Source of the DNA: an uncultured delta proteobacterium
Lineage (GTDB): Bacteria > Desulfobacterota > Binatia > Binatales > Binataceae
Assembly (NCBI GenBank): GCA_963717005.1
Contig: OY970324.1
Coordinates: 10,518-74,517, forward strand
Direction of reading: 5' to 3'
DNA length: 64,000 bases
Shown: positions 1 through 64,000 of the stretch, piece by piece
Layout of the letters: each line of letters starts with the position of its first letter
Numbering within the stretch: the stretch's first letter is position 1
Made by a program: the position numbers and the translations under genes
The notes under the pieces: model-generated
What the model saw: the letters and a program-made list of their open reading frames with translations, nothing else
Told to the model about the DNA's origin: nothing
The model's database searches: none

Positions 1-1068
1 GCCCCACTTGTCGACTGCGGCGTCCGCTTCCGCGGCGCGCAGGCATGCGCGCATCGTCTCGGTGGTCATGATCATTTCGGCGATGCGATCGCGGACGTGC
101 GGCAGTGACATCGCGTCGCTGGCTTCCGCGATTCGCGCCGCCAGGCCCAGAACGAACTCGCTCTTCGCGACATTTTTCACGGCCACCTGATGCATCATGT
201 GCACGACGGCGCCGGTGCCCGCATACAACGCGTTGCATCGCGCAACGTCGCCGCACAGGAACACGCGCTCCCACGGCACCAGCACGTTGTCGAACACGAC
301 CACCGCGTCCATCTCGTCGAACCGCGACGCGAGCGGGTTGTCGAAGCGCGAGCGGCCGAGGTCGTAAGTGTCGCGGCAGAGAAACTTCAAACCCTTGGCG
401 TTGCAATTGATCGCAAACGACAGCGCGAACGGCTCCGCCGCCGGCTCGGCCTTCAGCACGGTCGAGGGAAACACGAGCAGCTCCTCCGACAGCGGCGCGA
501 GCGTCGCGAGCATGCGGCATCCGCTGACGACGATGCCGTCGCTGGTCTTTTCGACCAGCTTGAGCGCGAGGTCGGCGTCAGTTTGTCCTGCCCATCCCGC
601 GGCGCGGCTCGCGCGCGGATTGACGAGCGTATGGGTCGCGCACCAATCGTGATGGCGCGCCTCCATATAGTAGTTCCAGATATTGTCGCCGTGGCGCGGA
701 TCGCTCTCGGCGAAAAATTCCCGCGCGGCGGCCATCGCGGCGAGACTCACGTTGAGGTAATCCGGCGTGCGCCCGAGCATCCCGCAGCCGAAGTCCGCCC
801 AGGTCTTCATCATGCGCGTGCGCTTGCGCAAGTCGTCGGCGGTTTTCGGGATGATGAACGACATGCCCGCGCGGCCGCCGTCGTCGGTGCGAAACGTCAT
901 CGTCTCCGGATGCTCCATCTGCATGTCGTAGAGCGACGCGACCGAGCGCGCGCAGTTCGCAAACGCCGGATGCGCGGTGACGTCGCCGGCGCGCGCGCCG
1001 CCGATCCAGATTTCGGCGCCGAGCTTCTTCAGCGACGACAGATAATTGTTGCCCGAGCGCGCGCCCAT
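1..1068 (-). CDS. HpaB/TftD-family flavin-dependent monooxygenase, oxygenase component (partial; 3' end beyond window start)
   Basis: The minus-strand translation from ATG at 1066-1068 reads MGARSGNNYLSSLKKLGAEIWIGGARAGDVTAHPAFANCARSVASLYD...GRTPDYLN...SRFDEMDAVVVFDNVLVPWERVF. This matches the conserved N-terminal region of 4-hydroxyphenylacetate 3-monooxygenase large subunit. It is not in the ORF track because it runs off the window edge. Confidence 0.65.
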   Translation of the reverse strand, partial: MGARSGNNYLSSLKKLGAEIWIGGARAGDVTAHPAFANCARSVASLYDMQMEHPETMTFRTDDGGRAGMSFIIPKTADDLRKRTRMMKTWADFGCGMLGRTPDYLNVSLAAMAAAREFFAESDPRHGDNIWNYYMEARHHDWCATHTLVNPRASRAAGWAGQTDADLALKLVEKTSDGIVVSGCRMLATLAPLSEELLVFPSTVLKAEPAAEPFALSFAINCNAKGLKFLCRDTYDLGRSRFDNPLASRFDEMDAVVVFDNVLVPWERVFLCGDVARCNALYAGTGAVVHMMHQVAVKNVAKSEFVLGLAARIAEASDAMSLPHVRDRIAEMIMTTETMRACLRAAEADAAVDKWG

Positions 1069-1069
1069 C

Positions 1070-1930
1070 TCAGATGATCTCGTTGAGCAGCGGCAGGCGG
1101 CGGCGGATTCGCTCGGCGGCGTCGGCCGGCGCCATGTACGGCGGCCGCGCCGGGCCCATCTCGATTCCGGTCGCGACCGACGCGGTGACCTTGGTGGTGC
1201 CGAGATGGCCGAGCGTTTCCTCGCCGCCGCGCGGGAAACACCGATTGAGCCGGCGCTGAATTGCTTCGGCGTGCTTGTAGTCGCCGGCCCTGTAGGCCTT
1301 GAGCAGCGCGACCGCGGCGGGCACCGCGAAAATATTGATGAAGCCGCCGGCCGCGCCGAGCATCAACCCGGCGAGCATCGCGCGAAACGTGTTGTAGATG
1401 TCCGCGCGGCCGTCCACCTCGTCGTAGAGCGCCTCGAGATGCTGCAAATCGGTCAGCACTTCCTTGAATGCGACGACGCCGGGAATCGTCGCGAGCTTGC
1501 CCGCGAAACGCGGCGTGATGTTGAACTTGCTGAGCGCCGGGTTGTGGTAGATGACGACGGGCAGGTCGCCGGCCTCGGCAATCATGCGGTAGTGGCGCTC
1601 GACTTCGGCCTCGCCGCAGCGCCAGTAATACGGCGGGATCACCTGCTGCGCGTCGTAACCGAGGCGCGCCGCGATTTTCGCATAGCGCAGAGTTTCGAGC
1701 GTGGTCGCGCCCGAGGTCATCGCGACGGCCGAGATATTTGGCCGCTTGCGCGTCTCCTCGATGACGATTTCAAACACGCGCGTGCGCTCGGCTTCGTCCA
1801 TGTGCAGGAATTCGCCGATACTCGGCGCCGCGACGACGCCGTGTGCGCCCGAGGCAATCGCCCACTGAACTTCGCGCCGCAGCGCGTCCTCATTGAGCCG
1901 GTAGTCGTCGTGGAACGGCGTCACCAGCAT
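1070..1930 (-). CDS. DapA/DHDPS-NAL family lyase (dihydrodipicolinate synthase-like aldolase)
   Basis: The ORF 1070..2425 contains MLVTPFHDDYRLNEDALRREVQWAIASGAHGVVAAPSIGEF...VVIYHNPALS, which is typical DHDPS-family. The start is taken at the internal ATG (about 287 aa), preceded by a GGAGG RBS. The remainder of the tool ORF is an Arg-rich readthrough. Confidence 0.7.
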   Translation of the reverse strand: MLVTPFHDDYRLNEDALRREVQWAIASGAHGVVAAPSIGEFLHMDEAERTRVFEIVIEETRKRPNISAVAMTSGATTLETLRYAKIAARLGYDAQQVIPPYYWRCGEAEVERHYRMIAEAGDLPVVIYHNPALSKFNITPRFAGKLATIPGVVAFKEVLTDLQHLEALYDEVDGRADIYNTFRAMLAGLMLGAAGGFINIFAVPAAVALLKAYRAGDYKHAEAIQRRLNRCFPRGGEETLGHLGTTKVTASVATGIEMGPARPPYMAPADAAERIRRRLPLLNEII

Positions 1931-1980
1931 CGCCAAAATTCCGTGTGCAAGTTTCAAAACGTACCTCCGGCAGAGTCGCG

Positions 1981-2877
1981 TTACGCGGCTTCGCGCTCGG
2001 CGCCGCTGAATGAGGGTTGAAAATAAAAGATTGCCTGGCCGGTTCCGATTGCGGCCTCGTATTTTCCAAATTGCTCGCCGCGCCAGGTCCACGAGTCGCC
2101 GCCCATCGCGCCGGCCATCGTGAGGTAATGCGAGAAGCGGCCTTCGGGCGAGCAGTGTGTGCGATAGTCCTCGGCGGCGGATAGCACCGCGTCGTGCCGT
2201 CCCTGCCTGAACCATTCCATGATTCGTTCGTCGTAGAGGCGGTTGGCGGTTGACGCGATGTCGTCGGGCGACGCCGACGCGCGATCGAGGATTCGATCGT
2301 AGTCCCAGAACTTGTGCGACATCCCGCCAGAGGCCACGATCACGACCCGCCGATTCGACTTCCAGATAGCCTGCCCAATAGCCATTCCATAAGACAGGTC
2401 GTTTTTGATCGATGCCGTTTGGCACACGCTCACCGAGAGCACGCGACGGCGCGCCTCGTAATTGAAATAGTACATCACGTTGAGCGTCGGATAGTGCATC
2501 GGCAAGTTGGGATGCGCCGACGCGATCGCACGAATTCCCCGCTCCCGCGCCTCCATTTCGACTGCGCGCGCCAGCTCGGCATCGCCGCGGTAGTCATATT
2601 CGAGGCCATGCAGCATGGCGGGCAGCTCGTCCGAAGTATATACACCCGAGAGCCGCTCGTGAGCATTGAGTATGTACTCCAAAGTAGAGAACCAGTGAGT
2701 ATCGATTAGCAAGAAGGTATCGAAGTCGAGATGGCGCAGGCGCTCGCGTTCGAGCTTGGGCATCGCGTCGTAGAAAGTCGTGACGTTGCGGCCCATGTAG
2801 GCGCGGCGCGCGATCGGATCGGTGATCATCAGGCGCGGTACGTGGGTGGTGAACACGGTGGCGACGACCTTACCCAT
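1981..2877 (-). CDS. hpaD: 3,4-dihydroxyphenylacetate 2,3-dioxygenase (LigB-family class III extradiol dioxygenase, HpcB/HpaD-like)
   Basis: MGKVVATVFTTHVPRLMITD...DTHWF...GVYTSDELP...ASGGMSHKF...GTGQAIFYFQP aligns along its length with E. coli HpcB. The start at 2877 has a GGAGGA RBS. An 8-nt overlap with the upstream ALDH stop indicates an operon. Confidence 0.8.
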   Translation of the reverse strand: MGKVVATVFTTHVPRLMITDPIARRAYMGRNVTTFYDAMPKLERERLRHLDFDTFLLIDTHWFSTLEYILNAHERLSGVYTSDELPAMLHGLEYDYRGDAELARAVEMEARERGIRAIASAHPNLPMHYPTLNVMYYFNYEARRRVLSVSVCQTASIKNDLSYGMAIGQAIWKSNRRVVIVASGGMSHKFWDYDRILDRASASPDDIASTANRLYDERIMEWFRQGRHDAVLSAAEDYRTHCSPEGRFSHYLTMAGAMGGDSWTWRGEQFGKYEAAIGTGQAIFYFQPSFSGAEREAA

Positions 2878-4346
2878 CGTGGTCCTCCTCGCCGTAGGCG
2901 ACGCACACGAGTTTCGGCTCGGTCCAGAACTCCATGCTGAAGCGGCCGCCCTGCCTGCCAAGCCCGCTCATCTTTGAGCCTCCAAACGGGACGCGCAGAT
3001 CGCGCAGGAAAAAGCTGTTGACCCAGACCATCCCGGTTTTGATCTTTTCGGCGACCCGCAGCGCGCGATCGACGTTCGCGGTCCAGACGTAGGCGGCGAG
3101 GCCGAAGCGCGTGGCGTTGGCGAGGGCGACCGCCTGATCTTCGTCGTCGAAGCGCTCGACCGTGAGCACCGGCCCGAAGATTTCCTCGGACACGGCGCGC
3201 GAGTTCGCATCGACGCCGTCGAGCAGTGTCGGCAGATAGTAAAATCCTCGGGCGGGTTCGGCGGGAGTCTTTCCGCCGGCCAAAATGTTAGCTCCGTTCG
3301 CGACCGCATCGGCGACGAACGAATGCACGCGCTCGCGATGCGCGCCGGAAATCAGGGGGCCGTACTCGGTGCCGTCGGCCAGCGGGTCGCCAATCCTGAG
3401 GGTCGCGATCTCGGCGGCCAACAGTTCGAGAAAATTCTCGGCGACCCGGCGGTCAACCAGCAAGCGCGAGCCCGCGACGCACGATTGTCCCTGGCTGCGG
3501 TAGATCGAGCGCGCGACACCGGCCGCCGTCCGCTTCAGACTCGCGTCTACAAAGACCAGATTCGGCGACTTGCCGCCGAGTTCGAGGGTGACCCGCTTGA
3601 GCGATTCGGCCGCCGACCCCATCACCCGCCGGCCGGTCGCGACACCGCCGGTAAACGCGACCGCGTCCACACCCGGATGCGAGACCAGCGCCGCGCCGGC
3701 GTCGCCGAGACCCGGCACGATATTCAGCACGCCCGCCGGCAGGCCGGCCTCGTTTGCGATCTCGCCAAGCGCAATCGAAGTCAGCGGCGCCAGCTCGGAC
3801 GGCTTGAGCACGCAGGTGTTCCCCGCCGCCAGGCACGGCCCGAGGTTCCAGGTCGCGAGCATCAGCGGAGAGTTCCACGGGATGACGATCGCGCCGACGC
3901 CGACCGGCGGCCGCTGCGTGACGCTCATGAGTTTCAGATCGCGGCCGAGAAATTTCGCGTCGCTGCCGGCGGCCTCATGCGTCCAGGTCTGTGCGACGGC
4001 GGCAAAAAATCGCAGGTTGCGCGCGGCGCGCGCAACATCGTGATTGACGCACTCCGACAGCGGTTTGCCGACATCACGCGCCTCGAGCGTGCCCAACTCG
4101 CGCGCGCGTTTCTCGATGCCGTCCGCCATTTTATTGAGGATGCCCGCGCGCGCGTCGGCGTTCATGCGCGGCCACGGCCCGCGATCCGCGGCTTCGCGCG
4201 CCGCATCGACCGCACGACTCACGTCGTCGTCGCTCGCACTCGACACTTGCGCCAGCTCGCGCTCGGAGGCCGGCTCGAACGTCGGGGAAAAGCGCCGACT
4301 TGGCCGCGTCAACGTAGCGTCCGGCGATGAACAATCTCGTTTCCAT
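2870..4346 (-). CDS. NAD-dependent aldehyde dehydrogenase (HpaE-like semialdehyde dehydrogenase) with a +1 frameshift near 4285
   Basis: The ALDH body (GPWPRMNADARAGILNKMAD...VLKPSELAPLTSIA...ELGGKSPNLVF...EEIFGPVL) is in the frame of ORF 2870..4390. The genuine N-terminus METRLFIAGRYVDAAKSALFP lies in the frame of ORF 4131..4487 (ATG about 4346). The two frames meet at the homopolymer ttttcccc (minus strand, about 4280-4290). Confidence 0.75.
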
Positions 4347-4477
4347 TTCGCTGTTGGATAAAGTCTCGCGGATTCGCTGAAACATAGCAAAACCGCGCGC
4401 CGGTGGTATCTCTGCGACGCTTACCTTGACGGCTGATAGCAACGGCCCTAACCTGCCATCAGGCGCCGGTTGTAATC

Positions 4478-5131
4478 GTGGCTGCATTACCCACTACCAT
4501 TCCGATCTTTCCGCTGCCCAACCTCGTGTTGTTTCCCGGGTTGAGCGTGCCGCTGCATATTTTCGAGCCGCGCTATCGCGAGATGATCGCCAACGTCGCC
4601 AACGCGCACGGCATGATTGGGATGGCGCTGCTCAAGGGCGATTGGCAGGCCGACTATCATGCCTTTCCCGACATTTTCGAGATCGGATGCGCGGGCAAGA
4701 TCGGCGGCCTCGTCAAGCTTGCCGACGGACGCTACAACCTGGTGCTCGAGGGCGTCGGCGAGTTTCGCATCGCGCGCGAGATCCGCGATCGCTCCTATCG
4801 ACAGGCGGAAGTGACATGGTGTCCGGTGCGGCGCGAGGCTCTCGATTGCGACGCTGAGACGATGGACGCCTTGCGCGAGATGCTCTTCAGCTACCTCGGC
4901 GAGCCGGCGCACGAGGCTTGGCGCACAATCGTCGAGCAGCGCGGCTTGCGCGGCGCCGAGCTTATCAACTTCCTGTGCTTTCATCTCGATATCACGCCGC
5001 TCGAAAAGCAGACCCTGCTCGAAGCGCTGGCGGACCGGGTCGATTGCCTGCTCGATGTGCTGACCTTCAAGCTGGAAGAGCGCAAGCATGGGCCCACAGG
5101 CACCAGCGGCGGTCCCGACACCGTTCAGTAG
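4478..5131 (+). CDS. LON N-terminal (substrate-binding, PUA-like) domain protein, stand-alone
   Basis: IPIFPLPNLVLFPGLSVPLHIFEPRYREMI is the hallmark of the Lon N-terminal domain PF02190. The start is GTG. There is no AAA or protease domain. Confidence 0.7.
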   Translation: MAALPTTIPIFPLPNLVLFPGLSVPLHIFEPRYREMIANVANAHGMIGMALLKGDWQADYHAFPDIFEIGCAGKIGGLVKLADGRYNLVLEGVGEFRIAREIRDRSYRQAEVTWCPVRREALDCDAETMDALREMLFSYLGEPAHEAWRTIVEQRGLRGAELINFLCFHLDITPLEKQTLLEALADRVDCLLDVLTFKLEERKHGPTGTSGGPDTVQ

Positions 5132-5502
5132 CGGCAGTCCAACATGAGCGAGGGGCGCAGCCGATGTATGGCAGGCGCGCGACACATTGCGGGCGTTTTG
5201 TGGCCAAATCGTAACGCTTGTCGCAAATGAGTCAGCATGCGCACAAGGGCGACCATTTTCGCAAAATGCGTATTTGTTTGCGAAAAGTTAGAGTTCTTAT
5301 GGATTTCTCACATGATAGAGACCCGAATTGGGGTTCATGAGAGCTTAACATGTTGGCTAAATTGTATTAGGGCAGTTGCCGATAAATTCGGCATGATCGT
5401 TGCTTCTTTCCTAGCCGAACGAATAACAGTCGGATTCCCGGCATCGTCATGACACCTCCGACGGCGGGGGCAACAGGCACGATCGGGTGAGGACAAAGTA
5501 CG

Positions 5503-5943
5503 ATGGAATGGGAAAATAGCGCACTCGGAAATCTCTTCGTGCCAGACGTTTTGACGCCTGAGCAGTTTTATGACAGCCGGCGTGACGACAGTACGATCCG
5601 CCCGGTCAAGAAGCTGATGATGGCGATACTGGAAGACGCACTTCGATGCTTCCAGAATAACGCCGACGCCAAGGGCGGCCCGCGCAAGCGCCTGTTCAGC
5701 GAAGCTGAGCAATGGCTTATCGGCGAAGGCGGAGAGGGGCCGTTCTCGTTCGAGACCGTGTGCGAGACGCTTGGGATCGAGCCGCAATTTTTGCGCAGAG
5801 GCCTGCGGGACTGGCGGACTCAGCAGCTTGCTGGAGTGTCCACGCGACGCCTGGCAAGGCGGTCGCCGGTGGTGCGCAGCGGCCGGATCAGTGCTCCAGC
5901 GCGTCGCGATGCGAAGCGCACGGCGTCGGCCCAAGCTCGCTAG
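5503..5943 (+). CDS. hypothetical protein (146 aa), unrecognised family
   Basis: A clean ORF with non-biased composition, preceded by an AT-rich 5' region and followed by hairpins including a T-tailed terminator. No motif was recognised. Confidence 0.4.
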   Translation: MEWENSALGNLFVPDVLTPEQFYDSRRDDSTIRPVKKLMMAILEDALRCFQNNADAKGGPRKRLFSEAEQWLIGEGGEGPFSFETVCETLGIEPQFLRRGLRDWRTQQLAGVSTRRLARRSPVVRSGRISAPARRDAKRTASAQAR

Positions 5944-5997
5944 AAGGCACTCTCCCGGCGCGAATTTGTGCCGGGCCAATTTCTCCAAGAATAGAAA

Positions 5998-6043
5998 GGC
6001 GGCGCGACATCTCTTACGAGATGCTGCGCCGCCTAAATTTTTT
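5998..6043. terminator. Rho-independent terminator hairpin (GC stem, then TAAATTTTTT); possibly bidirectional for the converging genes
   Basis: ggcggcgcgac-atctcttacgagat-gctgcgccgcc is followed by taaatttttt on the plus strand and preceded by an A-run (a T-run on the minus strand). Confidence 0.5.
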
Positions 6044-6102
6044 CACCCCAGCGCGAAGTCAGGATTGGCGCCGTTGACGCCAGTCCCCTGCTCTCAGGTA
6101 CC

Positions 6103-6468
6103 TCAGTGCGGAGTGGCTGCCGCAGGTGCGCCGGGTGCCGGAGCTTTAGCCGCTACCGCTCCGTTTGCCGGAGGAGGTACGTAGCCCTTGGGCTGCGCCT
6201 GAACCCACTGCTCACAAGCAGGAATATCTTGCTGTTCGACAGATTCCTGCTGCATAATCTGCTCATCAGACCAGCCGTGCTTCTTCTCCCAGTGCACGCC
6301 GGGGCACTTGACAGCCAGGTTGAAATTTCTAGCGGTTGAAGTCACTGCCTCCGAGGGCGCGGGCGCCGTGGAACCGCCTGCGCCTGTGGTGCTGGTACTC
6401 TGACTCGAGCAACCGGCGATCAACAATGCCAGCCCCGATGCTAGCGCCAATCCGATCTTCCGTTTCAT
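6103..6468 (-). CDS. small lipoprotein (signal peptide plus lipobox LIAGC), Ala/Pro-rich C-terminus
   Basis: MKRKIGLALASGLALLIAGCSS... The start is at the internal ATG (6468), with AAGGAGGA RBS 7 nt upstream. Confidence 0.6.
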   Translation of the reverse strand: MKRKIGLALASGLALLIAGCSSQSTSTTGAGGSTAPAPSEAVTSTARNFNLAVKCPGVHWEKKHGWSDEQIMQQESVEQQDIPACEQWVQAQPKGYVPPPANGAVAAKAPAPGAPAAATPH

Positions 6469-6588
6469 GGCATCCTCCTTCAATCTAGGAACCCCTCCCA
6501 CTACCGAGCTAACATGCCTATCCGCCGTTCGTTTAAGCAGGGCCAAAATACACCGTTCGGAAAAATTAGCAAACCCCCCGTAATTCGC

Positions 6589-7584
6589 TCATAACGCCTG
6601 GAACACGGTTTGTTCACCCCGCTCCGACCGCCGCGCCCGGCCTTCAAAACAGGCAAGTTCCAGGTGCGCGAGGGTCTCGAAGGTCGCCGCCATCACGTGG
6701 AATATCGGCCGTTCCTCGCCGCCAAATACTTGCTGTGCAATTTCGAATGCCGTCTGCGGCGCCTGGCGCGTCAAATCGAGCATTTCCGCCTCGCGATAGC
6801 GGTGATGCTCGATCAACTGATTCGCGCGATGGCGATGGTCGTGATAGACGCCGCCGTGCGCCGGCAGAACCAGCTCAACGTCGAACTTCTGCACTTTCAG
6901 CTGCGACGCGATGAAGTCGCCGAGCGGGTTGGTCCCGGCCGCGTCGGGATAAATTCCCACGTGTGGCGTAATTTTGGGCAACAGGTGATCGCCGACGATC
7001 ATCACCTTCTCTTTGCGCAGATAAATCACGTTGTGACCCGGCGAATGTCCCGGCGTCCAGATCACTTCCAGCTCGCGGTCGCCGATTTTGACCACGTCGT
7101 GATCGTCGATGTACTTGTCGGGATTGGTGACCGGTCCGTACATCGAGGTCCCCATCCACGACGGCCGCATTCCGCTCGGCGAGAACTGTTCGATCGGAAA
7201 TCCGTGCCGGGCGAAAAACGCGCGCGATTCGGGCCGGTCGTGCGGCGCCATCTTGCCGAACTCGATCATCCTGCCCGCGCGCTCCGCTTCCAGGCGATGA
7301 ATGTGGGTGACCGCATGACTGCGCCGGCGAATCTCGCCGGAGGCGCCGAAGTGATCGATATGATGATGGGTCGCAACGATCGCGTCGAGATCCTCGATCT
7401 TGATATCGACCTCTGCCAGCGCCTGCTCGAGTGCCGCGATGCTCTCGGGCGAGTTCATGCCGGTGTCCACCAGCGTCCACGCGCCGTGACAGTCGATCAA
7501 ATAGACGTTGATGATCGTCGGCCGCATCGGCAGCGGCAGAAAAATCTCGTAGATACCCGGGTGGACCTCAACTATTTTCGCCAT
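6589..7584 (-). CDS. MBL-fold metallo-hydrolase
   Basis: The ATHHHIDHFG motif plus downstream His/Asp ligands (WTPGHSPGH, VGDH, PAHG). Confidence 0.8.
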   Translation of the reverse strand: MAKIVEVHPGIYEIFLPLPMRPTIINVYLIDCHGAWTLVDTGMNSPESIAALEQALAEVDIKIEDLDAIVATHHHIDHFGASGEIRRRSHAVTHIHRLEAERAGRMIEFGKMAPHDRPESRAFFARHGFPIEQFSPSGMRPSWMGTSMYGPVTNPDKYIDDHDVVKIGDRELEVIWTPGHSPGHNVIYLRKEKVMIVGDHLLPKITPHVGIYPDAAGTNPLGDFIASQLKVQKFDVELVLPAHGGVYHDHRHRANQLIEHHRYREAEMLDLTRQAPQTAFEIAQQVFGGEERPIFHVMAATFETLAHLELACFEGRARRSERGEQTVFQAL

Positions 7585-7665
7585 CGATTACTCTCAGTGG
7601 CTGGTTTCGCATGACTTGGAAGTCCTTGCGCTCCGCCGCTTGCTCCGTGACCGCGACTCAACCGA

Positions 7666-7878
7666 TCACTCGTGCAGCTCGTCTTTCACCTGGAAGGTCA
7701 CTTTGACACTCACCTTCCATCGCACCACCTTGTTGGCCTCGACCATCGCGTCGATGTTCGTGACGTGCGCGGTGTGGATGCCGTTGATCGTCACGCCGGC
7801 GCGTGAGATTGCCAATTGCACGGCTTCCTCGACCGAGTTGGCCGAGATGCCCGTGAGGTCGATTGTTTTTTCAACCAT
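7666..7878 (-). CDS. dodecin family flavin-binding protein (about 70 aa)
   Basis: MVEKTIDLTGISANSVEEAVQLAISRAGVTINGIHTAHVTNIDAMVEANKVVRWKVSVKVTFQV matches the dodecin fold signature (SxxSWEDA...kvtf). Alternative TTG start at 7887. Confidence 0.65.
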   Translation of the reverse strand: MVEKTIDLTGISANSVEEAVQLAISRAGVTINGIHTAHVTNIDAMVEANKVVRWKVSVKVTFQVKDELHE

Positions 7879-8068
7879 AACGCTCAACCGCTCCCGGGGA
7901 GGTGATTCGCGCGATTGTTTGACGCTTCGACTCGCGCGGCGCTACGCTCGCCCCTGCACAGTGGTTAGCGCACGGCGAGAAGTGAAACAAGGCGACATCG
8001 CGCGAAGGCGCTCTGCGACACCCTGAATCGAAGCGCGCGATTGGTCAGCCCGGCTGGAGAGTTTGTAG

Positions 8069-9139
8069 TTGTCAGTCAAAATCGAGTCGCCATCCGGCGA
8101 AGAAGCGCTCACCGAGTTCGTACTTTTTCAGCATCGGGTTTACGAATATCGCGGCGCGCGATGGGCCGCGATGGTCGCGGTCCAGTTGCCGATTCTGATG
8201 GGCGAGGGACCGTTCGCCGCCGGCCGAATGATTCGGCCGTTCACCGCGCGGGTTGACGGCAACCTGGTCGCGCGCGCCGTCGCAATCATCGACAGCCACT
8301 ACCAGCGTCATTGGAACGAACCGCTCGGACACATCGTCATGTTCGAGGCGCTGCCCAACAGTCGCGACGCCGTGAATTCGATGATGGATGCGGCGTCGGA
8401 GTGGATGAAAGCGAACGGCGCGACCGCGGCGCGCGCCGGCTACGGCCTGCTCGAATTTCCGTTCGTGATCGACGATTACGAAACCCTGCCGCCCGACATC
8501 GCGCGCCAGAATCCCGCCTACTACCACGCGCTGCTCAAGGATGCCGGCTTCGAGACCGAGCGCGGATGGGTTGACTATAAGATTGAGGTGACGCCGGAAC
8601 TGGTCGCGCGCTACGAAAGCGCACTCGAAGCGAGCCGTCGCGCCGGTTTTCAAATCGTCGCGTTGGAGGACATTCCGGCCGCGCGGCGCATCCGCGATTT
8701 CGAGCACACCTGGAACACCGCATTCGCGCATCATTGGGGCGCGACTCCCTTCACCACCGATGAACTCAAATTCCTTTTCGATTTCTTCGCCATGTCGGGC
8801 GCGCTCGCGACTTCGGTGCTGGCCTATCGCGACGGCGAGCCGGTCGGCGCCCTGATGGTCACGCCGCCAAATGCCGACGGCGCGATTCTCAAGCGCGGCC
8901 GCAGGCTCGCCGACGACGAGAAACTGAACTTCCTGGGAATCGGCGTGCTCGAGCAGGCGCGCGGCCGCGGCGTCAACCTCGCGATGGCGGCGTATTCGTA
9001 CCTGCGCCTGATCCGCAGCGGCGCGAAGTATCTGAGCTACACGCTGGTGCTCGACGACAACTGGCCGTCGCGCCGGACCGCGGAAAAACTCGGCGCCAAA
9101 GTCTGCGCCAACTACGTCACCTACCGCCGCTCGTTGTGA
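8069..9139 (+). CDS. hypothetical protein with a C-terminal GNAT-like acyltransferase fold
   Basis: The C-terminal LGIGVLEQARGRGVNLAMAAYSYLRLIRSGAKYLSYTLVLDDNWPSRRTAEKLGAKV resembles a GNAT fold. The N-terminal half is unrecognised. The start is uncertain (TTG at 8069, or a later ATG). The overlapping minus ORF 8072..9205 is an Arg-rich shadow. Confidence 0.5.
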   Translation: MSVKIESPSGEEALTEFVLFQHRVYEYRGARWAAMVAVQLPILMGEGPFAAGRMIRPFTARVDGNLVARAVAIIDSHYQRHWNEPLGHIVMFEALPNSRDAVNSMMDAASEWMKANGATAARAGYGLLEFPFVIDDYETLPPDIARQNPAYYHALLKDAGFETERGWVDYKIEVTPELVARYESALEASRRAGFQIVALEDIPAARRIRDFEHTWNTAFAHHWGATPFTTDELKFLFDFFAMSGALATSVLAYRDGEPVGALMVTPPNADGAILKRGRRLADDEKLNFLGIGVLEQARGRGVNLAMAAYSYLRLIRSGAKYLSYTLVLDDNWPSRRTAEKLGAKVCANYVTYRRSL

Positions 9140-9205
9140 TGCCTCGCTCGGCCTGCTCGATCGCGTTAAATCTCGTGGCGCGGAGCACGCGCAGGATGAC
9201 AGCAA

Positions 9206-9763
9206 TCACTTCCGCGTAAATCCGATTTGGCGGCGATTCGGTGGTGCGGGCGCCATCAACTCGCGGATCGCATCGAAGACGACTTTAAACTGGGCATTGT
9301 ATTTCTTTTCGAGCGCGTCGAGCTTGCTTGCGAGCTCGGCGTGGGACGCAAGAATGCGACGCAGGCGCACAAACGCTCGCATGATCTCGATGTTCACCTG
9401 GATTGCGCGCGGACTCCTCAGCACGGTCGAGAGCATCGCAACTCCCTGCTCGGTGAAGGCGTATGGGCTCGCGCGGCGGATTCCGCCCCAACTTGAAATC
9501 ACAGTTTGTGATTTCAAGGCGTGAAACTCCTCCTCACTCAGTTGAAACATGAAGTCTTCCGGAAACCGTGCGAGATTCCGTTTTACGGCCTGCACAAGCG
9601 CCCGAGGTTCGACCTCGTAGAGGCCAGCAAGACCACCGCTGAGCATCACTCGATGACCGCGCAGGAGAAAAATCTGCTGTTCAATCAGATCGGCAAGAGA
9701 CGCGGAAGCTTCGGGAGACCAAGCCTGACGCCTCTTCCGATGCCTCTGCACAACGTTCGCCAT
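9206..9763 (-). CDS. ORF6N (KilA-N-related) domain protein
   Basis: [101 protein letters not shown] matches the ORF6N consensus (FPEDFMFQL...SSWGG...[16 protein letters not shown]...AIQVNI.IMRAFV). Confidence 0.7.
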
Positions 9764-9997
9764 AAGTCATTCTGCACGAACTGCCTCTTCAAATAGAAGG
9801 GACTGGGTAGCGGGATCGGTTGGGCCAGCGCTTCAAGCGCTTCGCTGCTGTTGTTCCGCGCAACTCCTGACCTGGTATTTTCCTCACGTACAGTCCGGTC
9901 ACTTCCATTCCGGTTGCCGAGACGACCCGCGATGCTGTAAGACGAAAACAGTAGCGCGACCGCTCGCCAACCCCGTCTTCGAAGGAGGGATCTTTCG

Positions 9998-11732
9998 ATG
10001 GCCGATTTCGATCTTCAGATCAAAGGTGGAACCGTTGTTGACGGAACGCGGGTGCCGCGATACCGCGCCGACGTCTCGGATCAAGGACGGCAAAATCGCG
10101 CAGGTCGGCGGCCGCGCCCCCGGCTTCGCGAAAAAGACCATCGACGCCGGCGGCATGATCGTCGCCCCGGGCTTCGTCGATTTGCACACCCATTACGACG
10201 CGCAGATTCGATGGGATCCTTACTGCACGATCTCGGGATGGCACGGCGTCACCTCGGTGGTGCTTGGCAATTGCGGCTTCGGCTTCGTGCCGGTGAAGCC
10301 CGATTTCCGCGAGCGATCGATGCTTACGATGACGCGCACCGAGGCGATTCCGTACGAATCGATGAAGGCCGGAATGAAGTGGGATTGGGAAACGATCCCG
10401 CAATACCTCGACTCACTCGATCGCACGGCCAAGGGCGTCAACGCGATCCAGTATCTGCCGACCTCGTCGCTGCTGACCTACGTGATGGGCCTCGAAGCGG
10501 CCAAAACGCGCGCCGCGACCGAAGCCGAACGCGCCGAAATGCGCCGGCTGCTGGCCGAAGGTATGGACGCCGGCCTCGGCGGATTCTCGGTGCAGCGGCT
10601 CGGCCCGGATTCCACCCAAGCCGACTTCGACGGCTCGCCGATGGTTACCGACACGATGTGCGACGAGGACATCCTGAACCTCGCCCGCGTGCTGCGCGAG
10701 CGCGACGAGGGTTTCATCCAGATCACGCAGGCGACCGGACACATCAAGGACGACCTCGCGTTCCTGGAGCGGCTCGCCGCCGAGGCGAACCGTCCAATCC
10801 TGCACAACGCGATCGCGCCCGCCCGCCACAATCCCAAGATTCATCAGCGCAGCCTCGCGTGGCTCAAGCGATGCCGCGAGAAGGGGCTGCCTATTTTCGG
10901 CCAGACGGCGACGCTGCGCACCGGCTTCGCGTTCACGCTTGAGCATTGGAATCTTTACGACGCGAGCCCCGCCTGGCGCACGGTCACGACCGGCAGCACC
11001 GCGGAGAAGATCGCCAAGATGAAGGACCCCGCGCTGCGCGAAGCCATCAAGCGCGAGCACGACGAGGCCAATCGCAAACTCGAAGCGATTCAGGCCGGCG
11101 TCGGCGGTCCGATTCGTAATCTGATTGTGTCGTGGGCCGGCGATAAGCCCGAGCTGGAAAAGTACGTCGGCAAATCGATCGGCCAAATCGCCGGCGAAGG
11201 GAACCAGCACGAGATTGACGCGATGCTCGATCTGTCGATCGCCGGCGGACTCAAGGTCGAGTTCCTCGGTCCCAATCGCGGCTTCAACGCGGAGTTCTAC
11301 GCCGAGATGATCAACGACTCGCCCTACACGATTCCCGGCGTTTCGGACGGCGGCGCGCACACCAAGTTCTTCACCGGCGGCGCTTACACGACCGACTTTC
11401 TCGGCTGGCTGGTTCGCGACGAACAACGCATCACGCTCGAGGAGGCGCACTACCGCCTGTCGGCGCTGCCCGCGCATGCGGCCGGCTTCCGCGACCGCGG
11501 CGTGCTGCGCGAAGGACTCGCGGCCAACGTCGTGGTTTACGATCTCGCTCGGCTGGGCGTCGAACCCGATTGGGTCGGCGATATCGCGCACGACTTTCCC
11601 GGCGGCGAGTGGCGGCGCGTGCAGCATGCGCGCGGCTATCGCGCGATCATCGTCAACGGCGAGATGACCTGGGACGACGGCCGCTGCACCGGCGCCACGC
11701 CCGGCAAGCTGCTGCGCGGCGGCCGCGGCTAG
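9998..11732 (+). CDS. N-acyl-D-amino-acid deacylase (D-aminoacylase) family amidohydrolase, with a -1 frameshift near 10080
   Basis: The N-terminus MADFDLQIKGGTVVDGTRVPRYRADV (frame of ORF 9998) continues as IKDGKIAQVGG...GGMIVAPGFVDLHTHYD...VVLGNCGF in the frame of ORF 10026..11732. The RBS GAAGGAGGG precedes the ATG at 9998. Confidence 0.75.
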
Positions 11733-11740
11733 CCGCGTCG

Positions 11741-12418
11741 ATGGCAGTCCAGATCTACAGCATGACCTCGGTGTCCGACGCGGTCGAGACCGCGGACGCC
11801 GGCGCCGATCTGATTGGCCTCGTGATTGCGGAGCCCGGCGTCGTCGCCGAAGCGATCGGCGCCGACCTTGCGCGCGAAATTCTTGCCGCGATTCGCCCGC
11901 GCTCGCGCGGCGTGGCGCTTTCACTGTCCGACGATCGCGACGAGATTTGCGCGATGGTTGACGCCGTCCGCCCCAACGTCTTGCACGTCGTGGCGCGCGA
12001 GATCGAACCTGAAGACTGCGCCTGGATTCGCCAGCGCATCGCGCCCGTCATGCTCCTGCGCGCGTTTGCGGTGCGCGCCGGCGAGACCCTCACCGAAGCC
12101 GACGCGCATCAGCACTGCCTCGACTACCTGATGCTCGATTCGGGCGCGAAAGGACCGCCGTATGCGGGCGCGACCGGCGAGACTCACGACTGGTCGATCA
12201 GCCGCAGCGTGGTCGAGCGCTCGCGCATCCCGGTGATTCTCGCGGGCGGACTTTCCGCGGACAACGTTGCGTCCGCAATCGCCGCGGTCAGGCCTTGGGG
12301 CGTCGATTCGTTCACGCACACCGACATTCCCGGCCGTCGCGGAAAAAAAGATCCAGCGCGGGTGCGCGCGTTCATCGCCGCCGCCAGACGCGGGTTCGCC
12401 GAAATTTTGAAAGCCTAG
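11741..12418 (+). CDS. phosphoribosylanthranilate isomerase (TrpF/PRAI) family protein
   Basis: The start is at the internal ATG MAVQIYSMTSVSDAVETADAGADLIGLV. The C-terminal ILAGGLSADNVASAIAAVRPWGVDSFTHTDI...GKKDPARVRAFI matches the PRAI (beta/alpha)8 signature. It lies 9 nt after the deacylase stop. Confidence 0.6.
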   Translation: MAVQIYSMTSVSDAVETADAGADLIGLVIAEPGVVAEAIGADLAREILAAIRPRSRGVALSLSDDRDEICAMVDAVRPNVLHVVAREIEPEDCAWIRQRIAPVMLLRAFAVRAGETLTEADAHQHCLDYLMLDSGAKGPPYAGATGETHDWSISRSVVERSRIPVILAGGLSADNVASAIAAVRPWGVDSFTHTDIPGRRGKKDPARVRAFIAAARRGFAEILKA

Positions 12419-13875
12419 GCGGATGCGCTTTCGCGCGCGAGCAGCGCCGCGGCTTCCCTCTCGACCCGCGTGCCTTTGAAAAATTTCGGATTCGCCCCGC
12501 CCCAGAAGCGCACCGGGTTGACGAACATGAAATCGCGGAAGTCGTCATCGGTGATCAGCCCGTTCTCGACCAGTTCATGCGCCTCGGGCACAACGTCCTT
12601 CATGTCGGGTACGTCGAAATGCCCGATGTCCGAGCCGAACAGCACGTTGAGCTTCGCGCCGTAGGGATTCGCCTTGCGATTGAACGCATAGGCGTTGAGC
12701 GGATCGTCGGCTTCGCAGCCGAAATAAAAATTATCGACGAATAAATCGCGGATGTCTTCGGCGCGCTTGATCTTGCACGCGGCGAAGTCGTCGAGCTCGC
12801 GAATCCCGCCGGTCGCACCGCTCTGATCGCGTTCGAGAATAGTCGCGACGTTGGGCGCCCCCGCCTTCTGTTCAATTTTACCCTCGACCCACTTGCCGCC
12901 GTATTCGCCAATGAGTTGCGTCAGCATCTCGCGATTCAGGTTGGCCGGATTCGTCTCCTCGAGCGCCTCGCGATTGCGCTTCTTCCAATGCCCGATCAGA
13001 TCGCAGTAAAGCCCGCATGCCCATCCGACGCCGCCCTCGAGGAATCCCATCTTGAGCTGCGGAAACCGGCGCGTCACGCCGCCCAGAAAGATCGCCTTGC
13101 AAACGGCTTCGCTCGCGGCGGCGAAGTGCCCGATGTGGTTGTAAACGAAATTGGTCGGCGAGTTGCGCAGGCCGACGCCGCGCGACCCCGAATGAAAGGT
13201 CGGCGAGATTCCCAGCTCGACGCATTTCGCCCACACCGGATCGTAGTTGTGCTCGCTGTCGAGCCCGAGCATGTCGAACCAGGTCGCGGCTCGCGCGCCG
13301 TCGGCCGCCGGAACATGCCGCCGCACCATGCTCGCCATCATCACGACTTTCAGCCCGAGTTCGTTCGTAACGTATTCGAGTTCCGCGCAGGCCTCCTCCG
13401 GCGTATGCATCGGGATGACCGCGGCGGGGGTCATGCGATCGGAAAATTCTCCGAAAAATTCCGCGATGAACTGGTTAAACGCGCGGCACGTCGCGCGGCG
13501 GGTTTCGTCATTCGGATGAAACGGGACGCCGAGTCCGGCCGTCGGATACAGCACAGTGAAATCCATTCCGAATTCGTCGAGCCGTTCGTAAAGCAGGCGC
13601 GGCAGGATTTCGGTCGCGCGGTCGCGCGTGTTCTTCGTCGGCAACGCCCAGAATGCTTCCTGCGCGCGCCGCGTGCGCTTGCGCTCTTCCGCCGACGTTG
13701 TCAGTTGCTTCGAGACTCTGCCGTTGAACGCGCGAAAGCCCTCGACCGCGCGGCTGCCGCCGAATTTTTCCAGCTGCTCGACGATGATCGGCCCGAACTC
13801 CAGCCAATGCCCGTCGGCGTCGATTACCGGATGCTTGAGACTCGCGCGAATCCGCTGCGCCGCTGATTTGCTCAT
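12415..13875 (-). CDS. amidohydrolase-2 family metal-dependent hydrolase
   Basis: HPVIDADGHWLE in the N-terminal region, with a TIM-barrel hydrolase layout. ATG at 13875 with GGAGG RBS at 9 nt. Confidence 0.65.
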   Translation of the reverse strand: MSKSAAQRIRASLKHPVIDADGHWLEFGPIIVEQLEKFGGSRAVEGFRAFNGRVSKQLTTSAEERKRTRRAQEAFWALPTKNTRDRATEILPRLLYERLDEFGMDFTVLYPTAGLGVPFHPNDETRRATCRAFNQFIAEFFGEFSDRMTPAAVIPMHTPEEACAELEYVTNELGLKVVMMASMVRRHVPAADGARAATWFDMLGLDSEHNYDPVWAKCVELGISPTFHSGSRGVGLRNSPTNFVYNHIGHFAAASEAVCKAIFLGGVTRRFPQLKMGFLEGGVGWACGLYCDLIGHWKKRNREALEETNPANLNREMLTQLIGEYGGKWVEGKIEQKAGAPNVATILERDQSGATGGIRELDDFAACKIKRAEDIRDLFVDNFYFGCEADDPLNAYAFNRKANPYGAKLNVLFGSDIGHFDVPDMKDVVPEAHELVENGLITDDDFRDFMFVNPVRFWGGANPKFFKGTRVEREAAALLARESASA

Positions 13876-14064
13876 TCGCTTCGCCTCCAACTTTATTCCC
13901 GGAGCTTAGTATCGGAGCCGCGCCGCCGCCAAGCATGACGCGATACCGCAGTCCCCAAGCTGCGGCGCCCTCTAGGCTCGCAGGCGCCAACAGTCTAGAA
14001 TCGCACCCTTTCCACTTCGCGCAGACGTTAGTTTCCACCCGGCACGATTTCCCGGGAGGCCAAA

Positions 14065-15231
14065 GTGATCCCGCTTCGTTACAACTTGCGCAGCCTGATG
14101 GTTCGTCGCGCCACCGCCGCGATGACGGCGTCGGTCGTCGCGCTGGTGGTGATGCTGCTATTCATCTTGTCGGGGTTCGTCGCCGGCTTGCGCGCGACCG
14201 TGATGCAAAACGCGCAGCCCGACAACTACATCGTGCTCAGCCGCGGCACCACCGACGAGGGCGGCAGCTTCATCTCGCACGAGCAATACGAGATCATCAA
14301 AAGCCGACCGCAAATCGCGACGACACCCGACGGCACTGCGCTGGTATCGCCCGAAGTGATCACCGGCTTCAATCCTGACCCCGCCGCACCGGTAACCTCT
14401 GACGTGATGTTCACGTTTCTGCGCGGGCTCTATCCAATCGGCTACAAGGTCCATCGCGGGATGCGGCTTGAGCGCGGGCGCTGGCCCAACGGCGGTGCGG
14501 CCGAGATGGTAGTCGGGCGCAAGCTCGCCGCGCGATACCCCAACCTGGCGGTCGGCAGCGATTTCAAATTTGGACCGCGCACTTTCAAAATTGTCGGGGT
14601 TTTCTCCGATCGGGACAGCGCGCGCGAATCGGAAATGCTGACCGATCTCAGCGTCCTGATCCAGGAGGTCCACGTCGCCAACGGCTTCGAGGTGCTGCAC
14701 GTCGTGTTGAAGCCGGGGATGCATGCGGACTTCGCCAAATCGCTCACCACCGATTCGCGCGTCAGAGTCGATACCATGTCGGAGCGGGACTTTTACTCGA
14801 AGCAGACCCAGTTCGTCGATCAGTTGCGCGCGCTCGGTCTGATCGTTGCGCTCATTCTCGCCATCGGTTCGGTGTTCGGCGCGATGAACACGATGTACTC
14901 CGCGGTCGCGCGACGCACCAGCGAAATCGGCGTGCTGCGAGTGCTGGGCTTCAGCCGCTTCAACGTGCTCACGAGTTTCGTAATCGAGAGCATCGCGCTC
15001 GCGCTGGTCGGCGGCGTGCTCGGCGAGATCCTCGGCGTGCTGGTCGCGTACTCGACCGGCCTCAGCAGCCAGCTCATGAACGTCGGCGAGTTCATTTTCA
15101 GATTTCGCCTGACCGTCGGCGCGTTCGTGACGGGAATGATCGCCGCAATCGTAATCGGCGCGCTCGGCGGCCTGATGCCCGCGTGGCGCGCTTCGCGCAT
15201 CGGCCTGGTCGAATCGCTGCGCTCGGTCTGA
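14065..15231 (+). CDS. ABC transporter permease, FtsX/MacB-like family
   Basis: An N-terminal TM helix, a large periplasmic domain, and C-terminal FtsX helices (GVLRVLGFSRFNV...). GTG start with GGGAGG RBS. Confidence 0.8.
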   Translation: MIPLRYNLRSLMVRRATAAMTASVVALVVMLLFILSGFVAGLRATVMQNAQPDNYIVLSRGTTDEGGSFISHEQYEIIKSRPQIATTPDGTALVSPEVITGFNPDPAAPVTSDVMFTFLRGLYPIGYKVHRGMRLERGRWPNGGAAEMVVGRKLAARYPNLAVGSDFKFGPRTFKIVGVFSDRDSARESEMLTDLSVLIQEVHVANGFEVLHVVLKPGMHADFAKSLTTDSRVRVDTMSERDFYSKQTQFVDQLRALGLIVALILAIGSVFGAMNTMYSAVARRTSEIGVLRVLGFSRFNVLTSFVIESIALALVGGVLGEILGVLVAYSTGLSSQLMNVGEFIFRFRLTVGAFVTGMIAAIVIGALGGLMPAWRASRIGLVESLRSV

Positions 15232-15243
15232 GCGGGATGTAAC

Positions 15244-16404
15244 GTGTTCAACTGGATCAAATTGATCGAACGCAACATGCGCCGGAATCTGCGCCGCACG
15301 ATTCTGACGATCCTTACGATCGCGCTCGCCACCTTCATCTATACGGTCCTGGTCTCGGTGCCGGCCTCGATGGATCGCGTGGTCAAGGACGCTTCCGGCA
15401 CGCTGCGCCTCATCATCAACAACAAGACCGCGCCGTGGGAAGATCTGCCGGCGCGCTACTGCGACGAAATAGACAAAATGCCGGGGGTCGCGGCCTGCGT
15501 CGCTATCACGGGATGGCCCGCGACCTGGCGCGATCCCAGCGAGCCGGTCTTCGGCGTGGGCGCCGGCCCCGAGGTTGGCGACGTGTTCCCCGATTACGCG
15601 CTGACCGGACAGCAGCGCCTCGAGACCGCGAAAGAAAAACGTGGCGCCATAGTCGGCGAGATCCTGATGCACAAGTACGGCTGGAAGGTTGGCGATACGA
15701 TAACGCTGCGCAGCACCGACTCAGACCACATGGAAATGACGTTCATCATCATCGGCCACATTTCTTCCAGCCGCTATCCCAACACATTCCTGATGCGCCG
15801 TGATTACCTGATGGCGGCGCGCAAGGCGCACGGGCTGCCCGATGAAGACATCGCTTGGAACATAATAGTGCGCGCTACCAGTAACGACGCGATGGGCCCA
15901 CTCGCCAAAACCATCGACGATCACTTCGCCAACTCCGATGCCGAAACGCGCACCATGACCGAAAGCGACGCACTATCTTCGGGCCTATCGGCCATCGGCA
16001 ACATCCGCGCGATCGTCTTCGCGCTTTCCGTGGTAGTGCTTCTAACAGTTCTACTCATAGCCGCTAACTCCACCGTCATGATGGTGCGCGAACAAATCAG
16101 CGACGTAGCCGTAATGCGCGCGCTAGGCTTCAGCCGCGGCGCAGTAGCATCTCTCCTATTCGGCGAATGCGCCGCGATAGGACTCTTGGGTGGAATCCTG
16201 GGCGCCGTCCCCGCACTCTGGGCGTTTTCCGGCGGCATAACCCTGGGCGCTGCGCTAGGCGGCAACGGCGCCTTATGGGTAACTCCCGCGCAGACCCTTA
16301 ACGCATTAATTGCCGCGCTGGCAGTAAGTCTGATCAGCGGCATAGTCCCAATCCTGGAAGCGGTAAGACTCCCGCCCGCGTTGGCATTCCGCAAAGTCGT
16401 GTAA
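15244..16404 (+). CDS. ABC transporter permease, FtsX/MacB-like family (paralog of the upstream gene)
   Basis: MFNWIKLIERNMRRNLRRTILTILTIALATF...AVMRALGFSRGAV, the same architecture. No ATPase gene is adjacent. Confidence 0.8.
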   Translation: MFNWIKLIERNMRRNLRRTILTILTIALATFIYTVLVSVPASMDRVVKDASGTLRLIINNKTAPWEDLPARYCDEIDKMPGVAACVAITGWPATWRDPSEPVFGVGAGPEVGDVFPDYALTGQQRLETAKEKRGAIVGEILMHKYGWKVGDTITLRSTDSDHMEMTFIIIGHISSSRYPNTFLMRRDYLMAARKAHGLPDEDIAWNIIVRATSNDAMGPLAKTIDDHFANSDAETRTMTESDALSSGLSAIGNIRAIVFALSVVVLLTVLLIAANSTVMMVREQISDVAVMRALGFSRGAVASLLFGECAAIGLLGGILGAVPALWAFSGGITLGAALGGNGALWVTPAQTLNALIAALAVSLISGIVPILEAVRLPPALAFRKVV

Positions 16405-16482
16405 CCGGTCTGAGTCTCCTATACCTATCCCGATTTGCGGCTAGCGACCACGTCGCCAGCCGCGGGAGAGGTGAATTCCATT

Positions 16483-17361
16483 TTAGATTGTGTCCGACAC
16501 ACCGGGAATGAACAGCGGTTCCATCGCGTAGTGTTCGACGTCGGCTTCCATCTCCGCGCGCGCCGGCGGCGTCGCTTTCACACTCGCCGCTTCAAGGATG
16601 TCGCGCAGAAGAGTCGCGTCGCTCGACGTATTCAGGAACAGTCCGGGCCGGCTGAGCACGAAATGGACACCGCGGCGGATCGCATCGCGATCGCGAAGCG
16701 GCTCGTACCAGCTGAATTTTCGGCCGTCGCCATTCTGCCATCGCCGCCGCGCCACCGACTTGATCGTCTGCGTCGCCACCCCGCGCTCGCGACAGACTCT
16801 CAGCAGCGCCTCAACGTCTTCCTCATATGACTTGATATCCAGCATCGTGAAATTGTACGGAAACAGCACCGAGTCGAATGCGAACCGCTCGAGGCTCCGC
16901 CGATGCATCGCGGCGACCTGCGAGCCATGACCGGTAACGCCGATAAACCGGACCAGCCCCTGCGCGCGCGCTTCGACCAATGCCTCAAGCGCGCCGCCCG
17001 CTCCTAGAGCCGTCGTCCATTCGTTCTCCGCGACGAGGTTGTGCATCTGGATCAGATCGATCTGATCGACGCGCAGCCGCTCGAGCGAGCGATGGAGACT
17101 GTCGCGTGCGCCTTGATAGGTGCGATCGCCGGTCTTGGTGGCGAGAAAGAACCGCTTGCGATGCTCCCGCATCCACGGCCCGATTCGCAGCTCCGACTCG
17201 CCGTATGAAGCCGCCGTGTCGATATGATTGATGCCGTATTCGAGCAGCACCTCGAGCACACCGTCGGCCTTGTCCTGCTTCATCCCGCCCAGCGCGGCCG
17301 CGCCGAAAAGAACGCGCGTGCTTTGATGACCGGTCTTCCCAAATGGGCTCGTCTCGATCAT
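16483..17361 (-). CDS. aldo/keto reductase
   Basis: GINHIDTAASYGESE...IGVTGHG, the AKR signature. Confidence 0.85.
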   Translation of the reverse strand: MIETSPFGKTGHQSTRVLFGAAALGGMKQDKADGVLEVLLEYGINHIDTAASYGESELRIGPWMREHRKRFFLATKTGDRTYQGARDSLHRSLERLRVDQIDLIQMHNLVAENEWTTALGAGGALEALVEARAQGLVRFIGVTGHGSQVAAMHRRSLERFAFDSVLFPYNFTMLDIKSYEEDVEALLRVCRERGVATQTIKSVARRRWQNGDGRKFSWYEPLRDRDAIRRGVHFVLSRPGLFLNTSSDATLLRDILEAASVKATPPARAEMEADVEHYAMEPLFIPGVSDTI

Positions 17362-17475
17362 GATACCACCTCACGGAATTTCATTTGAGCGAGCATCTTA
17401 CCGCGAACCGTGCTGATTGTAACCCCGACGGATCTCAGCTACCTTCGCGTCATTCTTCCAAAGGAGGTGCGTTTC

Positions 17476-17544
17476 ATGATCACAACGAGTAAGCCACTTG
17501 CGACCGAAGTCCGCGAAACGCACCTGCTGTCCGGCTGCCGCTAA
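17476..17544 (+). CDS. putative 22-codon small ORF/uORF (MITTSKPLATEVRETHLLSGCR) with a strong Shine-Dalgarno
   Basis: AAAGGAGGTG lies 6 nt upstream of the ATG. It is 48 nt upstream of the methyltransferase gene and is not in the ORF track (under 60 aa). Confidence 0.25.
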   Translation: MITTSKPLATEVRETHLLSGCR

Positions 17545-17591
17545 GCAAATCGCGTCATCACAGATTCGGCAGAGCGTTTCGCCAGGCGTCG

Positions 17592-18422
17592 TTGCGCGCC
17601 GCGGATACGCGCTCGCACTCGTGCGACAACCTTCCGCGGCAGCCTTTAACTCAGCGACATACCGGAGCAACGAAATTGAACATCTTCGAATTTTACGCGA
17701 CGATCGAGCGATATCACACAATTCAGAATCCGACTTCCGAAGAGAAGCTGGACCTGGCAACTCGTTACTGCGCGGTGCGCGACGGAATGCGCATCCTCGA
17801 CGTCGGATGCGGCAAGGGATGGTTGCTGCGCCGGATTGCAAAGCGGTTCGACATCCAGGCGACGGGACTCGAGATCAATCGGATGTTCGCGGCCGAGTCG
17901 CGGCGTCTCGCGGCGGAGGAAAATCTCACCGATCGTGTCCGGATCGTGGAAGGACCCGCGCTCGAGTTTCAGCCGGAGCGGGAAAGCTTCGACGTGGTGA
18001 TGTGCATCGGCGCCTCGTTCGCGCTTGGCGGCTTCGAGCCCGCACTCGATTGGATGAGCCGGGCGGCGAAGCGTGGCGGGACGATCGCGCTCGGCGAGGT
18101 GTTCGCCAAAGAGCTGCCCTATCCGCCGGAAGTGCCGCTCGGATCTCGCGCGGACGACTACCCGGACCGATCTTTGTGGAAGACGGTCGAGACGATGCGT
18201 GCGCACGGGATGCCGCTGCGCGGACTCGTCGAAGCTTCGCGGGACGATTGGCATCGCTATCATTCGTTGCATTGGCAGGCAGGCCTGGATTGGGCACTCG
18301 AAAATCCAGGCCATCCCGACGCAGGCAAACTCACCGACGCCACCGGCATGCGCCGCAACCTGGAACTCGATGGCCGCTATCTGGGCTGGGCAATCTTCGT
18401 CGCGCGTAACGGACTGGATTGA
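17592..18422 (+). CDS. class I SAM-dependent methyltransferase
   Basis: ILDVGCGKGW (motif I) and DVVMCIGA (motif II). The true start is likely a later TTG, about 17673 (LNIFEFYATIERY), with GGAG upstream. Confidence 0.7.
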   Translation: MRAADTRSHSCDNLPRQPLTQRHTGATKLNIFEFYATIERYHTIQNPTSEEKLDLATRYCAVRDGMRILDVGCGKGWLLRRIAKRFDIQATGLEINRMFAAESRRLAAEENLTDRVRIVEGPALEFQPERESFDVVMCIGASFALGGFEPALDWMSRAAKRGGTIALGEVFAKELPYPPEVPLGSRADDYPDRSLWKTVETMRAHGMPLRGLVEASRDDWHRYHSLHWQAGLDWALENPGHPDAGKLTDATGMRRNLELDGRYLGWAIFVARNGLD

Positions 18423-18509
18423 AAGTATCGTTCACGAACACGTAACCTCGCAAAACTCTTGCGCTTGCTCTATGTACATGGAGAGATCGAATTGAGGGAC
18501 AAAATTTAG

Positions 18510-19073
18510 ATGGGGCCAACAGGCAAAGCTATTTTTCTGACCAAGGGCGTCGGCAGGCATCGCGAGAAACTTACCTCGTTCGAGCTCGCGCTGCGCGACG
18601 CGCGGATCGCCGAGTTCAATCTCGTCCGTGTCAGTTCGATTTTCCCGCCCGGGTGCAAGGTCATCTCGATCCAGGACGGATTGAAGACCCTGACTCCCGG
18701 CCAGATCGTGTACACCGTCATGTACGACAACTCGACTGACGAACCGCATCGCCTGATGGCAACGTCGGTCGGCCTTGCGATTCCGGCCGACAAGGATCAG
18801 TACGGCTACCTGTCCGAGCACAAGAGTTTCGGGCAGACCGACGAGAAGGCCGGCGACTACGCCGAGGATCTCGCGGCGACGATGCTGGCGACGGCGCTCG
18901 GCGTGGACTTCGACCCCAACGTCAGCTACGACGAACGCAAGGACGTGTGGAAACTGTCGGATAAAATCGTGCGAACGCGCAATATCACGCAGTCGGCAAT
19001 CGGCGATCGCGACGGCCTCTGGACGACGGTGGTCACCGCCGCGGTATTTGTAAATCTGCCGACCGACAAGTAG
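18510..19073 (+). CDS. pdaD: pyruvoyl-dependent arginine decarboxylase
   Basis: The length and the [12 protein letters not shown] Ser-Ser self-cleavage site are typical of the PdaD family. Confidence 0.75.
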
Positions 19074-19090
19074 CGGCGCAGGTAACGGCG

Positions 19091-19543
19091 ATGGATCTCG
19101 GCGAACTCGAAAAGCGGATTGCCGTCCTCGAAGACATCGAGGCGATCAAGCAGCTCAAGGCCCGCTACTGCGCAATCTGCGACGACGATCACAATCCGGC
19201 GAAAATCACGACGCTGTTCGCTCCCGATGGCATCTGGGAGGGCGCCGGCGTCGGACGGCATCAGGGACACGACGCGATTCGCAAACTTTTCCAGGGTTTT
19301 CAGGAACGCATCAGCTTCTCCCAGCACAACGTGATGAATCCGATCATCGACGTGAACGGCGATCGCGCCACCGGCATCTGGTACTTCATCGGGCCGTTCA
19401 CCATGCGCAGTGGCAATCGCGCGATGTGGTTGGGCGCGCGCTACGAAGACGACTACGTCAAGCTCAACGGCGAGTGGAAGTTCGCGCACTTGCGCGCGAT
19501 CGGCAGAATGTCGGCGCCGTACGAGAAAGGCTGGGCGAAATAG
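19091..19543 (+). CDS. SnoaL-like / NTF2-fold protein
   Basis: EDIEAIKQLKARYCAICDDDH...GIWEGAGVG...GDRATGIWYF fits the SnoaL_4 pattern. Confidence 0.6.
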   Translation: MDLGELEKRIAVLEDIEAIKQLKARYCAICDDDHNPAKITTLFAPDGIWEGAGVGRHQGHDAIRKLFQGFQERISFSQHNVMNPIIDVNGDRATGIWYFIGPFTMRSGNRAMWLGARYEDDYVKLNGEWKFAHLRAIGRMSAPYEKGWAK

Positions 19544-19547
19544 CGCG

Positions 19548-20414
19548 CTACTTCGAGCTGAACAGCTCGATTCGCTGGCTCACCACCTGCTGCACCGCCT
19601 CGACCGCGGACTTCAAAATCTTGTACGGCGCCACTTCGTTCGGCAGCGCCGCCAGTCCCGCTTCCACCCCGCGCCGCCATGCGATCCGGATTTCAGTGTT
19701 GACGTGGACGATCGTCATGCCGGCCTTGATCGCGCGCTTGAAATCGCCGTCGTTGGTGCCCGACCCGCCGTGCAGCGTCATGAAGATCTTCGCCGCTGCC
19801 TTGATCTCCGCGATCCGCTCGATATTCAATCGCTTCTGGACGTTGCCATGCACCATGCTCTCGAGCATCCCGTGCATGTTGCCGACGGCGGGCGCGAGCA
19901 CATCGACTTTGGTTTCATCGACGAACTGTTTCGCCTCTTCGAGAGTCGTCAGGATTCCGACGCCCTCCGGAACCTTGTCGATCACGGCCGACGACGCTCC
20001 GATCCAGCCGATTTCACCCTCGACCAGGATCGACGGGTTGATCGATTTGATCGCCTCGATCGCTTTTTTCGTTTGCTTGATGTTTTCCTCGAGCGACAGC
20101 GACGAGCCGTCGAAGATGATTTCGTCGAAGCCCGCTTTCGCCGCTGCCTCGGCATGCGCGATCGAATGAGTGTGATCGGCGTTGAGAAAAATCGGGTAGC
20201 CGTATTCCTCGCGAACCGCCTTCACCAGCGCCGCGGCCTGGCTAACGCCGGTGAACTCGCGCTCGCCCTCGGACACCCCGACCATCACGGGCAGCTTCCG
20301 ATCGCGCGCGGCTGCAACGATTGCGTTGAATGAAACCAGTTCCGAGAAATTGAAATGACCGACGGCGACTTTGTCGGCTTCCGCCCGTATCAACACTTCA
20401 CGCAGCGATATCAT
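19548..20414 (-). CDS. fba: class II fructose/ketose-bisphosphate aldolase
   Basis: MISLREVLIRAEADKVAVGHFNFSELVSFNAIV...NADHTHS...HGGSG. The ATG overlaps the zwf stop (ATGA). Confidence 0.8.
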   Translation of the reverse strand: MISLREVLIRAEADKVAVGHFNFSELVSFNAIVAAARDRKLPVMVGVSEGEREFTGVSQAAALVKAVREEYGYPIFLNADHTHSIAHAEAAAKAGFDEIIFDGSSLSLEENIKQTKKAIEAIKSINPSILVEGEIGWIGASSAVIDKVPEGVGILTTLEEAKQFVDETKVDVLAPAVGNMHGMLESMVHGNVQKRLNIERIAEIKAAAKIFMTLHGGSGTNDGDFKRAIKAGMTIVHVNTEIRIAWRRGVEAGLAALPNEVAPYKILKSAVEAVQQVVSQRIELFSSK

Positions 20415-20416
20415 GA

Positions 20417-21943
20417 TCAGATGTCTCTCCATTTGCGGCCGTCGCGCATGAGCAACTCGTCCGCGGCGCGCGGTCCCGATGAACCGGCAGCGTAGTTGGG
20501 AAAATCGGCGGCCGGAGTCGCCTTCCATGCGTCCAGAATCGGATCGACGATGCGCCATCCCGCGTCCACCGTGTCAGCGCGCTGGAACAGCGCCGGATCG
20601 CCCAGCATGCAATCCAGCAGCAGCGTCTCGTAGCCGGTGCTCGGCGCTGAGCCGAAATAGTCCGCGTACTTGAAATTCATATCGACCCCGCCCAGCTTGA
20701 CCACCGGTCCGGGAATCTTGGCGCTGAAGTTGAGCGAGATGCCTTCGTCGGGTTGAATGCGCAGGACCAGCTCGTTCTGCTCTAGATGCTTGACCCCGGT
20801 CTGGCGGAACAGCAGCGCCGGCGGCGCCTTGAACTTGATCGCGATTTCGGTGACCCGCTTCGTCATCCGCTTTCCCGTGCGCAGATAAAACGGCACCCCG
20901 GCCCATCGCCAATTGTCGATCGCGAGCTTCAGTGCGACGTAAGTCTCGGTGCACGACTTGGCATCGACTTGCGGCTCCGCGCGATAGCCGGCAACCGGCT
21001 TGCCCTCGAGATTGCCGGGTCCATACTGGCCGCGCACGGCCCATTTCGGAACGTCATCGGACTTGAAGGGACGGATGGCGCGCAGCACCTTGGTCTTCTC
21101 GTCGCGCACCGGCTCGGAGTCGAACGAATTCGGCGGCTCCATCGCGGTGAGCGAGACCAGCGCCATGATGTGATTGGGCACCATGTCGCGCAGCGCTCCG
21201 GTCACCTCGTAGAAAGTGCCGCGATGCTCGACGCCGACGGTCTCCGCGTCGGTGATTTGCACATGATCGATGTAACTGTTGTTCCACAGCGGCTCGAAGA
21301 AGCCGTTGCCGAAGCGGAACGCCATGATGTTCTGAACCGTTTCCTTGCCGAGATAGTGATCGATTCGAAACGTCTGGTTCTCGTCAATGCAGGCGCCAAT
21401 CTCGCGATTGAGCGCGTTGGCCGATTCCAAATCGTGACCGAACGGCTTCTCGATGATCACTCGGCGCCAGTGACCGTCGGTTTCCTTAGTGAGATTCGCG
21501 GCGGCCAACTGCTTTACGATCTCGCCGAAAAACACCGGCGACACCGCCGTATAGAACAAATAATTTCCCGGCGTCCCATGCGCCTTGTCGGCCGCCTCGA
21601 GCGCCGATTTGAGTTTCGTGTAGGTCGCCGGATCCTTGAAGTCGCCGGACATGTAAGACAACCGCTGGTCGAACCATTTCCACAGCTCGTCGCTGACCTT
21701 GGTCGTCGCAAATTGTTTGATCTCTTCTCCGATCTGCTTGCGGAAATCTTCGGAGCTCAGCTCGACGTTGCTGACGCCGACAATTGCGAACTGGTCCGGC
21801 AGCAGTTTGTGAGTGAGCAGGTTGTACAGCGCCGGCATCAACAGCCGCTTGGTCAGGTCGCCGGTCGCGCCGAAGATAACGAACACGCACGGATCTCCGG
21901 GCCGTTCATGCGTCGATGGGTTCCTGGATTCTGGATTCGGCAT
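20417..21943 (-). CDS. zwf: glucose-6-phosphate 1-dehydrogenase
   Basis: [22 protein letters not shown]...RIDHYLGKE, canonical G6PD. Confidence 0.9.
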
Positions 21944-21955
21944 CGCAAGTGCCCG

Positions 21956-22975
21956 CTAGGCTTTCTTCTCGATGTGTCCGCCGAATTCGTAGCGCATCGC
22001 GGACAGGAGCTTGTCGGCAAAGTCGGCCGCGCCGCGCGAATCGAAGCGTTCGTATAGCGCCGCCGTCAGCACGTGCGCGGGGACGCCTTCATCGATCGCC
22101 GCGTCAATCGTCCAGCGGCCCTCGCCCGAATCCGATACGCGTCCCGCAAACTTCTTCAGCTCCGGATCGCCCAGCAGCGCGTCGGCCGTCAGGTCCAGTA
22201 GCCACGACGCGATCACGCTGCCGCGCCGCCATACTTCGGCGATGTCGGTGAGATTGAAGTCGTACTGGTAGAGCTTGGGATTGCGCAGCGGCGTGGTCTC
22301 CGCATCGACGGTATGCGTCTGCTTGCCGACGTTGGCGTTCTTCAGGATGTTCATTCCTTCCGCATACGCCGCCATGATCCCGTATTCGATTCCGTTGTGA
22401 ACCATCTTCACGAAGTGCCCCGCGCCGTTCGGTCCGCAATGCAGATAGCCGTGCTCGGCGGTGCTGCCCTTGACCTTATCGCGGCCGGCAGTGCGCGGAG
22501 CGGAATCGATCGGCGGCGCGAGCGTCGCGAATAACGGATCGAGATGCTTGATCACCTGGGGCTCGCCGCCGATCATCTGGCAAAAACCGCGCTCGAGTCC
22601 CCATACGCCGCCGCTGGTGCCTGAATCGACGTAATGAATCCCCTTTGCCGCGAGCGCTTCGGCGCGCCGGATATCGTCGATGTAATACGAATTGCCGCCA
22701 TCGACGATGATGTCGTCGCGCTGGAACCGGCTCGACAGGTCCGCGACAGTCTGCTCGACGACGGCCGCCGGGACCATCATCCACGCTACGCGCGGCAGCT
22801 TGAGCTTGGCGGCGAAGTCGTCGAGCGACGACGCACCGATGACGCCCTTCTCTTTTGCCAATTCCTTGACCGCCGCGGCGCTAACGTCGAACACGACGCA
22901 CTCGTGACCGCCGCTGATCAGACGCCGCACCATGTTCGCACCCATTCTGCCCAGGCCGACCATTCCCATTTGCAT
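21956..22975 (-). CDS. gnd: 6-phosphogluconate dehydrogenase (decarboxylating), short YqeC-like form
   Basis: MQMGMVGLGRMGANMVRRL...HCGPNGAGHFVKMVHNGIEYG. Confidence 0.85.
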   Translation of the reverse strand: MQMGMVGLGRMGANMVRRLISGGHECVVFDVSAAAVKELAKEKGVIGASSLDDFAAKLKLPRVAWMMVPAAVVEQTVADLSSRFQRDDIIVDGGNSYYIDDIRRAEALAAKGIHYVDSGTSGGVWGLERGFCQMIGGEPQVIKHLDPLFATLAPPIDSAPRTAGRDKVKGSTAEHGYLHCGPNGAGHFVKMVHNGIEYGIMAAYAEGMNILKNANVGKQTHTVDAETTPLRNPKLYQYDFNLTDIAEVWRRGSVIASWLLDLTADALLGDPELKKFAGRVSDSGEGRWTIDAAIDEGVPAHVLTAALYERFDSRGAADFADKLLSAMRYEFGGHIEKKA

Positions 22976-23196
22976 TGCAGTTCGCTCCTTGTTGAACGCG
23001 AATCGTATTGAAACACTCTACCGCATCGCGGATGTTATGGCTTCCGCAAACACCATCACCTCCGCGATGGGCGGCAGGGGTGACCCCAGGGGTGACGCCT
23101 GTACCCAGTGTCTATGCGAAGACGCCTTCTTCTGCTCTCACTGACACCGCAATCGTGTGATAGCTTTCGTGTAACCGCCGAGGAGGAACGCGCCCA

Positions 23197-24132
23197 ATGC
23201 CCGAGAAGAAAGCCTGGACCGCCGATGACATCCCGGACCTTTCCGGCAAGACGATCATCATAACCGGCGGCAACAGCGGTATCGGCTACGAAGCCGCGTT
23301 GGAGTTCGCGCGCAAGCGAGCCGACGTGATCCTGGCCTGCCGCGATCTCGGCAAAGCGCGAACCGCAGCCGCGCAGATCACCGCGTCGGCGCCCGGAGCC
23401 AAGGTCGAGGTGATGGAACTCGATCTCTCGAATCTGGCGTCAGTGAGGGGTTTCTCCGACGCGTTTCATTTGCAGCATCAACTGCTGCACGTGCTGTGCA
23501 ACAACGCCGGGGTGATGGCGATTCCGTATCGGCAAACGGCGGACGGCTTCGAGATGCAATTCGGCACCAATCACCTCGGCCACTTCGCGCTGACCGGCCT
23601 GTTGCTCGATCGCCTGCTCGCCACCGACGGCGCGCGCGTGGTCAACGTCGCCAGCGGCGCGCATCGCATGGGCAAAATTCGGTTCGACGATCTGCAATGG
23701 AAGAACGGCTACCGCAAGTGGATGGCATACGGGCAGAGCAAGCTTGCCAACCTGCTGTTCACGCTCGAGTTGCAGCGCAAACTGGATGCGGCCGGCAAAA
23801 CCTTGTTGAGCGTCGCATGCCATCCCGGCTATGCGGCGACTAATCTGCAAGCCGCGGGACCTCGGATGCAGGGATCGTCGATGCTCGAATCTGTCTTCTC
23901 AGTCGCCAACAGCCTGTTCGCTCAAAGCGCCGCGATGGGCGCGCTGCCGACCGAATACGCGGCGGTCGCCTCCGACGTTCACGGCGGCGACTACATCGGC
24001 CCCGACGGGATGGCCGAGACGTGGGGGCATCCGGTCCGCGTCGGCCGCAGTGCGGCAGCGCAGGACGGTGCGGCGGCGTCGCGGCTGTGGGAAATTTCCG
24101 AGCAGCTCACGAACGTGCACTACGCGTTGTGA
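23197..24132 (+). CDS. SDR family oxidoreductase
   Basis: TIIITGGNSGIGYEAA (the TGxxxGxG motif) and NNAG. Confidence 0.85.
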   Translation: MPEKKAWTADDIPDLSGKTIIITGGNSGIGYEAALEFARKRADVILACRDLGKARTAAAQITASAPGAKVEVMELDLSNLASVRGFSDAFHLQHQLLHVLCNNAGVMAIPYRQTADGFEMQFGTNHLGHFALTGLLLDRLLATDGARVVNVASGAHRMGKIRFDDLQWKNGYRKWMAYGQSKLANLLFTLELQRKLDAAGKTLLSVACHPGYAATNLQAAGPRMQGSSMLESVFSVANSLFAQSAAMGALPTEYAAVASDVHGGDYIGPDGMAETWGHPVRVGRSAAAQDGAAASRLWEISEQLTNVHYAL

Positions 24133-24154
24133 GCGATTGATCTCGCGCCGGCGG

Positions 24155-25039
24155 CTACGATGTGCGCGCGATCACGAATTTCCCGATCTTGTCGATCGCC
24201 TGCTGACCCTCCGGCAGCAGCTTCGCGAAGACGTGCCAGACGTGGGGCATGTCGTCCCAGACTTCGAGTTCGACTTCGACGCCGGCCGCTTTCGCGCTTT
24301 TCGCCACGCGGGTTGAATCGTCCAGCAGAATTTCCGCGTCGCCTACATGAATCAGCATAGGCGGCAGTCCGCGAAAGTCCGCATGTACTGGCGACACCAG
24401 CGGATCCTTCGGATCGTGCGCGCCGTAATACTGTTTTGCTGAGTGCGCCAGATTCTCCTGCGTCACCATCACGTCTCGCGCGGCTCGCGTGCGCACCGAT
24501 TCCCCAGTGCCTTCGAGGTCCGTCCACGGTGAAATCGGAACGGCGCCCGCGGGCATCGGCAGCTTCGCGTCGCGAATCGCCAGCAACGCCGCAAGCGTGA
24601 GTCCTCCGCCAGCCGAATCGCCCGAAATAACAATCCTGCCGGGCTTGTAACCCTGCTCGAGCAGCCAGTTGTATGCGGCTATCGTGTCCTCGACCGCGGC
24701 GGGAAACGGGTGCTCAGGCGCGAGCCGATAATCCAGCGACAGCGCGCGTGCATTCGACGCGCGCGCGATTCTGGAGACCATCGCGCGATGCGTGTTGATA
24801 GAGCCCACCACGTAACCGCCGCCGTGCAGATACAGGATGACTCGATCCGCCGCCGCTCCGGGCGCCGCGATCCATTCCGCGTTGACCCCGCCCGCGCTGA
24901 CCTTCTCGCAAACCACGTCGGCCGGGACGCGCTCGCTAATCTTTTCCATCCCGGCGCGCCGCTGTTCCATCGAGGCGCTCGGATTCTGCGGCTGCGACTT
25001 AATCCGCTCGATTACTTTGTTCAGTTGCTCGCTCGCCAT
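24155..25039 (-). CDS. alpha/beta hydrolase fold-3 esterase/lipase (HSL family)
   Basis: HGGGYVVGS oxyanion motif and the GDSAGG nucleophile elbow. Confidence 0.8.
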   Translation of the reverse strand: MASEQLNKVIERIKSQPQNPSASMEQRRAGMEKISERVPADVVCEKVSAGGVNAEWIAAPGAAADRVILYLHGGGYVVGSINTHRAMVSRIARASNARALSLDYRLAPEHPFPAAVEDTIAAYNWLLEQGYKPGRIVISGDSAGGGLTLAALLAIRDAKLPMPAGAVPISPWTDLEGTGESVRTRAARDVMVTQENLAHSAKQYYGAHDPKDPLVSPVHADFRGLPPMLIHVGDAEILLDDSTRVAKSAKAAGVEVELEVWDDMPHVWHVFAKLLPEGQQAIDKIGKFVIARTS

Positions 25040-25135
25040 ATTCCCTCCGTCATCGATACGAAGTTACAGCGACGGCTATATCACGAAATGGCGGGCAATG
25101 GTCTGCGCGCGGAATAGGGAAATTCCCGCCGCTTG

Positions 25136-25654
25136 CTATGGACAACCCTTCGTAATTGAAAAGGTCACGTCCTGGAATATCGTCGCGCAGGCACCGACGA
25201 ACTCGACCGTTCCCATCAGCGCGGTGGCATCGCCGACGCCGATTCCGCTGACCAAACAGCCGACGCCCGCGTTGCCTTTGAATTTGAATCCGGTCGCGCT
25301 CACGGTGCCCTTCAGCGGTCCGCGCGCCATCGCCGAATCCGCCCATTGGAAGTTAAAAGTACTCCCAATGATAAGTTTCTTATGATTCGAATTCTGATGG
25401 AATTGGAACGTGGCAGCCCCCGTGCCATCGCCGGTGTCCACCACGTCACCCGACCAGCAACCCTTGATATTGAGCGATTGCACTTTAGCGTCGGGACTCG
25501 ATTGCGCGCTGTCGGCATCGGATGCACTCCAGGCGCCGAGGCTCGCGTCAGGTTCGCCAGCGTCCTGCGCGTACCCGCAGCGTGGGACGCCGAATATGAT
25601 AACCGAGAACAGGCCCGCACAGGCGAGGATTGCAACTGCCTTCGCCAATTTCAT
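25136..25654 (-). CDS. secreted hypothetical protein (signal peptide; 4 conserved Cys), paralog family member 1
   Basis: MKLAKAVAILACAGLFS...YAQDA...GCWSGDVVD...GTVSATGFKFKGNAGVGC... The start ATG has a GAGGA RBS. It lies in a lower-GC block. Confidence 0.55.
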   Translation of the reverse strand: MKLAKAVAILACAGLFSVIIFGVPRCGYAQDAGEPDASLGAWSASDADSAQSSPDAKVQSLNIKGCWSGDVVDTGDGTGAATFQFHQNSNHKKLIIGSTFNFQWADSAMARGPLKGTVSATGFKFKGNAGVGCLVSGIGVGDATALMGTVEFVGACATIFQDVTFSITKGCP

Positions 25655-25784
25655 CTCTGATTTTCCTCTTACAGCTTGTCGTAACATCAATAACCGAGCT
25701 TAATGACTAACAGTTATATCTAGTCTCTTCAAGCCAGTTCCAGAGGACAGAATGCGCTGATGCAGGCAATCGCGGCCACAAATG

Positions 25785-25821
25785 GAAGGGCCCGTCGCGC
25801 AGATCGCGCGACGGGCCCTTC
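25785..25821. terminator. perfect 16-bp GC hairpin (aagggcccgtcgcgc-agat-gcgcgacgggccctt) downstream of the minus-strand gene 25856..26383
   Basis: A palindromic stem seen directly. The flanking T-tract is weak, so terminator function is tentative. Confidence 0.35.
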
Positions 25822-25855
25822 ATGCTGTTCTATCGAGATTTCTGACGAATGGCCG

Positions 25856-26383
25856 TCAGCAGGTTTGTCCCGGCGAAACTGAAAATCGCACATGTTTGAA
25901 AAACTTAGCGCACTTTCCTCCGAACAGGATTTTCCCTGTCAGCTCCATGGAGTCACCCTTGCCGGTTCCCTGGAACGGACAACCCTTACCAGCATTTCCG
26001 TGGAATTGGATTCCCTGCGGACTCACAGTTCCCTGTATCGGGCCATACGCGAACGACGAATCGGGCCATTCCAGATCAATGCCACTGGCGCCGCCCCCCA
26101 CGATCTTCTTGCCGTTCTGCGTGAATCCGAAAAAGGCGTCGCCCAGTCCATCGGCTTTGTCCGTTACGCTGCCGTCCCAGCAACCGCCGATATCGATTGG
26201 AGGTTTCTTGGCGTCAGGACTGGCGGCTGTGTCCGCAGTGCCAGCGCCGGGTGCGCTCCAGGCCCCCGTGTCAGGAAGACTGTCTTCCGCGTCCTGCGCG
26301 TACGCGCGATGCGCCGAGCTCAGTACCCCCGTCGAGAGCAACGCCGCACAGGCAACTACTGCAAATGTCCTTACTATACTCAT
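25856..26383 (-). CDS. secreted hypothetical protein, paralog family member 2
   Basis: MSIVRTFAVVACAALLS...YAQDA...GCWDGSVTD...GTVSPQGIQFHGNAGKGC..., clearly homologous to 25136..25654. GGGAGGAG RBS. Confidence 0.55.
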   Translation of the reverse strand: MSIVRTFAVVACAALLSTGVLSSAHRAYAQDAEDSLPDTGAWSAPGAGTADTAASPDAKKPPIDIGGCWDGSVTDKADGLGDAFFGFTQNGKKIVGGGASGIDLEWPDSSFAYGPIQGTVSPQGIQFHGNAGKGCPFQGTGKGDSMELTGKILFGGKCAKFFKHVRFSVSPGQTC

Positions 26384-26579
26384 ATCTACTCCTCCCACCC
26401 TGGCTCGAATTAACACTAAAGATTACGCCATGTACTGTACTAATGCGTCTAGTTAAGTCAAGTTTTCGGCAACCTTGAGATGACTATTTTGCTCAAACCT
26501 TCCTAATTTTCCGAAATCGATCAACTCGCGCTTGGCAGAGGGCCTGCCGCTTGATCGCCCTTGAACTCAAGCAGTTCGC

Positions 26580-27161
26580 TTAGCAAATCTTTCGGTATTT
26601 TCCCTTTAGTTTCAGTTTGAGACCTTTGAAATTAGCTGTTCCCGCACCATCACAGCTGTTTGGTCCGGGGCCATGGAAATCAAAGCCGCCGATGAAAGTC
26701 ATCTGGGAGCCGAAGCTCTCGCACGTTGTACCGGAAAGGTCGAGCAGCTCGGCGTCTTTTGACCCCGTTACGAACAGTGCGCCATAGGTAGGTGCACACC
26801 CGCCATCCGGGTCGCCAGCGAAGTCGCCAAAGTCCACGGTTAGGTCAAGTCCGACATTCCCCGATGGAGCCTTGCCGAACGCCGTGCCGGAACCTGATCC
26901 ATCAAATTCGAAGCAGGTGCATGAAAAAAAGCATTGATCAGCGAAGTCATCAGGACACGGACCGGAAAAGCTGTTCAACTGTTGCAACTTGAAGTTGGCG
27001 GTGTAGGCGCTCACCCCAGCCACGTCAGGCACGGCCTGTTCAGATTCCTGGCCCCAGTTGAAGGCCGGTTTCGCGCTCTTATTCCAGCTCTGCGCCCAGG
27101 CAGAGCCAGCGAACAGAAGTGTTGGCAGAATCGCAATTAGCAACGTTTTCTTGAATTTCAT
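26580..27161 (-). CDS. secreted Cys-rich hypothetical protein (signal peptide MKFKKTLLIAILPTLLFAGSAWA)
   Basis: An ORF with an N-terminal signal peptide and 8 Cys. It is the third secreted small protein in the same low-GC block. Confidence 0.5.
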   Translation of the reverse strand: MKFKKTLLIAILPTLLFAGSAWAQSWNKSAKPAFNWGQESEQAVPDVAGVSAYTANFKLQQLNSFSGPCPDDFADQCFFSCTCFEFDGSGSGTAFGKAPSGNVGLDLTVDFGDFAGDPDGGCAPTYGALFVTGSKDAELLDLSGTTCESFGSQMTFIGGFDFHGPGPNSCDGAGTANFKGLKLKLKGKYRKIC

Positions 27162-27303
27162 CTTTCATTTGCTCCTCAACTTGGATGGCTCAAAGCAGAG
27201 ATTGCTTAAAACTCCCGCAGTAATATGCGTAATGAATGGGGCTATATCAAGTCTCAACAGGCTCGACTGATTTTTTTGGGTTCGCGACCGGACGGCTGGC
27301 TCA

Positions 27304-28293
27304 TCAGGTTGCCCGCGGCGGGAGACCCGCCGCGCGATAGACGTCGTCGATCACTCTCATGTTGATAACTCCCTCGGCGCCGTCGGTGGGAAATTTGGCT
27401 TCGCCGCGCACGGCCTTGATGAACGCGCGCAACTGATGGGTGAAGGTCGTGTCGCCCGGCACCGTTTCGGTCTCTTCTCCGGCGGCCGTCTTTACGATGA
27501 GCTGATGACCGCGATGAGGCGCGATTGGATTTGTCACGCGCAGTTCTCCGCGCTCGCCGCGCGCTATGAACGTCGCGCTGATTACCGAATCCTTCTTCAT
27601 CGCGCAGGTCATCTTCGCCGTCGCGCCGCCTGCCAGTTCGAGATCGACATCCATCGCGATATCGATGTTCCTGGGCCCGGTCTCGGCCTTCGCGCGGACC
27701 ACGCCGGGCGTCAGTCCGGAAAAATAGCGAATCATGTGCAACGGGTAGCATCCCAAGTCCATCGTGGCGCCGCCGGCGAGACTCCAATCGAAACGGATGT
27801 TGGTTTCCGGAATCGGCACCGAAAAGTGACCCTCGACCTGAACCAGGCGGCCAAGCGTCCCGTCGGTCATCAGCGCGCGGACACGATCGGCGAGCGGATG
27901 GTAGCGATAGTGAAACGCTTCGCCGAGAATTTTCCCGGTCTCATCCGCCGCTCGCGCCATTCGCTCCGCCTCGACCGCGTTGGAAGCGAGCGGCTTTTCG
28001 CATAGCACGTGCTTGCCCGCGCGCAGCGCCGCGATCGTCCACTCGCAATGCAGCGAGTTCGGCAGCGGATTGTAAATCACGTCGAGCGCGGGATCGTTGA
28101 CGAGGTCAGCGTAGCTCGCGAGCACGCGCGGAATAGCGTGGGCGTCGGCGAACTCGCGCGCACGCTTCGGATCGCGCGCCGCAACCGCGACGACTTCGGC
28201 TTCCGGCACGTTTTGCGCCGCCTTGATCAATGCGTCCGGCGCAATTCGCGCCGCGCCGAGTATTCCGAATCGAAGTGGGTGTTGTTCTGTCAT
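27304..28293 (-). CDS. Gfo/Idh/MocA family NAD(P)-dependent oxidoreductase
   Basis: LRFGILGAARIAPDALIKAA...EKPLA, a Rossmann N-terminus. Confidence 0.85.
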   Translation of the reverse strand: MTEQHPLRFGILGAARIAPDALIKAAQNVPEAEVVAVAARDPKRAREFADAHAIPRVLASYADLVNDPALDVIYNPLPNSLHCEWTIAALRAGKHVLCEKPLASNAVEAERMARAADETGKILGEAFHYRYHPLADRVRALMTDGTLGRLVQVEGHFSVPIPETNIRFDWSLAGGATMDLGCYPLHMIRYFSGLTPGVVRAKAETGPRNIDIAMDVDLELAGGATAKMTCAMKKDSVISATFIARGERGELRVTNPIAPHRGHQLIVKTAAGEETETVPGDTTFTHQLRAFIKAVRGEAKFPTDGAEGVINMRVIDDVYRAAGLPPRAT

Positions 28294-28307
28294 GGCGTTT
28301 ACTACCT

Positions 28308-29180
28308 CTATCGGTCTGGTGTCCGCTCGACCACCGACTGCGACGCCTTTGCCGTCGCCATCTTGTATCCGTTAGCCGCATCCATCCGCGCGAGCGCGTA
28401 GCGGTACGGCTCGTTCGAGATTGTGACGACGCCCTGGTAAGGATGCGCCAGTTCCAGAATCGCGAGAATCGTCATGCCGAGCAGGATTGAAAAGAATCCG
28501 CACATCAGCACCTGCGCGCGAAAAACGCTGCTGCCAAAAAAATAGCTGAACCCGATCGTCATCAGGCAGCCAAGATAGATCACCGTCCAAACCACCGAAG
28601 GCAAATCTTCTTCGTAGAAGTTAAACCGCTCGGCGCGCGCCTGGCTGACAAGGTTGAGCTGATCGATCGACTTGTCCATCAACATTTGTTCGCGGCTGTC
28701 GGTGGGGTGATCCGCGAGCACCGTGGCCCACAGCTCGTGAGCGCCCACCTTTCCGCCGTGAAAGGTGTTGTCGGCCATCTGCGGCCATTCTTTTTCGACC
28801 ACCCGGTGTGAGTATTCGAGCACCGCCGAATCGAGCTGGGAGCGCATCGGTTCGGAGAATGCAGCACCGAGTTTGTAGAGGCTCTCGAGCGCCGTCGCTT
28901 CCGTAAGCGCGTAGGCATTGGCGTCGTTGAAGCGCTCCCACGCGGCGACGATAACAAAGGCAAGGACCAGGCCGTAAAAGGCGCCGAGCACTCCGAACGT
29001 CACCCCCGCAACTTCGTGGTTCTTCTGCAGCCGGTCGAGCGGAACCAGCCATCTTACAAGGCAGAGACCGGCGATACTGCCGCCGCCGAATATCACGACG
29101 ACGAATATGACCTGAGCAGCGGGGCGCCAGTAGAGCAGGAAATCCATTTGTCGAAGTCCCTCCCGAGCGACTTGCACCAT
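28308..29180 (-). CDS. membrane protein, DUF4239-like (bestrophin-like) family
   Basis: The start is taken at the internal MVQVAREGLRQMDFLLYW. There are TM helices at both ends. The upstream Arg-rich part of the tool ORF is discarded. Confidence 0.45.
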   Translation of the reverse strand: MVQVAREGLRQMDFLLYWRPAAQVIFVVVIFGGGSIAGLCLVRWLVPLDRLQKNHEVAGVTFGVLGAFYGLVLAFVIVAAWERFNDANAYALTEATALESLYKLGAAFSEPMRSQLDSAVLEYSHRVVEKEWPQMADNTFHGGKVGAHELWATVLADHPTDSREQMLMDKSIDQLNLVSQARAERFNFYEEDLPSVVWTVIYLGCLMTIGFSYFFGSSVFRAQVLMCGFFSILLGMTILAILELAHPYQGVVTISNEPYRYALARMDAANGYKMATAKASQSVVERTPDR

Positions 29181-29331
29181 CGAGGGCCAGATCGCCGCTG
29201 CCAGAGTAAAGGACCGCTGCGCGATTTCAAAATCGGCGCCGGCTTCGCCGGCGCGAAGCTGTCCGAGATCCTTGTATAACTGAGAATTGGGAAGCAGCAG
29301 GGTGACGAACGAGCGCGCGCCAAGACACCCG

Positions 29332-32300
29332 CTACTCGCCGACGCTGGTGCTGTGTCCGCCGCCGCTCGAGCCCGCCTTTGCCGCCGCGCCGTCGGGCTG
29401 AGAATTCTCGACCGCGCTCGCGATCGCTTTGAGCAGCGTCGATTTCTTGACCGGCTTGCTGACATGCATGTCGCAGCCAACCTCGATTGCGTGCTGCACA
29501 TCGGCCACCAGCGCGGCGGCTGACAGCGCGATGATCGGCGTCCTGCCGCGTCCATTGTCCGCCTCCCAGCGACGAATCTCGCGCACCGCGCCGTAGCCGT
29601 CGAGCACCGGCATCTGGATGTCCATCAGCACCACGTCGTAGGCGCGCGTCATGAAATGGTCGAGCGCCGCCTGGCCGTCCTCCACTTCGTCCAGTGAGTA
29701 GGCGCTCTTCTTGAGATAGGCCGCGATCAACAGGCGATTATCCGGCGAGTCATCAGCCAGCAGAATACTGAGCGGCCGGCCCGTCAAGTCGGTACTCAAA
29801 TCGTTCGGCTTGAGTTCATGGCGCGGCTCGGCGGGCGGATAGGCCGGCGCCGCGACCTCAAGCATCGCGGCGGAAATCGCGGCGTACAATTCGCGGCTCT
29901 TGACCGGTTTCACCACGTAGTAGTTCAAGCCCGTCTGCCGCATCGTGCCCAGGCTGGTGGTCAAACCGTTGGAAGGCACGAGCATGACCACCGGCGCGTT
30001 TCCATTCGGAACGGCGCGCATCCGCCGAAGCATCTCGAAGCCGTCCATCGCGGGCATCTGCAAATCAACCAGCAACAGGCCGAATGGCGTGCCGGCGCGA
30101 TTGGCGGCCGCAAATGCGGCCAGACCTTCGGCTCCGGAAGCGGCGGTGCTGACAGTCGCTCCGCCCGCGGTCAGCATCCGGCTGACGATGGACCGATTAG
30201 TCGCGTTGTCATCGACCACCAGCGCGCGGACCGACGACAAATCGAGCGCGCGAAGCTCCCGCGTTTCGTTTCGGCCGACCGGCGGCGGCATCCCGAGCTC
30301 CACCGTGAAATTGAAAACGCTCCCCGTGCCGAGTTCGCTTTCGACCCAGACCGTCCCGCCCATCAGCGCGACCAGCCGCTCGACGATGGTCAGGCCGAGT
30401 CCGCTGCCGCCGTATTTTCGCGTCGTCGATGAGTCCGCCTGGGTGAAGGCCGAGAAAATGTTGGGCAGCATCTCGCGCGGCATTCCGATCCCGCTGTCGC
30501 GCACCGAGAACAGCAGGCTGCCGGGGTTTGCATGATGCGGGTTGTGCGCGACGTCGATCACGACTTCGCCGCGCTCGGTAAATTTGATCGCGTTGCCGAT
30601 CAGGTTGGTGAGCACCTGGCGCAGCCGCAACGAATCGCCCACCAGGGTCGCCGGCAAATCGGCGCTGAATCGCACCGCGAGCTCGATTCCCTTTTCGTGC
30701 GCCCGCACCGCCAACGTGTCGGCGACTTTCCCGGCCAGCTCAACCACGTCGAACTCGAGCGCCTCCAGGTTCATCCGCCCACTTTCGACCCGCGCGAGAT
30801 CCAGGATGCTGTTGATCAGCTCGAGCAGCGCGTTGCCGTTGCTGATGACGGTATCGAGGTAGCGCCGCTGCTCCGAATCGAGATCGCCCTCGCCGATCAG
30901 GTCGGCCATCCCGAGGATCGCATTCATCGGCGTGCGAATTTCGTGCGACATGCTGGACAGGAATTCGGTCTTGGCCTTCGACGCGGCCAGCGCCTTCTGG
31001 CGCGCCGCCTCCAGGTCGGTGATATCGCGCGCGATCGAAAGCGCGCACACGCGCCCGCCCAGCTCCAGCACCACCGCCGAGATCAGCGCCGGGAAAGTTC
31101 TGCCGCCGGCGGCGCGGAAAGTGGTTTCGAAATTGCGCACTTCGCGCCGCTCGAGCAGCGTTGCGTTGAACAGCTCGAGATGCTCGATGTTATCCCACAC
31201 ACTGAGCTGTGCGAAACGCCGGCCGACGATTTCATCCTTCGCCAGTCCGAGCGATCGCACCAGCTCGTGGTTCACGTCGATAATGATGCCGTCGCTCAGA
31301 TCTGTCAGCGCGATGTTATCGACGCTCGACTCGAATATCTCCCGCAGCATCGCTTCACTGCTTTGCAGCTTGCGCTCCTGTTCCTTGAGCACGGTGATGT
31401 CGCGGGCAATCGTGACGACGCGCAGCTCGCCGCCCAGCTCGACCACCACCGACGACAGCAGCACCGGGATTGCGGCGCCGCGCCTGGTCTGAATTGTCAC
31501 TTCTAAATTGCGCGCCTGGCCGGTGGTACGGAGCGACTCCCGATACTCGCTTTCACTGCCCGCCAGGCGGTTATCGGTGACGCCCGGCGAGATCGTTCCG
31601 ATGATCTCCGCGCGCGAAAATTCGCTCAGCCGCAGGAACTCGTCGTTGACATCGATAAAGCGGCCCTCGAGGTCGGTGATCGAAAGCGGGTCCAGGATCG
31701 AGTCGAAAATCTTGCGCAGGCTGGCTTCGCTGTCCTTAAGCTTTTGTTCCGCCGCGAGCAGATCGCCGATGTTGCGTGTGATCGTCAGGACGCTCAGCTT
31801 GCCGTCCAGCTCAACCATGGCGCCGGACATTAGGCACGGCACCTGCGTTCCATCCTTGGCGTAAAAGTTCGCGCGCATGTTGCGGACTTCGCCGCTCCGG
31901 ATCATCGCCGCCGAAAAGATGTCCGCTTCCTCGCGGCTCGGCCAGACGCCAATCTCCCAGTAGGTCTTGCCCAGCACCTCTTCGCGGCTGAAGCCGGTGG
32001 CGCGCGAGAATTCGTGATTGAGGTCGGTGTAGCGCCGCGTTACCGCATCGGTGGTCGTCACCGAGTCGAGATTCGCGTCGAAAATCTTGCGCAGCGTGGC
32101 CTCGCTGTTGCGCAGTTTTCGCTCCGCTTCCTTCACGTCCGAGATCTCGCGGACCACGATAATCGCGCAGTTCTGATTGCTCAGTTGCACCGCGACCGCC
32201 GAGATGAGCGCCGGCATCGCCCGCTCGTAGCCAACCCCGTTGAGCAGGACCTCGAGGTTTTGCACCACGCCGCTGGTTCGGAGTTCATGCATGAACTGCT

Positions 32301-33162
32301 CGCGGACCGCGGGCTCCGCAAAGAAACTGAAATCGGTATCCATCCGGCCCACCACCAGCTCGCGCGGCACCCGGCTGCGCTTGACGAATTGGTTGTTGAC
32401 CTCGAGGATCGCGCCGGTGTCGAGGTTGTTGACCACGACGATGTCGCCGCTTTGCTGGAAGATCTGCCGGAACTTTTCTTCGCTATCGGTTAGTTTCTGA
32501 TCGCTGCTCAGCTGGTTCGCAAGGTTGCGCGCGATTGCGCGCCGATTCTTCGTCTGCAGATAAACGTTCGATTGCGCCAGCCCCACTGCGGTCGTCAGTC
32601 CCAGCCAGTACATGGAAGGATCGGAGTCAACTATCCCATGCGCGCGCCCAAGAACGTAAAAGCAACTCATCCCGACTGCGCTAATCACCGCCTGCCAGCC
32701 CCAATCCCACGGCGCCAGAGTGCCGGCGCCGACCACGATGACCAGCACTGACACGAATAGCGCTTCTACGCGCGTCGATTCGCGACAGATCTCAGTCGTC
32801 GATACGAGCAATGCGATGCAGACAAAGAGAGCGTGTTGGCGCCAATAGCGCAGCGTCACGGTGGTAAAGCTCGACAGAAAAAATACCACCCCGATCGCAA
32901 TGTTGGTCAAATGAAGACTCAGCGTCGCGTCGAACGTCGAGGCGGACGCGTAGCGGTGCTCGACTGCGTAGATTAGCTGGAAGAAGACCGCCAGCGCCGC
33001 ACCCGTTCGCCACAATCCTGCGACCATCTCGTCCGCGATCTGCGATTCGGACAAAATTCTGCGCGACCCTGCATGCGCCAGCTCACCCGAAGTCGAAACT
33101 TCGGCGCTCATCTGGTCATGCTCCGACTCGCGCGCGTCATGCTGCTTGGGCGCAGCGCCCAT
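29332..33162 (-). CDS. hybrid sensor histidine kinase/response regulator with N-terminal membrane domain, multiple PAS domains, HisKA, HATPase_c and two REC domains
   Basis: A repeated PAS signature, the H-box SHEIRTPMNAILGM, G-box GGSGLGL, and two C-terminal receiver domains (D-containing LLVDLQMP, VLMDIQMP). The start is at the ATG (33162) with a GAAGGAAA RBS. Confidence 0.85.
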   Translation of the reverse strand: MGAAPKQHDARESEHDQMSAEVSTSGELAHAGSRRILSESQIADEMVAGLWRTGAALAVFFQLIYAVEHRYASASTFDATLSLHLTNIAIGVVFFLSSFTTVTLRYWRQHALFVCIALLVSTTEICRESTRVEALFVSVLVIVVGAGTLAPWDWGWQAVISAVGMSCFYVLGRAHGIVDSDPSMYWLGLTTAVGLAQSNVYLQTKNRRAIARNLANQLSSDQKLTDSEEKFRQIFQQSGDIVVVNNLDTGAILEVNNQFVKRSRVPRELVVGRMDTDFSFFAEPAVREQFMHELRTSGVVQNLEVLLNGVGYERAMPALISAVAVQLSNQNCAIIVVREISDVKEAERKLRNSEATLRKIFDANLDSVTTTDAVTRRYTDLNHEFSRATGFSREEVLGKTYWEIGVWPSREEADIFSAAMIRSGEVRNMRANFYAKDGTQVPCLMSGAMVELDGKLSVLTITRNIGDLLAAEQKLKDSEASLRKIFDSILDPLSITDLEGRFIDVNDEFLRLSEFSRAEIIGTISPGVTDNRLAGSESEYRESLRTTGQARNLEVTIQTRRGAAIPVLLSSVVVELGGELRVVTIARDITVLKEQERKLQSSEAMLREIFESSVDNIALTDLSDGIIIDVNHELVRSLGLAKDEIVGRRFAQLSVWDNIEHLELFNATLLERREVRNFETTFRAAGGRTFPALISAVVLELGGRVCALSIARDITDLEAARQKALAASKAKTEFLSSMSHEIRTPMNAILGMADLIGEGDLDSEQRRYLDTVISNGNALLELINSILDLARVESGRMNLEALEFDVVELAGKVADTLAVRAHEKGIELAVRFSADLPATLVGDSLRLRQVLTNLIGNAIKFTERGEVVIDVAHNPHHANPGSLLFSVRDSGIGMPREMLPNIFSAFTQADSSTTRKYGGSGLGLTIVERLVALMGGTVWVESELGTGSVFNFTVELGMPPPVGRNETRELRALDLSSVRALVVDDNATNRSIVSRMLTAGGATVSTAASGAEGLAAFAAANRAGTPFGLLLVDLQMPAMDGFEMLRRMRAVPNGNAPVVMLVPSNGLTTSLGTMRQTGLNYYVVKPVKSRELYAAISAAMLEVAAPAYPPAEPRHELKPNDLSTDLTGRPLSILLADDSPDNRLLIAAYLKKSAYSLDEVEDGQAALDHFMTRAYDVVLMDIQMPVLDGYGAVREIRRWEADNGRGRTPIIALSAAALVADVQHAIEVGCDMHVSKPVKKSTLLKAIASAVENSQPDGAAAKAGSSGGGHSTSVGE

Positions 33163-33403
33163 TCGGTTTCCTTCTCGTCCCTGGCCGGCGCAAAGGGATC
33201 CACTGATCACAGCAAGTCCAATGCCCGCAAATCTGTCGCAGATATGCGAAACAGCGCCCGATTGCCGCTCTATACGCTCACTCTGCGGAACAATTCGGCG
33301 CGATGTGTGCCGTTTTGGGACTGGGCTGGAGGCCTCCGCGTTTGTTAAACGCACGCGAATTCTGCGAGAATCCGCTGCAATTCCCGAATCGAGGTTCATC
33401 CAC

Positions 33404-34954
33404 ATGAGCGCGACCATCTCAATCCGTCAGGGCAAACTCGAAGGTGACGAGCAGGGCGGACTTTTCGTCTTCAAAGGAATTCCGTTTGCCGCGCCGCCCG
33501 TCGGTGCGCTCCGATGGCTCCCGCCCGCGAAGCCCGCCGCGTGGAACGGTGTCCGCGACGCTCGCCGCTTCGGCGCCGTCGCGCATCAGAACCGCGTGAT
33601 GCTCACCGCGCTCTCCGCGATGGTGGTTGACGGCGAACAGTCCGAGGATTGCCTCTCGCTCAATGTCTGGACCCCCGCACTCGACGGCAAGCGCCGCCCG
33701 GTGATGGTCTGGATTCACGGCGGCGCCTTCACCATCGGCTCGGGTTCGCAGTCGCTCTACGACGGCTCGGTTCTCTCGCGTCGCGGCGACGTGGTCGTGG
33801 TTACGGTCAACTACCGGCTCGGGCCACTGGGCTACCTGCGCCTCGCCGACGTGACCGGCGGCAGGATTCCGTCATCCGGCCTCGAGGGGATGCTCGATCA
33901 AGTCGCGGCGCTCCAATGGGTGCGCGACAATATCGCCGAGTTCGGCGGCGACCCCGGCAACGTCACTATCTTCGGCGAATCCGCCGGCGGCATGAGCGTC
34001 GGCACGCTGCTCGCGATGCCCTCGGCGCGCGGCCTCTTCCACAAAGCGATACCGCAAAGCGGCGCCTGTCACACCGGCGCGCCGGTCGAGCGCGCGAATC
34101 GAACCGCCGAGCGAGTGTTATCCAGGCTCGGCGTGAACCCCGGCGATGCCGCCGCGCTCCGCGCGCTGACCCCGGCGCAATTGCTGACCGGCACAATGCT
34201 CGCCGACGGCAAGACGCCCGATCCCGAACTCGGGATGGCGTATCAGCCGTGCATCGACGGTGTCCACGTGCCGCGCGCCGCGATCGAGATGGTCGCGAAC
34301 GGCTCGGCGTCTGGCGTGGCCGTGATGGTCGGCTCGACGCTCGAAGAATGGAAATTGTTCTCGCTGATGGACCCGTCGTTGCACAAGCTCGATCGCGCCG
34401 GCCTCGGCGCGCGCATGAGCCGCCGCCTGACGGCCGCAGCAGCCGACGCGCTGATCGGTTCATACGAACAGGCGCGCGGCGCGCGTGGTGAATCAGTGAC
34501 GCCCGCCGATTTATTCACCGCAATCGAGACCGACCGCGTTTTCCGCATCCCGGGCGTGCGCCTCGCGCAAGTCCAGCCGCGCCACGACCACGACGCGCGC
34601 GTTTACAGCTACCTTTTTACCTGGCCGTCGCCCGCGATGGGCGGCGTGCTCGGCTCGTGCCACGCACTCGAGCTGGGCTTCGTCTTCGGCACCAATCACA
34701 TGCCCGGCATGGCCGCATTCGCAGGCAGCGGCCCCGCCGCGGAAAAATTGGCAACCCAGATGCAAGACGCGTGGCTCGCCTTCGCCCGCTCCGGCGATCC
34801 GAGCAACGAGAGCACCGGCACGTGGAGGCGTTACGACGAAGCACATCGCTCAACGATGGTCTTCGGCGCAAACACCAAGCTCGAGGACGCCCCGCGCGAC
34901 CAAGAGCGCCGCGCCTGGGACGCCGTCGAAGATCGCATCTTCGGCTCGCTCTAG
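33404..34954 (+). CDS. carboxylesterase type B (para-nitrobenzyl esterase-like)
   Basis: GIPFAAPP, EDCLSLNVWTP, HGGAF, and the GESAGG nucleophile motif. Confidence 0.85.
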   Translation: MSATISIRQGKLEGDEQGGLFVFKGIPFAAPPVGALRWLPPAKPAAWNGVRDARRFGAVAHQNRVMLTALSAMVVDGEQSEDCLSLNVWTPALDGKRRPVMVWIHGGAFTIGSGSQSLYDGSVLSRRGDVVVVTVNYRLGPLGYLRLADVTGGRIPSSGLEGMLDQVAALQWVRDNIAEFGGDPGNVTIFGESAGGMSVGTLLAMPSARGLFHKAIPQSGACHTGAPVERANRTAERVLSRLGVNPGDAAALRALTPAQLLTGTMLADGKTPDPELGMAYQPCIDGVHVPRAAIEMVANGSASGVAVMVGSTLEEWKLFSLMDPSLHKLDRAGLGARMSRRLTAAAADALIGSYEQARGARGESVTPADLFTAIETDRVFRIPGVRLAQVQPRHDHDARVYSYLFTWPSPAMGGVLGSCHALELGFVFGTNHMPGMAAFAGSGPAAEKLATQMQDAWLAFARSGDPSNESTGTWRRYDEAHRSTMVFGANTKLEDAPRDQERRAWDAVEDRIFGSL

Positions 34955-35125
34955 GCGAGTCCTATCTCCTTTTGGAGCCAGCCGTCCGCCTGTGGCGGGT
35001 CGGAATGTACTTTCCTACTGTAGTGGTATATTGTAGTGCTGGTTCAGTCCGCTCAGATGACCCAAACAATGGAAACGTGATATTGAGACTTGGTGTGTCC
35101 GTGAGGGGAGAGTTATCCGCGCTTC

Positions 35126-35446
35126 TTGGCAATTCTGGCAACCACGTTCGCGACTATCTGGAAGCGATCGGACCATTGGTACGATCATCAAACGGAATTT
35201 CCAGAGATCGCAGATGAATTCGAATATGAACGTCGGGCTGCTGAATTTTTGAATGCTCCGCTCGGTCCAACAATGGTGGAAGGCATACGAAGTAGCGATG
35301 GTGAGACAATTCGATACGATCAAGCGACGCAAAATTTCGCGGTAATGCGAGAGGACGGGATCATTCGCACGTTTTTCAGACCAACCAAGAGTTGGCATGG
35401 TTTAAACAGCAATTTGGAGTATTTCCAACAGGTATGTGCAAAATGA
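35126..35446 (+). CDS. hypothetical small protein (candidate toxin-like domain) in a low-GC island
   Basis: A TTG-start ORF. Its stop overlaps the next gene's ATG (ATGA). An alternative upstream frame (35005..35217) also looks protein-like, so the boundaries are uncertain. Confidence 0.3.
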   Translation: MAILATTFATIWKRSDHWYDHQTEFPEIADEFEYERRAAEFLNAPLGPTMVEGIRSSDGETIRYDQATQNFAVMREDGIIRTFFRPTKSWHGLNSNLEYFQQVCAK

Positions 35447-35742
35447 AGAAATACTATTGCCCCGTATGCGGCTATGATCAGCTTGACGAACCGCCTGCTA
35501 ATCAGAGCATTTGCTCCTGTTGCGGCACCCATTTCGGCTATCACGATGTCGGCCATGCTTGGGCCGAATTACGGGAAACCTGGCTCCTAAGGGGCGCTCC
35601 TTGGTTTAGCCGAGCCGTTTCACCGCCCGCTGGATGGAGCGCATTTGAACAATTGCAACAGCTATTGGACATGGAAGATTTACGAGTTACCGCTGACACC
35701 GACATGACCACGGTCTCAATAAAGCGTCCCGTCGCGGCTTAG
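35443..35742 (+). CDS. Cys-rich CPCC-family zinc-ribbon protein
   Basis: MKKYYCPVCGYDQLDEPP...ICSCCGTHFGYHD, two CxxC pairs in the CPCC pattern. Translationally coupled to the upstream ORF. Confidence 0.5.
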   Translation: MKKYYCPVCGYDQLDEPPANQSICSCCGTHFGYHDVGHAWAELRETWLLRGAPWFSRAVSPPAGWSAFEQLQQLLDMEDLRVTADTDMTTVSIKRPVAA

Positions 35743-35754
35743 GGCCGTCATCTG

Positions 35755-36183
35755 ATGCCGAAGTTATTGCTCTTCGCGCCGTGCGAAAAAGTGCTAGTAG
35801 ACCAGCAAACTCATACGGTCTCGTTGATTATGCTCTTGCAGGAGATTCACTACAAAGTGCCGCCAGGGATTCAGATTCAACCAAACGCTCTGCTACCGAT
35901 GAATTGGTCGGTGATCAGCATTTGGCAAGAAGAGGAACCACAGGACGCAGGAGTTGAATTTGAGCAGCGGCTAGTGCTCGAAAATAGCGCTGGAACGACT
36001 TTGGTAGCCAACGAAGTGAAGTGGAAATTTGAGAAACCATCCCATCGCATCGTCGGCAATGTTCCAGGAATACCCATAGGGTCTCGCAGACTGATGCTTA
36101 AGCTGTCCTATCGCGTCGCGATGTCTCGCGATTGGCATGAGATCGCATCGTTTCCGCTAGAGCTGATGCAAGACGTACTTTGA
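35755..36183 (+). CDS. hypothetical protein (142 aa), unrecognised
   Basis: A clean ORF, the third gene of the low-GC cassette. Confidence 0.4.
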   Translation: MPKLLLFAPCEKVLVDQQTHTVSLIMLLQEIHYKVPPGIQIQPNALLPMNWSVISIWQEEEPQDAGVEFEQRLVLENSAGTTLVANEVKWKFEKPSHRIVGNVPGIPIGSRRLMLKLSYRVAMSRDWHEIASFPLELMQDVL

Positions 36184-36222
36184 CGAGACGAAGGTATGCC
36201 GTATCACGCGGCCGCGCGCGTG

Positions 36223-39200
36223 CTACTCCAGCGATAAATCGACCCGCGTGGTCTTGCCTTGATCCTTGATTCCGCTGGCGTCGAGCTTGGGCGCGATGAT
36301 GAACATCCGCGCCGCATCGACCTGCTTGCTGCTCAGATACGCGCGCACCGCATTCGCGCGCGCGTCCGCGAGATTCTTCAGGTTCTGATCGCTCACCGGC
36401 GTGTTATCCAGGATTAGCTTCTTCATCTGGTCCGGCGGTATCGTCTTCGCGAATCCAATCGCGTCGCGCGGCTTCTTGAAATCCCCCGCGCTATAGACCT
36501 TCGCCAGATACTTGTTGTAGTCGGCCGTCGATAGCGGCTCGCTCTTCGCCTTCGCCTCCGCGCTGTCGCCCTCGGCCCTGCGCCGCAGCACCTGGATACT
36601 GTGATCCAGCGACGCTTCCTTGTAGCCCGCAGTGTCGAACTTGGGATCGACGCGTCCCTCGATGTTCAATTTCAACGCCGGCCGCGCCGCCAGCGCCTTC
36701 GCCACCGTATCAAGCTTCTGCTGACTCTCCGGCGCCAGCGTCGAATAGCCCGGCGCGAACTCGATGTAGGCGAGATCCTGCGGTGCTCCACTGCCGGTAA
36801 CGCTGCCGAAGGCGGACGCTAGCAGCGAGAACGGCGCGGTTGCCGCCTTGACGATCAGATTCATGAACGCGCCGAGGATAACGCTGCCGATACTGAACTG
36901 CGGATCCGACAGCGACCCCGATATCGGGATTCGCACGTCGATTTCCCCCTTCGAATTCTTGAGCAGCGAGACCGCCAGCCGAATCGGCAGGTTGGTCGCG
37001 TCGGGACTGTCCACGTGATCGCCGAAGGTCAGCTGATCGATGAAGATGTGGTTTTCGGCGGTCAGCTTGCCGGTGTCGAGCAGGTAATGAACGTCAACCG
37101 TGAGCGTGCCTTTGACGATCGGGTAGCCGGTGTACTTGGTCGTGTACGGCGAAAGCCCGGTAAGCTCGACTCCGTCCGCCTTCGCCTTGATATCGACGAA
37201 CGCAGTTGGCGCGAGCGGATTTATCGATCCATCGATATTGAGCGGCGCGCTGCCATTGATTTTCCCGTCAAGCGAAACAGGCGCGGGCGTCGTGGACTTC
37301 GTCCCAAACGCGCCGACGCTGCCCTCCATGTCGGTCATGTTCGCCGTGTAATTCGGCTTGATAAAATTGTCGGTGTAATCGACCTTGCCGCCCTTGAGCG
37401 TGATTTTGCTGAGCTCAACGTCGGCGTTTATCGGCTGTCCCTGGTAGGGTTGCGCGGGACTGGCCTCCGCGGCCGGGCTGGCTCCAGGAGCCGTCGCCGC
37501 TGCCACGCTCGGCGCGGATGCCGGAGTCGGCGTCGAGCTCGGCGCGACTGGAACGGCGCCCTTCGATCCCGGCTCTCCGGTCGCGCGCGTCAACGAGGTC
37601 GGCGCTTCCTGCGGGCTCGCCGTGATGTCCTTCAGATTCAGCTTGCCGTTGCTGTTGAGAATGATCCGCGAATAAAAATCGTTCAACGCGATCAATCCCA
37701 CGTGCACTTTCGGCGGACCCTTGCCGATCGCGAAGTCGATCCGATTCACGTTGAGCGCGGCCATCTTGAAGAACAAATCGTTGGTCAGCTTGTCGAGCAT
37801 CCGCACGCTACCGAGCGCTGCGTCGCCCTTGTAGCTGACGACAAAATCCTTGCGCTCCTGCGCCAGGCCGACCGCGCCGTCCATCGTCAGGTTCGCGCTC
37901 GTGATCGTCGCGTTCAGCCTGCTGCTCACGTACGGATCGGCGAACGTCAGGTCCAGGCGTTTGGTCGCGACCCGCAGATCGGCCTTGAGCGGCGCAATCG
38001 CGGCGCTGCCGGTGACTTTGAAAGTGCCTCTGCGATTCAGCGTGCCGTCGAGGTCAATTCCAAATGGTTTCGCGAAGTCGCTGGTCACATCCTTTAGATG
38101 CAGATTGAGCGGCGCGACAGCCACGGTGACCGGCTTCGGCGCGGTCTCGTCAACGAAGGTCGCGTCCGTTTGATCGAGCGATACCGACGCTACCTGGAAT
38201 TGAAAACTCGGCGAGGCCGGCGCCGGCGGCGCCGCGGGCTTTACCGGTTTGCGCTCGACCCGCCTGCGCTCGCGCGCCCTTCGCCGCGACTCGCGCGCGC
38301 TGGCACGCTCGGCGCGCGGCGGCGGCTCGCTGCCGCGCATCAGCGACAGCAGACTCAACTTCCCGTCGCGCCGGCGACGCACAAACAGGTGCATCCCGTC
38401 GCCTTTCACTTCGGTTATCGTCGCATTGCGCGACGCCAGGTCGAACTGTCCGATCGCGACGCTGAAATTTTTCCACTGCACCGGCTTTTCTTTTTCGTGC
38501 GGCGCATCGACTTCGAAATTCGCGATCGCCACGCTCGCGGGCTCGGCATGCACGTTAAAGTGATCGCTCGCGAAATGCGTTTGCACGGTGGCTTTCGCGC
38601 TGAATTTGCCCGACGCCACCGTCGCCGCCAGAAATTTCTGCGCGAACGGCTGCAACCCCGGCAAATCGATCTCGTCGACCGCCACCTCGGTGGTAACCTG
38701 CGACTGCGCGAGATCCAGCGCGCCCTGGACCACGAGCGCGCCGCCGCTGTGAACGTTGGTGGTCAGGTAAAACGTCGCCGGCGAATTCCCGAGCGTGCGC
38801 AGATTCTTTACTCCCACCTCCAGCGCGTCGAGCGCATCCGTCGCGGGCGTCGCTCCGCTGTTATCCTGCAGGCTCACTCCGCTCTTCGTCAGCACGAACG
38901 AATCCAGCCGAAAATCCATCGGCGGCTTGGCCGTCACGGGCCCCGCGACCGGCACCGCCGGTTGCACCACATTGCCGGCCGGCGTTGGCGCTGCCGCCGC
39001 GGTACTCGCCGCCGCCGGCGCTGACGCCGGAGTATTCGCTGCCGGCCCGGGACTTCCACTCGCCAGCGACGAAAGATTGTTGGTGCCGTCGGCGTTCAGG
39101 CGCATGCTCGCCAGCAATCCATCGACCCAAATCGATCGCACATGGAACACCGAGTTAAGCGGCTCAACGTCGGTCAGCTTCACCTCGGCATGCTTGATCG

Positions 39201-40197
39201 CGACGACCGGCGCGTTCGCAGTGTCGCGCACATCGAGCTGATCGAGCGCCAGCGTTCCGTTCAGCCGAATCAGCGGCTGCGTCGGCGCCTGCACGAAATG
39301 CACGTACACATCCGCCGACAGCGCCCCGCTCGGAATCTCCACCGGCAGCTTCACCGGCACGTAGCTGAGGTAGCGCGGAAGATCGAGGCGATGCAGTCGG
39401 AGGTCAACCACCGAGTCGCGCGTCGCCTGGAACGGCTTGGCCACGCCCGCAATCCGGAGCGGACTGCCGTCGATCACCATTTGGACCAGCGGCTGCACGA
39501 ACACGTCCACGTCGGCGGGCAGGTTCGCGATGAACGGCACGTCGATCTGAATCTTCTCGATCTTGTGCCGCTTGCCGAGCACCTGATCGTCGATCGTCAC
39601 TTCGCCGTCGTTCAGTTGAATATTGGAAACCGCGAATTTCATCGGCGCGCTCGGCGCCGCCGGTTTCGGCTTCGCGGGCGCGGGCGCGCTCTCGAGCAAA
39701 TCGGAGAAATTAAATTTCTGCGCCGATTCCCTCACCACATGGATCCGCGGTTTCTCGATTACGACTTCGCCGACCACCGGCGCCAATCTGAACAGCGAGG
39801 TCCACGAAACCTTCACCGTCAGATGCCCGAGATCGACGAACGGCTTCTGCGGATCGTCGCGCTCGCCAACGTGCAGTTGGTCGAGATCGAGCTTCAGCCG
39901 GTAAAGATTGAAGCGAATTTTGCCGACGCTCACCTGGCGATGGATGCTGCCGGCGACCGGGCCGGTCAGCACGTGGCGCAATATGGGAGGAACCGCGATA
40001 TAGGTCGCGAGTCCGAGGAACAGCACGACCGTGAGCACGATCACACCGATTTTGCGCACGCGCCGCGAACGGCCGATCTCCTGCGCGCGCGCGACCCACG
40101 GCTTGCTCGGATGAAACGCGGCGCGCAAGTGTCCGATCGCGTTTTTTGTGGACTCTTTCGCTCTATTAAAAAAGCCCGCCATATCGCCCGCACTCAT
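36223..40197 (-). CDS. AsmA/DUF748-family giant envelope protein (TamB-like)
   Basis: An N-terminal TM anchor, a long beta-rich body with Ala/Pro linkers, and a C-terminal DUF748-like region (PQFSIGSVILGAFMNLIVKAATAPFSLLASAFG). Confidence 0.65.
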   Translation of the reverse strand: MSAGDMAGFFNRAKESTKNAIGHLRAAFHPSKPWVARAQEIGRSRRVRKIGVIVLTVVLFLGLATYIAVPPILRHVLTGPVAGSIHRQVSVGKIRFNLYRLKLDLDQLHVGERDDPQKPFVDLGHLTVKVSWTSLFRLAPVVGEVVIEKPRIHVVRESAQKFNFSDLLESAPAPAKPKPAAPSAPMKFAVSNIQLNDGEVTIDDQVLGKRHKIEKIQIDVPFIANLPADVDVFVQPLVQMVIDGSPLRIAGVAKPFQATRDSVVDLRLHRLDLPRYLSYVPVKLPVEIPSGALSADVYVHFVQAPTQPLIRLNGTLALDQLDVRDTANAPVVAIKHAEVKLTDVEPLNSVFHVRSIWVDGLLASMRLNADGTNNLSSLASGSPGPAANTPASAPAAASTAAAAPTPAGNVVQPAVPVAGPVTAKPPMDFRLDSFVLTKSGVSLQDNSGATPATDALDALEVGVKNLRTLGNSPATFYLTTNVHSGGALVVQGALDLAQSQVTTEVAVDEIDLPGLQPFAQKFLAATVASGKFSAKATVQTHFASDHFNVHAEPASVAIANFEVDAPHEKEKPVQWKNFSVAIGQFDLASRNATITEVKGDGMHLFVRRRRDGKLSLLSLMRGSEPPPRAERASARESRRRARERRRVERKPVKPAAPPAPASPSFQFQVASVSLDQTDATFVDETAPKPVTVAVAPLNLHLKDVTSDFAKPFGIDLDGTLNRRGTFKVTGSAAIAPLKADLRVATKRLDLTFADPYVSSRLNATITSANLTMDGAVGLAQERKDFVVSYKGDAALGSVRMLDKLTNDLFFKMAALNVNRIDFAIGKGPPKVHVGLIALNDFYSRIILNSNGKLNLKDITASPQEAPTSLTRATGEPGSKGAVPVAPSSTPTPASAPSVAAATAPGASPAAEASPAQPYQGQPINADVELSKITLKGGKVDYTDNFIKPNYTANMTDMEGSVGAFGTKSTTPAPVSLDGKINGSAPLNIDGSINPLAPTAFVDIKAKADGVELTGLSPYTTKYTGYPIVKGTLTVDVHYLLDTGKLTAENHIFIDQLTFGDHVDSPDATNLPIRLAVSLLKNSKGEIDVRIPISGSLSDPQFSIGSVILGAFMNLIVKAATAPFSLLASAFGSVTGSGAPQDLAYIEFAPGYSTLAPESQQKLDTVAKALAARPALKLNIEGRVDPKFDTAGYKEASLDHSIQVLRRRAEGDSAEAKAKSEPLSTADYNKYLAKVYSAGDFKKPRDAIGFAKTIPPDQMKKLILDNTPVSDQNLKNLADARANAVRAYLSSKQVDAARMFIIAPKLDASGIKDQGKTTRVDLSLE

Positions 40198-40332
40198 CGC
40201 CAACGCCCGCAATCAGGAAGGCGACATCGGAGCCGCTCTCGCCAGATACTGGGTCGAGGGGTCACCCCTCGCGACGCCAGCGTGAGCCGTCGCCAGCGAA
40301 TAGTCAATTGGTCGCGGATACTTTAGATGTAG

Positions 40333-40785
40333 CTATCGGTTGTGGATACCCAGCCAGCGCCGCCGATCCACGACCATCGGACGCCGGCGCTTGAGCAGCG
40401 CATACGCCTGGTCGAGCGTGTGACCGCGCTTGGTTTTCAGAAACCACGCGACCACCAGCGGCGCGCGCTCGCATCCTTCTTCGCAATGCACCAGCACGCT
40501 ATGCCCCAGCGCGAGCTCGTCGTCGATCAGCGCCGCCGTTTGGTCGAGCGTCAGCACGCCTTCCGCCAGGAACGGCATCTGAATGGCGTGCGGCGGTTCG
40601 CCCTCCGGCAGGTCGGGCAGCACGCTGATAATCGTGCCGTCGAACTTTTGCGCGTCCTGCAAATCGCCGACAAACAGCCCCGCAATTATTTCGCTCTCTT
40701 GCCAGCTCTCGGCCATTCGGTTCGCAGCTTGACGGGCGAACGGACATTGCGTCAACCTCGCGCCATGAATCTGCCACGACTGCAT
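40333..40785 (-). CDS. dual-specificity (Cys-based) protein phosphatase-like protein
   Basis: VLVHCEEGCERAPLVVAWFL, a CX5R P-loop. The start is ambiguous (ATG 40785 or 40716). Confidence 0.55.
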   Translation of the reverse strand: MQSWQIHGARLTQCPFARQAANRMAESWQESEIIAGLFVGDLQDAQKFDGTIISVLPDLPEGEPPHAIQMPFLAEGVLTLDQTAALIDDELALGHSVLVHCEEGCERAPLVVAWFLKTKRGHTLDQAYALLKRRRPMVVDRRRWLGIHNR

Positions 40786-42741
40786 ATCGAAGGGCGGTGG
40801 TTCGTTGACGAACACGGGCGCCGGGTTATTTTGCGCGGTGTCAACCTGGGCGGCGATTGCAAAGTTCCTTATCCCGACGGCGGCACCAATTTCCCCTCGG
40901 ACTTTTCCGACCATCGCGAGGTCTCCTTCATCGGCCGTCCGTTTCCGATGGCCGAGGCCGATGAGCACTTCTCGCGCCTGCGCGCGTGGGGCTTCAACTG
41001 CCTGCGGCTGCTAACCACCTGGGAGGCGGTCGAGCATCGCGGCCCGAATGACTATGACAGTGAGTACCTGGATTACTTCGCCGAGTTGTGCCGCCTCGCC
41101 GGTGACTATGGCTTCTATGTATTCGTGGATTTTCATCAGGACGTATGGAGTCGAATGTCCGGCGGCGACGGCGCGCCCGGCTGGCTATTCGAGAAAGTCG
41201 GAATTGACTATAGACGAATCGCCGAATCAGGCTCCGCCCATGTAATGCAAAATCTATATGACTATTCGCGCGGCGGCCGCCAGGAGGATCGCTACCCGAC
41301 GATGAGCTGGTCGGCGAACTCGCGCCGTCCCGTCAACGGCATCATGTGGACGCTGTTTTTCGCCGGCCGCGACTTCGCCCCGGCCCTGACGATCGAAGGC
41401 GAGAACGTTCAAGACTACCTGCTCGAGCATTACCTCGGAGCGATGCGCGAGATCGCGCGCCGGGTCCGCGACCTGCCCAACCTCATGGGCTTCGACTCGC
41501 TCAACGAACCCACTCCAGGATGGATCGGACAGTCGCTCAGCTATCGTCATCTCGGCCCGAGCGAGACCAATCCCAACCGCGCGATGCCAGGTCTCGCGTG
41601 GTCGCCGATCGACGGATTGCTGGTCTCGCACGGAGTCGCGCGCTCGATACCGGTGCTCGACTTCGATCCGGCGGCGAAGACGGTCGTGCACAATCGGGAT
41701 CGCACGATCAATCCCGGCCGCATCTCGATCTGGGCCGACAATCGGCCCGATCCGTTCGAGCAAGCGGGTGCGTGGAAACTCAATAACGACGGCACTTTTG
41801 ACGTTTTCCGCGATGACTTTTTCCAGCGCGTCGGCGACCGCAAGGTCAACTTCATCGAGGATTACATGGGACCATTTTTCGCGCGCGTCGGCGAGACGAT
41901 GCGCGAAATTAATCCCGACTGGATCCTGTTCGCCGAGCTCGATCCAATGTCGGGCTTCGTCGGACCCGGCTTTCCCGCCGACACGCCGCCCAACACCGTC
42001 AACGCCGGTCACTGGTACGACGTGCTGACGCTCGCCACCAAGACCTTCAATCCAAACTTCAGCCTCGGCGCGATGACCGGCGAAATCGCGGACGCCGCCG
42101 AGCAATTGCAGGCGCGTTACGAACGCCAGCTGGGCAAATTCGCGCGAATGTCAGAGACGGTGAACGGCGGCGCGCCTACTCTAATAGGCGAATGCGGAAT
42201 TCCGTTCGATTTGAACGGCGCCGACGCGTACCGGGCTTTTCGCGCCGGCGATCGCAGCGATGCGCCATGGACTCCTCACATCGTCGCGCTCGACCTGATG
42301 TATAATGCACTGGATACTCTGCTCATCAACAGTACGCAGTGGAACTATACTGCATCGAATAAGAACGATCTGGCTATTGGCGACGGCTGGAACCAGGAGG
42401 ATCTGAGTATCTTCTCCCGCGACCAACAGACTAATCCATCCGACATCAATAGCGGCGGCCGCGCCCTCGCCGGCTTCGTCAGACCGTACGCGATGGCGAC
42501 CCAGGGAACTCCGCGCAAGATGAAATTCGACCGAGTCACGGGATTGTTCGATTACACTTTCGAGGCCGTTCCAAGCGCGGATCGCGAAACCGAGATATTC
42601 GTTCCCCGTCTTCAGTATCCGCGCGGATGCGAGATCGAAGTGATCGGCGGCGTTGCCGAGCAGGATCCCGACCACCAGCGCGTCGTCATAAAGGCCGCGC
42701 AGGCCGGCGAAGTTCGCGTCGTCATTTGCCGCAAGCCGTGA
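40765..42741 (+). CDS. glycoside hydrolase family 5
   Basis: The start is at the internal MNLPRLHIEGRWFVDEHGRRVILRGVNLGG. GFNCLRLLTTWEAVEH, FVDFHQDVWS and FDSLNEPTPG (the NEP catalytic motif). Confidence 0.8.
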   Translation: MNLPRLHIEGRWFVDEHGRRVILRGVNLGGDCKVPYPDGGTNFPSDFSDHREVSFIGRPFPMAEADEHFSRLRAWGFNCLRLLTTWEAVEHRGPNDYDSEYLDYFAELCRLAGDYGFYVFVDFHQDVWSRMSGGDGAPGWLFEKVGIDYRRIAESGSAHVMQNLYDYSRGGRQEDRYPTMSWSANSRRPVNGIMWTLFFAGRDFAPALTIEGENVQDYLLEHYLGAMREIARRVRDLPNLMGFDSLNEPTPGWIGQSLSYRHLGPSETNPNRAMPGLAWSPIDGLLVSHGVARSIPVLDFDPAAKTVVHNRDRTINPGRISIWADNRPDPFEQAGAWKLNNDGTFDVFRDDFFQRVGDRKVNFIEDYMGPFFARVGETMREINPDWILFAELDPMSGFVGPGFPADTPPNTVNAGHWYDVLTLATKTFNPNFSLGAMTGEIADAAEQLQARYERQLGKFARMSETVNGGAPTLIGECGIPFDLNGADAYRAFRAGDRSDAPWTPHIVALDLMYNALDTLLINSTQWNYTASNKNDLAIGDGWNQEDLSIFSRDQQTNPSDINSGGRALAGFVRPYAMATQGTPRKMKFDRVTGLFDYTFEAVPSADRETEIFVPRLQYPRGCEIEVIGGVAEQDPDHQRVVIKAAQAGEVRVVICRKP

Positions 42742-42757
42742 AACGGAGGTGATCGCG

Positions 42758-43162
42758 ATGACCGGGGGAAGCTGTCTGTGCGGTGGCGTGGCGTTCGAGG
42801 CCGGCGATCAAATCGAGCTGCGCAACTGTCATTGCTCGCGCTGCCGCAAGGCGCGCGGCGCCGCCTTCGCCGCCAACCTGTTCGTGCCGGCTGCGGCATT
42901 CAGGTGGCTTCGTGGCGAAGATCTCGTGATCACTTACCGGCTGCCGAATGCGCAGAGATTTGGAAATTCGTTTTGCCGTGTCTGCGGAAGTCCGATGCCG
43001 CGCGCGGTTCCAGCTCGCAACGTCGTGCTGATTCCGGCGGGTGCGCTCGACGACGATCCGAAGATTCGCACCACCTCCCACATCTACGTCGGCTCGAAGG
43101 CGCCGTGGCACGAAATCACCGACACTCTGCCGCAATTTCCCGAAGGCCCTGCGCCGGCGTGA
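42758..43162 (+). CDS. GFA (glutathione-dependent formaldehyde-activating / CENP-V) family protein
   Basis: GSCLCGGVAFE...CHCSRCRKARGAAF...FCRVCGSP. GGAGGTGA RBS. Confidence 0.75.
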   Translation: MTGGSCLCGGVAFEAGDQIELRNCHCSRCRKARGAAFAANLFVPAAAFRWLRGEDLVITYRLPNAQRFGNSFCRVCGSPMPRAVPARNVVLIPAGALDDDPKIRTTSHIYVGSKAPWHEITDTLPQFPEGPAPA

Positions 43163-43168
43163 TTGGAC

Positions 43169-44071
43169 CTAGCTGTACTTTCGATCTTTCCACCACGGAA
43201 AATACGCGGGCAAGTCCTTCGAGACCTTGTCCGGAAATTTCGCCGGCCGCTTTTCCAAAAACGACGCTACGCCCTCCTTCACATCCGCCGACGAACCGCG
43301 CGCAAAGATTCCGCGGCTGTCGATCTTGTGCGCTTCCATCGGATGGTCCGCCCCCGCCATCTTCCACAGCATCTGGCGAATCAGCGCGACCGCCACTTGC
43401 GAAGTGTTGTCGGCAATCTCGCGCGCGAGTGCCCGCGCCGCCGGAATTAGTTGATCGGGTTGGTAGATCTTTTTGATCAGCCCGCCTTCGAGCGCTTCCT
43501 GAGCGGGGAAAACGCGCCCCGTGAACGTCCATTCCAGCGCCTGCGAGATGCCGACGATCTTCGGCAGGAACCAGCTCGAGCACGCCTCCGGCACGATTCC
43601 GCGACGCGCGAATACGAAACCGAAGCGCGCATTCTCCGACGCCAGCCGCACGTCCATCGCCAGTTGCATCGTCACGCCGACACCCACCGCCGGTCCGTTG
43701 ACCGCCGCGATCACCGGCTTCAGACATTCGAAAATGCGCAGCGTCAGCCGCCCGCCGCCGTCGCGAACTCCCTCGTTGCTCCAATCCACCGTGCCGTCGG
43801 CCTTGATCGCGGCCTTGCGGTCCGGACGATCCGCGCGCGTCGAGTCGAACGTCCGCGGACCCGCCGACAAGTCCGCCCCCGCGCAAAACGCGCGGCCCGC
43901 GCCGGTCACGATGATCGCGCGCACGTTGTCGTCCGCGTCCGCCTTGTCGAGCGCGTCGATCATCTCGTTCATCATGATGCCGGTGAAGGCGTTGAGCTTC
44001 TCCGGCCGGTTGAGCGTGATGGTCGCGATATTTTCCGAGACCTCGTAAATGATCTGTTCGTACCCCATCAA
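43169..44071 (-). CDS. enoyl-CoA hydratase/isomerase (crotonase) family
   Basis: ITLNRPEKLNAF...AIIVTGAGRAFCAGADL. Confidence 0.85.
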   Translation of the reverse strand: MMGYEQIIYEVSENIATITLNRPEKLNAFTGIMMNEMIDALDKADADDNVRAIIVTGAGRAFCAGADLSAGPRTFDSTRADRPDRKAAIKADGTVDWSNEGVRDGGGRLTLRIFECLKPVIAAVNGPAVGVGVTMQLAMDVRLASENARFGFVFARRGIVPEACSSWFLPKIVGISQALEWTFTGRVFPAQEALEGGLIKKIYQPDQLIPAARALAREIADNTSQVAVALIRQMLWKMAGADHPMEAHKIDSRGIFARGSSADVKEGVASFLEKRPAKFPDKVSKDLPAYFPWWKDRKYS

Positions 44072-44083
44072 CTGATCTCCCGG

Positions 44084-44551
44084 TTACTTCACGAACAGCA
44101 TCAGCGCTTCGTACACGACCGCCGGCTTTTGCGATCCCACGACCTGGATTTCCGTCTCGCGCGTGAGCATCGTGCCCATCGGACGCGGCTCGACCGCTAT
44201 CAGCCGCGAGCGCGCATGGACGCTGGCGCCGGCCGGCACCGGCGCGACGAAGCGCAACTTGTTGGCGCCGTAATTCACGACGTTGCGAAATCCCGTGATC
44301 GCGTACTCATCGGTATTCTTGAACGCCGGCAGCAGGCTCAGCGTCAGAAACCCGTGTGCGACCGGTCCGCCGAACGGACTTTCCTTCTTGCACCGCTCGA
44401 TATCGATATGAATCCACTGATGGTCGCCGGTCACGTCGGCGAACTGGTTGATTTTTTCCTGCGTCACGTGAATCGGCTCGCTCCACGGACCGAACTCCTT
44501 GCCGATCTTCGCGGTGAGCGCGGGTATATCGTCGAACTTGATCGTCTGCAT
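44084..44551 (-). CDS. MaoC-like (R-specific) dehydratase, hotdog fold
   Basis: FADVTGDHQWIHID...GGPVAHG. Confidence 0.8.
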   Translation of the reverse strand: MQTIKFDDIPALTAKIGKEFGPWSEPIHVTQEKINQFADVTGDHQWIHIDIERCKKESPFGGPVAHGFLTLSLLPAFKNTDEYAITGFRNVVNYGANKLRFVAPVPAGASVHARSRLIAVEPRPMGTMLTRETEIQVVGSQKPAVVYEALMLFVK

Positions 44552-44655
44552 CGTCGCCTCTCCTGTGTTTCGATTGTACGAAAACTTCTTCGGTTCTAGC
44601 CGAGTCGGGTTTCGTTATGCAACTGAAACCGGAAGAGTGCGCGGCCGACGATGTA

Positions 44656-45033
44656 TCAGTGACGCGGAATTTCGATTGGGCCCGGGCAGAGGCTCACTTC
44701 CGGCGGGCGACGCGAGATCGTCAACGACAGGCCCGGCGCGTAAATCGGAGCGCCGGCCTGCAAGTCTGCCATCTGCTGAAAGCGAGGGTCGGCGCCTTGC
44801 GCTATTGAGTTGGGCGCGCATTTGATGCCGCGGGCAACGTCGCGAGCACGCAAATCGTTTTCAAAACTTTTATTTTCGTCAGAAGCGCCAGCGGATGCGG
44901 ATGTCGCGCGCTGATACCCGCAATCCATCGAGCCGGAGCACCCTGAGCCCCATGCGCGGTCCAACGCCCAGCCAAGTGCGACGAAGAGCACGATGGTCAT
45001 CCAGAACCCGAGCGAAAAAATCATCTTGGCCAT
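44656..45033 (-). CDS. hypothetical membrane-anchored/exported small protein
   Basis: An N-terminal hydrophobic helix. AGAGGAAG RBS before the ATG at 45033. Confidence 0.45.
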   Translation of the reverse strand: MAKMIFSLGFWMTIVLFVALGWALDRAWGSGCSGSMDCGYQRATSASAGASDENKSFENDLRARDVARGIKCAPNSIAQGADPRFQQMADLQAGAPIYAPGLSLTISRRPPEVSLCPGPIEIPRH

Positions 45034-45189
45034 GGTCGTCTTCCTCTTGCGATCGAGGGAGCATTTTCTGTGCCCGTACGAACCGCCAAGAGAATTTCGA
45101 TCCGGCCTGCGCCGCGAGTCCTGTAGATTTTACCGCGCGCCGAAATATCGCGAACTTTTCGCGCTCACCGATCTGTAACTCTGACCCGC

Positions 45190-46488
45190 TTAATGATTCG
45201 CCACCTCGAGCTCGATCCTGTCCGCATACTTCTTGATCGCCGCCTCGCGCAGCCGCGGTATGTGCTGCGTCGGGAACAGACCGTCGGTCGCCTTATAGTC
45301 GCGCAACACCTGGCGCGCGAGCGTAATCTTGTGGACCTCGGTCGGCCCGTCGGCCAGTCCCATGTGGAAGCTCTGGATCACCTGCTCGACGAACGGCATC
45401 TCGCCGGTGGCGCCAAGCGATCCGTGCAGATGCAGCGCGCGCGCCGCCACGTCATGGAAGACCTTGGGCATCAGCGCCTTCACCGCCGCGATATCCTTGC
45501 GCACTTTCAGATAGTCCTTGTACCGATCGATCTTCCACGCCGTGCGCAGCACCAGCAGCCTGAATTGTTCGATCTCCATCCACGAGTCCGCAATCTTTTC
45601 CTGCACCATCTGCTTGTCCGCCAGGCGCGATCCCTGCGTCGTGCGCGACAGCACCCGCTCGCACATCATGTCGAACGCCTTGCGCACCTGGCCGATCGTG
45701 CGCATCGCATGATGAATCCGGCCGCCGCCGAGGCGCGTCTGCGCGACCACGAACGCGCCGCCGCGCGGTCCCAGCATGTGGTCCTTCGGCACCTGAACGT
45801 CTTCGTAGCGGATGTACGCGTGACTGCCGCCGCGCTCGTGCGTGCCGACGCCAAGGTTCTTCAAAATGTTCACGCCCGGAGTGTCCTTCGGCACGATAAA
45901 CATCGACATGCGGTTGTATTCCTTGGCCTCGGGGTCCGTCACCACCATCACGATGAGGAACGACGCGAGATGCGCATTCGACGAGAACCACTTCTCGCCG
46001 TTGATCACCCAGCTATCGCCCTTCAGCTCCGCATGCGTCTTGAACACTTTCGGATCGGCGCCGCCCTGCGGCTCGGTCATCGAGAAGGCCGACACGATTT
46101 CGTTGTCGAGCAGCGGCTGCAGATATTTTTTCTTCTGCTCGGGCGTCCCGTAATGCGCGAGGATCTCGGCGTTGCCCGAGTCGGGCGCCTGGCATCCGAA
46201 CACGATCGGCGCGTAGGTCGCGCGCCCCAGAATTTCGTTGATTAGTCCGAGCTTGACCTGCCCATAGCCCTGACCGCCGAGCTCCGGCCCGAGATGGCAC
46301 GCCCACAGCTTGCGCTTTTTCACCTCGGCCTGAAGCGGCCGCACCAGTGCGTTGCGTTTCGGATCACGCACGTCGTAAGGATGGCAATCGAGCACGAATT
46401 CGAGCGGCTCGACCTCCTCGCGCACGAATTTTTCGATCCAGTCGAGCTCCTTCTGGAACTCCGGCTCAGTTTCAAAATCCCAACTCAT
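45190..46488 (-). CDS. acyl-CoA dehydrogenase
   Basis: The start is at the internal MSWDFETEPEF with a GGAGG RBS. MTEPQGGADP is the ACAD signature. Confidence 0.85.
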   Translation of the reverse strand: MSWDFETEPEFQKELDWIEKFVREEVEPLEFVLDCHPYDVRDPKRNALVRPLQAEVKKRKLWACHLGPELGGQGYGQVKLGLINEILGRATYAPIVFGCQAPDSGNAEILAHYGTPEQKKKYLQPLLDNEIVSAFSMTEPQGGADPKVFKTHAELKGDSWVINGEKWFSSNAHLASFLIVMVVTDPEAKEYNRMSMFIVPKDTPGVNILKNLGVGTHERGGSHAYIRYEDVQVPKDHMLGPRGGAFVVAQTRLGGGRIHHAMRTIGQVRKAFDMMCERVLSRTTQGSRLADKQMVQEKIADSWMEIEQFRLLVLRTAWKIDRYKDYLKVRKDIAAVKALMPKVFHDVAARALHLHGSLGATGEMPFVEQVIQSFHMGLADGPTEVHKITLARQVLRDYKATDGLFPTQHIPRLREAAIKKYADRIELEVANH

Positions 46489-46615
46489 GATTGATTCGTC
46501 CTCCGTGTAGGGTGTTGTCCCGCCGGACGCCCGGCTCGGACTCACGAGCGGATTCTCGCCAATGCCGGACGCTTTTACCAGAGCGTCAACAGTGTGGCGT
46601 CAGCTTCTCCATCCT

Positions 46616-46875
46616 AACCTCTCCTTGTCCGAGGAGAGGTCGGCATAAGCCGCGTGAAACGCGGTGTCGCCGGGAGAGGTGCCGCGCCAGACAGCGCAGC
46701 AACGCCTACTCGTCTAATCGCAATTCATAGACACCCGTCCGCCGCCGGACGGCAGCACCACTTCCGTGCAATGGCGCAAAGAAAAACTGTCGTGGTCGCG
46801 ACGGCCGGCTTTGCACCTCTCCCGCCGCGCTCCTTCGGCGCGCGCCGACCTCTCCTCGGACAAGAAGAGGTCAGG
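46616..46875. repeat. about 260-bp intergenic element bounded by nested inverted repeats (outer 25-bp hairpin-forming IR, inner 15-bp IR); MITE-like, or a structured RNA
   Basis: acctctccttgtccgaggagaggtc at 46617-46641 is the near reverse complement of acctctcctcggacaagaagaggtc at 46848-46872. The inner pair is cgccgggagaggtgc and gcacctctcccgccg. Additional small hairpins lie inside. Confidence 0.4.
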
Positions 46876-46951
46876 ATCTGCCTGCGTGCATTCCGATCCG
46901 CCTCTGGAATCGTCTCCCGTACCAAAGCAAGATGACGCTGTAACCATCTCC

Positions 46952-47974
46952 ATGAAACTCTCGATCATCGACCAGTGTCCCGTGCCCGCCGGCTTCACCA
47001 CTGCCGACGCGTTCCGCAACACCATCGAGCTTGCGCGGCTTGCCGATAGCCTCGGCTATGAGCGCTACTGGATCGCCGAGCATCATGCGACCGGCGCGTT
47101 CGCCAGCCCCGCGCCCGAAGTCCTGCTTGCGCGCCTCGGCGCCGAGACTTCGCATATCCGCATCGGCTCGGGCGGCGTGATGCTGCCGCATTACAGCCCG
47201 ATGAAAGTCGCCGAGTGTTTCCGCGTGCTGCATGCGCTCTATCCCGGCCGCATCGATCTCGGCATCGGCCGCGCGCCGGGCGGCAGCCCGCTCGATTCAT
47301 TCGCGCTGCGGCGCGATCGCAGCGCGCAGCAAACCGAAGACGACTTCCCCAAACAACTGCTCGAGCTGATCGCGTTCCTGCACGGCAGCTTCCGTCCCGA
47401 TCACGCTTTCAGCCGCATCGAACTCTCGCCCGCGATGCCCGGTGCGCCCGACGTGTGGCTGCTCGGATCGAGCATGTGGAGCGCGGCCGCCGCGGCGCAG
47501 CTCGGCTTGCCCTACGCCTTCGCGCACTTCATCGATCCCACGCACACGCGCGCCGCCTTCGAGTACTACCGCGCGCACTTCAAGTCCTCGAGCGAGCTGT
47601 CCGCACCCACCGCAATTTTGGGAATCAGCGCTATCTGCGCACCGACTGACGCCGAAGCCCAACGCATGGCGTCGAGCGTGCGGCTCTTCGTGCGTCACGC
47701 GCGCAATGGAATGCGTGGCCCGATTCCCACACCTGAGGATGCGCTCGCCGAGTTGGGACCCGGCCCGCTACCGGCCGACGTGATGATGCGCGAGACGGGC
47801 GAATGGCCGCGCGCGATCATCGGCACGCCCGACCACGTCCGCGATACGCTGGTGGATATCGCAAGCGTCCTGCATCTCGACGAGGTGATGCTGGTGACGG
47901 TCGTTCACGACCATCAGGCGCGGATGCGCTCGCACGAGCTGCTCGCCAAGGCTTTCAACCTCACGCCGCGCTGA
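46952..47974 (+). CDS. LLM-class (luciferase-like) flavin-dependent oxidoreductase
   Basis: MKLSIIDQCPV...YERYWIAEHH...GVMLPHYSPMKVAE. Confidence 0.8.
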   Translation: MKLSIIDQCPVPAGFTTADAFRNTIELARLADSLGYERYWIAEHHATGAFASPAPEVLLARLGAETSHIRIGSGGVMLPHYSPMKVAECFRVLHALYPGRIDLGIGRAPGGSPLDSFALRRDRSAQQTEDDFPKQLLELIAFLHGSFRPDHAFSRIELSPAMPGAPDVWLLGSSMWSAAAAAQLGLPYAFAHFIDPTHTRAAFEYYRAHFKSSSELSAPTAILGISAICAPTDAEAQRMASSVRLFVRHARNGMRGPIPTPEDALAELGPGPLPADVMMRETGEWPRAIIGTPDHVRDTLVDIASVLHLDEVMLVTVVHDHQARMRSHELLAKAFNLTPR

Positions 47975-48046
47975 AAATCGGCAGTCGCCGGCGCTCAAAG
48001 GCGGCGGCCCTCGCCGGTTTAGCGCCCGATCGCCATTCCGCGAGAC

Positions 48047-48078
48047 TTGACCTTGTACCTTGGTACCAGGTGTAGACT
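48047..48078 (+). promoter_or_regulatory. MerR-type promoter: -35 TTGACC, 20-bp spacer containing a near-perfect dyad (cttggtaccagg), then -10 TAGACT
   Basis: Read directly from the sequence. The over-long spacer with a central palindrome is the architecture of MerR-family-regulated promoters. It lies about 75 bp upstream of the merR-like gene. Confidence 0.45.
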
Positions 48079-48154
48079 CGCTGCACAGGTGGTGAGGCCG
48101 ATGAAGCCCGTCTGAGAGTGGCCAGTATCGGCACCCCTCCCCGAGGTTGTCCTG

Positions 48155-48652
48155 ATGGAACAGCTCATGGTTGGCGAGTTGGCGCGGCGTGCTCGCGTGA
48201 ATCGAGAGACCGTCCGTTACTACGAGAGGTGTCGGCTGCTTCCTCGACCCTCGCGCACGATTTCCGGATACCGGGTCTTCTCCGATGACGATCTAAGGCG
48301 GCTCAGGTTCATCCGGCACGCCAAGGCACTGGGATTCTCGCTGGGCGAGATCAGAGAGTTATTGGCGCTGCGGGTCTATTCGACCGACGCCTGCGATCGG
48401 GTCCAGAAAAGGACGCGGGCCAAGATCGCCGACATAGATGAGAAGATCAGATCGCTGACCAAGGTTAAGGACGCGCTTGGCGAACTCGTCGATGCGTGCG
48501 CCCGGCGCCGAAAGAGCAACGGCTGCCCGATTCTGGACAGTCTCGACGCGAACGGCTGGCTTGAGCAGGTCTCGGCAGCCGCAGCAACGCGCCAGCGGCA
48601 ATCATCGATCAGATCGGCGCGCAAAGCTGCCGGTTCGGTGAGGAACGGATGA
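48155..48652 (+). CDS. MerR family transcriptional regulator
   Basis: MVGELARRARVNRETVRYYERCRLLP, an HTH with a coiled-coil, and C-terminal Cys residues (CARRRKSNGC). Confidence 0.85.
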   Translation: MEQLMVGELARRARVNRETVRYYERCRLLPRPSRTISGYRVFSDDDLRRLRFIRHAKALGFSLGEIRELLALRVYSTDACDRVQKRTRAKIADIDEKIRSLTKVKDALGELVDACARRRKSNGCPILDSLDANGWLEQVSAAAATRQRQSSIRSARKAAGSVRNG

Positions 48653-48996
48653 AGGTCGAACTCCTTTATATAGCCGAGTGTCCCAACTATCGAGAGGCGG
48701 CACGAACGCTCAGGGAAACCATGCGTGTATCAGGACTGCGGGACGAGGTCTTGGAAATAGAGGTGACAGACACCGCGCAAGCGCAGGCGCTGGAGTTCAT
48801 GGGCTCACCCTCGATCCGGATCGACGGCAAGGATATCGAGCCGATGGTGACCGGGACCGAGCAGCGTCAATACGGACTCTCGTGCCGAACGTACGCAGCG
48901 GGTGGAAAGCTGGTTGGCGTCCCTCCGCTCGAGATGATTCGCGCGGCGCTCCGCTCGACGCCCTCATTGACGCATTCGGAGTCGAACGAAAGATGA
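48649..48996 (+). CDS. thioredoxin/glutaredoxin-like small protein (DUF836-type fold), monothiol CPNY
   Basis: MKVELLYIAECPNY ... GSPSIRIDGKDIEP (a cis-Pro region). ATGA overlap with the merR stop. Confidence 0.45.
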   Translation: MKVELLYIAECPNYREAARTLRETMRVSGLRDEVLEIEVTDTAQAQALEFMGSPSIRIDGKDIEPMVTGTEQRQYGLSCRTYAAGGKLVGVPPLEMIRAALRSTPSLTHSESNER

Positions 48997-49316
48997 GACA
49001 CTCAGAAAAGATCGTTCCTGCGGCGGCTGTCATCAGCGCGCTCTCGACCCTTGTATGCTGTCTTCCGCTTGGCATCGCCGCCGCCGCGGGAACCGCGAGC
49101 CTCGGCGTTCTGGTGCAACCGCTGCGGCCCTGGCTGATGGGGTTATCGCTCGCACTGCTCGGGTTCGGATTCGCGCAATTGTATCGATACCGCGGAACTT
49201 GCCGGCCGCGCAGCCGGACGGGCGCCGCGCTATTTTGGTTCTCTGCGATGGTGGTTCTGGCCACGCTCGTTTTCCCTCAAGTCATGGCCGGCGTCCTTGC
49301 CGATCTATTTCCCTAG
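48993..49316 (+). CDS. MerT/MerF-like mercuric-ion transport membrane protein (three TM helices, vicinal CC in TM1)
   Basis: STLVCCLPLGIAAAAG in the first helix and a C-terminal LVFPQVMAGVL, as in MerT. ATGA overlap with the upstream stop. Confidence 0.55.
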   Translation: MRHSEKIVPAAAVISALSTLVCCLPLGIAAAAGTASLGVLVQPLRPWLMGLSLALLGFGFAQLYRYRGTCRPRSRTGAALFWFSAMVVLATLVFPQVMAGVLADLFP

Positions 49317-49327
49317 GTTTAACCGCA

Positions 49328-49903
49328 ATGAGTTTGAGAACCGTAATTTTGTCCGCCGTCGCGATATTCGCTGTGTTCGTCGTGGCCCGCCTGTATCTCA
49401 GCGGGCACCAGGTGCCCGAAGGCCAGCCGCCGCTTGGCGACCTGAACACGGTTTCTCTGGATAGTTTGAAGCGCGACTTCAACCGGAATTCGGATCGCAT
49501 TCGAATCATTCTCCTGCTCTCGCCCACTTGACCCGTCTGCCTGCGGGGGGCCTCCGCAGTCCAGAAGATGCTTGAACAACGATCGACCGCCAACGTGATA
49601 GTTTACGCCGTCTGGGAGCCCATCTTGCCGACAGATTGGACAGCGCCATCAAGTTGGGCACTTGAGCGGCTGTCTGACGCGCGTGTTAGTCAGTTCTGGG
49701 ACAAGCAACACGCGCTGGCGAAAATCATGGCCAACTCCCGCGATGCGCAGACGGGGCCCAAATGCTGCTCCTCCCGCGGAATTCTCTGGGACCTGGTCGC
49801 CGTGTATCCGCCGCAAGCCATTTGGGGCGAGCGCTTGCCGCCGGCCGTTGTGTTCGACGGTCCCATCGTTCGCGTGATGCCGCTGAAACTTGACAGCTTC
49901 TAA
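49328..49903 (+). CDS. membrane-anchored TlpA/ResA-like thiol:disulfide oxidoreductase with an in-frame TGA at 49529-49531 at the redox motif (putative selenocysteine UxxC), or a pseudogene
   Basis: The two tool ORFs 49055..49531 and 49568..49903 are in the same frame, separated only by TGA. The joined product reads ...NSDRIRIILLLSPT-U-PVCLRGASAVQKMLEQ...VIVYAVWEP...PAVVFDGPIVRV, the TlpA-like layout with U where Cys1 of CxxC would be. A 6-bp GC hairpin with a G-rich loop (ctgcgg-ggggcct-ccgcag) starts 10 nt after the TGA. Confidence 0.4.
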
Positions 49904-50069
49904 CGAGGCCCGCGCTCGGAAGTCGGACCGCTCATCAGATGCGCCGTCAGGTAGGGAAGGCTTGCCAGCGTCGAGTAGGTAAACGCCGCCAGCGCGATCG
50001 CAAAAAAGTCAAGCTGGTGCGCCGGATGTTGCGCGAGAGATTTCGCAACACCAGCCGCGCGTATTTCAT
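49900..50069 (-). pseudogene. N-terminal remnant of an FtsX-family ABC permease gene (frameshifted in a T6 run, truncated after about 56 codons)
   Basis: The minus strand from ATG 50067-50069 reads MKYARLVLRNLSRNIRRTSLTF. After restoring 1 T it reads FAIALAAFTYSTLASLPYLTAH, closely resembling the N-termini of the permeases at 14065 and 15244 (MFNWIKLIERNMRRNLRRTILTILTIALATF). It ends at the tlpA-like gene. Confidence 0.5.
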
Positions 50070-50151
50070 TATTTCACTCGGCCGCCTCGCGATTCGGGCA
50101 CAATTCCAAATTTACATCTCGAACATACACCCGCTCGAGGCAAGCCGGAAC

Positions 50152-51345
50152 TTATCGCTTTAACTGCGCCCGGGCCTTCGCTTCCTCGCGAGCGCTCGAG
50201 AGCGGATGCATGACGCCGGCGCCGGCGGGCCAGACGCCGGGCGCCAGTTTGATGCGGCGGCTCGCGCGCTGCGCATGCGGAGATAGCGACTTCCAGATGT
50301 CATGCGGCATCGACGGTATGAACCAGCGCTCCTCCAGCCACGGTGCTCCGTATTCGACATTGGGCATCGCCCGGATCTCTCTTCCCACATTCGGCGTCGC
50401 TCCGTGCCATGCCCGGACATCGCGAATGACCCCGGCGCCGGCGGGCGCTCCGACCAACGTCGAAAGCCGCATCCACTCCGGTTCTTCGACCGGTGAGGGT
50501 GGGTTGGCGACGCGGCCCTGCGTGCCGGGGATCTGCCGAATCGGCCCGTTCTCCCAGGTCAGGTCCGACATCAGAAAATTGATCGCTATCATCGGCGGCG
50601 TGCGCTCAATGATTAGTTGCCAGCTCGAATGCTCGAGCTCGCTGGAGCCCTCACGCCTCCTGAACTTGATCCCAAGTCTCCGGGCTTGGCGCAGCCGCCC
50701 TTCGGGCAACTGATAGGTCTCGCGCTCGCGCAAATCCAGATGCAGCGCCTGGTACTCGATCGCGCCCGGCAGGCACAGGTCGCCGCCCGCACCGACCACC
50801 AGGTATTTGTCCGTGCCGAAAATCTTCGACAGGATCGGCGTCGTCGTCGGCAGGTCGATCATCGAGGCCCATACCGGCTCGTGCAGCATGTGCCGCGAGG
50901 CCGACGAAGTGCCGTAGCTGTAGCGATGCGGGAGCCGGAAGGACTCTGTCATGTACTTGCGGCCGCCCACGCCGGGAACTTCGAGGATCTGCTTCAGCGC
51001 CTTGGCGCTGCCTTCGCGCCACCGCTCCAGGGCGTCCGCGTCGAGCAAATCGCGGACCACCACGAATCCATCCCGGAAAAAGATTCTCGCTGCCCGCTCC
51101 ACCTCATGGGGCTCGACGATCTCGAGGCCGCGAATCCCGTTGTGTTGCCGCAAATGCTCGCGCAGCCTGCACACCTCCGGGTCGTCGAACACGCGCCGGC
51201 CCGGTGCACGCGGGTCCGCCGCGTTGAAGGCGTTGGCGCGCGCGGTCGGCTGGCCATGCTCGTCCACGGTCTCGTTGGGCGGCGTCAGACGGCACCAGCC
51301 GACTCCGGTCTCGCCGTACACCTTCAATTGGTCCAGTTCGCTCAT
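50152..51345 (-). CDS. phytanoyl-CoA dioxygenase (PhyH) family 2OG-Fe(II) oxygenase
   Basis: The length and the His/Asp...His arrangement of PhyH-like proteins. Family-level call only. Confidence 0.6.
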   Translation of the reverse strand: MSELDQLKVYGETGVGWCRLTPPNETVDEHGQPTARANAFNAADPRAPGRRVFDDPEVCRLREHLRQHNGIRGLEIVEPHEVERAARIFFRDGFVVVRDLLDADALERWREGSAKALKQILEVPGVGGRKYMTESFRLPHRYSYGTSSASRHMLHEPVWASMIDLPTTTPILSKIFGTDKYLVVGAGGDLCLPGAIEYQALHLDLRERETYQLPEGRLRQARRLGIKFRRREGSSELEHSSWQLIIERTPPMIAINFLMSDLTWENGPIRQIPGTQGRVANPPSPVEEPEWMRLSTLVGAPAGAGVIRDVRAWHGATPNVGREIRAMPNVEYGAPWLEERWFIPSMPHDIWKSLSPHAQRASRRIKLAPGVWPAGAGVMHPLSSAREEAKARAQLKR

Positions 51346-51701
51346 CGCAATCGATCGTCCCCTCCCGGGAATTTCGAGATTGACATTCTATTCAATCCTC
51401 GCCCGAATGCGACCCACTCCTCGTTGATGCACGTACGCACGGCCGTTCTTGAGAAAAGAGCACGCCGCGCGCATGAGGTATGCGCAGTCGATGAAAACGA
51501 ACGCCGGATTGCTCGTCCCGCCTGGCTGAGCTGAGTCTCGCGGATCCGCCGCTCGCGGAGCGCGAGCATGGTAGAACATCAGCGGCCGCTCAGCCGCCAG
51601 CGAGCCGAGGCGGAGGAAGCCGAAGGTCGCGGTCAGAAACGATTCCTTTGATTAGCGCGAAAAACACGCTGCCCGAATGCAGCAAGCACCGGCCGATTTC
51701 G

Positions 51702-52934
51702 CTACGCGGCTGCCGTCCTCCCGATCACAATGCGCGATCTCTCGTCGGCGAGCGGCAGAGTTGCGCGCATCGCCAGCGCCGATACCAGCCCCATCGCGGC
51801 GAACAGAATCCAGGCGTCGGTGTAACTGCCGGTCACATCGAAAATCCGCCCCGCGATCGCCGGTCCCGCCGCAAATCCGAATGTCGTGAACAGCGCCAGC
51901 AGTCCCAGGATCGATCCAAGTCGCCGGATGCCGAGAGATTCGTTGATCACCAGCGGCAGCAAGTGCGTCTCCCTCACAAATCCGAACACCAGGATGAACG
52001 CTACCACCGCAGCCAGGTGCGCGGCCCCGAGCAATGCGACGATACCGGCCCCGCCCGCGACGAACACCGCCGCAAGCATCACGCGTCCGCCGCGGCGATC
52101 CGCCAGGGATCCAATTACAAAACTCCCGATTGCGCTGAATATGAACATCGCGGCGAACAGAACGGATGCACCCGTCGGCGCATATCCGATGCCGCTGAGA
52201 TAGGGAACCAGATGAACCCGAACGCCGACGCCGGCGGTGGCGAACAAGACTTCGGCTATCGCGATCAGCCAGAACGATCGCGACCGAAGCGCTTCTCTCA
52301 ACTCGAGGCCCGACACCGTCGTCGCCGCCCGCGCCAGTTCCAAATCGTTTGCGTTCGCGTCCGGCCGCGTGCGCACGAACGCGGCCAGTAGCGGAATCAC
52401 TATCAACACGATCGGCACGCCCATCGCGAAGTATCCCGCCCGGAATCCGTAATGCAGCACCACGTAGTTCGCCAGGATTGTAATCCCGCTGCCGCCCAAC
52501 GGGATTCCCGCGAAAGCGACCCCCAGTGCGAGCCCGCGCTTCTCGCTGAACCAGTTGGTGATCACCAGCGCACTCGGAATGACCGTCGACGCGGTGATCC
52601 CGACACCGAGCAAGACGAAGATTATCAGGAACTCGGCCGCCGAATTCGCGCGGCTGAGCGCCATGAAACCCAGCGCCACCATCGATGCGCCCGCGATCAT
52701 CACCTGGCGCGCGCCGATCCGATCCATCAGCCATCCAACCGCCGGACTGCTAAGGCCTGCCGCCAGCGGCGCCGTGCCGGCCAGCAGCGAGAAAAAACCG
52801 CGGCTCCAACCGAAGTGCTTGACCACTGGAATAAAGAACACACCGGCGGCGTTGACCGGTCCCCAAATCAGAAACAAGGTCGCGAACAGCGCGCCGACTA
52901 CTACCCAGCCTCGTTCTTCCTGCTTGTCCATCAA
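51702..52934 (-). CDS. MFS transporter
   Basis: 12 predicted TM helices. GWLMDRIGARQVM-type motif A. Confidence 0.85.
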   Translation of the reverse strand: MMDKQEERGWVVVGALFATLFLIWGPVNAAGVFFIPVVKHFGWSRGFFSLLAGTAPLAAGLSSPAVGWLMDRIGARQVMIAGASMVALGFMALSRANSAAEFLIIFVLLGVGITASTVIPSALVITNWFSEKRGLALGVAFAGIPLGGSGITILANYVVLHYGFRAGYFAMGVPIVLIVIPLLAAFVRTRPDANANDLELARAATTVSGLELREALRSRSFWLIAIAEVLFATAGVGVRVHLVPYLSGIGYAPTGASVLFAAMFIFSAIGSFVIGSLADRRGGRVMLAAVFVAGGAGIVALLGAAHLAAVVAFILVFGFVRETHLLPLVINESLGIRRLGSILGLLALFTTFGFAAGPAIAGRIFDVTGSYTDAWILFAAMGLVSALAMRATLPLADERSRIVIGRTAAA

Positions 52935-53072
52935 TCATGCGCTCCTGGAACTTCACGAATTTTAGTAAATCGATCGGTCGCTCGATTCGGAATTCTTGCG
53001 CCCGCCGCAGATTCGTGAAAATTGGTATCTGTGCACACCTGTCGTGCATAATTTCACGGAGGCTTTTTTGCG

Positions 53073-53993
53073 ATGGAGCAATGGGACGATATCCGCTTCT
53101 TTCTCGCGATCGCCCGTGAACGGAGCCTGTCGGGCGCGGCCCGCGCTTTGGGCGTCGATCACGCCACCGTCGGGCGCCGCCTCACCGCGTTCGAGCGCCG
53201 CCTTGGCGCCAAACTGTTCAGCCGCACGCCCGAAGGATTCGCGATCTCCTCCGCCGGTCAGGCAATCTTGAACCAGGCCGAGGGCATGGAGGCCGCAGCG
53301 CTCGCTGTCGATCGGCTGGCGACCGGCCTTGACACCAGATCGAGCGGACTGGTGCGGCTGACGACGATCGAGATACTCGCCCATCAGGTCATCCTGCCGG
53401 CCCTTGCCACGCTCCTCGAAAAGCACCCGCAACTCCAGGTTGATTTGCTGATAAGTCTTCGCACCCTCGACATCGCGCGACGCCAGGCCGATATCGCCGT
53501 CCGTATCCCACGGCCCACCGACTCAAACCTGGTCTGCCGCAAGCTCGGCGAGTTTGGAGTCACCGCTTACGCGTCCCGGCGCTACCTCGCGGCCCATGGC
53601 AGACCCAGACGCGGCGCGGGTCTGCGCGGGCATTCTCTGATCAATTTTCCCATCACCCCAGCGGAACTCGGCATACCGTTCCACGGAGAGTCTCTGGAAG
53701 GGACGCGAGTCGCGATGCATGCGACGGGCGGCTTTGCTCAGATGAAGGCTGTCGCCGAGGGAATCGGAATCTGCGAGCTGGCCTGCTGTGTCGCTGACGA
53801 TCATCCCGAACTGGAGCGCCTATGGTCCGCTGAACGGCCGACGATGCGCCCGGTCTGGCTCGTAGTGCATCAGGACTTGCGGCGCGCCGCGAAAATCCGC
53901 TTGGTCTCGAACGCAATCGCTGAAGCTTTCGAGCGCGACGCGGCAATTCTGCGCTACGGACACCCGCGCACGCGCCGCTCCCTCACGCATTGA
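53073..53993 (+). CDS. LysR family transcriptional regulator
   Basis: IRFFLAIARERSLSGAARALGVDHATVGRRLTAFERRLG. It is divergent from the MFS gene. Confidence 0.9.
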   Translation: MEQWDDIRFFLAIARERSLSGAARALGVDHATVGRRLTAFERRLGAKLFSRTPEGFAISSAGQAILNQAEGMEAAALAVDRLATGLDTRSSGLVRLTTIEILAHQVILPALATLLEKHPQLQVDLLISLRTLDIARRQADIAVRIPRPTDSNLVCRKLGEFGVTAYASRRYLAAHGRPRRGAGLRGHSLINFPITPAELGIPFHGESLEGTRVAMHATGGFAQMKAVAEGIGICELACCVADDHPELERLWSAERPTMRPVWLVVHQDLRRAAKIRLVSNAIAEAFERDAAILRYGHPRTRRSLTH

Positions 53994-54049
53994 CGCAAGC
54001 GCGCGACCTTTCTAAAAAGAGCAAACGCCGGGGGGCCGGAGGAGTTGCG

Positions 54050-55039
54050 ATGGCCATCGACCCAAACAAACTACAGGAACTGATCAATAAAATGTTCGGC
54101 GACGTCGGCGCCGCGATGGGTGTGGCGCTGGTGCTGATCGGCGACAAATTCGGCTTCTACAAAACCCTCGCCGCCGCCGGACCGTTGACGCCCGCCGAAC
54201 TCGCGGCGAAAACCGGCACCGTCGAGCGTTACGTGCGCGAATGGGCCGCCGCTCAAGCCGCCGCCGGATACATCAACTACGACGCTGCCTCGGCGCGCTT
54301 TTCGATTTCGCCCGAGCAGGCGCTGGTGCTCGCCGATGAAACCGGGCCGGCATTTTTCCCCGCGATGTACGAGATAGCGGCCGCCGCCGTCCGCGACGAA
54401 CCCAAAGTAGCCAACGCCTTTCGCAACGGCGGCGGGGTCGGATGGCACGAGCACGACCCCTGTCTGTTCCGCGGCACCGAACGCTTCTTCCGCCCCGGCT
54501 ACGCGATGCATCTGGTATCGGAATGGATTCCCGCGCTCGACGGCGTCCGCGAGAAACTCGAGCGCGGCGCGCGCGTCGCGGACGTCGGATGCGGTCATGG
54601 CGCTTCGGCAATCCTGATGGCCAAGGCGTTTCCGAAATCGCGCTTCTTCGGCTTCGACTATCATCAGCCGTCGATCGACCGCGCCCGCGAAATCGCGCGC
54701 GCCGAGGGGCTTGCCGATCGCGTCGTCTTCGAGCGCGCTGCGGCCAAGGACTACCCGGGAACCTTCGACCTGGTCGCGTTCTTCGATTGCCTGCACGACA
54801 TGGGCGATCCGGTCGGCGCCGCCGCCCACGTCAAGCGCACGCTGGCCGAAGATGGAACCTGGATGGTGGTCGAGCCGTTCGGCAACGATCGCCTCGAGGA
54901 CAATTTGAATCCGATCGGCCGCGTCTTCTACGCCGCCTCTACGATGATTTGCGTGCCGGGCTCGCTGTCGCAGGAAGTCGGCAAGGGCCTGGGTGCGCAA
55001 GCCGGGGAAACGAGGTTGCGCGAAGTGCTGACGGCGTGA
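54050..55039 (+). CDS. class I SAM-dependent methyltransferase
   Basis: The start is at the internal ATG with a GGAGGAG RBS. VADVGCGHGAS (motif I). Confidence 0.75.
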   Translation: MAIDPNKLQELINKMFGDVGAAMGVALVLIGDKFGFYKTLAAAGPLTPAELAAKTGTVERYVREWAAAQAAAGYINYDAASARFSISPEQALVLADETGPAFFPAMYEIAAAAVRDEPKVANAFRNGGGVGWHEHDPCLFRGTERFFRPGYAMHLVSEWIPALDGVREKLERGARVADVGCGHGASAILMAKAFPKSRFFGFDYHQPSIDRAREIARAEGLADRVVFERAAAKDYPGTFDLVAFFDCLHDMGDPVGAAAHVKRTLAEDGTWMVVEPFGNDRLEDNLNPIGRVFYAASTMICVPGSLSQEVGKGLGAQAGETRLREVLTA

Positions 55040-55118
55040 GGATTCACCCGCGTCCGCCTTGCCACCGCGACCCCCTTCAATCTGGTCCTCGAGGCGCGCC
55101 CGTAACCGGCGCGCTGTC

Positions 55119-56258
55119 TCAGTAGGCCACGATTTCGCCGCTTTGGATAAGCTTGACCGGCGTGCCCTCGACGTTCGTCGGCGCAGCGGCCTTCACCTGC
55201 GCCGTCAGGCTATTGACGTAAACTACAATAGCCGGCTGACCCGCTTGATCGCCCGCCGCGATTCCAGTGCCGACCGCACCCGGGATGCCCATAAGCTGAT
55301 CCTCGTGCCGGTCGCGAACCGCCTTGGCCGATGCAACGACCTCTTTCGACATGCCAATACTCGCCGCCAAAGCGTCGGCGCCAGGCGCGTCCGAGGTGAG
55401 CGAGGCAGTGCAAGTGCCGACCATCGAAACGCCGAGCCTGCTGGTCACCTCGGAAATTGGATTGGCAAACGTAAGCGATCCGTCACTTGAGCCCGCAAAC
55501 AACAGAGCTACCGCCAGCGGGCAACTATCCTGAGTCAGGATTAGCGATCCGGAGTCGCCGGGTCCGGCGAAGGTAGGAGTATGAGCGCTGCCGGTAATCT
55601 GAATCTGGTTGACGAATTTAGCCAAATGCGGCTTCATCGTATCCGAGTAGTTTATCTTAACGTTGGCGTCCAGCGCCGAAATTATCCCGGTCGTGACGCA
55701 AGTCGTGCGACCCATTTTCTGAACACCCATCCCGAGCACCGGCGCATCATCCTCCGAGCTTGCAATGTCTCCGATAAACAGGATTTGCGGATTCACCTGT
55801 CCCGGCTCAACCGCCGCAATCGCGGCATCGACGAAGTTCTTGTGGCCACCGAACTTGAGTTTGATAGCGCGGCTGAAAGTTGCGACCGCATTGCTCTGTG
55901 ACCTCACGCACTGTACGTCCGCCAGGCCCGGCTGCACGATGAGCTCGCCGCGTTTAGCCTTATTTTGATTCGCGAGCACATGATTATTGCTCAGGATGTA
56001 TAGATTGTCGCTTGAGTCCTGAACCATCGACCCCAAAGTCCCACTAAAACAACCTTTCAAGCTTCCGTTCTTGGCTCTAAGGAGCGATTTGATATTTCCG
56101 CCCGAAATGCCGAGCGGAATCGGCCGCGTCAACGTCGTCTGCTGAGTCGGCGGACTGGCGCTGCAGACGTTGATAGCGGACGCGTTTTGTGGCGTTGACG
56201 CAACACCGAGCACAAGCATGCAAGCAACCAAAACCACTGCCTTCGTCATATAACTCAT
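55119..56258 (-). CDS. secreted S1-family (chymotrypsin-fold) serine protease
   Basis: A signal peptide, GPGDSGSLIL (the catalytic Ser motif), and a His in SNNHVLA. Confidence 0.7.
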   Translation of the reverse strand: MSYMTKAVVLVACMLVLGVASTPQNASAINVCSASPPTQQTTLTRPIPLGISGGNIKSLLRAKNGSLKGCFSGTLGSMVQDSSDNLYILSNNHVLANQNKAKRGELIVQPGLADVQCVRSQSNAVATFSRAIKLKFGGHKNFVDAAIAAVEPGQVNPQILFIGDIASSEDDAPVLGMGVQKMGRTTCVTTGIISALDANVKINYSDTMKPHLAKFVNQIQITGSAHTPTFAGPGDSGSLILTQDSCPLAVALLFAGSSDGSLTFANPISEVTSRLGVSMVGTCTASLTSDAPGADALAASIGMSKEVVASAKAVRDRHEDQLMGIPGAVGTGIAAGDQAGQPAIVVYVNSLTAQVKAAAPTNVEGTPVKLIQSGEIVAY

Positions 56259-56483
56259 AGGTTTTCCCCGTATCTCCCCATCTTTCCCCGCTTCCAGGAT
56301 AGAAATTTGCTCTCGGTCGCTCGATACGAGCAAGATTTGCACCATAGACCAGTGCGTTGGAGGCAAAAGCAATCTAATGCATGCTAACCACGCTTAACAC
56401 GCGTCTAGCAACGTCCACAACGCGCCGAGTGCTCACCGGGTGCAGGGGTCACCCATGCCGCCCGCCGCGCAGGCGATTATCTC

Positions 56484-57875
56484 TTAAATCTCCGGATGCT
56501 TGTCCTTCCACGGGCGCGCGCGTTCGAACTCCGCCGCCAGCGCGATTATCCCTGCTTCGTCAGCGGGTCGGCCGACAATCTGAAGCGCGAGCGGCAATCC
56601 CGATTTGCTGAATCCGTTGGGGATCGAAATGGCCGGCTGACCGGTCGAGTTGAACGGGAAGGTGAACGCGATCCATCCGTAGATTTCGTCCGCGCCGGTC
56701 TCCGGATTCGTCGCCAGGGTGCCGATGCGCACGGCGGGCCGCGTGAGCGTCGGCGCGATCAGCGCGTCGTACGGCATCAGCGCGTGGATTATTTCGCGCG
56801 ACGTATTGTGCATCCCGGTCACGGCGCGGATATAGTCGGCGGCGGAAATTTTCGCGCCCCAGTCGTAGCTGCTGCGCACCGCCGGATCGAGCAGGTCGGG
56901 ATTTGGAATATTCAGCGCCGACACTGACGCACCGACGATCACGCGCGCGTACTTGCCGAGCATCGCGCCCGGATCGAGCGCGATCGGCTCGATGCTATGC
57001 CCCATCTCGCGCAACACGCCGCATGCGGACTCGAGCGCAGCGAGAGTTTCGTCGTCAACGGCGCCGAGTACGCTTTTGTTAATCATCGCGAGCCGCAGTT
57101 TTTTCGGATGCGCCGAAACTTCCTCGACGAACGGACGCGTATGCGGCCGCGCCGCGTACGGATCCCCCGGCATCATCCCTGCCATCGCATCGAGCATCAG
57201 CGCCGCGTCGCGAACCGTGCGCGCAATCGGTCCGGTCGTCGAAAGCCCGGCCCACCCCTCCCCGGCGGCCGGCGCCGTCGTGATTCGCCCGCGCGACGGC
57301 TTGATCCCCACCAGCCCGCAGCATGCAGCCGGGATTCGCACCGATCCGCCGCCATCGCTGCCCTGCGCCACCGGATGCAATCCCGCGGCGACCGCCGACG
57401 CCGAGCCGCCGCTCGAGCCGCCCGCGGTATGTTCGAGGTTCCACGGATTTCGCGCGGGCGGACAGAGACCGCCTTCGGTCGTCGGCCGCAGTCCAAACTC
57501 GGGCGTGGAAGTTTTCCCAAGCAGAATTCCGCCGGCATTCGCCAGCCGCACCGCGAGCTCCGCATCCGCCGGCGCATGCCAGTTCTCATAATTCTTGGAG
57601 CCGAACGTGGTGCGAATGTCCTTGGTCCAGAGCAAATCCTTGAGCGAATACGCCACCCCGAACAGCGGCAGCTTCACTCCTTCCGAGCTGCTCATCTTCT
57701 CGACCCGCGCCGCATCCGCGAGCGCGCGATCGGCGGTGACGGTGATAAACGCGCCGAGTTTTGGATTGAGCTCTTCGATGCGAGCCAGAAAAAACTCGGC
57801 GACTTCGCGCGGCCTGACTTCTTTCTTCAGAACCAGCTCGCGCAACTCCCACGCCTCGATAAAGGGATCAAGCAT
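56484..57875 (-). CDS. amidase (amidase-signature family, GatA-like)
   Basis: GGSSGGSASAVAAG ... GSDGGGSVRIPAACCG is the AS signature. GGAGGTGA RBS before the ATG at 57875. Confidence 0.85.
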   Translation of the reverse strand: MLDPFIEAWELRELVLKKEVRPREVAEFFLARIEELNPKLGAFITVTADRALADAARVEKMSSSEGVKLPLFGVAYSLKDLLWTKDIRTTFGSKNYENWHAPADAELAVRLANAGGILLGKTSTPEFGLRPTTEGGLCPPARNPWNLEHTAGGSSGGSASAVAAGLHPVAQGSDGGGSVRIPAACCGLVGIKPSRGRITTAPAAGEGWAGLSTTGPIARTVRDAALMLDAMAGMMPGDPYAARPHTRPFVEEVSAHPKKLRLAMINKSVLGAVDDETLAALESACGVLREMGHSIEPIALDPGAMLGKYARVIVGASVSALNIPNPDLLDPAVRSSYDWGAKISAADYIRAVTGMHNTSREIIHALMPYDALIAPTLTRPAVRIGTLATNPETGADEIYGWIAFTFPFNSTGQPAISIPNGFSKSGLPLALQIVGRPADEAGIIALAAEFERARPWKDKHPEI

Positions 57876-57948
57876 CGCGTTCACCTCCACTGAAAATCCT
57901 AGTTAGCCCAAAACCCCGGCGTCCGCCAACGCACGGCTTCCCCTTTCC

Positions 57949-58473
57949 GTGTTTTCCGCCACAATGAGAGTGGAGAAGCCACGGACGAGGGGCGCGGAGA
58001 AGATCGGATTGTTTGGTTCTGCGATTCTTTGGACGCATGCTGCCGCGGGCGCGGTCTGGGTCGGCGCGTGCGCATGCTTTGTGATCGCGGGGCTCGCGCT
58101 CGCGACCGGCAGCCCCGATCAGCGCAGCTTTGTCGAGCGGGCGGCGCCCAGCATCGACCTGCTCGGGCTCGTCGCCGCGATCGTCCTGCTGATCACCGGA
58201 TTCATCAACCTGCTGACCGCGGGAGTTGCGCGGCATTTCGCGTTCTCGACCGCGTTCATGACCGTGCTTGCGATCAAGGTCGCGTTGTTTATCGTCATGA
58301 TCGTCGTCATGACGTGGTCGATGAGAATCGGCGCCGTCGTCAAAGCGGTGGTTGCGCGCGGGCGTGCCGATGCGGTGCCGGGCGCGATGACCCGGATGGT
58401 CCGCGCGCACGTCGCGATCGTCGCTATGGGCGCGCTCGCACTTATCCTCGGAACGTGGTTGATGGGAAGTTGA
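57949..58473 (+). CDS. integral membrane protein (4 TM), unrecognised
   Basis: Hydrophobic helices throughout. Confidence 0.45.
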   Translation: MFSATMRVEKPRTRGAEKIGLFGSAILWTHAAAGAVWVGACACFVIAGLALATGSPDQRSFVERAAPSIDLLGLVAAIVLLITGFINLLTAGVARHFAFSTAFMTVLAIKVALFIVMIVVMTWSMRIGAVVKAVVARGRADAVPGAMTRMVRAHVAIVAMGALALILGTWLMGS

Positions 58474-58482
58474 GGACCAGCG

Positions 58483-59364
58483 ATGTCTGAGACACCTCCA
58501 AAAATCAAAGTCGGCGCGTTCACCGTCGCCTTCCTCGCCGATGGACTGTGGCGCAACGACGGCGGATGCATGTTCGGCGTCGTCCCGCGCGAACTGTGGA
58601 AGACCAACCATCCGCCCGACGATCGCAACCGCATCCGCCTCAACCTGACCTGTCCGCTCATAATGAAGGGCGGCGACGCGATCCTGGTCGATACCGGAAT
58701 CGGCAATCGATTGAGCGACGTTGAGCGCAGGATCTTCGACCACGGCGACGGATGGCTCCCGCAGCATCTCAGCGCGCTCGGGATGGAGCCCGGCGACATC
58801 ACGCATCTGATCGTTTCGCATCTGCATTTCGATCATTGCGGCGGGCTCGTGCGGCGGCGCGATTCCGGCGCGCGCGAAGCCGCGTTTCCGCGCGCGCGAA
58901 TCTTTGTGCAGCGCGGCGAGCTCGACCTCGCCGGCAATCCGCGCAATGAGCGGCTCCACGCGGCCTATCGTCATACCGGCGAAATTCTCGCGCCGGTGCG
59001 CTCGAGCCTCGAAGCGCTCGACGGCGACACCGACATCATCGCCGGCGTGCGCGCGGTCGTTACCGGCGGACATACGCGCGACCATCAGGCCGCGCTCGTC
59101 AGCGACGGCGGCCAATGCTTCATGCATCTCGCCGACATCGTGCCGACCCGCTCGCATATCCGCGGCCCGTGGAACCAGGCTTACGATCTCGACGCGCTGC
59201 GCACGATGGAGCAGAAGGCGCACTACCTCGGGCTCGCCGCGGAAAAGAAATGGTGGCTGTCGTTCGCGCACGACGACACGGTGTTCGCCGCGACTGTCAG
59301 AAACGATCGCGGGCGCATCGTGCTCGGCGATACGGTCCCGGTTTCCGAGCGTCTATTTCAGTAG
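58483..59364 (+). CDS. MBL-fold metallo-hydrolase (lactonase-like)
   Basis: The HLHFDHCGG motif. Confidence 0.8.
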   Translation: MSETPPKIKVGAFTVAFLADGLWRNDGGCMFGVVPRELWKTNHPPDDRNRIRLNLTCPLIMKGGDAILVDTGIGNRLSDVERRIFDHGDGWLPQHLSALGMEPGDITHLIVSHLHFDHCGGLVRRRDSGAREAAFPRARIFVQRGELDLAGNPRNERLHAAYRHTGEILAPVRSSLEALDGDTDIIAGVRAVVTGGHTRDHQAALVSDGGQCFMHLADIVPTRSHIRGPWNQAYDLDALRTMEQKAHYLGLAAEKKWWLSFAHDDTVFAATVRNDRGRIVLGDTVPVSERLFQ

Positions 59365-59570
59365 AGCGCAAATTAACATTCTGCTCGTCTGTTGATACCG
59401 CACGCGTCTGCGTATGTTGCGCGCGTCCATTTTACTTGTTGCTGATCACTGGCTCCGTTATACTCGAATTAAGAATGGGCTCCAGAAATTGCACGGCCCG
59501 ACAGATTCCCCTTCTCCCAGGCAGTAAAACTGCCGAACATTCTATAACCCGAACCCGAAGGAGATAGCCG

Positions 59571-61505
59571 ATGGCGGATCTCAATAACTTCGAGCGAGTG
59601 ATCAAAGAGGACCGCGCCGCGCGTGAGTCGAAGCAATGGCGCGGGACCTTGCTCGAATATCTCGAGGTAGTGAAAGCCGACCCGATCATGACCAAGCTCG
59701 CGCACGCGCGCATCTACGACCTGATCATTTCGGCGGGCCTGCATCCGCTGCACGAGACCGACGATCCGCGCACCAAGCGGCTGTTCAAGGATGAGCCGAT
59801 CAAGGTGTTCGATTTCTTCTCTGAGGAATTCTTCGGCATCGAGCGCACCATCGCGCAGATCGTCCGCTACTTTCATTCCGCGTCGCTCAAGGGCGAAGAG
59901 AGCCGCCAGGTTCTCTACCTGATGGGCCCGGTCGGCTCGGGCAAGAGTTCGCTGGTCGAACGCATCCAGCGCGGTCTCGAGCAGGTCGGACTCATCTACG
60001 CGATCGAAGGATGCCCGATGAACGAAGAGCCGCTGCATCTCGTTCCGCGCCATCTACGCCGCGAGTTCGAGAAGATGCTCGGCGTGCATATCGAGGGCGA
60101 CCTCTGCCCGGTCTGCCGTTATCGGCTCAAGTCGGAGTTCAACAATCGTTACGAGGAATTTCCGGTCATCGCGCGCAACTTCTCCAAGCGCAATCGCGTC
60201 GGCGTCGGCGTGGTGCCGCCGGTCGATCCGAACAATCAGGACACTTCGGTGCTGATCGGCTCCGAAGACATCTCGAAGCTCGACCAGTACTCCGAGGGCG
60301 ACCCGCGCGTGCTCGAACTTAACGGCGCGCTCAACGTCGGCAACCGCGGCATCGTCGAGTTCATCGAAGTTTTCAAGAACGAGACCGAGTACCTGCACGC
60401 GATGATCACGGCGACCCAGGAAAAAGTCATTCCCGCGCCCGGCCGCCACGGGATGGTGTACGTCGATACCTGCATCGTCGCCCATTCCAACGAGGCCGAA
60501 TGGCAGAAGTTCAAGGCCGATCACACCAACGAGGCGATCCTCGATCGAATCGTCGTCGTCAAAGTGCCGTACAACCTGCGCCTGTCCGAGGAAGTCAAGA
60601 TCTACCAGAAGATCATCAAGAACTCCGATTTCCGCGCGCACGTCGCGCCGCACACGCTCGAGCTCGCCTCGATGTACGCGATCCTGTCGCGCCTCGAGCC
60701 GACCTCGAAGTGCGACCTGATGACCAAGCTGCGGCTCTACAACGGCGAGGAAGTCGTCGAGAAGGGACGCACCAAGAAAATCGACGTGCAGGAGCTGAAA
60801 GAAGACACCAAGCGCGAAGGCATGTCGGGCATCTCCACCCGCTTCATCATGAAGGCGCTCGACAACGCGCTGTCGGACAACGTCACCGGCAACTGCATCA
60901 ATCCGATCAACGTGCGTGAGGCGCTCATCTCGATGACCAAGGAGGGCGACCTGCCCGACGACACCCGCAAGCAGTACCTCGAGTTCCTGCAGGACACGCT
61001 GCACAAGGAATATCTCGACCTGCTCGAAAAAGAGATCACCCGCGCCTTCGTGTACTCCTACCAGGAGCAGGCGGAGTCGCTGTTCCAGAACTACCTCGAT
61101 CACGCCGAGGCCTACGTCAACAAGACGCGCGTGCGCGATCGCAACACCAATGAGGAACTGTCGCCCGACGAGGGCTTCCTGAAATCGATCGAGGAGCAAA
61201 TCGCGATCATCGGCTCGGCCGCCGACGGCTTCCGCCAGGAAGTGATCGCGTACCTGTGGGCAACCTCGCGCCGCGGCGAAAAGATCAGCTACAAGAGCTA
61301 CGAGCCGCTCAAGGAAGCGATCGAGAAAAAGCTGATGACCAGCGTGCGCGACATCTCGCGAATCATCACCAAGGCCCGCACCCGCGACGAGGAGCAGGGC
61401 GAGAAGTACGGCGCGATGGTGAAGAACCTGCTCGAAAACGGCTACTGCGAATCATGCGTCGATGTGGTCCTAAAGTACGCCGCCAACAATCTATGGAAGG
61501 ATTGA
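59571..61505 (+). CDS. prkA: PrkA family serine protein kinase
   Basis: The YLMGPVGSGKSS Walker A and the overall YeaG/PrkA architecture. GAAGGAGA RBS. Confidence 0.9.
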   Translation: MADLNNFERVIKEDRAARESKQWRGTLLEYLEVVKADPIMTKLAHARIYDLIISAGLHPLHETDDPRTKRLFKDEPIKVFDFFSEEFFGIERTIAQIVRYFHSASLKGEESRQVLYLMGPVGSGKSSLVERIQRGLEQVGLIYAIEGCPMNEEPLHLVPRHLRREFEKMLGVHIEGDLCPVCRYRLKSEFNNRYEEFPVIARNFSKRNRVGVGVVPPVDPNNQDTSVLIGSEDISKLDQYSEGDPRVLELNGALNVGNRGIVEFIEVFKNETEYLHAMITATQEKVIPAPGRHGMVYVDTCIVAHSNEAEWQKFKADHTNEAILDRIVVVKVPYNLRLSEEVKIYQKIIKNSDFRAHVAPHTLELASMYAILSRLEPTSKCDLMTKLRLYNGEEVVEKGRTKKIDVQELKEDTKREGMSGISTRFIMKALDNALSDNVTGNCINPINVREALISMTKEGDLPDDTRKQYLEFLQDTLHKEYLDLLEKEITRAFVYSYQEQAESLFQNYLDHAEAYVNKTRVRDRNTNEELSPDEGFLKSIEEQIAIIGSAADGFRQEVIAYLWATSRRGEKISYKSYEPLKEAIEKKLMTSVRDISRIITKARTRDEEQGEKYGAMVKNLLENGYCESCVDVVLKYAANNLWKD

Positions 61506-61542
61506 GCCAACGGAGGGCCATTGCCGCGCGCGTTCTTTTCCT

Positions 61543-61650
61543 TGTGTCATTCAGAGCGAAGCGAAGAATCCCGGCTCTTTGTGTCATTCAGAGCGAAGCG
61601 AAGAATCCCGCTCTTTGTGTCATTCAGAGCGAAGCGAAGAATCCCGGCTC
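61543..61650 (+). repeat. tandem array (3 copies) of a 34-bp repeat, gtgtcattcagagcgaagcgaagaatcccggctc, with 3-4 bp spacers
   Basis: Read directly. Translation of the repeats gives the artefactual LCHSERSEESR / SFRAKRRIP ORFs in the track. Confidence 0.7.
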
Positions 61651-61660
61651 CGAAAGCAGC

Positions 61661-61960
61661 ATGCGAAAAACATCGAACCGCAAGAGCTACTACGTCTATA
61701 TAATGAGCAGCCCCTCACGAACCCTCTACACCGGCGTCACCAACGATCTCGAGCGGCGTGTGAATGAGCACAAAAACGGCGCCTTCGACAGCTTCACCAA
61801 GCGCTACCGGGTCAATCAATTGGTCTATTTTCAAGAGACGAACGACGTAAACGCCGCGATTGCGGCTGAAAAACTCCTTAAGGGCATCTCGCGATCGAAA
61901 AAGATTGCACTAATTGAGGCCGAAAACCCGACGTGGCACGACTTGAGTGATGAATCATAG
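61661..61960 (+). CDS. small GIY-YIG nuclease family protein (99 aa)
   Basis: SYYVYIMSSPSRTLYTGVTNDLERRVNEH, the GIY-YIG motif. It is flanked on both sides by the 34-bp repeats. Confidence 0.75.
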   Translation: MRKTSNRKSYYVYIMSSPSRTLYTGVTNDLERRVNEHKNGAFDSFTKRYRVNQLVYFQETNDVNAAIAAEKLLKGISRSKKIALIEAENPTWHDLSDES

Positions 61961-61970
61961 AAAAAGATCG

Positions 61971-62184
61971 GGATTCTTTGCCGCAGCGGCTCTGAATGAC
62001 ACAACTCTTCGTGTCATTCAGAGCAAAGCGAAGAATCCCGGCTCCTCGTGCCATTCAGCGCAGAGTCCGTCCTTGTGTCATTCAGAGCGAAGCGAAGAAT
62101 CCCGGCTCCTTGTGTCATTCAGAGCGAAGCGAAGAATCCCGGCATCTTTGTGTCATTCAGAGCGAAGCGAAGAATCCCGGCTCC
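61971..62184. repeat. second repeat cluster: one inverted-orientation copy (61971-62003), then 4-5 direct copies (one degenerate) of the same 34-bp unit
   Basis: gggattctttgccgcagcggctctgaatgacac is the reverse complement of a unit variant. It is followed by gtgtcattcagagc(g/a)aagcgaagaatcccgg... repeated. Confidence 0.7.
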
Positions 62185-62352
62185 GGAACCTGCGTGCCGA
62201 ACATGTCGAGCACCACGATGCCACCAAATCCAATTCCGACGGAACGAACCTACCGATGGTAGTGCAAGCACCCCAAAACCACTACCCATGGTATGATCAC
62301 CAATGCACCGTACGTTGATGCCCAAACTAAACATAACTTCCAGAGTCTCCGC

Positions 62353-63696
62353 ATGAGTGGCGACACGATCTTCCGCGAATACCGAATCTCTGACGCCGAG
62401 CGCTCTGACCGCTCGGCGGGCGACCGGCTGCGGCATCGGCAGAAAGTTCGCGAGTCGATTCGCGAAAATATCGCCGACATCATCGCCGAAGAATCGATCA
62501 TCGGCAAAAACAAGGACCGCGTAATCAAAGTCCCGCTGCGCGGCATCAAGGAATACCGCTTCGTGTTCGGCGACAACTCGCCCGGCGCCTCGCAGGGCGA
62601 TGGCGACTCGCGCCCGGGACAAGTCGTCGGCAAGACCGGCAAGGACGGCCCCGGTAAGGGCGATGAAGCCGGCGACCGCCCCGGCGTCGACTACTACGAG
62701 ACCGACGTTACGCTCGAAGAGTTGATTGAGATCATGTTCGAGGATCTCGAACTGCCCAACCTCGAGCGCCGCGCGCTGCGGGAAATCCAGTCCGAGTATT
62801 CTTCAAGGCGCAAAGGCTACCGCAAGGTCGGCATCCGCATCAGGCTCGACAAGCGGCGCACCGCCAAGCAGCGCGTGATGCGCATGCTCGCGTCGGACAA
62901 GCGCAACGACGCAGCCGCGAAGGCGTTGGAAGAATCGAAGGCCGATCGCGAAATCGAGGCCGACGCCGGCGTCGAAGGCGCACTCGACGAGATCGCGCTC
63001 GAGGAAGGTGCGCTGGACGGAGCACCGCTCGACGAAGAGGCGCTCGCTGATTCGCCGGGCGTCGCCGCGTTCCAGCGCGTCCGTAAGCGCTTCCCGTTCC
63101 ATCAGGGCGACCTGCGTTATAAGCACGTCGAAATCGACACCAAGGAAGAATCCAACGCCGCGGTCATCTGCATCATGGACACCTCGGGCTCGATGGACAC
63201 GATGAAGAAGTACCTCGCGCGCAGCTTCTTCTTCCTGCTCTACCAGTTCATCTCGACCCGCTACCGCAACGTCGAAATCGTCTTCATCGCGCATCACACG
63301 GAGGCCAGCGAGGTCACCGAGGAAGAGTTCTTTCACAAGGGCGAATCGGGCGGCACCTTCATCTCCTCCGGCTACGCCAAGGCGCTGGAAATAATCGCCG
63401 CGCGCTACCATCCGTCGTTGTGGAATCTGTACGCGTTCCATTGCTCCGACGGCGACAACTTCGACTCCGACAATCCCGCCGCGCTCAAGGACGCCGAGGA
63501 GCTCGCCGAAATCTGCAACCTGTTCGGCTACGGCGAGATCAAGCCGATGGGCTCGCGCTACTATGAGTCCTCGATGCTCAACGTGTTCCGCCGAATCCAG
63601 GCGCCGAATTTCCACACCGTGCTGATCGAGCGCAAGGAAGATATCTGGCCGTCGTTCAAAGCCTTCCTGGCCAAGGACCGGGTGAAGGAAGCATGA
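62353..63696 (+). CDS. yeaH: YeaH/YhbH family protein (DUF444), PrkA partner
   Basis: A VWA-like C-terminal region (ICIMDTSGSM) with a long acidic/basic linker. The start is at the internal ATG. Confidence 0.8.
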   Translation: MSGDTIFREYRISDAERSDRSAGDRLRHRQKVRESIRENIADIIAEESIIGKNKDRVIKVPLRGIKEYRFVFGDNSPGASQGDGDSRPGQVVGKTGKDGPGKGDEAGDRPGVDYYETDVTLEELIEIMFEDLELPNLERRALREIQSEYSSRRKGYRKVGIRIRLDKRRTAKQRVMRMLASDKRNDAAAKALEESKADREIEADAGVEGALDEIALEEGALDGAPLDEEALADSPGVAAFQRVRKRFPFHQGDLRYKHVEIDTKEESNAAVICIMDTSGSMDTMKKYLARSFFFLLYQFISTRYRNVEIVFIAHHTEASEVTEEEFFHKGESGGTFISSGYAKALEIIAARYHPSLWNLYAFHCSDGDNFDSDNPAALKDAEELAEICNLFGYGEIKPMGSRYYESSMLNVFRRIQAPNFHTVLIERKEDIWPSFKAFLAKDRVKEA

Positions 63697-64000
63697 GCGC
63701 CACTCCCCACGCCGGCACCGCGCCGCGCATCGCGACCTGGAATCTGCACGACCTCGTCGAATGGGACGTTAGGATTCGCGCCAAGGCCGACGAGTTCGGG
63801 CTCGACTACTACCCGCAGGAGTTCGAGCTTTGCGATCACACCGGGATGCTCGGTTATATGGCGTACTCCGGCATGCCGTCGCATTACCCGCACTGGTCCT
63901 ACGGCAAGTCGTACGAAAAGCTCAAGACGCTCTACGATCACGGGGTCAGCGGCCTGCCGTACGAGATGGTGATCAACTCGAATCCCGCCATCGCCTACCT
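63693..64000 (+). CDS. spoVR: SpoVR family protein (partial, continues beyond the window)
   Basis: MSATPHAGTAPRIATWNLHDLVEWDVRIRAKADEFGLDYYPQEFE...; ATGA overlap with the yeaH stop. Confidence 0.8.
   Translation, partial: MSATPHAGTAPRIATWNLHDLVEWDVRIRAKADEFGLDYYPQEFELCDHTGMLGYMAYSGMPSHYPHWSYGKSYEKLKTLYDHGVSGLPYEMVINSNPAIAY

Follow-up and report, generated by a model that had tools for sequence, protein, structure and literature searches.

The proteins described here find their closest known counterparts among eight-stranded β-barrels. De novo designed soluble barrels (b10/BB1/mFAP, PDB 6czj, 6d0t and 6ohh, and the retro-aldolase 8ah9) display this architecture without a signal peptide, disulfides or an acidic N-terminal tail. 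Eight-stranded barrels are also formed by the bacterial avidins (streptavidin, shwanavidin, bradavidin and agroavidin; PF01382) and by the calycin/lipocalin-like proteins (lipocalins, nitrobindin/THAP4, YceI and PF13944), the lipocalins carrying in addition an N-terminal 3-10 helix and a C-terminal α-helix on the barrel. The neisserial surface lipoproteins NHBA, fHbp, TbpB and HpuA possess C-terminal eight-stranded barrels and, together with hemophilin, are lipoproteins or multi-domain proteins exported through Slam. The outer-membrane barrels of OmpA, OmpX, OmpW and PagL present a variable hydrophobic belt to the lipid and have a conserved polar interior and a C-terminal aromatic β-signal, while the proteins of the AOC-barrel, dirigent and DUF3224 type provide a further barrel class. 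Cap15-type CBASS effectors place a minimal β-barrel behind N-terminal hydrophobic helices and are encoded in a CBASS operon with a CD-NTase. Secreted hypothetical proteins that are confined to one lineage and adopt a generic barrel fold are common.

Binatia are a widespread, uncultured soil lineage, represented by metagenomes only, to which methylotrophy and alkane degradation have been attributed (PMC8262859). Within the window, a 64-kb stretch of a Candidatus Binatus genome, the block at 25100–27300 contains the genes A, B and C (Table 1) and probably represents three genes, each translated on its own, whose small exported products fall into two families specific to Binatia.

Table 1. Positions of genes, protein regions and non-coding elements in the window; a slash marks the putative signal peptide cleavage site.
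Feature	Position	Strand	Description	Basis
Gene A	25136..25654	(-)	172 aa; A/B family, core member; invariably the copy adjoining Abhydrolase_3	ORF and sequence
Predicted signal peptide of A	25568..25654	(-)	residues 1-29, MKLAK...GYA/QDA	sequence
Linker of mature A	25478..25567	(-)	residues 30-59, acidic, low-confidence (pLDDT below 50); W42 invariant, G40 and K57 nearly so	
Predicted β-barrel domain of A	25139..25477	(-)	residues 60-172; 8 strands, GCWxG first strand, Cys 66/133/156/171	
B-A intergenic	25655..25855	(-)	GC 0.51; RBS of A (AAGAGGAAA); conserved non-coding blocks, e.g. GGTTATTGATG at 25685-25695	alignment of 12 upstream regions
Hairpin 3' of B	25785..25821	(-)	perfect 16-bp stem; terminator-like, no clear U-tract	inverted repeat; fold energy -48.6 kcal/mol, z = -5.55
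Gene B	25856..26383	(-)	175 aa; probable older tandem paralog of A; retained in some genomes only	
C-B intergenic	26384..26579	(-)	GC 0.47; GGAGG 7 nt before B ATG; sigma-70-like site 26434-26461, match not above chance	
Gene C	26580..27161	(-)	193 aa; 8-Cys secreted protein (predicted), unrelated to A/B; 17 known family members	
Predicted signal peptide of C	27093..27161	(-)	residues 1-23, MKFKK...AWA/QSW	sequence; A23 invariant in family alignment
Gfo-C intergenic	27162..27303	(-)	GC 0.47; GAGGAG 10 nt before C ATG; sigma-70-like site 27222-27250, match not above chance	

Genes and families of the block

The three proteins proposed by the initial annotation correspond to open reading frames on the minus strand, all recovered at the positions of Table 1. 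A, B and C are real genes, because their dN/dS values lie at 0.2–0.4 and more than 160 homologs preserve invariant Cys, Trp and Gly positions. Their dN is 4–6 times that of the flanking genes, whose dN/dS is 0.05–0.17, in agreement with the rapid evolution initially suspected; thus, A, B and C evolve faster than their neighbours under purifying selection. A (P0002 of the public collection) and B can be aligned from end to end with 44% identity (E 5e-45), and the motifs YAQDA, GCW.G.V.D and GTVS..G..F.GNAG.GC as well as the four Cys are all found in the pairwise alignment, in accordance with their description as clear paralogs. C is, as had been noted, a different protein with eight Cys in its mature part, six of them invariant in the family and two subgroup-specific, and displays no likeness to A by BLASTP or profile comparison. 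A common origin of A/B and C was rejected, since profile-profile comparison paired the signal peptides alone (probability 15%). A longer start for A (TTG at 25690, 184 aa) was likewise discarded, the upstream extension containing in-frame stops or losing its ATG in orthologs. The genes on either side, regarded from the outset as unrelated housekeeping genes, encode the ordinary enzymes GFO_IDH_MocA and Abhydrolase_3. SDR and 6PGD are further neighbours at the locus, which shows no CBASS operon of the Cap15 kind and gave no PADLOC match.

The initial view of an unrecognised family applies to all three proteins, as A, B and C had no match in Pfam, NCBIfam, PADLOC or PHROGs at E values up to 1–10 (Pfam E ≤ 10), lipocalin families included, and profile searches of PDB sequences with both families returned only chance matches (E ≥ 0.2). 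A Pfam scan of 61 diverse A/B members revealed scattered chance matches only, among them PF13944 (Calycin_like) in a single member at E 0.04. The features of cupredoxins, namely a Greek-key β-sandwich, a His/Cys/His/Met copper site and a Copper-bind match, were not found. A confident placement among established families, for instance the lipocalins or cupredoxins, had been named as the outcome that would refute the initial view and was not obtained; what is known is the general fold class, not the family.

Among 1.84 billion representatives the A/B family comprises 112 representative clusters at E ≤ 1e-3, while family C amounts to 17 proteins in total. A genome scan with 13 A-type sequences returned 15 matches, all of them Binatus or 'delta proteobacterium' MAGs, and the named sources of A/B proteins are Binatus or Binataceae, except for two MAG contigs labelled Acidoferrales. 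The representative search also returned multi-domain adhesin, lectin or PKD proteins of 850–3245 aa, which were dismissed as a low-complexity artefact of a repeated 27–60-residue stretch. A/B and C are two unannotated families specific to the Binatia lineage. If the reading as exported barrels holds, Binatia have two private families of such mini-barrels described in no database, and the A/B family could act as a Binatus lineage marker.

Predicted barrels of A/B and C

A signal peptide had been assigned to A and B and secretion to all three proteins, and Sec-type features can indeed be read from the sequence alone in A, B and C. By eye, a Lys/Arg n-region precedes a hydrophobic core of 17–18 residues, followed by AYA/QDA in A and B and by AWA/QSW in C. 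In and next to the predicted signal peptide of A, conservation across 113 homologs covers K5, L15/L16, Y28, A29, Q30 and D31. A and B would be made with a Sec-type signal peptide, whose cleavage, probably after AYA, would leave an N-terminal Gln. Lipidation of A through Cys12 was considered and rejected, as this residue lies 11 residues from the start within the hydrophobic core, is substituted in 13 of the 113 close members and is absent from distant subfamilies. Mature A and B would then consist of an acidic flexible tail of ~30 residues with an invariant Gly-x-Trp, followed by a minimal water-soluble up-and-down eight-stranded β-barrel of ~110 residues. The mature domain of about 150 aa that had been proposed comes close to the length of the mature chain (~145 aa), of which the folded part makes up ~110 aa and a low-confidence acidic linker the remainder.

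The AlphaFold2 model of A residues 60–172 is a minimal eight-stranded meander barrel (pLDDT >94) with strands of 6–10 residues, short loops at both barrel ends and no helix according to DSSP. Across 113 homologs, neither the GCWxG motif nor any of C66, C133, C156 and C171 varies. One face of the strands is conserved (entropy 0.52) and composed of 28% aromatic, 32% aliphatic and 33% Gly residues, while the other is variable (entropy 1.69) and 70% polar or charged; the chain ends in ...SITPGC-x, with no aromatic β-signal. We infer a soluble rather than a membrane barrel because the conserved face is hydrophobic and Gly-rich, the variable face is polar and the C-terminus reads PGC-x. The core would be built from conserved aromatics interleaved with glycines, with a calycin-like Gly-Cys-Trp-x-Gly in strand 1, and the polar outer surface would be free to diverge. 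Cysteines are likely paired as C66-C171 and C133-C156, since this arrangement fits the strand topology and four distant members lack both C66 and C171 while retaining C133 and C156. The former disulfide would tie the first to the last strand and the latter would staple strand 6 to the loop between strands 7 and 8.

All 50 Foldseek matches listed for the A model are soluble proteins, including three with E ≤ 0.001. The closest are the designed barrels, to which A has no evolutionary relation (10–17% identity). The A/B domain would be a natural protein that has designed barrels as its nearest structural counterparts, and it might suit as a compact disulfide-stabilised scaffold. A is also predicted to share the avidin-type barrel, although A/B have neither a sequence match to PF01382 at E ≤ 10 nor a match to PDB sequences, the Cys pattern differs and the biotin-contact residues cannot be aligned. 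Similarly, the predicted meander barrel and the G-x-W in strand 1 are shared with calycin/lipocalin-like proteins, and RBP, ApoM, ApoD, nitrobindin and Rv2717c are matched with Foldseek probabilities of 0.8–1.0 and TM scores of 0.3–0.45. In contrast to these proteins the A barrel is smaller, and the model possesses neither of the two lipocalin helices, the lipocalins reaching TM scores of 0.3–0.4 only. Unlike the neisserial lipoproteins and hemophilin, A/B are single-domain proteins with no usable family-level lipobox.

C, which is unrelated to A/B, would fold as an allene-oxide-cyclase/dirigent-like eight-stranded barrel, a model built from 16 sequences with moderate confidence (mean pLDDT 71). 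The predicted fold is that of AOC-barrel, dirigent and DUF3224 proteins, from which C differs by its 6+2 Cys pattern and signal peptide and to which it has no sequence relation (no Pfam or NCBIfam match; chance matches in PDB-sequence profiles at E ≥ 0.2).

Possible functions of the putatively exported proteins

We favour, with some reserve, the view that A, B and C are Sec-exported periplasmic or extracellular binding barrels, which would bind a small ligand or glycan in the periplasm or outside the cell. A binding-protein type was among the initial suggestions and fits the calycin/avidin-like barrels predicted here. The other suggestions, a bacteriocin-like protein or an adhesin, obtained no support, and linked immunity, transporter or secretion genes are lacking both here and at other loci with distant members. 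Adjacent immunity, processing or export genes are absent at this locus and at four other kinds of locus with family members, no partner genes are linked at this locus, and the distant members of both families lie in unrelated contexts. A/B would bind the ligand at the end of the barrel that gathers conserved loop residues of polar or aromatic character (D73, D76, W104, D106, N128 and F160). The position of this Asp/Trp cluster at one end, the sides taken by the two strand faces and any cavity in A are deduced from strand order, and the modelled core appears so tightly packed with aromatics that an internal pocket may be absent. The structural matches represent a very generic fold, with ~10–17% identity, and say little about function; the value of the families is descriptive unless a ligand is identified, and existing ideas are not overturned.

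Several other functions can be weighed against these binding barrels. A/B, perhaps with C, could be periplasmic inhibitor or decoy barrels comparable to the MliC/PliC lysozyme inhibitors or the Inh/AprI protease inhibitors, whose variable surface would track hostile enzymes of competitors or predators and so explain fast evolution and copy-number changes. The small exported, disulfide-bonded eight-stranded barrels predicted here, with a conserved core and a highly variable polar surface, are consistent with this role, as are the elevated dN, the tandem duplication and loss of copies at one slot and the lack of an enzyme-like or operon partner, and we consider it unlikely though worth naming. 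Somewhat less probable still is that A/B, and independently C, are Binatia-specific secreted sequestering proteins analogous to bacterial avidins, in which a disulfide-locked barrel would capture a scarce cofactor, metal or signal at the Asp/Asp/Asp/Asn/Trp/Phe end. The captured molecule could for example be a vitamin or PQQ, a cation such as a lanthanide, or a metabolite made by a competitor; the flexible N-terminal tail would, through its invariant Gly-x-Trp, provide a lid or plug, and surface divergence and copy-number change would reflect soil competition. For C, the structural neighbours include AOC-barrel enzymes (pyocyanin demethylase, Diels-Alderases and allene oxide cyclase) beside the non-catalytic dirigent proteins, which would suit an enzyme or dirigent-like catalyst acting on an extracellular small molecule, with A/B as unrelated neighbours. 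This is improbable, as the model is of moderate confidence, identity to AOC and dirigent structures is 5–16% with no sequence-level relation to those families, no biosynthetic gene cluster lies nearby and the same fold serves pure binding proteins too. Very improbable is the view that A/B are miniature integral outer-membrane barrels of the OmpX/OmpW/PagL type. They are predicted to share the fold of these proteins, but a conserved face that is hydrophobic and one-third Gly opposite a variable polar face is the reverse of what a membrane barrel requires, and they display neither the lipid-facing belt, nor the polar interior, nor the aromatic β-signal of OmpA, OmpX, OmpW and PagL. The shortness of the barrel, its strands and its loops, the two conserved Cys pairs suggestive of disulfides and the soluble nature of every listed Foldseek match likewise argue against insertion in the membrane.

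Conservation of the slot and its non-coding signals

Among 23 related loci that cover the site, 22 carry a family gene in one shared slot just upstream of Abhydrolase_3; in the remaining one (L021) the A gene is broken into two ORFs and the gap is longer. Slot and orientation agree throughout the 23 loci and the flanking genes are 85–96% identical, whereas the copy number of family genes in the slot varies. The A clade is found in nearly all Binatus loci, the B clade is present with 56–78% identity in L001, L008, L017, L020 and L023, each clade is orthologous across species, and the presence of C is patchy. On balance, A and B appear to be an old tandem duplicate pair. Copies in this fixed slot upstream of the esterase gene in Binatus would duplicate, get lost and diverge quickly, so that the locus offers a clean case of small secreted genes that duplicate, diverge and vanish between nearly constant neighbours.

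No 2.2-kb segment of the 64 kb has a lower GC content than the block (0.55, against a mean of 0.617 with sd 0.021), in line with its initial description as a low-GC block, and GC3 reaches 0.69 in A, 0.62 in B and 0.60 in C against 0.75–0.81 in the neighbours. Together with AT-rich intergenic regions and lineage-restricted families that carry no annotation, this composition could point to a recently acquired island with a set of secreted toxins, bacteriocins or effectors, and acquisition had been suggested for the block. Low GC3 is, however, common to the orthologs, the slot and its flanking genes are conserved in the related loci, and each of the two clades, A and B, consists of orthologs from several species. 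Flanking direct repeats, mobile-element genes and an integrase are all absent, the closest tRNA lies at 43.8 kb, immunity and transporter genes are missing and neither PADLOC nor PHROGs gave a match. A recent island is thus extremely improbable as an account of the block, and for A/B it is largely refuted.

The strong ribosome-binding sites that had been noted are evident as a GAGG-type motif 7–10 nt before every ATG. Of the proposed AT-rich promoters, the AT-richness stands (GC 0.47–0.51 in the intergenic regions), but the count of sigma-70-like hexamers upstream of B and C stays within what shuffles give (3 found vs 1.4 +/- 1.3). Similarly, a hairpin had been ascribed to each gene and stands out from chance for B (Table 1), but not downstream of A (z = -1.44) or C (z = +0.65). 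The B hairpin was examined as a repeated element and rejected, as it occurs once in the window and nowhere else in 35 loci; it was also the sole candidate, below threshold, in an Rfam scan that returned no family at threshold (27.8 bits, the gathering score being 95). We do not favour a joint transcript of A and the esterase gene, an extended -10-like promoter block between them being kept in 9 of 10 aligned loci. With conserved non-coding blocks upstream of A and this separate promoter-like block upstream of the esterase gene, the two genes appear to be regulated separately.

Genes and expression signals of the low-GC block

The initial annotation described three small Cys-containing proteins in a low-GC block, two of them paralogs, and this observation is confirmed. 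At 0.55, the GC content of 25100-27300 is lower than that of any other 2.2-kb stretch of the window (mean 0.617, sd 0.021), with GC3 values of 0.60-0.69 in genes A, B and C against 0.75-0.81 in their neighbours and an intergenic GC of 0.47-0.55. A and B share 44% identity over their full length (E 5e-45) and contain all the motifs previously quoted for them. BLASTP reveals no similarity between A and C, and in profile-profile comparison of A/B with C the signal peptides alone align. GAGG-type ribosome-binding sites lie 7-10 nt upstream of the ATG of all three genes, as proposed, while of the hairpins attributed to each gene only that of B, a perfect 16-bp stem (z = -5.55), rises above chance, the regions 3' of A and C (z = -1.44 and +0.65) remaining within it. 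Sigma-70-like hexamers display no enrichment. A longer, TTG-initiated A was rejected, as the extension is not kept as coding sequence in orthologs. The predicted mature proteins all start with Gln (AYA-QDA, AYA-QDA and AWA-QSW for A, B and C, respectively, the hyphen preceding the mature residue), which in principle could permit pyroglutamate formation; Q30 is kept in 111 of 113 A/B homologs.

Conserved non-coding blocks common to 12 orthologous loci precede A, among them GGCTTG(C/A)A and, some 30 nt ahead of the start codon, GGTTATTGA(T/C)G; these blocks could serve as a promoter or operator. A further 24-nt block, TTTCGTGATATAGCCGTCGCTGTA, whose 3' end is 25 nt from the Abhydrolase_3 ATG, is nearly invariant in nine of the ten Binatus loci aligned (locus L005 lacks it) within intergenic sequence that otherwise varies, and resembles an extended -10 promoter element (TGATATAGC) that would serve the esterase gene. 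Thus, A and the esterase are likely separate transcription units.

Features of the two low-GC blocks and their flanks (window coordinates)
Feature	Coordinates	Strand	Description
Abhydrolase_3 gene	24155..25039		Esterase, flank of A/B/C block
24-nt block	25065-25088	-	Promoter-like, before esterase
Gene A	25136..25654	-	ORF, 172 aa
Gln codon, A	25565-25567	-	Predicted mature N-terminus
Conserved blocks	25685-25760	-	Non-coding, upstream of A
Hairpin	25785-25821		3' of B
Gene B	25856..26383	-	ORF, 175 aa
Gln codon, B	26294-26296	-	Predicted mature N-terminus
Gene C	26580..27161	-	ORF, 193 aa
Gln codon, C	27090-27092	-	Predicted mature N-terminus
GFO_IDH_MocA gene	27304..28293		Oxidoreductase, flank of A/B/C block
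Carboxylesterase gene	33443..34954	+	Flank of second block
ORF	35126..35446		Matches C-terminal end of PHROG 'portal protein' family phrog_15528, E 9e-9
ORF	35392..35742		CPxCG...CxxCG, zinc-ribbon-like
ORF	35755..36183
AsmA-like gene	36223..40212	-	1329 aa, flank of second block

Predicted barrel fold of A and B

The AlphaFold2 model of A, built from a 113-sequence alignment, displays eight β-strands and no helix over residues 60-172 (pLDDT above 94), with low confidence for residues 1-55, comprising the signal peptide and an acidic linker. In the structural comparison the highest scores belong to de novo designed soluble 8-stranded barrels (10.6-10.9) and the A domain of quinohemoprotein amine dehydrogenase (10.7), followed by Cap15 (10.0), 8-stranded outer-membrane barrels (9-9.8), avidins (7.2-8.6), the neisserial NHBA/TbpB/fHbp barrels and hemophilin (7-8) and YceI (6.4-6.8), at sequence identities of mostly 6-17% (bradavidin, 20%). 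Foldseek matches are led by the designed mFAP/b10 barrels (TM 0.67-0.74 relative to target), then shwanavidin, lipocalins and nitrobindin, the matches listed being soluble proteins only. By analogy, A and B would behave like calycin or avidin-type barrels, although they differ from lipocalins in the absence of helices and of a sequence match, from avidins in the latter, and from Cap15 in having no CBASS context; nor do they qualify as cupredoxins.

The conserved strand face of A/B (mean entropy 0.52) comprises 28% aromatic, 32% aliphatic and 33% glycine residues, whereas the variable face (entropy 1.69) is 70% polar or charged, the pattern of a barrel that is soluble in water and packed at its core. 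Four Cys are invariant among close members. The modelled strand order places C66 beside C171 and C133 beside C156, and C66 and C171 are both missing from four distant members, which retain C133 and C156; we therefore infer disulfides C66-C171 and C133-C156. The conserved non-core residues D73, D76, W104, D106, N128-A129-G130 and F160 would, from the same strand order, sit in the loops of one barrel end. In addition, G40-x-W42 is invariant in the flexible linker.

Chromosomal slot, rate of evolution and distribution

The slot directly upstream of Abhydrolase_3 was compared in 23 related loci extending across it (L001-L006, L008-L021 and L023-L025). In 22 of these a family gene lies directly upstream of the esterase (about 55-180 nt) on the same strand; in L021 the gap is longer and A is split into two ORFs (6090-6853). 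Beyond the esterase an SDR gene follows in opposite orientation, then 6PGD in loci long enough to include it, and the upstream side carries Gfo/Idh/MocA, a Bestrophin-like gene and/or a large hybrid histidine kinase. The slot holds A only in L009, L011-L015, L018 and, split, L021; B and A in L008, L017, L020 and L023-L025; A and a divergent copy in L010 and L019; C, B and A in the window, L001-L004 and L016; and C with one B-like copy in L005 and L006. Clustering separates the A clade, always adjoining the esterase, from the B clade and from a few divergent extra copies, which places the A/B duplication before these species. In L020, 6001-6576 matches A over the N-terminal two-thirds only. The disrupted copies of L021 and L020, both Binatus MAGs, are either pseudogenes or assembly errors and, if real, are consistent with ongoing loss at the slot. 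More distant A/B subfamilies of Binataceae occupy other sites: one, likewise a tandem pair, is flanked by PMT_2 glycosyltransferases and an amino-acid permease, others lie beside GIY-YIG, SDR and Abhydrolase_1 genes. Similarly, C-family members elsewhere are solitary, near Flp/Tad or Tat/GH15/ars genes. No partner gene travels with either family across the contexts examined.

Identity to the window proteins is mostly 85-96% for flanking genes, 45-78% for A, 37-78% for B and 28-61% for C. Against L008, the nearest relative, dN is 0.12-0.14 for A and B and 0.02-0.04 for neighbours aligned full length, with dN/dS of 0.30 and 0.06-0.11, respectively, and the contrast holds in five other genomes. 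Thus, A and B are under purifying selection, yet evolve several-fold faster than their neighbours. Across 21956-29147, with L001, L009 and L012 included, five of six genome pairs show a dS for A that exceeds the flanking-gene value by a factor of 1.2-2.9 (1.22 against 0.42-0.58 for L001), and B displays an excess against L008, L001 and L017; L009 and L012 have no B, so that the B comparison there lands on A. Weaker GC3/codon constraint or exchange of old alleles at the slot might explain this excess. Low GC3 recurs in the orthologs at 13 of 14 loci with data (0.58-0.72 against 0.68-0.83; A of L015, at 0.76, is the exception) and so does not signify recent import.

Named A/B homologs belong to 'Candidatus Binatus sp.' or 'Candidatus Binataceae bacterium', Binatus lying within Candidatus Binatota, an uncultured phylum known from metagenomes alone (PMC8262859). 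Scanning a single genome for each GTDB species recovers 15 loci, each of them in a soil MAG of Binatus or of an 'uncultured delta proteobacterium'. Two matches are labelled Acidoferrales, one with exact Binatus synteny, the other being the public protein P0165. The A/B family numbers 167 proteins among 5.8 billion in a word-seeded search; run exhaustively against 1.84 billion representatives, HMMER yields 112 clusters at 50% identity (E <= 1e-3), a few of them large repeat proteins that are spurious matches. Family C has 17 members in all. A, B, C and 61 diverse A/B relatives have no match in Pfam, NCBIfam, PADLOC or PHROGs, nor do the profiles of either family match PDB sequences. The families are new by sequence, but variants of a very familiar structural kind. 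The metagenomic protein P0222 (273 aa), a weak A/B match (E 4.7e-5), fuses an A/B-barrel-like N-terminal domain to a plastocyanin/azurin-like one at the C-terminus (PF00127; 20.3 bits, gathering score 21.2); this single case may point to a redox or copper setting.

Possible function and a second low-GC block

We favour, by some margin over doubt, the reading of these proteins as small Sec-exported, disulfide-bonded, soluble ligand-binding β-barrels private to Binatia. Its structural and evolutionary part is held with high confidence, and ligand binding falls slightly short of an even chance. On the analogy of soluble 8-stranded barrels (avidins, calycins, nitrobindins), the most likely activity of A/B would be to bind a small molecule or glycan at the barrel's conserved end, and their outer surface could drift freely. 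A role as periplasmic inhibitors or decoys is unlikely, and a catalytic or dirigent-like role for C, which resembles AOC/dirigent barrels in fold only, somewhat more so. Outer-membrane mini-barrels are highly improbable: the strand-face pattern and the C-terminus (...SITPGC-x), devoid of an aromatic β-signal, speak against them and set A/B apart from outer-membrane proteins. Least credible is a recently acquired toxin island; orthologs share the low GC3, and no nearby tRNA, flanking repeat or Rfam element was found around the block. Of the earlier proposal of an acquired or rapidly evolving effector family, the unrecognised, probably secreted and fast-evolving character stands, whereas acquisition does not and a bacteriocin or adhesin nature finds no evidence.

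A second low-GC block (34950-36220; 2.2-kb GC 0.552) contains three small ORFs with no Pfam match. Its flanking carboxylesterase and AsmA-like genes are only 65 nt apart in L005 and L006, and the block thus looks like an insertion.

Follow-up and report, generated by a model that had tools for sequence, protein, structure and literature searches.

The window, by which we mean the whole 64-kb stretch of DNA analysed here, contains a divergently transcribed pair of genes for an acyl-CoA dehydrogenase (acd; 45190–46488, minus strand) and a luciferase-like monooxygenase (LLM; 46952–47974, plus strand). The 464-bp region between them holds a repeat element that a sequence-only reading had placed in this intergenic space, a placement borne out by the present analysis. 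The outer inverted repeat, originally given as 25 nt, is real and extends to arms of 34 nt (46611–46644 and 46844–46877) that are 94% complementary. The 25-mer of the outer arm occurs at two sites in the 64-kb window, both of them the arms of the element (expected number, 0). Each outer arm folds as a stem-loop by itself, and the small GC hairpins described earlier are present in both halves (Table 1). The 15-bp inner repeat was also recovered (46668–46682 and 46813–46827, 14 of 15 positions complementary), but not as a separate nested repeat, since the consensus of 66 copies from other loci merges the two repeats into one terminal inverted repeat (TIR) of ~73 nt. Self-alignment of the consensus arms gave the order hairpin, divergent "loop-2" segment and GGGAGAGGTGCAACGC, with the right loop-2 consistently unlike the left one. 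Beyond the element ends ATCCTAACC...GGTTAGGAT, family conservation drops sharply. The earlier statement that no ORF lies inside the element holds in that there is no conserved reading frame, although mechanical ORFs do overlap it. A stop-free frame exists in 60 of the 66 copies, but its strand and phase vary among them, the copies are distributed evenly over the three classes of length modulo 3, and 54% of shuffled sequences do no worse; a conserved ORF within the element was therefore rejected.

Table 1. Features of the element and its flanks in window coordinates.
Feature	Position	Strand	Description and basis
Whole element, ORF-less Binatia repeat copy	46611–46877	+	267 bp; BLAST query 12–279 = window 46611–46878, ~75 copies
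Left terminal inverted repeat, ~73–76 nt	46611–46686	+	ATCCTA end, stem-loop, loop-2, purine box with CAACGC-like tail; consensus self-alignment, inverted-repeat search
Left terminal stem-loop	46617–46640	+	ACCTCTCC - TTGTCCGA - GGAGAGGT, pyrimidine run / purine run; stems 46617–46624 / 46633–46640; sequence, compensatory changes
Small GC hairpin, left loop-2	46649–46665	+	GCCGCG-TGAAA-CGCGGT; sequence, MFE structure
Left purine box	46672–46681	+	GGGAGAGGTG, the "inner IR" of the sequence-only reading; sequence; counterpart of GGGTGAGGGG, the third run in boxC/TM motifs
Interior segment homologous to DUF559 5' flank	46687–46758	+	nhmmer profile positions 2–148 match the sequence 5' of the ORF in L115 and L075
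Variable centre (missing-ORF junction), then start of 3'-flank-like part	46759–46812	+	Profile positions 151–180 are 51% identical to consensus; ~160–268 match the 3' flank of the ORF form
Right pyrimidine box	46814–46823	+	CACCTCTCCC, complement of the purine box; sequence
Small GC hairpin, right loop-2	46826–46842	+	CGCGC-TCCTTCG-GCGCG; sequence, consensus arm alignment
Right terminal stem-loop	46848–46871	+	ACCTCTCC - TCGGACAA - GAAGAGGT; stems 46848–46855 / 46864–46871; one C.A mismatch, 46854/46865
Context: conserved acd-side block	46550–46584	.	GGATTCTCGCCAAT...TTTACCAGAGC; outside element; in filled and empty orthologous loci (alignment)
Context: conserved LLM-side block	46903–46935	.	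TCTGGAATCG...CCAAAGCAAGATGA; outside element (alignment)

Exact look-ups of the window acd and LLM proteins returned nothing on record, and a homologue search was used to gather orthologues. The element was not found in the orthologous loci L205–L214, which represent five lineages of LLM orthologues, and it was therefore inserted at the window locus; among the loci compared, only the window and L047 are filled. The acd–LLM intergenic region measures 180 bp in L206, 137 bp in L211/L212 and 192 bp in L213/L214, and the window region without the element (464 − 268 = 196 bp) is close to these element-free lengths. Filled sites are ~20–28 nt longer than the 268-bp core accounts for, and their divergence from the empty sites (76–88% protein identity) blurs the junction. 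A further comparison, of the element-free locus L041 with L010 and L068, was dropped as a clean empty site because its junction is too diverged to be read. The window copy lies between the conserved acd and LLM upstream blocks and disrupts neither; the LLM-side block also occurs upstream of the LLM orthologues in L205 and L207, whose upstream gene differs.

A dispersed repeat family in Binatia

A search for further copies of the terminal sequence showed that it is not unique but occurs in many copies in Binatia genomes. The arm 18-mer CTTGTCCGAGGAGAGGTC matched in more than 114 genome stretches among the matches listed, nearly all of them from Candidatus Binatus or Binataceae, and frequently as plus/minus pairs 190–230 bp apart. 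BLAST with the window element returned 84 matches longer than 150 bp and ~66 non-redundant full-length copies, which are 74–83% identical across their entire length. Among the matches listed, the element is found at ~100 unrelated loci, in both orientations and beside varying genes. Arm-to-arm spacing falls into classes of ~190–200 and ~220–230 bp, with shorter forms of 130–175 bp. A blastn search of the element against the PLSDB plasmids gave chance 29-nt matches inside VirB10 genes and nothing else.

Identity to the consensus is 96–99% in the hairpins, 89% in the box, 75% in the interior and 51% in the centre, figures in which one arm is inflated by retrieval of the Binatia loci with an exact hairpin 18-mer and in which the full-length filter favours copies having two good arms; in each copy the hairpin that the 18-mer did not select, the less conserved of the two, is still 95.8% identical to the consensus. 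Compensatory changes are in excess in the left (8 versus 0.9 in shuffles) and right (11 versus 1.9) terminal stems. Between the two arms they are not (9 versus 10.4), the inner box gives 17 versus 13.6, and covariation is thus confined to the two local stem-loops. By these changes and the gradient of identity, the functional unit of the repeat is the local stem-loop. The highest identity between any two copies is 92%, and orthologous copies are no closer than random pairs (79% versus 78%), so there is no sign of recent movement. Recent within-genome bursts were likewise rejected, with mean identities of 79.8% for same-genome pairs and 78.3% for different-genome pairs.

Forms with a DUF559 gene

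The only coding relatives of the element carry a DUF559 gene. In this full-length form of ~500–650 bp, the stem-loop and purine box are followed by a gene of ~120 aa and then by the inverted module. Binatia forms with the same ends are intact in L075 (119 aa) and L087 (121 aa) and frameshifted in L057; the ORF is carried by 3 of the ~110 Binatia copies listed, and no DUF559 gene was found within the 64-kb window. The encoded protein matches DUF559 (Pfam PF04480; E = 5e-41, 139 bits against a cut-off of 20.6) and no further Pfam family above the curated score cut-off. Its closest solved structure, the sole one found for the family, is 3hrl from N. gonorrhoeae (E = 4e-25), labelled "Endonuclease-Like Protein". 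Residues D55, E66, D68 and H72 are retained by at least 79 of 80 aligned DUF559 sequences, and the matched ORF segment is without an internal stop in 78 of 80 DUF559 loci. We classify the protein as a YcjD-like, Vsr-fold PD-(D/E)XK putative endonuclease. DUF559 has been grouped with the Vsr T:G mismatch endonuclease, in a group to which a homing endonuclease from a group I intron also belongs (PMC3424549); the DUF559 gene differs from Vsr and from EDxHD and I-Bth0305I-type homing endonucleases of that fold group in being bounded by inverted hairpin modules, in having no adjacent cytosine methyltransferase gene and in not lying in an intron or intein. Scans of the protein with PADLOC and PHROGs gave weak nuclease-domain matches only and no known defence system.

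An nhmmer profile of the ORF-less family matched the 5' flank of the ORF with positions 2–148 and the 3' flank with positions ~160–268, and in these matches the plus strand of the element runs in the sense direction of the DUF559 gene. The 5' match reaches to ~20 nt short of the DUF559 ATG in ORF-bearing copies. By this homology, the window element consists of the 5' and 3' flanks of a DUF559 gene without the ORF. A DUF559 coding remnant was sought in the centre of ORF-less copies and none was found, the profile matches ending at the ORF borders. The 128-bp ORF-less form in L016 and the ORF form in L075 have a common right-hand flank, while their left flanks are not syntenic; the two forms may be related by loss or by gain of the ORF. 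The DUF559 stop codon lies inside the C box in L087, in L075 and in E. coli ycjD.

DUF559 genes, hairpins and the boxC repeats

The arrangement extends beyond Binatia. Of 63 metagenomic DUF559 loci with enough flanking sequence (46–100% identity), 42 are flanked by the hairpin at both ends of the gene and 19 at a single end, and 2 lack it; the background rate is 0.16 hairpins per kb. The G box is proximal to the ORF in 55 of 61 upstream and 55 of 67 downstream hairpins, and the stems vary in sequence while keeping their self-complementarity. Relatives down to 46% identity, cultured bacteria included, are flanked by the inverted pyrimidine/purine hairpin with its ORF-proximal G-rich box; the same arrangement is seen in S. 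meliloti, Azospirillum, Deinococcus, Sphingomonas, Pseudanabaena and Synechocystis, and E. coli ycjD has a partial version of it. The link between DUF559 and the motif is one of genomic association, in which physical linkage alone would correlate protein lineage with hairpin variant, and action of the nuclease on the hairpins is what we infer from it.

The motif flanking the distant DUF559 relatives is identical with the boxC/TMECO motif of Holder et al. 2015 (PMC4666352), and distant loci carry canonical boxC. That survey described TMECO "intrastrand triplex motifs" in E. coli and in over 260 further genomes and reported the E. coli motifs to be always intergenic, as the window copy is; boxC is listed in PMC2267715 too. 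The Binatia module has the same order of parts, namely a pyrimidine run, a loop, the complementary purine run, a short loop and a second purine run (CCCTCTCCC-TTGA-GGGAGAGGG-TTA-GGGTGAGGG in E. coli and CCCTCTCC-TTGTCCG-AGGAGAGGG-TTA-GGGAGAGGTG in L075). Both repeats are multi-copy and often form inverted pairs with the hairpins outside and the G/C boxes inside, so that an inverted pair in E. coli has the architecture of the Binatia two-module doublet. The members of a pair differ consistently in E. coli (type A with type B), as do the loop-2 segments in Binatia. The differences lie in the ~73-nt Binatia arms, in an inter-module spacer that is ~130 nt of conserved gene-flank sequence rather than ~15 nt as in E. 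coli, and in the DUF559 gene between the modules of full-length Binatia forms, whereas our literature search gave no boxC-associated gene and no paper linking DUF559 or ycjD to boxC. The window copy has the parts of a triplex motif (CCTCTCC/GGAGAGG and GGGAGAGGTG), but its second loop is ~31 nt long with a small hairpin of its own and thus falls outside the strict definition of 1–6-nt loops; its sister copies in L075, L016 and L087 have a compact module with a TTA loop. On these likenesses, the end module would be a lineage-specific version of the boxC, PIT or "intrastrand triplex motif" repeats, and the Binatia family tentatively ties the E. coli boxC repeats to the DUF559 nuclease family.

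A second likeness is to REPIN–RAYT systems, in which REP doublets are paired with a REP-associated tyrosine transposase of the IS200/IS605 Y1 type. Here too one small gene lies between two short inverted palindromes, which also occur as a doublet in many copies, and gene-less inverted doublets far outnumber the gene form. Strong conservation of the palindromes, long persistence in a vertical lineage and the lack of a target-site duplication are further points in common. In REPIN–RAYT systems, the repeats are known to decay or dwindle once a lineage has lost the gene. The gene between the palindromes, however, encodes DUF559 and not an IS200/IS605-like Y1 transposase, the Binatia palindrome forms a polypyrimidine/polypurine hairpin to which a third run, of purines, is added, and mobilisation by DUF559 is putative.

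Origin of the element and its significance

We consider it probable that the window element is an old, fixed, ORF-less and non-autonomous REPIN-like partner of a DUF559 nuclease, from a palindrome-ended family of Binatia, and the window copy most likely has no dedicated function at its locus. The nuclease would recognise the terminal stem-loop/box module as DNA, and nicking or cutting there could promote copying, or biased repair, of module-bounded segments. Such module-based nicking and copying would leave no target-site duplication, and the relation of DUF559 to the doublets would resemble that of a RAYT transposase gene to its REPIN doublets. With less confidence, and as a conjecture rather than as our expectation, we extend this proposal to boxC, PIT and "triplex motif" repeats at large, which could serve YcjD-like DUF559 (Vsr-fold) endonucleases as recognition sites and be their non-autonomous partners across Binatota, Pseudomonadota, Deinococcota and Cyanobacteriota, in a REPIN–RAYT-like relation in which the nuclease either spreads the doublets or keeps the hairpins at consensus.

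Four other explanations were weighed. The hairpins, conserved at 96–99% while the interiors drift to 51–75%, could be a DNA or RNA structural motif maintained by the host, acting in supercoiling or nucleoid organisation, in insulating transcription or in protecting mRNA ends, with DUF559 as a motif-specific Vsr-like repair nuclease that holds them at consensus by biased mismatch repair and is not a mobility enzyme. The compensatory changes in the local stems, the lack of recent copies, orthologous copies that are no closer than paralogous ones, the grouping of DUF559 with Vsr (PMC3424549) and the neat position of the window copy between two conserved upstream blocks are all consistent with such a motif. 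Nevertheless, related lineages lack the element at this site and the genes beside it change from one copy to the next, which argues against any locus-level requirement. A promoter/terminator scan (sigma-70, intrinsic terminator) returned 0 sites, and the PIT work, as far as it is summarised in PMC4666352, detected neither promoter nor terminator activity, nor any block to polymerase in vivo. The origin of ~100 copies of a 260-bp composite unit is also left unexplained, and we regard host maintenance as unlikely.

Of the three candidates put forward in the sequence-only reading (a MITE, a structured sRNA and a regulatory structure for the LLM gene), the MITE came closest, and its mobile-repeat component stands. 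Like the Correia/NEMIS and ERIC elements, which are 100–300 bp long, have TIRs, are predicted to fold as a long hairpin and occur in many intergenic copies that are polymorphic for insertion, the element is small (267 bp), non-coding and bounded by TIRs, and its many dispersed copies are present or absent at orthologous sites (L206 and L211–L214 are empty). A classical MITE would be a deletion derivative of an IS with a DDE transposase, mobilised in trans, and DUF559 would merely be carried along now and then, in the manner of mobile insertion cassettes. The two expected hallmarks were not found. No target-site duplication is visible at the window locus, and across the 66 copies, which are old, no direct repeat rose above permuted controls at offsets of 0–13 and lengths of 2–9; no transposase gene with the ATCCTAACCTCTCC... 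ends of the element, and hence no parent of that kind, was found in ~900 kb of Binatia loci. Two insertion sequences were considered as autonomous partners and rejected. An IS3-family element in L022 has TG...CA-type ends of its own and a 3-bp duplication (AAC) and sits within a short element, and an IS481-type element (L113, L052, L050, L093) has its own inverted repeats; both are therefore invaders. The IS481-type element repeatedly adjoins hairpins. The compensatory changes fall in the terminal stem-loops and not in an arm-to-arm stem. DUF559 is tightly integrated, its stop codon lying in the C box, and the retention of gene and hairpins down to 46% protein identity across phyla is unexpected for a passenger. 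A classical MITE thus seems to us distinctly unlikely.

Homing offers a different account of the two forms. The ORF-less doublets would already have been scattered about as targets, and DUF559, as a free-standing homing endonuclease gene, would cut an empty doublet at its centre and be copied into it through ~70–150 nt of arm homology. The ORF-less form is almost exactly the ORF form minus its ORF, the right-hand flank common to L075 and L016 (the left flanks not being syntenic) suggests apparently the same site in two species, and the Vsr/DUF559 group contains a group I intron homing endonuclease (PMC3424549). Yet the centre of ORF-less copies is their least conserved part (51%) and varies in length, as the spacing classes and the 130–175-bp forms show, and would therefore make an unsuitable target for specific cutting; few of the copies listed carry the ORF (3 of ~110), and the spread of the doublets themselves is left unexplained. 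We assign homing a low probability. Finally, a structured sRNA or an LLM- or acd-specific cis-regulatory RNA or DNA structure is highly improbable, despite the position in a divergent promoter region and a predicted fold far more stable than shuffles (z ~ −9.5 on both strands), a stability due to the inverted repeat itself: covariance analysis found no arm-to-arm excess of compensatory changes, Rfam gave no match at the gathering score (whole window) or at E ≤ 1 (element region), and locus specificity is refuted by the ~100 unrelated loci among the matches listed, in either orientation, by the absence of the element upstream of LLM orthologues in five lineages and by conserved upstream blocks of both genes that lie outside it.

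Taken alone, the window copy is an inert repeat in an uncultured soil bacterium, and for annotation such elements in Binatia genomes are better masked as repeats than labelled as sRNAs or regulatory sites. What its family brings into view is that DUF559/YcjD, a protein family of unknown function, lies systematically between two inverted copies of the boxC/PIT/TM repeat class. These repeats entered the literature in the early 1990s and, to our knowledge, no function, origin or associated gene is known for them. The authors of the triplex-motif survey explicitly found no mobility gene beside the repeats (PMC4666352). If the nuclease does act on the motif, a single experiment would account for a protein family and a repeat class together, and E. 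coli, which has ycjD and 23 copies of boxC, would offer a convenient system for it. The DUF559 doublets would then stand beside REPIN/RAYT as a second, mechanistically different example of a gene paired with a palindrome doublet.

A dispersed repeat inserted between acd and LLM

The element between the acyl-CoA dehydrogenase (acd) and luciferase-like monooxygenase (LLM) genes is a member of a dispersed Binatia repeat family. The Binatia loci were obtained by a one-genome-per-species scan with the exact hairpin 18-mer CTTGTCCGAGGAGAGGTC, which matched at least 114 stretches, nearly all of them from Candidatus Binatus/Binataceae MAGs among the matches listed, including MAGs labelled "uncultured delta proteobacterium". 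The terminal sequence, for which the sequence-only reading had suggested a genome-wide search, is thus dispersed and not a unique occurrence, and in many stretches a plus and a minus match lie 190–230 bp apart. BLAST comparison of the window element with the matches listed yielded 84 hits exceeding 150 bp; the roughly 66 non-redundant full-length copies among these matches are 74–83% identical across the whole element, interior included, and conservation drops sharply directly beyond ATCCTAACC...GGTTAGGAT. Shorter derivatives (130–175 bp) and solo hairpins also exist. Single genomes contributed at least 10–17 separate 8-kb blocks (lower bounds), and a plasmid search found no copies on plasmids. 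No further element-like sequence was found within the 64-kb window, where a lone extra GGGAGAGGTG with no adjoining hairpin is most likely due to chance.

The outer inverted repeat, first described as 25 bp, extends over 34 nt at 94% complementarity in a repeat search, and its 25-mer occurs within the 64-kb window at the two arm sites only (zero expected). Either arm forms a stem-loop of its own (ACCTCTCC / loop / GGAGAGGT), and the two loops are mutually reverse-complementary, so that the arms form a true inversion. The inner 15-bp repeat is also present (14/15 complementary) but is not a separate feature, as in the family consensus both repeats are parts of a single ~73-nt terminal inverted repeat that runs from the hairpin through a divergent "loop-2" segment to GGGAGAGGTGCAACGC. 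The element had been thought free of ORFs; mechanical ORFs do overlap it, but copies have no conserved reading frame. The stop-free frame varies in strand and phase from copy to copy, copy lengths are even over length mod 3, shuffled sequences are often as open, and no part of the element is conserved as coding.

The element was inserted at the acd/LLM locus. It occupies the same place in L047, an orthologous locus of another Binatus species (84% nucleotide identity), and further contigs were reached via LLM protein homologues (best 89%, named Binataceae). The divergent gene pair is kept with a much shorter spacer in three lineages without the element: 180 bp in L206, 137 bp in L211/212 (with a longer called N-terminus), and 192 bp in L213/214. 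The 464-bp window spacer minus the element leaves 196 bp (464-268). Two blocks conserved in all orthologous intergenic regions, filled and empty, are probably operators or promoters of acd and LLM; the LLM-side block is retained even with a different upstream gene. As these blocks flank the element, it sits between the upstream regions of the two genes. With the more remote lineages empty, the simplest reading is a gain in the common ancestor of the window and L047. At this divergence the insertion does not show a clean junction, and the locus has no visible duplication.

Features of the window and of loci fetched for comparison (L-numbers)
Feature	Coordinates	Strand	Remarks
acd	45190-46488	-	divergent from LLM, one side of element
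Conserved block, acd side	46550-46584		GGATTGTCGCCAAT..TTTACCAGAGC
Element	46611-46877		
Outer arms	46611-46644 / 46844-46877		
Inner repeat	46668-46682 / 46813-46827		
Conserved block, LLM side	46903-46935		YNTGGAATC..CAAGCAAGATGA
LLM	46952-47974	+	divergent from acd, other side of element
Region orthologous to L047	44648-47963		
Lone extra GGGAGAGGTG	16464-16473		
L007 / L066, element	2424-2686 / 3124-3390		orthologous sites
L068 / L074, duplicated segment	1561-3019 / 3623-5080		CAVQAR010000009
L022, IS3-family element	1932-3196		Candidatus Binatus SPRUCE 224
L113, IS481/rve-type element	3813-5157		415-aa transposase
L052, segment common with L113	147-1534		
L050, segment common with L113	5-1364		
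L093, segment common with L113	3-1390		
L195, E. coli K-12 ycjD-fabI spacer	3250-3420	-	

DUF559-carrying relatives and the link to boxC

Three loci among the matches listed have the same ends placed wider apart with a DUF559 gene between them, intact in L075 (119 aa) and L087 (121 aa) and frameshifted in L057. The encoded protein matches Pfam DUF559 (E=5e-41) and the NCBIfam YcjD model (E=5e-32, but at 110 bits, well under the 218-bit equivalog cut-off), and the one solved structure found among its relatives, 3hrl (E=4e-25), is that of an "endonuclease-like protein" from N. gonorrhoeae, itself uncharacterised. The element is a DUF559 unit minus its ORF. Positions 2–148 of the ORF-less profile correspond to the 5' flank of the gene, ending ~20 nt before the ATG, and positions ~160–268 to its 3' flank, so that the window element corresponds to a full-length unit lacking the ORF. 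In L016, an ORF-less form of 128 bp has its right-hand flank in common with the ORF form of L075; the left flanks are not syntenic.

A metagenome scan with two DUF559 proteins gave 80 loci (46–100% identity), which were picked by protein and are thus unbiased for hairpins, although the hairpin finder demands complementarity. At the 63 loci with at least 200 nt on each side, a pyrimidine-run/purine-run hairpin was found on both sides in 42, on one in 19, and on neither in 2, the background away from the gene being 0.16 per kb. Relative to the gene, hairpins are most frequent at -70 to -75 and at +10 to +30. Stems vary by lineage (CCTCTCC/GGAGAGG; CCTCCCC/GGGGAGG; CCCTTCCC/GGGAAGGG; CCCTCCCCC/GGGGGAGGG) with self-complementarity kept, and the G-rich box is gene-proximal in 55/61 cases upstream and 55/67 downstream (distal side, 10 and 15). 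At 78 of the 80 loci the matched segment of the ORF is free of internal stops, and at least 79/80 aligned sequences conserve D55, E66, D68, and H72. The same flanking was found for DUF559 genes of S. meliloti, Azospirillum, Deinococcus, Sphingomonas, Pseudanabaena, and Synechocystis; the N. gonorrhoeae gene has the motif downstream only, and the PCC 7002 plasmid gene has no flanking motif. The hairpin/box, DUF559, box/hairpin arrangement is conserved across phyla. Two metagenome contigs (L173, L153) carry arrays of four to nine boxC-like hairpins ~36–50 nt apart around DUF559, not a single module per side.

The module of distant relatives, CCCTCTCCC-loop-GGGAGAGGG-TTA-GGGTGAGGGG, is identical to the E. 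coli boxC/PIT/TMECO "intrastrand triplex motif" (PMC4666352). This motif has 23 copies in MG1655, five as inverted A+B pairs (Holder et al. 2015, PMC4666352), is strictly intergenic, and occurs in over 260 genomes; the authors state that remnants of a transposase or integrase were "never found" near it, and they do not mention an endonuclease or ycjD. A limited literature search, which is no proof of novelty, found nothing linking DUF559 or ycjD to boxC. A boxC pair in the E. coli hrpB-mrcB spacer is arranged like the window element, with the hairpins on the outside and the G/C boxes on the inside. Some Binatia copies have a compact form, CCCTCTCC-TTGTCCG-AGGAGAGGG-TTA-GGGAGAGGTG, from which the window arms differ by a 31-nt insertion replacing TTA. 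E. coli ycjD ends in ...CACCCTCTCCCTGA, and its last ~45 nt are duplicated ~55 nt past the stop codon. Next come a degenerate G box (GGGTTAGGGG) and, ~60 nt further (~170 nt downstream of ycjD), a canonical boxC; the duplicated fragment looks like a leftover 3' end from a second DUF559 gene.

Age, constraint, and neighbouring mobile DNA

The family is old and without a recent burst, since copies at orthologous sites show no excess identity over random pairs (79% vs 78%; flanks 80–90%), pairs within a genome surpass those between genomes only slightly (79.8% vs 78.3%), and no pair exceeds 92%. Despite this age the hairpins are 96–99% identical to the consensus, the hairpin not selected by the search 18-mer still reaching 95.8%; from there identity declines to 89% for the purine box, 75% for the interior, and 51% for the centre. 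The covariance sought by the sequence-only reading is confined to the local stem-loops, which are under constraint (compensatory changes 8 vs 0.9 and 11 vs 1.9 in shuffles), with no excess for arm-to-arm (9 vs 10.4) or inner-box pairing (17 vs 13.6). Constraint therefore acts on the terminal stem-loop and not on a long RNA stem.

At two pairs of orthologous sites (L007 and L066; L025 and L077) the element appears flipped relative to its flanks, which suggests in-situ inversion via arm-arm recombination but may also be an orientation artefact, the element being a near-palindrome. One MAG has two copies, 97% identical and 40 kb apart, of a 1.46-kb segment that lies between a solo hairpin and a full element (L068, L074). 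An IS3-family element with orfA/orfB lies inside a short ~135-bp copy in L022, so the repeats are themselves targets for other mobile DNA. In L113, an IS481/rve-type element starts ~7 nt past a terminal hairpin, and after it comes another, near-identical element without its first hairpin; the segment shared by L052, L050, and L093 includes part of the same hairpin. By analogy, this placement looks like hairpin-targeted insertion, and IS1397 has been reported to insert into REP. The L050 contig (labelled uncultured Gemmataceae, MFD01633.bin.2.60) carries the element and an IS481-type element and is 94.8–98.3% identical over 0.65–1.6 kb to Binatus MAG contigs L052, L071, and L113; it is probably mis-binned or very recently transferred.

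Candidate explanations and the DUF559 nuclease

DUF559 falls into one group with Vsr and with a homing endonuclease of the Vsr type (PMC3424549), and two less likely alternatives draw on such activities: the motif may be maintained by the host, with DUF559 acting as a Vsr-like repair nuclease, or DUF559 may home into pre-existing doublets. A classical MITE (a MITE was among the candidates first proposed), here with DUF559 as a passenger gene, is unlikely: at no offset or length do the 66 copies show a target-site duplication above permuted controls, and no transposase shares the element's ends among the loci examined. Both candidate partners were rejected, the IS3-family element having its own ends (TGGGGTTGCCCCG.../...CGGGGCAACCCCA) and a 3-bp duplication (AAC), and the IS481-type element its own inverted repeats, though it adjoins hairpins in several loci. 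A regulatory structure for LLM is likewise not supported, as a profile built from the 66 copies found no element in orthologous loci L205-L214 and a search for promoter-like or terminator-like sites gave none. A structured or locus-specific RNA fares worst, with no Rfam match and no arm-to-arm compensation in a family that is dispersed.

In architecture this system comes closest to REPIN/RAYT, from which it differs in that the element-associated protein is a PD-(D/E)XK nuclease. We propose that the DUF559 nuclease would recognise the hairpin/box modules and may either spread the doublets or hold them at consensus.

Follow-up and report, generated by a model that had tools for sequence, protein, structure and literature searches.

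Three genes, prkA, yeaH and spoVR, make up a conserved operon, and in the 64,000-nucleotide stretch of DNA from an uncultured delta proteobacterium that we analysed (the window) the first two of them are held apart by a group of repeats surrounding a very small gene for a putative nuclease. This raises the questions of what the intervening unit is, whether gene and repeats belong together, and how such a unit could come to lie inside this operon.

A minimal GIY-YIG gene and its repeats in the prkA-yeaH-spoVR operon

The operon lies on the plus strand, with prkA upstream (59571-61505; Pfam AAA_PrkA E=1.4e-147, PrkA E=2e-88), yeaH/yhbH (DUF444) downstream (62353-63696; Pfam DUF444 E=5.6e-125) and the 5' part of spoVR at the end of the window (63693-64000; Pfam SpoVR E=4.6e-35). 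The window's PrkA is 97-99% identical to PrkA of Candidatus Binatus, and the start of yeaH/yhbH is most likely the ATG at 62353, which agrees with its homologues (compared with those of relatives L201 and L327). Between the prkA stop at 61505 and this start lie 847 bp, matching the separation of about 850 bp given in an initial annotation of this DNA, which had described a GIY-YIG gene and repeats inserted in the operon as three direct copies, a 99-aa ORF, one inverted copy and four or five more direct copies. All of these parts are present, the last group consisting of four full copies and one truncated copy.

The direct copies are 34-36 bp each, and the chance expectation for repeat matches in shuffled sequence is 0.00. 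Upstream of the gene they form a plus-strand tandem array (period 36, 3.0 copies) made up of an exact 34-mer (61544-61577), a copy with one base deleted (61581-61613) whose 23-nt core is exact at 61585-61607, and another exact copy (61617-61650), the GAATC core of which ends 17 nt before the ATG of the GIY-YIG gene (61661-61960, plus strand). On the far side of the gene, a diverged and inverted variant (61969-62002, minus strand) begins 8 nt past the GIY-YIG stop codon and carries 16-nt and 13-nt blocks complementary, exactly or nearly so, to the direct copies. These two inner copies (61617-61650 pairing with 61969-62002) are the left and right ends of a cassette of ~390 bp (61617-62002). The cassette is embedded in an array of further repeats, which continues on the plus strand with a copy carrying 1 mismatch (62011-62044), a truncated and degenerate copy recognised by its match to the direct-repeat family (GTGCCATTCAGCGCAGAGTCCGTCC, ~62048-62072), an exact copy (62075-62108), a copy with 2 mismatches at its 3' end (62112-62145) and another exact copy (62150-62183). 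Truncated copies ahead of full ones are also seen at many other loci. Behind the last repeat lies a duplicated leader with a decayed 5' stub of the nuclease gene (62184-62218, plus strand) that covers its first ~8 codons (62145-62218 versus 61612-61685, 82% identity), and like stubs stand at the downstream edge of the arrays in relatives L203 and L204. Elsewhere in the 64-kb window there are no further copies. A CRISPR array was rejected because the units abut with 2-4 nt between them and so leave no spacers, and an integron attC cassette because there is a single gene type and no integrase. The ORFs SFRAKRRIP and CHSERSEESR, which the initial annotation had called artefacts of the repeats, do appear in the window's ORF list.

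Hairpin prediction, which had been suggested as a check, gave a strong structure in which the inverted copy pairs with the direct copy that follows it, this REPIN-like doublet folding into a long hairpin (61969-62040; DNA -27.2 kcal/mol, z=-7.5; RNA -46.8 kcal/mol, z=-8.1). A promoter/terminator scan did not call this hairpin a terminator, because no T-tract follows it; across the locus it found no promoter-like site and one weak terminator-like site, on the minus strand and within chance expectation. Since the cassette has no recognisable promoter of its own and shares the orientation of prkA-yeaH-spoVR, it is probably transcribed by read-through from prkA.

Functionally, the 99-aa product matches Pfam GIY-YIG (PF01541) over residues 10-81 (E=2.1e-14, 54 bits against a cut-off of 22.6), with a weak extra match to the related T5orf172 family; no second or DNA-binding domain was found in Pfam or NCBIfam, and no Y1_Tnp match in Pfam. 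The gene is the sole ORF of the cassette, which holds no DDE, HUH, serine or tyrosine transposase. A PDB profile search returned 1zg2 (E=3.6e-7) and 1ywl (E=9.5e-6), and Foldseek matched an AF2 model (pLDDT 77) to 1zg2, 1ywl and then Slx1 (6seh), each with probability 1.0; judged from this model, the fold looks Slx1/UPF0213-like. Seven residues are invariant across 33 homologues (Y13, Y23, R32, E36, H37, E70, N89), and conservation reaches at least 90% at G25 and R33; the catalytic roles of the conserved residues are presumed from I-TevI and UvrC. Evolutionarily, the median dN/dS of ~0.09 indicates purifying selection, and by its sequence the protein looks functional, its nuclease activity being putative. 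The family comprises 17,842 clusters at 50% identity in the library searched. Its members are minimal GIY-YIG domains that stand alone and have a structure-specific nuclease among their relatives (PMC1564403); enzymes of the Slx1 type act in repair as structure-specific nucleases, and one fusion hints at a role in RNA metabolism for some prokaryotic Slx1-like proteins (PMC1564403). Being of this minimal Slx1/UPF0213 type and having no DNA-binding domain, the protein is not a classical homing endonuclease. The small size of the protein, at 99 aa with no separate DNA-binding domain, also speaks against the reading that we come to prefer below.

A hairpin repeat found across phyla

The 23-nt core of the repeat recurs letter for letter at no fewer than 119 genome loci in about ten phyla. 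In each unit an unpaired (T)GTCA precedes a small hairpin with an outer stem of 3-4 bp, a 3x3 internal loop rich in purines, in which tandem sheared G.A pairs could form, a 2-bp inner stem and a GNA triloop. By minimum-free-energy folding, single units and direct arrays were no better than shuffles (z +0.7 to +2.5), and the failure of the energy model to predict the single-unit hairpin (z=+0.7) is a point against our main reading. The standard energy model gives no credit to G.A pairs or to the mini-hairpin, and covariation was therefore used for the structure of the unit. Among 62 distinct 24-mers, gathered without constraint on the paired columns, 82% of cells paired against 72.7% in shuffles, and the covariation score was 0.307 against 0.152 (for both measures, 0 of 500 shuffles were as high); slid-register controls lost the signal. 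The substitutions concentrate at pair 6-22 (UA 27, CG 11, GC 4, AU 2) and pair 11-17 (GC 37, AU 13), and the single unit is a covariation-supported hairpin resting on essentially two pairs together with knowledge of non-canonical pairing. Two other structures were weighed: the 3' half (GCGAAGAA) resembles the bulged strand of Kt-7, but a kink-turn was rejected since covarying pairs 6-22 and 7-21 hold the sequence in the register of a simple hairpin; CUGA..GAA is reminiscent of the hammerhead core, but this too was rejected, the hammerhead's UGA being missing and the covarying pairs again setting a simple hairpin. The inner part of the hairpin is the GCGNAGC mini-hairpin sequence, and the middle base of the triloop varies freely, as it does in GCGNAGC mini-hairpins, a motif known for its stability in DNA (PMC13037366).

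Placement of the repeat is almost always intergenic, with only 2 of 66 solo copies inside ORFs although ORFs take up 80% of the sequence. Solo copies are found in either orientation, both between genes and on viral contigs, at a distance from any such nuclease gene. Doublets that form hairpins are scattered through genomes that include those of Hymenobacter and Rikenellaceae. At least 120 viral contigs carry the motif; a nuclease gene of this family is on none of the 120 listed, and carriage of the whole cassette by phages is not supported. No copy was found in 5,426 E. coli genomes, and a permissive search of the region against Rfam 15 gave no match reaching the gathering score (best 17.8 bits versus 39, E=1.2).

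Gene-repeat linkage and polymorphism of the insertion site

The repeat and the GIY-YIG gene co-occur well beyond this locus, an outcome that the initial annotation had made decisive for the idea of a unit. The motif lies within 200 nt of the gene in 75 of 80 homologous GIY-YIG loci, against a background density of 0.15 motifs per kb; these loci are the best 80 matches to one query and come from metagenomes, and many are related or orthologous, so that the counts do not represent independent events. The arrangement is oriented, with a sense motif upstream in 65 and an inverted motif downstream in 48 of the 80 loci. Upstream, the motif ends at most 40 nt before the start codon in 50 of 77 loci, and at exactly 17 nt in 24; downstream, the inverted copy begins at a modal distance of 11 nt after the stop. 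Seen from the side of the repeat, the 119 repeat loci listed include six GIY-YIG genes, all within 200 nt of the repeat, and among these loci GIY-YIG is the only protein family that recurs beside the repeat across phyla. The layout of gene plus repeat is present in Bacteroidota, Firmicutes and Cyanobacteria, and a homologue of 49% identity in Sinorhizobium has on its flanks another dispersed palindromic repeat, found at 22-32 places per replicon. Cultured hosts of homologues include Planktothrix agardhii (WP_083616022.1) and Sinorhizobium meliloti (UIJ96426.1). At 113 of the 119 listed repeat loci no nuclease gene lies within 8 kb; since most repeat loci, and the viral contigs, are without the nuclease, the repeat persists, and may spread, with no gene in cis. 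The same 113 loci and 120 listed viral contigs weigh against the main reading.

Occupancy of the prkA-yeaH site varies among relatives. It is empty, with a 21-nt spacer, in the Candidatus Binatus relatives L327 and L328, holds a solo repeat in L201 and a frameshifted nuclease pseudogene in L203, and carries intact cassettes of at least four clades in other relatives. PrkA identity among genomes with differing alleles is 96-99%, and it is 96-98% for the relatives with an empty site, a solo repeat, the pseudogene or cassettes of different clades. This comparison of spacing shows that the element is not fixed at the site, which speaks against the second refuting outcome that the initial annotation had named, an element ancestral there. 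Together with the co-occurrence of gene and repeat it supports the earlier view, in which the element is compact and either selfish or of homing type, or else a nuclease unit tied to repeats. The insertion is nonetheless old and common in the genus, which makes the site a long-standing hot spot and not a one-off recent hit; in one genome the spacer holds an unrelated DUF559 nuclease gene with different hairpin repeats, pointing to a general hot spot.

Cassettes have also been exchanged between sites. The nuclease proteins cluster by repeat variant and not by site: prkA-site copies fall into at least four clades that are 70-80% identical to each other, whereas copies at the hemH-hemY site and elsewhere share 88-89% identity with some of those at the prkA site. 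Two diverged nuclease copies sit at two sites on one Binatus contig, and a 413-bp cassette, bounded by a 39-nt terminal inverted repeat (TIR), has opposite orientations over its full length in relatives L131 and L135 while its flanks are orthologous. In genome pairs compared for both genes, dS of the GIY-YIG gene is 0.95-2.8 versus 0.24-0.61 for the adjacent prkA, an excess of 2-7 times. Neither a target-site duplication nor a clean insertion junction was clear when the empty site of L327 was set against the solo-repeat site of L201, the alleles including no recent insertion, and this too is an observation against the main reading. A role that benefits the host would, in addition, be consistent with purifying selection this strong and with such long persistence at one site.

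Explanations for the cassette and comparison with known systems

We consider it probable, if well short of certain, that the cassette is a REP/RAYT-like element, composed of a nuclease and its cognate hairpin repeat, that is mobile or selfish and spreads by nuclease-stimulated recombination among repeats. Mechanistically, the nuclease would recognise the repeat in its folded form, be it a single-stranded DNA hairpin or the cruciform of a doublet, and nick or cut there. To our knowledge a GIY-YIG enzyme is unable to rejoin DNA, so host recombinational repair would have to heal the break, using another repeat-bearing locus as template. Such repair could copy repeats, and at times the whole cassette, into other repeat-bearing sites, so that spread would amount to homing-like gene conversion with the flanking repeats as homology arms; tandem arrays, repeat copies cut short, 5' stubs left by duplication, inversion in place and the gene's final decay would be its by-products. 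Both the binding and cutting of the repeat by the protein and the repair-mediated mode of spread are steps that we infer.

The closest parallel is with REP/RAYT systems (REPINs, REPtrons), in which, as here, inverted copies of the genome's own short, intergenic, imperfectly palindromic dispersed repeat bracket a small nuclease-type gene, the repeat has a hairpin preceded on its 5' side by a conserved, unpaired tetranucleotide and forms inverted-repeat doublets, solo repeats and doublets far outnumber genes, and enzyme clades go with repeat variants. The enzymes differ, however, RAYT being a Y1 HUH tyrosine transposase and the cassette protein a GIY-YIG (Slx1/UPF0213) hydrolytic nuclease, and the cassette motif, GTCA with a hairpin centred on GCGNAGC, bears no relation to GTAG-REPs and has a core common to many phyla. 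Whereas RAYT genes are single-copy and vertically inherited, the cassette gene can be multi-copy, replaced between sites and prone to decay, as seen in the two copies on one Binatus contig, the incongruence of clades with site and the excess of dS. Free-standing GIY-YIG homing endonuclease genes (phage T4 Seg, I-TevI type) share the catalytic domain, the look of a small selfish gene between conserved genes with occupied and empty alleles and pseudogene decay, and an expected spread via break repair. Unlike them, the cassette protein, complete at 99 aa, has neither a linker nor a domain for DNA binding such as NUMOD, Zn finger or HTH; it belongs to the Slx1-like branch and not the HEase/UvrC branch; and it is chromosomal in many phyla, with a multi-copy structured repeat and not a unique allele as putative target. 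Prokaryotic Slx1-like/UPF0213 proteins (YhbQ type; 1zg2, 1ywl) are its best sequence and fold matches, single-domain and ~100 aa long with conserved Tyr, Tyr, Arg and Glu, but the cassette subfamily is set apart by its flanking repeats, and the E. coli genomes searched are without the motif; for the UPF0213/YhbQ family we found no report of a function or of a repeat association in the literature. With IS200/IS605-type elements and MITEs the cassette shares its very small size, ends that fold into imperfect hairpins and are probably read in single-stranded DNA, and non-autonomous hairpin derivatives; it differs in having no HUH or DDE transposase, in the tandem arrays of end sequence around its gene, and in that no defined target site or duplication was found.

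Several other explanations deserve weight. The pair could be a domesticated REP/RAYT-like partnership and not selfish, in which a vertically kept host nuclease processes, limits or uses repeat hairpins or cruciforms while the repeats serve the host, for instance in mRNA stability or operon punctuation. A dN/dS of ~0.09, the retention of the cassette at prkA-yeaH across many Binatus genomes, strictly intergenic repeats, a very large conserved family (17,842 clusters at 50% identity) and the nature of Slx1-type enzymes as structure-specific repair nucleases (PMC1564403) would all suit such a partnership. We nevertheless think it unlikely, given the pseudogene, empty and solo-repeat alleles at the same site in close relatives, two or more diverged copies in one genome, decayed 5' stubs and partial duplications, and a cassette phylogeny that does not follow the site, with dS 2-7 times that of the neighbouring gene. 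Alternatively, co-location may have no enzymatic basis, an ordinary small repair-nuclease gene sharing permissive spots with independent REP- or MITE-like repeats that are moved by other means, or that act as a promoter, terminator or RNA-stability element. Most listed repeat copies do stand without a nuclease gene nearby, the prkA-yeaH spacer elsewhere takes the unrelated DUF559 gene with its own hairpin repeats, and the fixed 17-nt distance to the start codon could be an expression signal. Yet a fixed, oriented layout with the sense copy 17 nt upstream and the inverted copy ~11 nt downstream is seen again in phyla whose promoter types differ greatly, the protein clades go with particular repeat variants, inversion and relocation involve the unit from end to end, Sinorhizobium homologues are flanked by their own genome's dispersed repeat, and the scan of the locus gave no promoter-like site and no terminator-like one above chance, all of which makes a co-location of this kind quite unlikely.

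A classical cut-and-paste insertion sequence, with the GIY-YIG protein as a transposase acting on terminal inverted repeats and the solo doublets as its MITEs, would account for inverted ends of 34-39 nt around a single small gene, for dispersed doublets in Hymenobacter, Rikenellaceae and other genomes, and for the presence of the cassette at different sites. It is improbable, however, for an enzyme of a hydrolytic class in which we know of no strand transfer or covalent intermediate; moreover, no target-site duplication is clear between L327 and L201, copies within a genome are diverged instead of near-identical, and direct-repeat arrays, not just two ends, surround the gene. Very improbable, finally, is a motif acting as RNA and not as a DNA substrate, whether as a structure within the 5'-UTR or 3'-UTR or as a small RNA (autoregulation of the nuclease mRNA being one example): solo copies lie in both orientations in intergenic DNA and viral contigs far from such a gene, the inverted downstream copy would give the complementary pyrimidine-rich strand in RNA, no Rfam family matches, and GCGNAGC is known for stability in DNA (PMC13037366). 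The covariation, for its part, supports a hairpin but is silent on DNA versus RNA, the motif sits in the likely 5' leader of the nuclease gene, and the published fusion does hint at RNA metabolism for some prokaryotic Slx1-like proteins (PMC1564403).

Returning to the REP/RAYT-like reading, we tentatively extend it, at somewhat less than even confidence, to the proposal that minimal Slx1-like GIY-YIG nucleases and their cognate hairpin repeats may form an unrecognised pan-bacterial class of selfish elements, a GIY-YIG counterpart of REP/RAYT in which the nuclease would read a GCGNAGC-centred DNA hairpin and host break repair would drive the spread of repeat and cassette. No earlier description of the association between GIY-YIG gene and repeat was found in the literature, which, coverage being incomplete, is weak evidence of novelty. 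If true, the proposal would give a role to a very large orphan family (UPF0213/YhbQ type; those 17,842 clusters have no assigned function), the fixed association with a structured, cross-phylum repeat offering a testable substrate and role for orphan GIY-YIG proteins. It would also account for intergenic repeats of an abundant class, and for the spurious ORFs that these make, in many phyla; for annotation, this matters because the repeats create recurrent artefactual ORFs, as with SFRAKRRIP and CHSERSEESR here, and lengthen the nuclease proteins that are called. Within the operon, the cassette turns a 21-nt junction into a spacer of ~850 bp with a strong hairpin, and is thus a natural polarity experiment. 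The motif holds one of the most stable DNA mini-hairpin sequences known, and a protein reading it would be of structural and biotechnological interest. More broadly, the system would show that a REP-like lifestyle arose also with an enzyme of different chemistry, namely a hydrolytic nuclease reliant on host repair, which bears on how such elements spread and persist.

The cassette in the prkA–yeaH spacer

The genes prkA (59571-61505) and yeaH (DUF444/YhbH; most likely start 62353), with the SpoVR gene as a further neighbour, are separated in the window by an 847-bp spacer, and the repeat copies, GIY-YIG reading frame and inverted copy that the initial annotation had placed there were all found as described, as were the artefactual ORFs running through the repeats, which are present in the ORF listing. 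The first three direct copies of the 34-mer occupy 61544-61577, 61581-61613 (which lacks one base) and 61617-61650, followed by an intact 99-codon ORF with a GIY-YIG domain (61661-61960; PF01541, E=2e-14), an inverted, diverged copy (61969-62002), and further direct copies at 62011-62044, ~62048-72 (truncated), 62075-62108, 62112-62145 and 62150-62183, with a decayed second copy of the nuclease-gene leader and first codons directly after the last repeat. No copy occurs in the remaining 63 kb of the window, and shuffled sequence gave zero matches. PrkA homologues 97-99% identical carry the name Candidatus Binatus, phylum Binatota. Since a promoter scan found no promoter-like site in the cassette, and the strong hairpin at 61969-62040, formed between the inverted copy and the direct copy after it (z ~ -8), carries no T-tract in a terminator scan, the cassette is likely co-transcribed with the prkA-yeaH-spoVR operon.

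Judged by its sequence, the protein is a GIY-YIG superfamily member of the Slx1/UPF0213 branch, grouping by sequence and fold with UPF0213 proteins 1zg2 and 1ywl and adjoining Slx1 (6seh). Dunin-Horkawicz et al. (PMC1564403) characterise this group, whose function they leave unassigned, as the smallest free-standing GIY-YIG domain of prokaryotes. Across 33 homologues there is no variation at the motif positions (GIY, YIG, Arg, His, Glu, Asn), the median dN/dS is 0.09 over 82 pairs, and the family comprises 17,842 50%-identity clusters (E<=1e-3), nearly all of 95-180 aa.

Two other features of the window were recorded. Upstream of yeaH, a conserved stretch with hairpin potential (62225-62300; ..ccgacggaacgaa.ctaccgatggt.gtg....ccac.acc.atggtatga..) is also found at comparison locus L203:6590-6650 and, in L037 and L132, 3' of the arrays of repeats; it is common to occupied sites and missing from empty 21-nt and 50-nt spacers. 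Three diverged 80-nt direct repeats (31301-32127; 61-75% identical, ~375 nt apart) probably reflect repetition within a coding region.

Structure of the repeat and its linkage to the nuclease gene

In a scan of one-genome-per-species contigs, the 23-nt core CATTCAGAGCGAAGCGAAGAATC was exact in at least 119 loci from Bacteroidota (including isolates of Tannerella forsythia, Hymenobacter and Pedobacter), Ignavibacteria, Binatia, Clostridia, Saccharibacteria, Chloroflexota, Verrucomicrobiota, Planctomycetota, Acidobacteriota and Proteobacteria, with mutually unrelated flanks of a composition typical of the host; the two bases immediately 5' of the searched core, GT, are likewise conserved. Outer-stem variants covary (GTCATTC..GAAT, GTCATCC..GGAT, GTCATGC..GCAT), the inner stem alternates between GC-GNA-GC and AC-GNA-GT, and the middle base of the loop is free to vary. 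Among 62 distinct 24-mers, collected by anchoring on unpaired positions only, 82% of pairing cells were filled by pairs versus 72.7% after shuffling (0/500 shuffles), and the covariation score was twice the shuffled value (0/500), with slid controls collapsing. This covariation of paired positions argues for a unit made of GTCA, a 3-4 bp stem, an internal loop of 3x3 purines (AGA/GAA), in which tandem sheared G.A pairs could arise, and a GCGNAGC mini-hairpin, a motif of extraordinary stability documented in DNA (PMC13037366). Standard folding did not recover the unit's hairpin, and the repeat region matched no Rfam family. Only 2/66 copies lie inside long ORFs, though such ORFs make up 80% of the sequence (low-GC loci), and plus/minus doublets ~45 nt apart occur in several genomes. 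In Binatia the 34-mer doubles as the 3' end of a dispersed ~170-nt element with three hairpins; this composite was seen in L013, L021, L027, L056, L067, L099, L107 and L109 (loci of Binatia-like genomes), its three further hairpins being gtgaaaccc..gggtttcac, gcagggg..ccctgc and aaatggcg..cgccattt.

From the repeat side, a GIY-YIG gene is present in 6 of the 119 loci listed, in all six within 200 nt of the repeat, and is the sole protein cluster recurring beside the repeat across phyla among these loci; the other 113 have no nuclease gene. From the gene side, protein alignment yielded 80 metagenomic loci (52-89% identity), many of them kin, such that counts do not equal 80 independent events. 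The co-occurrence elsewhere on which the initial annotation had made its reading depend was found in 75 of these, where the motif lies no more than 200 nt from the gene, against a background density of 0.15 per kb. A sense copy precedes the gene in 65 and an inverted copy follows it in 48; the upstream copy ends at most 40 nt before the start in 50/77 (exactly 17 nt in 24), and the modal start of the inverted copy is 11 nt past the stop codon. The layout also occurs in Bacteroidaceae, Flavobacteriaceae, Ruminococcus and one Planktothrix plasmid. At least 120 contigs of viral or proviral origin (IMG/VR, L205-L324) contain the motif in a degenerate 25-mer form, all 120 of those listed lacking a GIY-YIG protein of the cassette family. 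A 49%-identical homologue in Sinorhizobium is bordered instead by the genus's own ~150-nt palindromic repeat, found in 22-32 places per replicon; the arrangement of a minimal GIY-YIG gene within dispersed palindromic repeats of its genome is therefore not confined to one motif.

Several individual loci deserve description. On Planktothrix agardhii plasmid p1 (L329:1182-2100), a cassette lies within a defence gene cluster, with an MmeI-type restriction-modification gene on one side and DISARM drmA on the other; it has repeat doublets and the motif variant GTCATTCTGAGTGAAACGAAGAATC. On Sinorhizobium meliloti pSymB (L330:789-1960), the homologue lies between hflX and mazG, with three repeat copies upstream and one downstream; the repeat coincides with no annotated feature. 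Nine Acidobacteria-like contigs (L177, L178, L179, L188, L189, L191, L194, L195, L198) carry a conserved 387-aa ORF (e.g. L188:961-2124) joining a GIY-YIG domain (aa 4-75) in frame to enoyl-CoA hydratase ECH_1 (aa 138-387), with repeat variant GTCATGC..GCACC 9 nt upstream; this appears to be a cassette fused to a host gene.

Site states and cassette clades

The spacing in relatives, which the initial annotation had proposed to compare, proved variable: among genomes with PrkA 93-99% identical, the prkA–yeaH junction has at least five states. In L327 and L328 the spacer is 21 nt long and has no motif; in L201 it measures 50 nt and contains a single inverted motif; L203 has repeats and a nuclease pseudogene with a frameshift; the window, L200, L037 and around a dozen contigs from metagenomes have intact cassettes; and L325 has an unrelated gene for a small endonuclease (DUF559), accompanied by hairpin repeats of its own. 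Nuclease proteins group by repeat variant rather than location. The 'TCTAGAGC' clade unites prkA-site and other-site copies at 88-89% identity, one of them between hemH and hemY in a genome that has a different clade at prkA, and the copies at the prkA site belong to four or more clades with mutual identity of only 70-80%. Synonymous divergence is 0.95-2.8 in the nuclease gene versus 0.24-0.61 in adjacent prkA when the same pairs of genomes are compared. Between L131 and L135, whose flanks are both orthologous, a 413-bp unit bounded by 39-nt inverted ends is flipped, and array edges in several loci carry partial duplications of repeat, leader and first codons. No target-site duplication was found.

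The L325 spacer, from a Binataceae genome with PrkA 93% identical, holds a gene (5090-5476) for a DUF559/Vsr-like protein (128 aa, Pfam E=6e-29; see also L202:7352-7711) flanked by hairpin repeat ccccttcccgatgcgggaagggg (near 4985-5030, 5425-5465, 5630-5670 and 5790-5815), and looks like a second nuclease-plus-repeat system in the same niche. A 267-bp MITE-like unit in the window (46611-46877) has 34-nt inverted ends, 94% complementary, each arm a small palindrome (CCTCTCC..GGAGAGG); a hairpin of this kind also flanks the DUF559 gene in L202.

A possible mechanism and known relatives

GIY-YIG enzymes are hydrolytic nucleases and cannot rejoin DNA. As the most economical model, we infer that the nuclease would recognise the folded motif (as a hairpin in single-stranded DNA or, at doublets, as a cruciform) and cut there, the break then being mended by recombination with another repeat-bearing locus, with the flanking arrays as homology, such that repeats or the entire cassette would be copied. 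Such repair-copying would account for different cassette clades swapping at a single repeat-bearing site without a change of orientation, for arrays and stubs, for solo repeats far outnumbering genes, and for gene decay. Absence of the gene from the 113 repeat loci and 120 viral contigs implies that any action would be in trans, or that repeats persist otherwise.

The cassette is not a member of a recognised IS family, and a classical GIY-YIG homing endonuclease was rejected because the cassette protein has no DNA-binding domain. REP/RAYT systems are alike in architecture, but the cassette's enzyme is a hydrolytic nuclease, and identity with a RAYT was rejected as the wrong enzyme. Repeats flanking such GIY-YIG genes were not described in the literature searched, including the phylogenomic paper PMC1564403; as that literature is of incomplete coverage, we claim no new category. 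The analysis supports the initial reading of a selfish nuclease unit associated with repeats and extends it beyond this operon, and by analogy the cassette would work most like REP/RAYT with homing-like spread.
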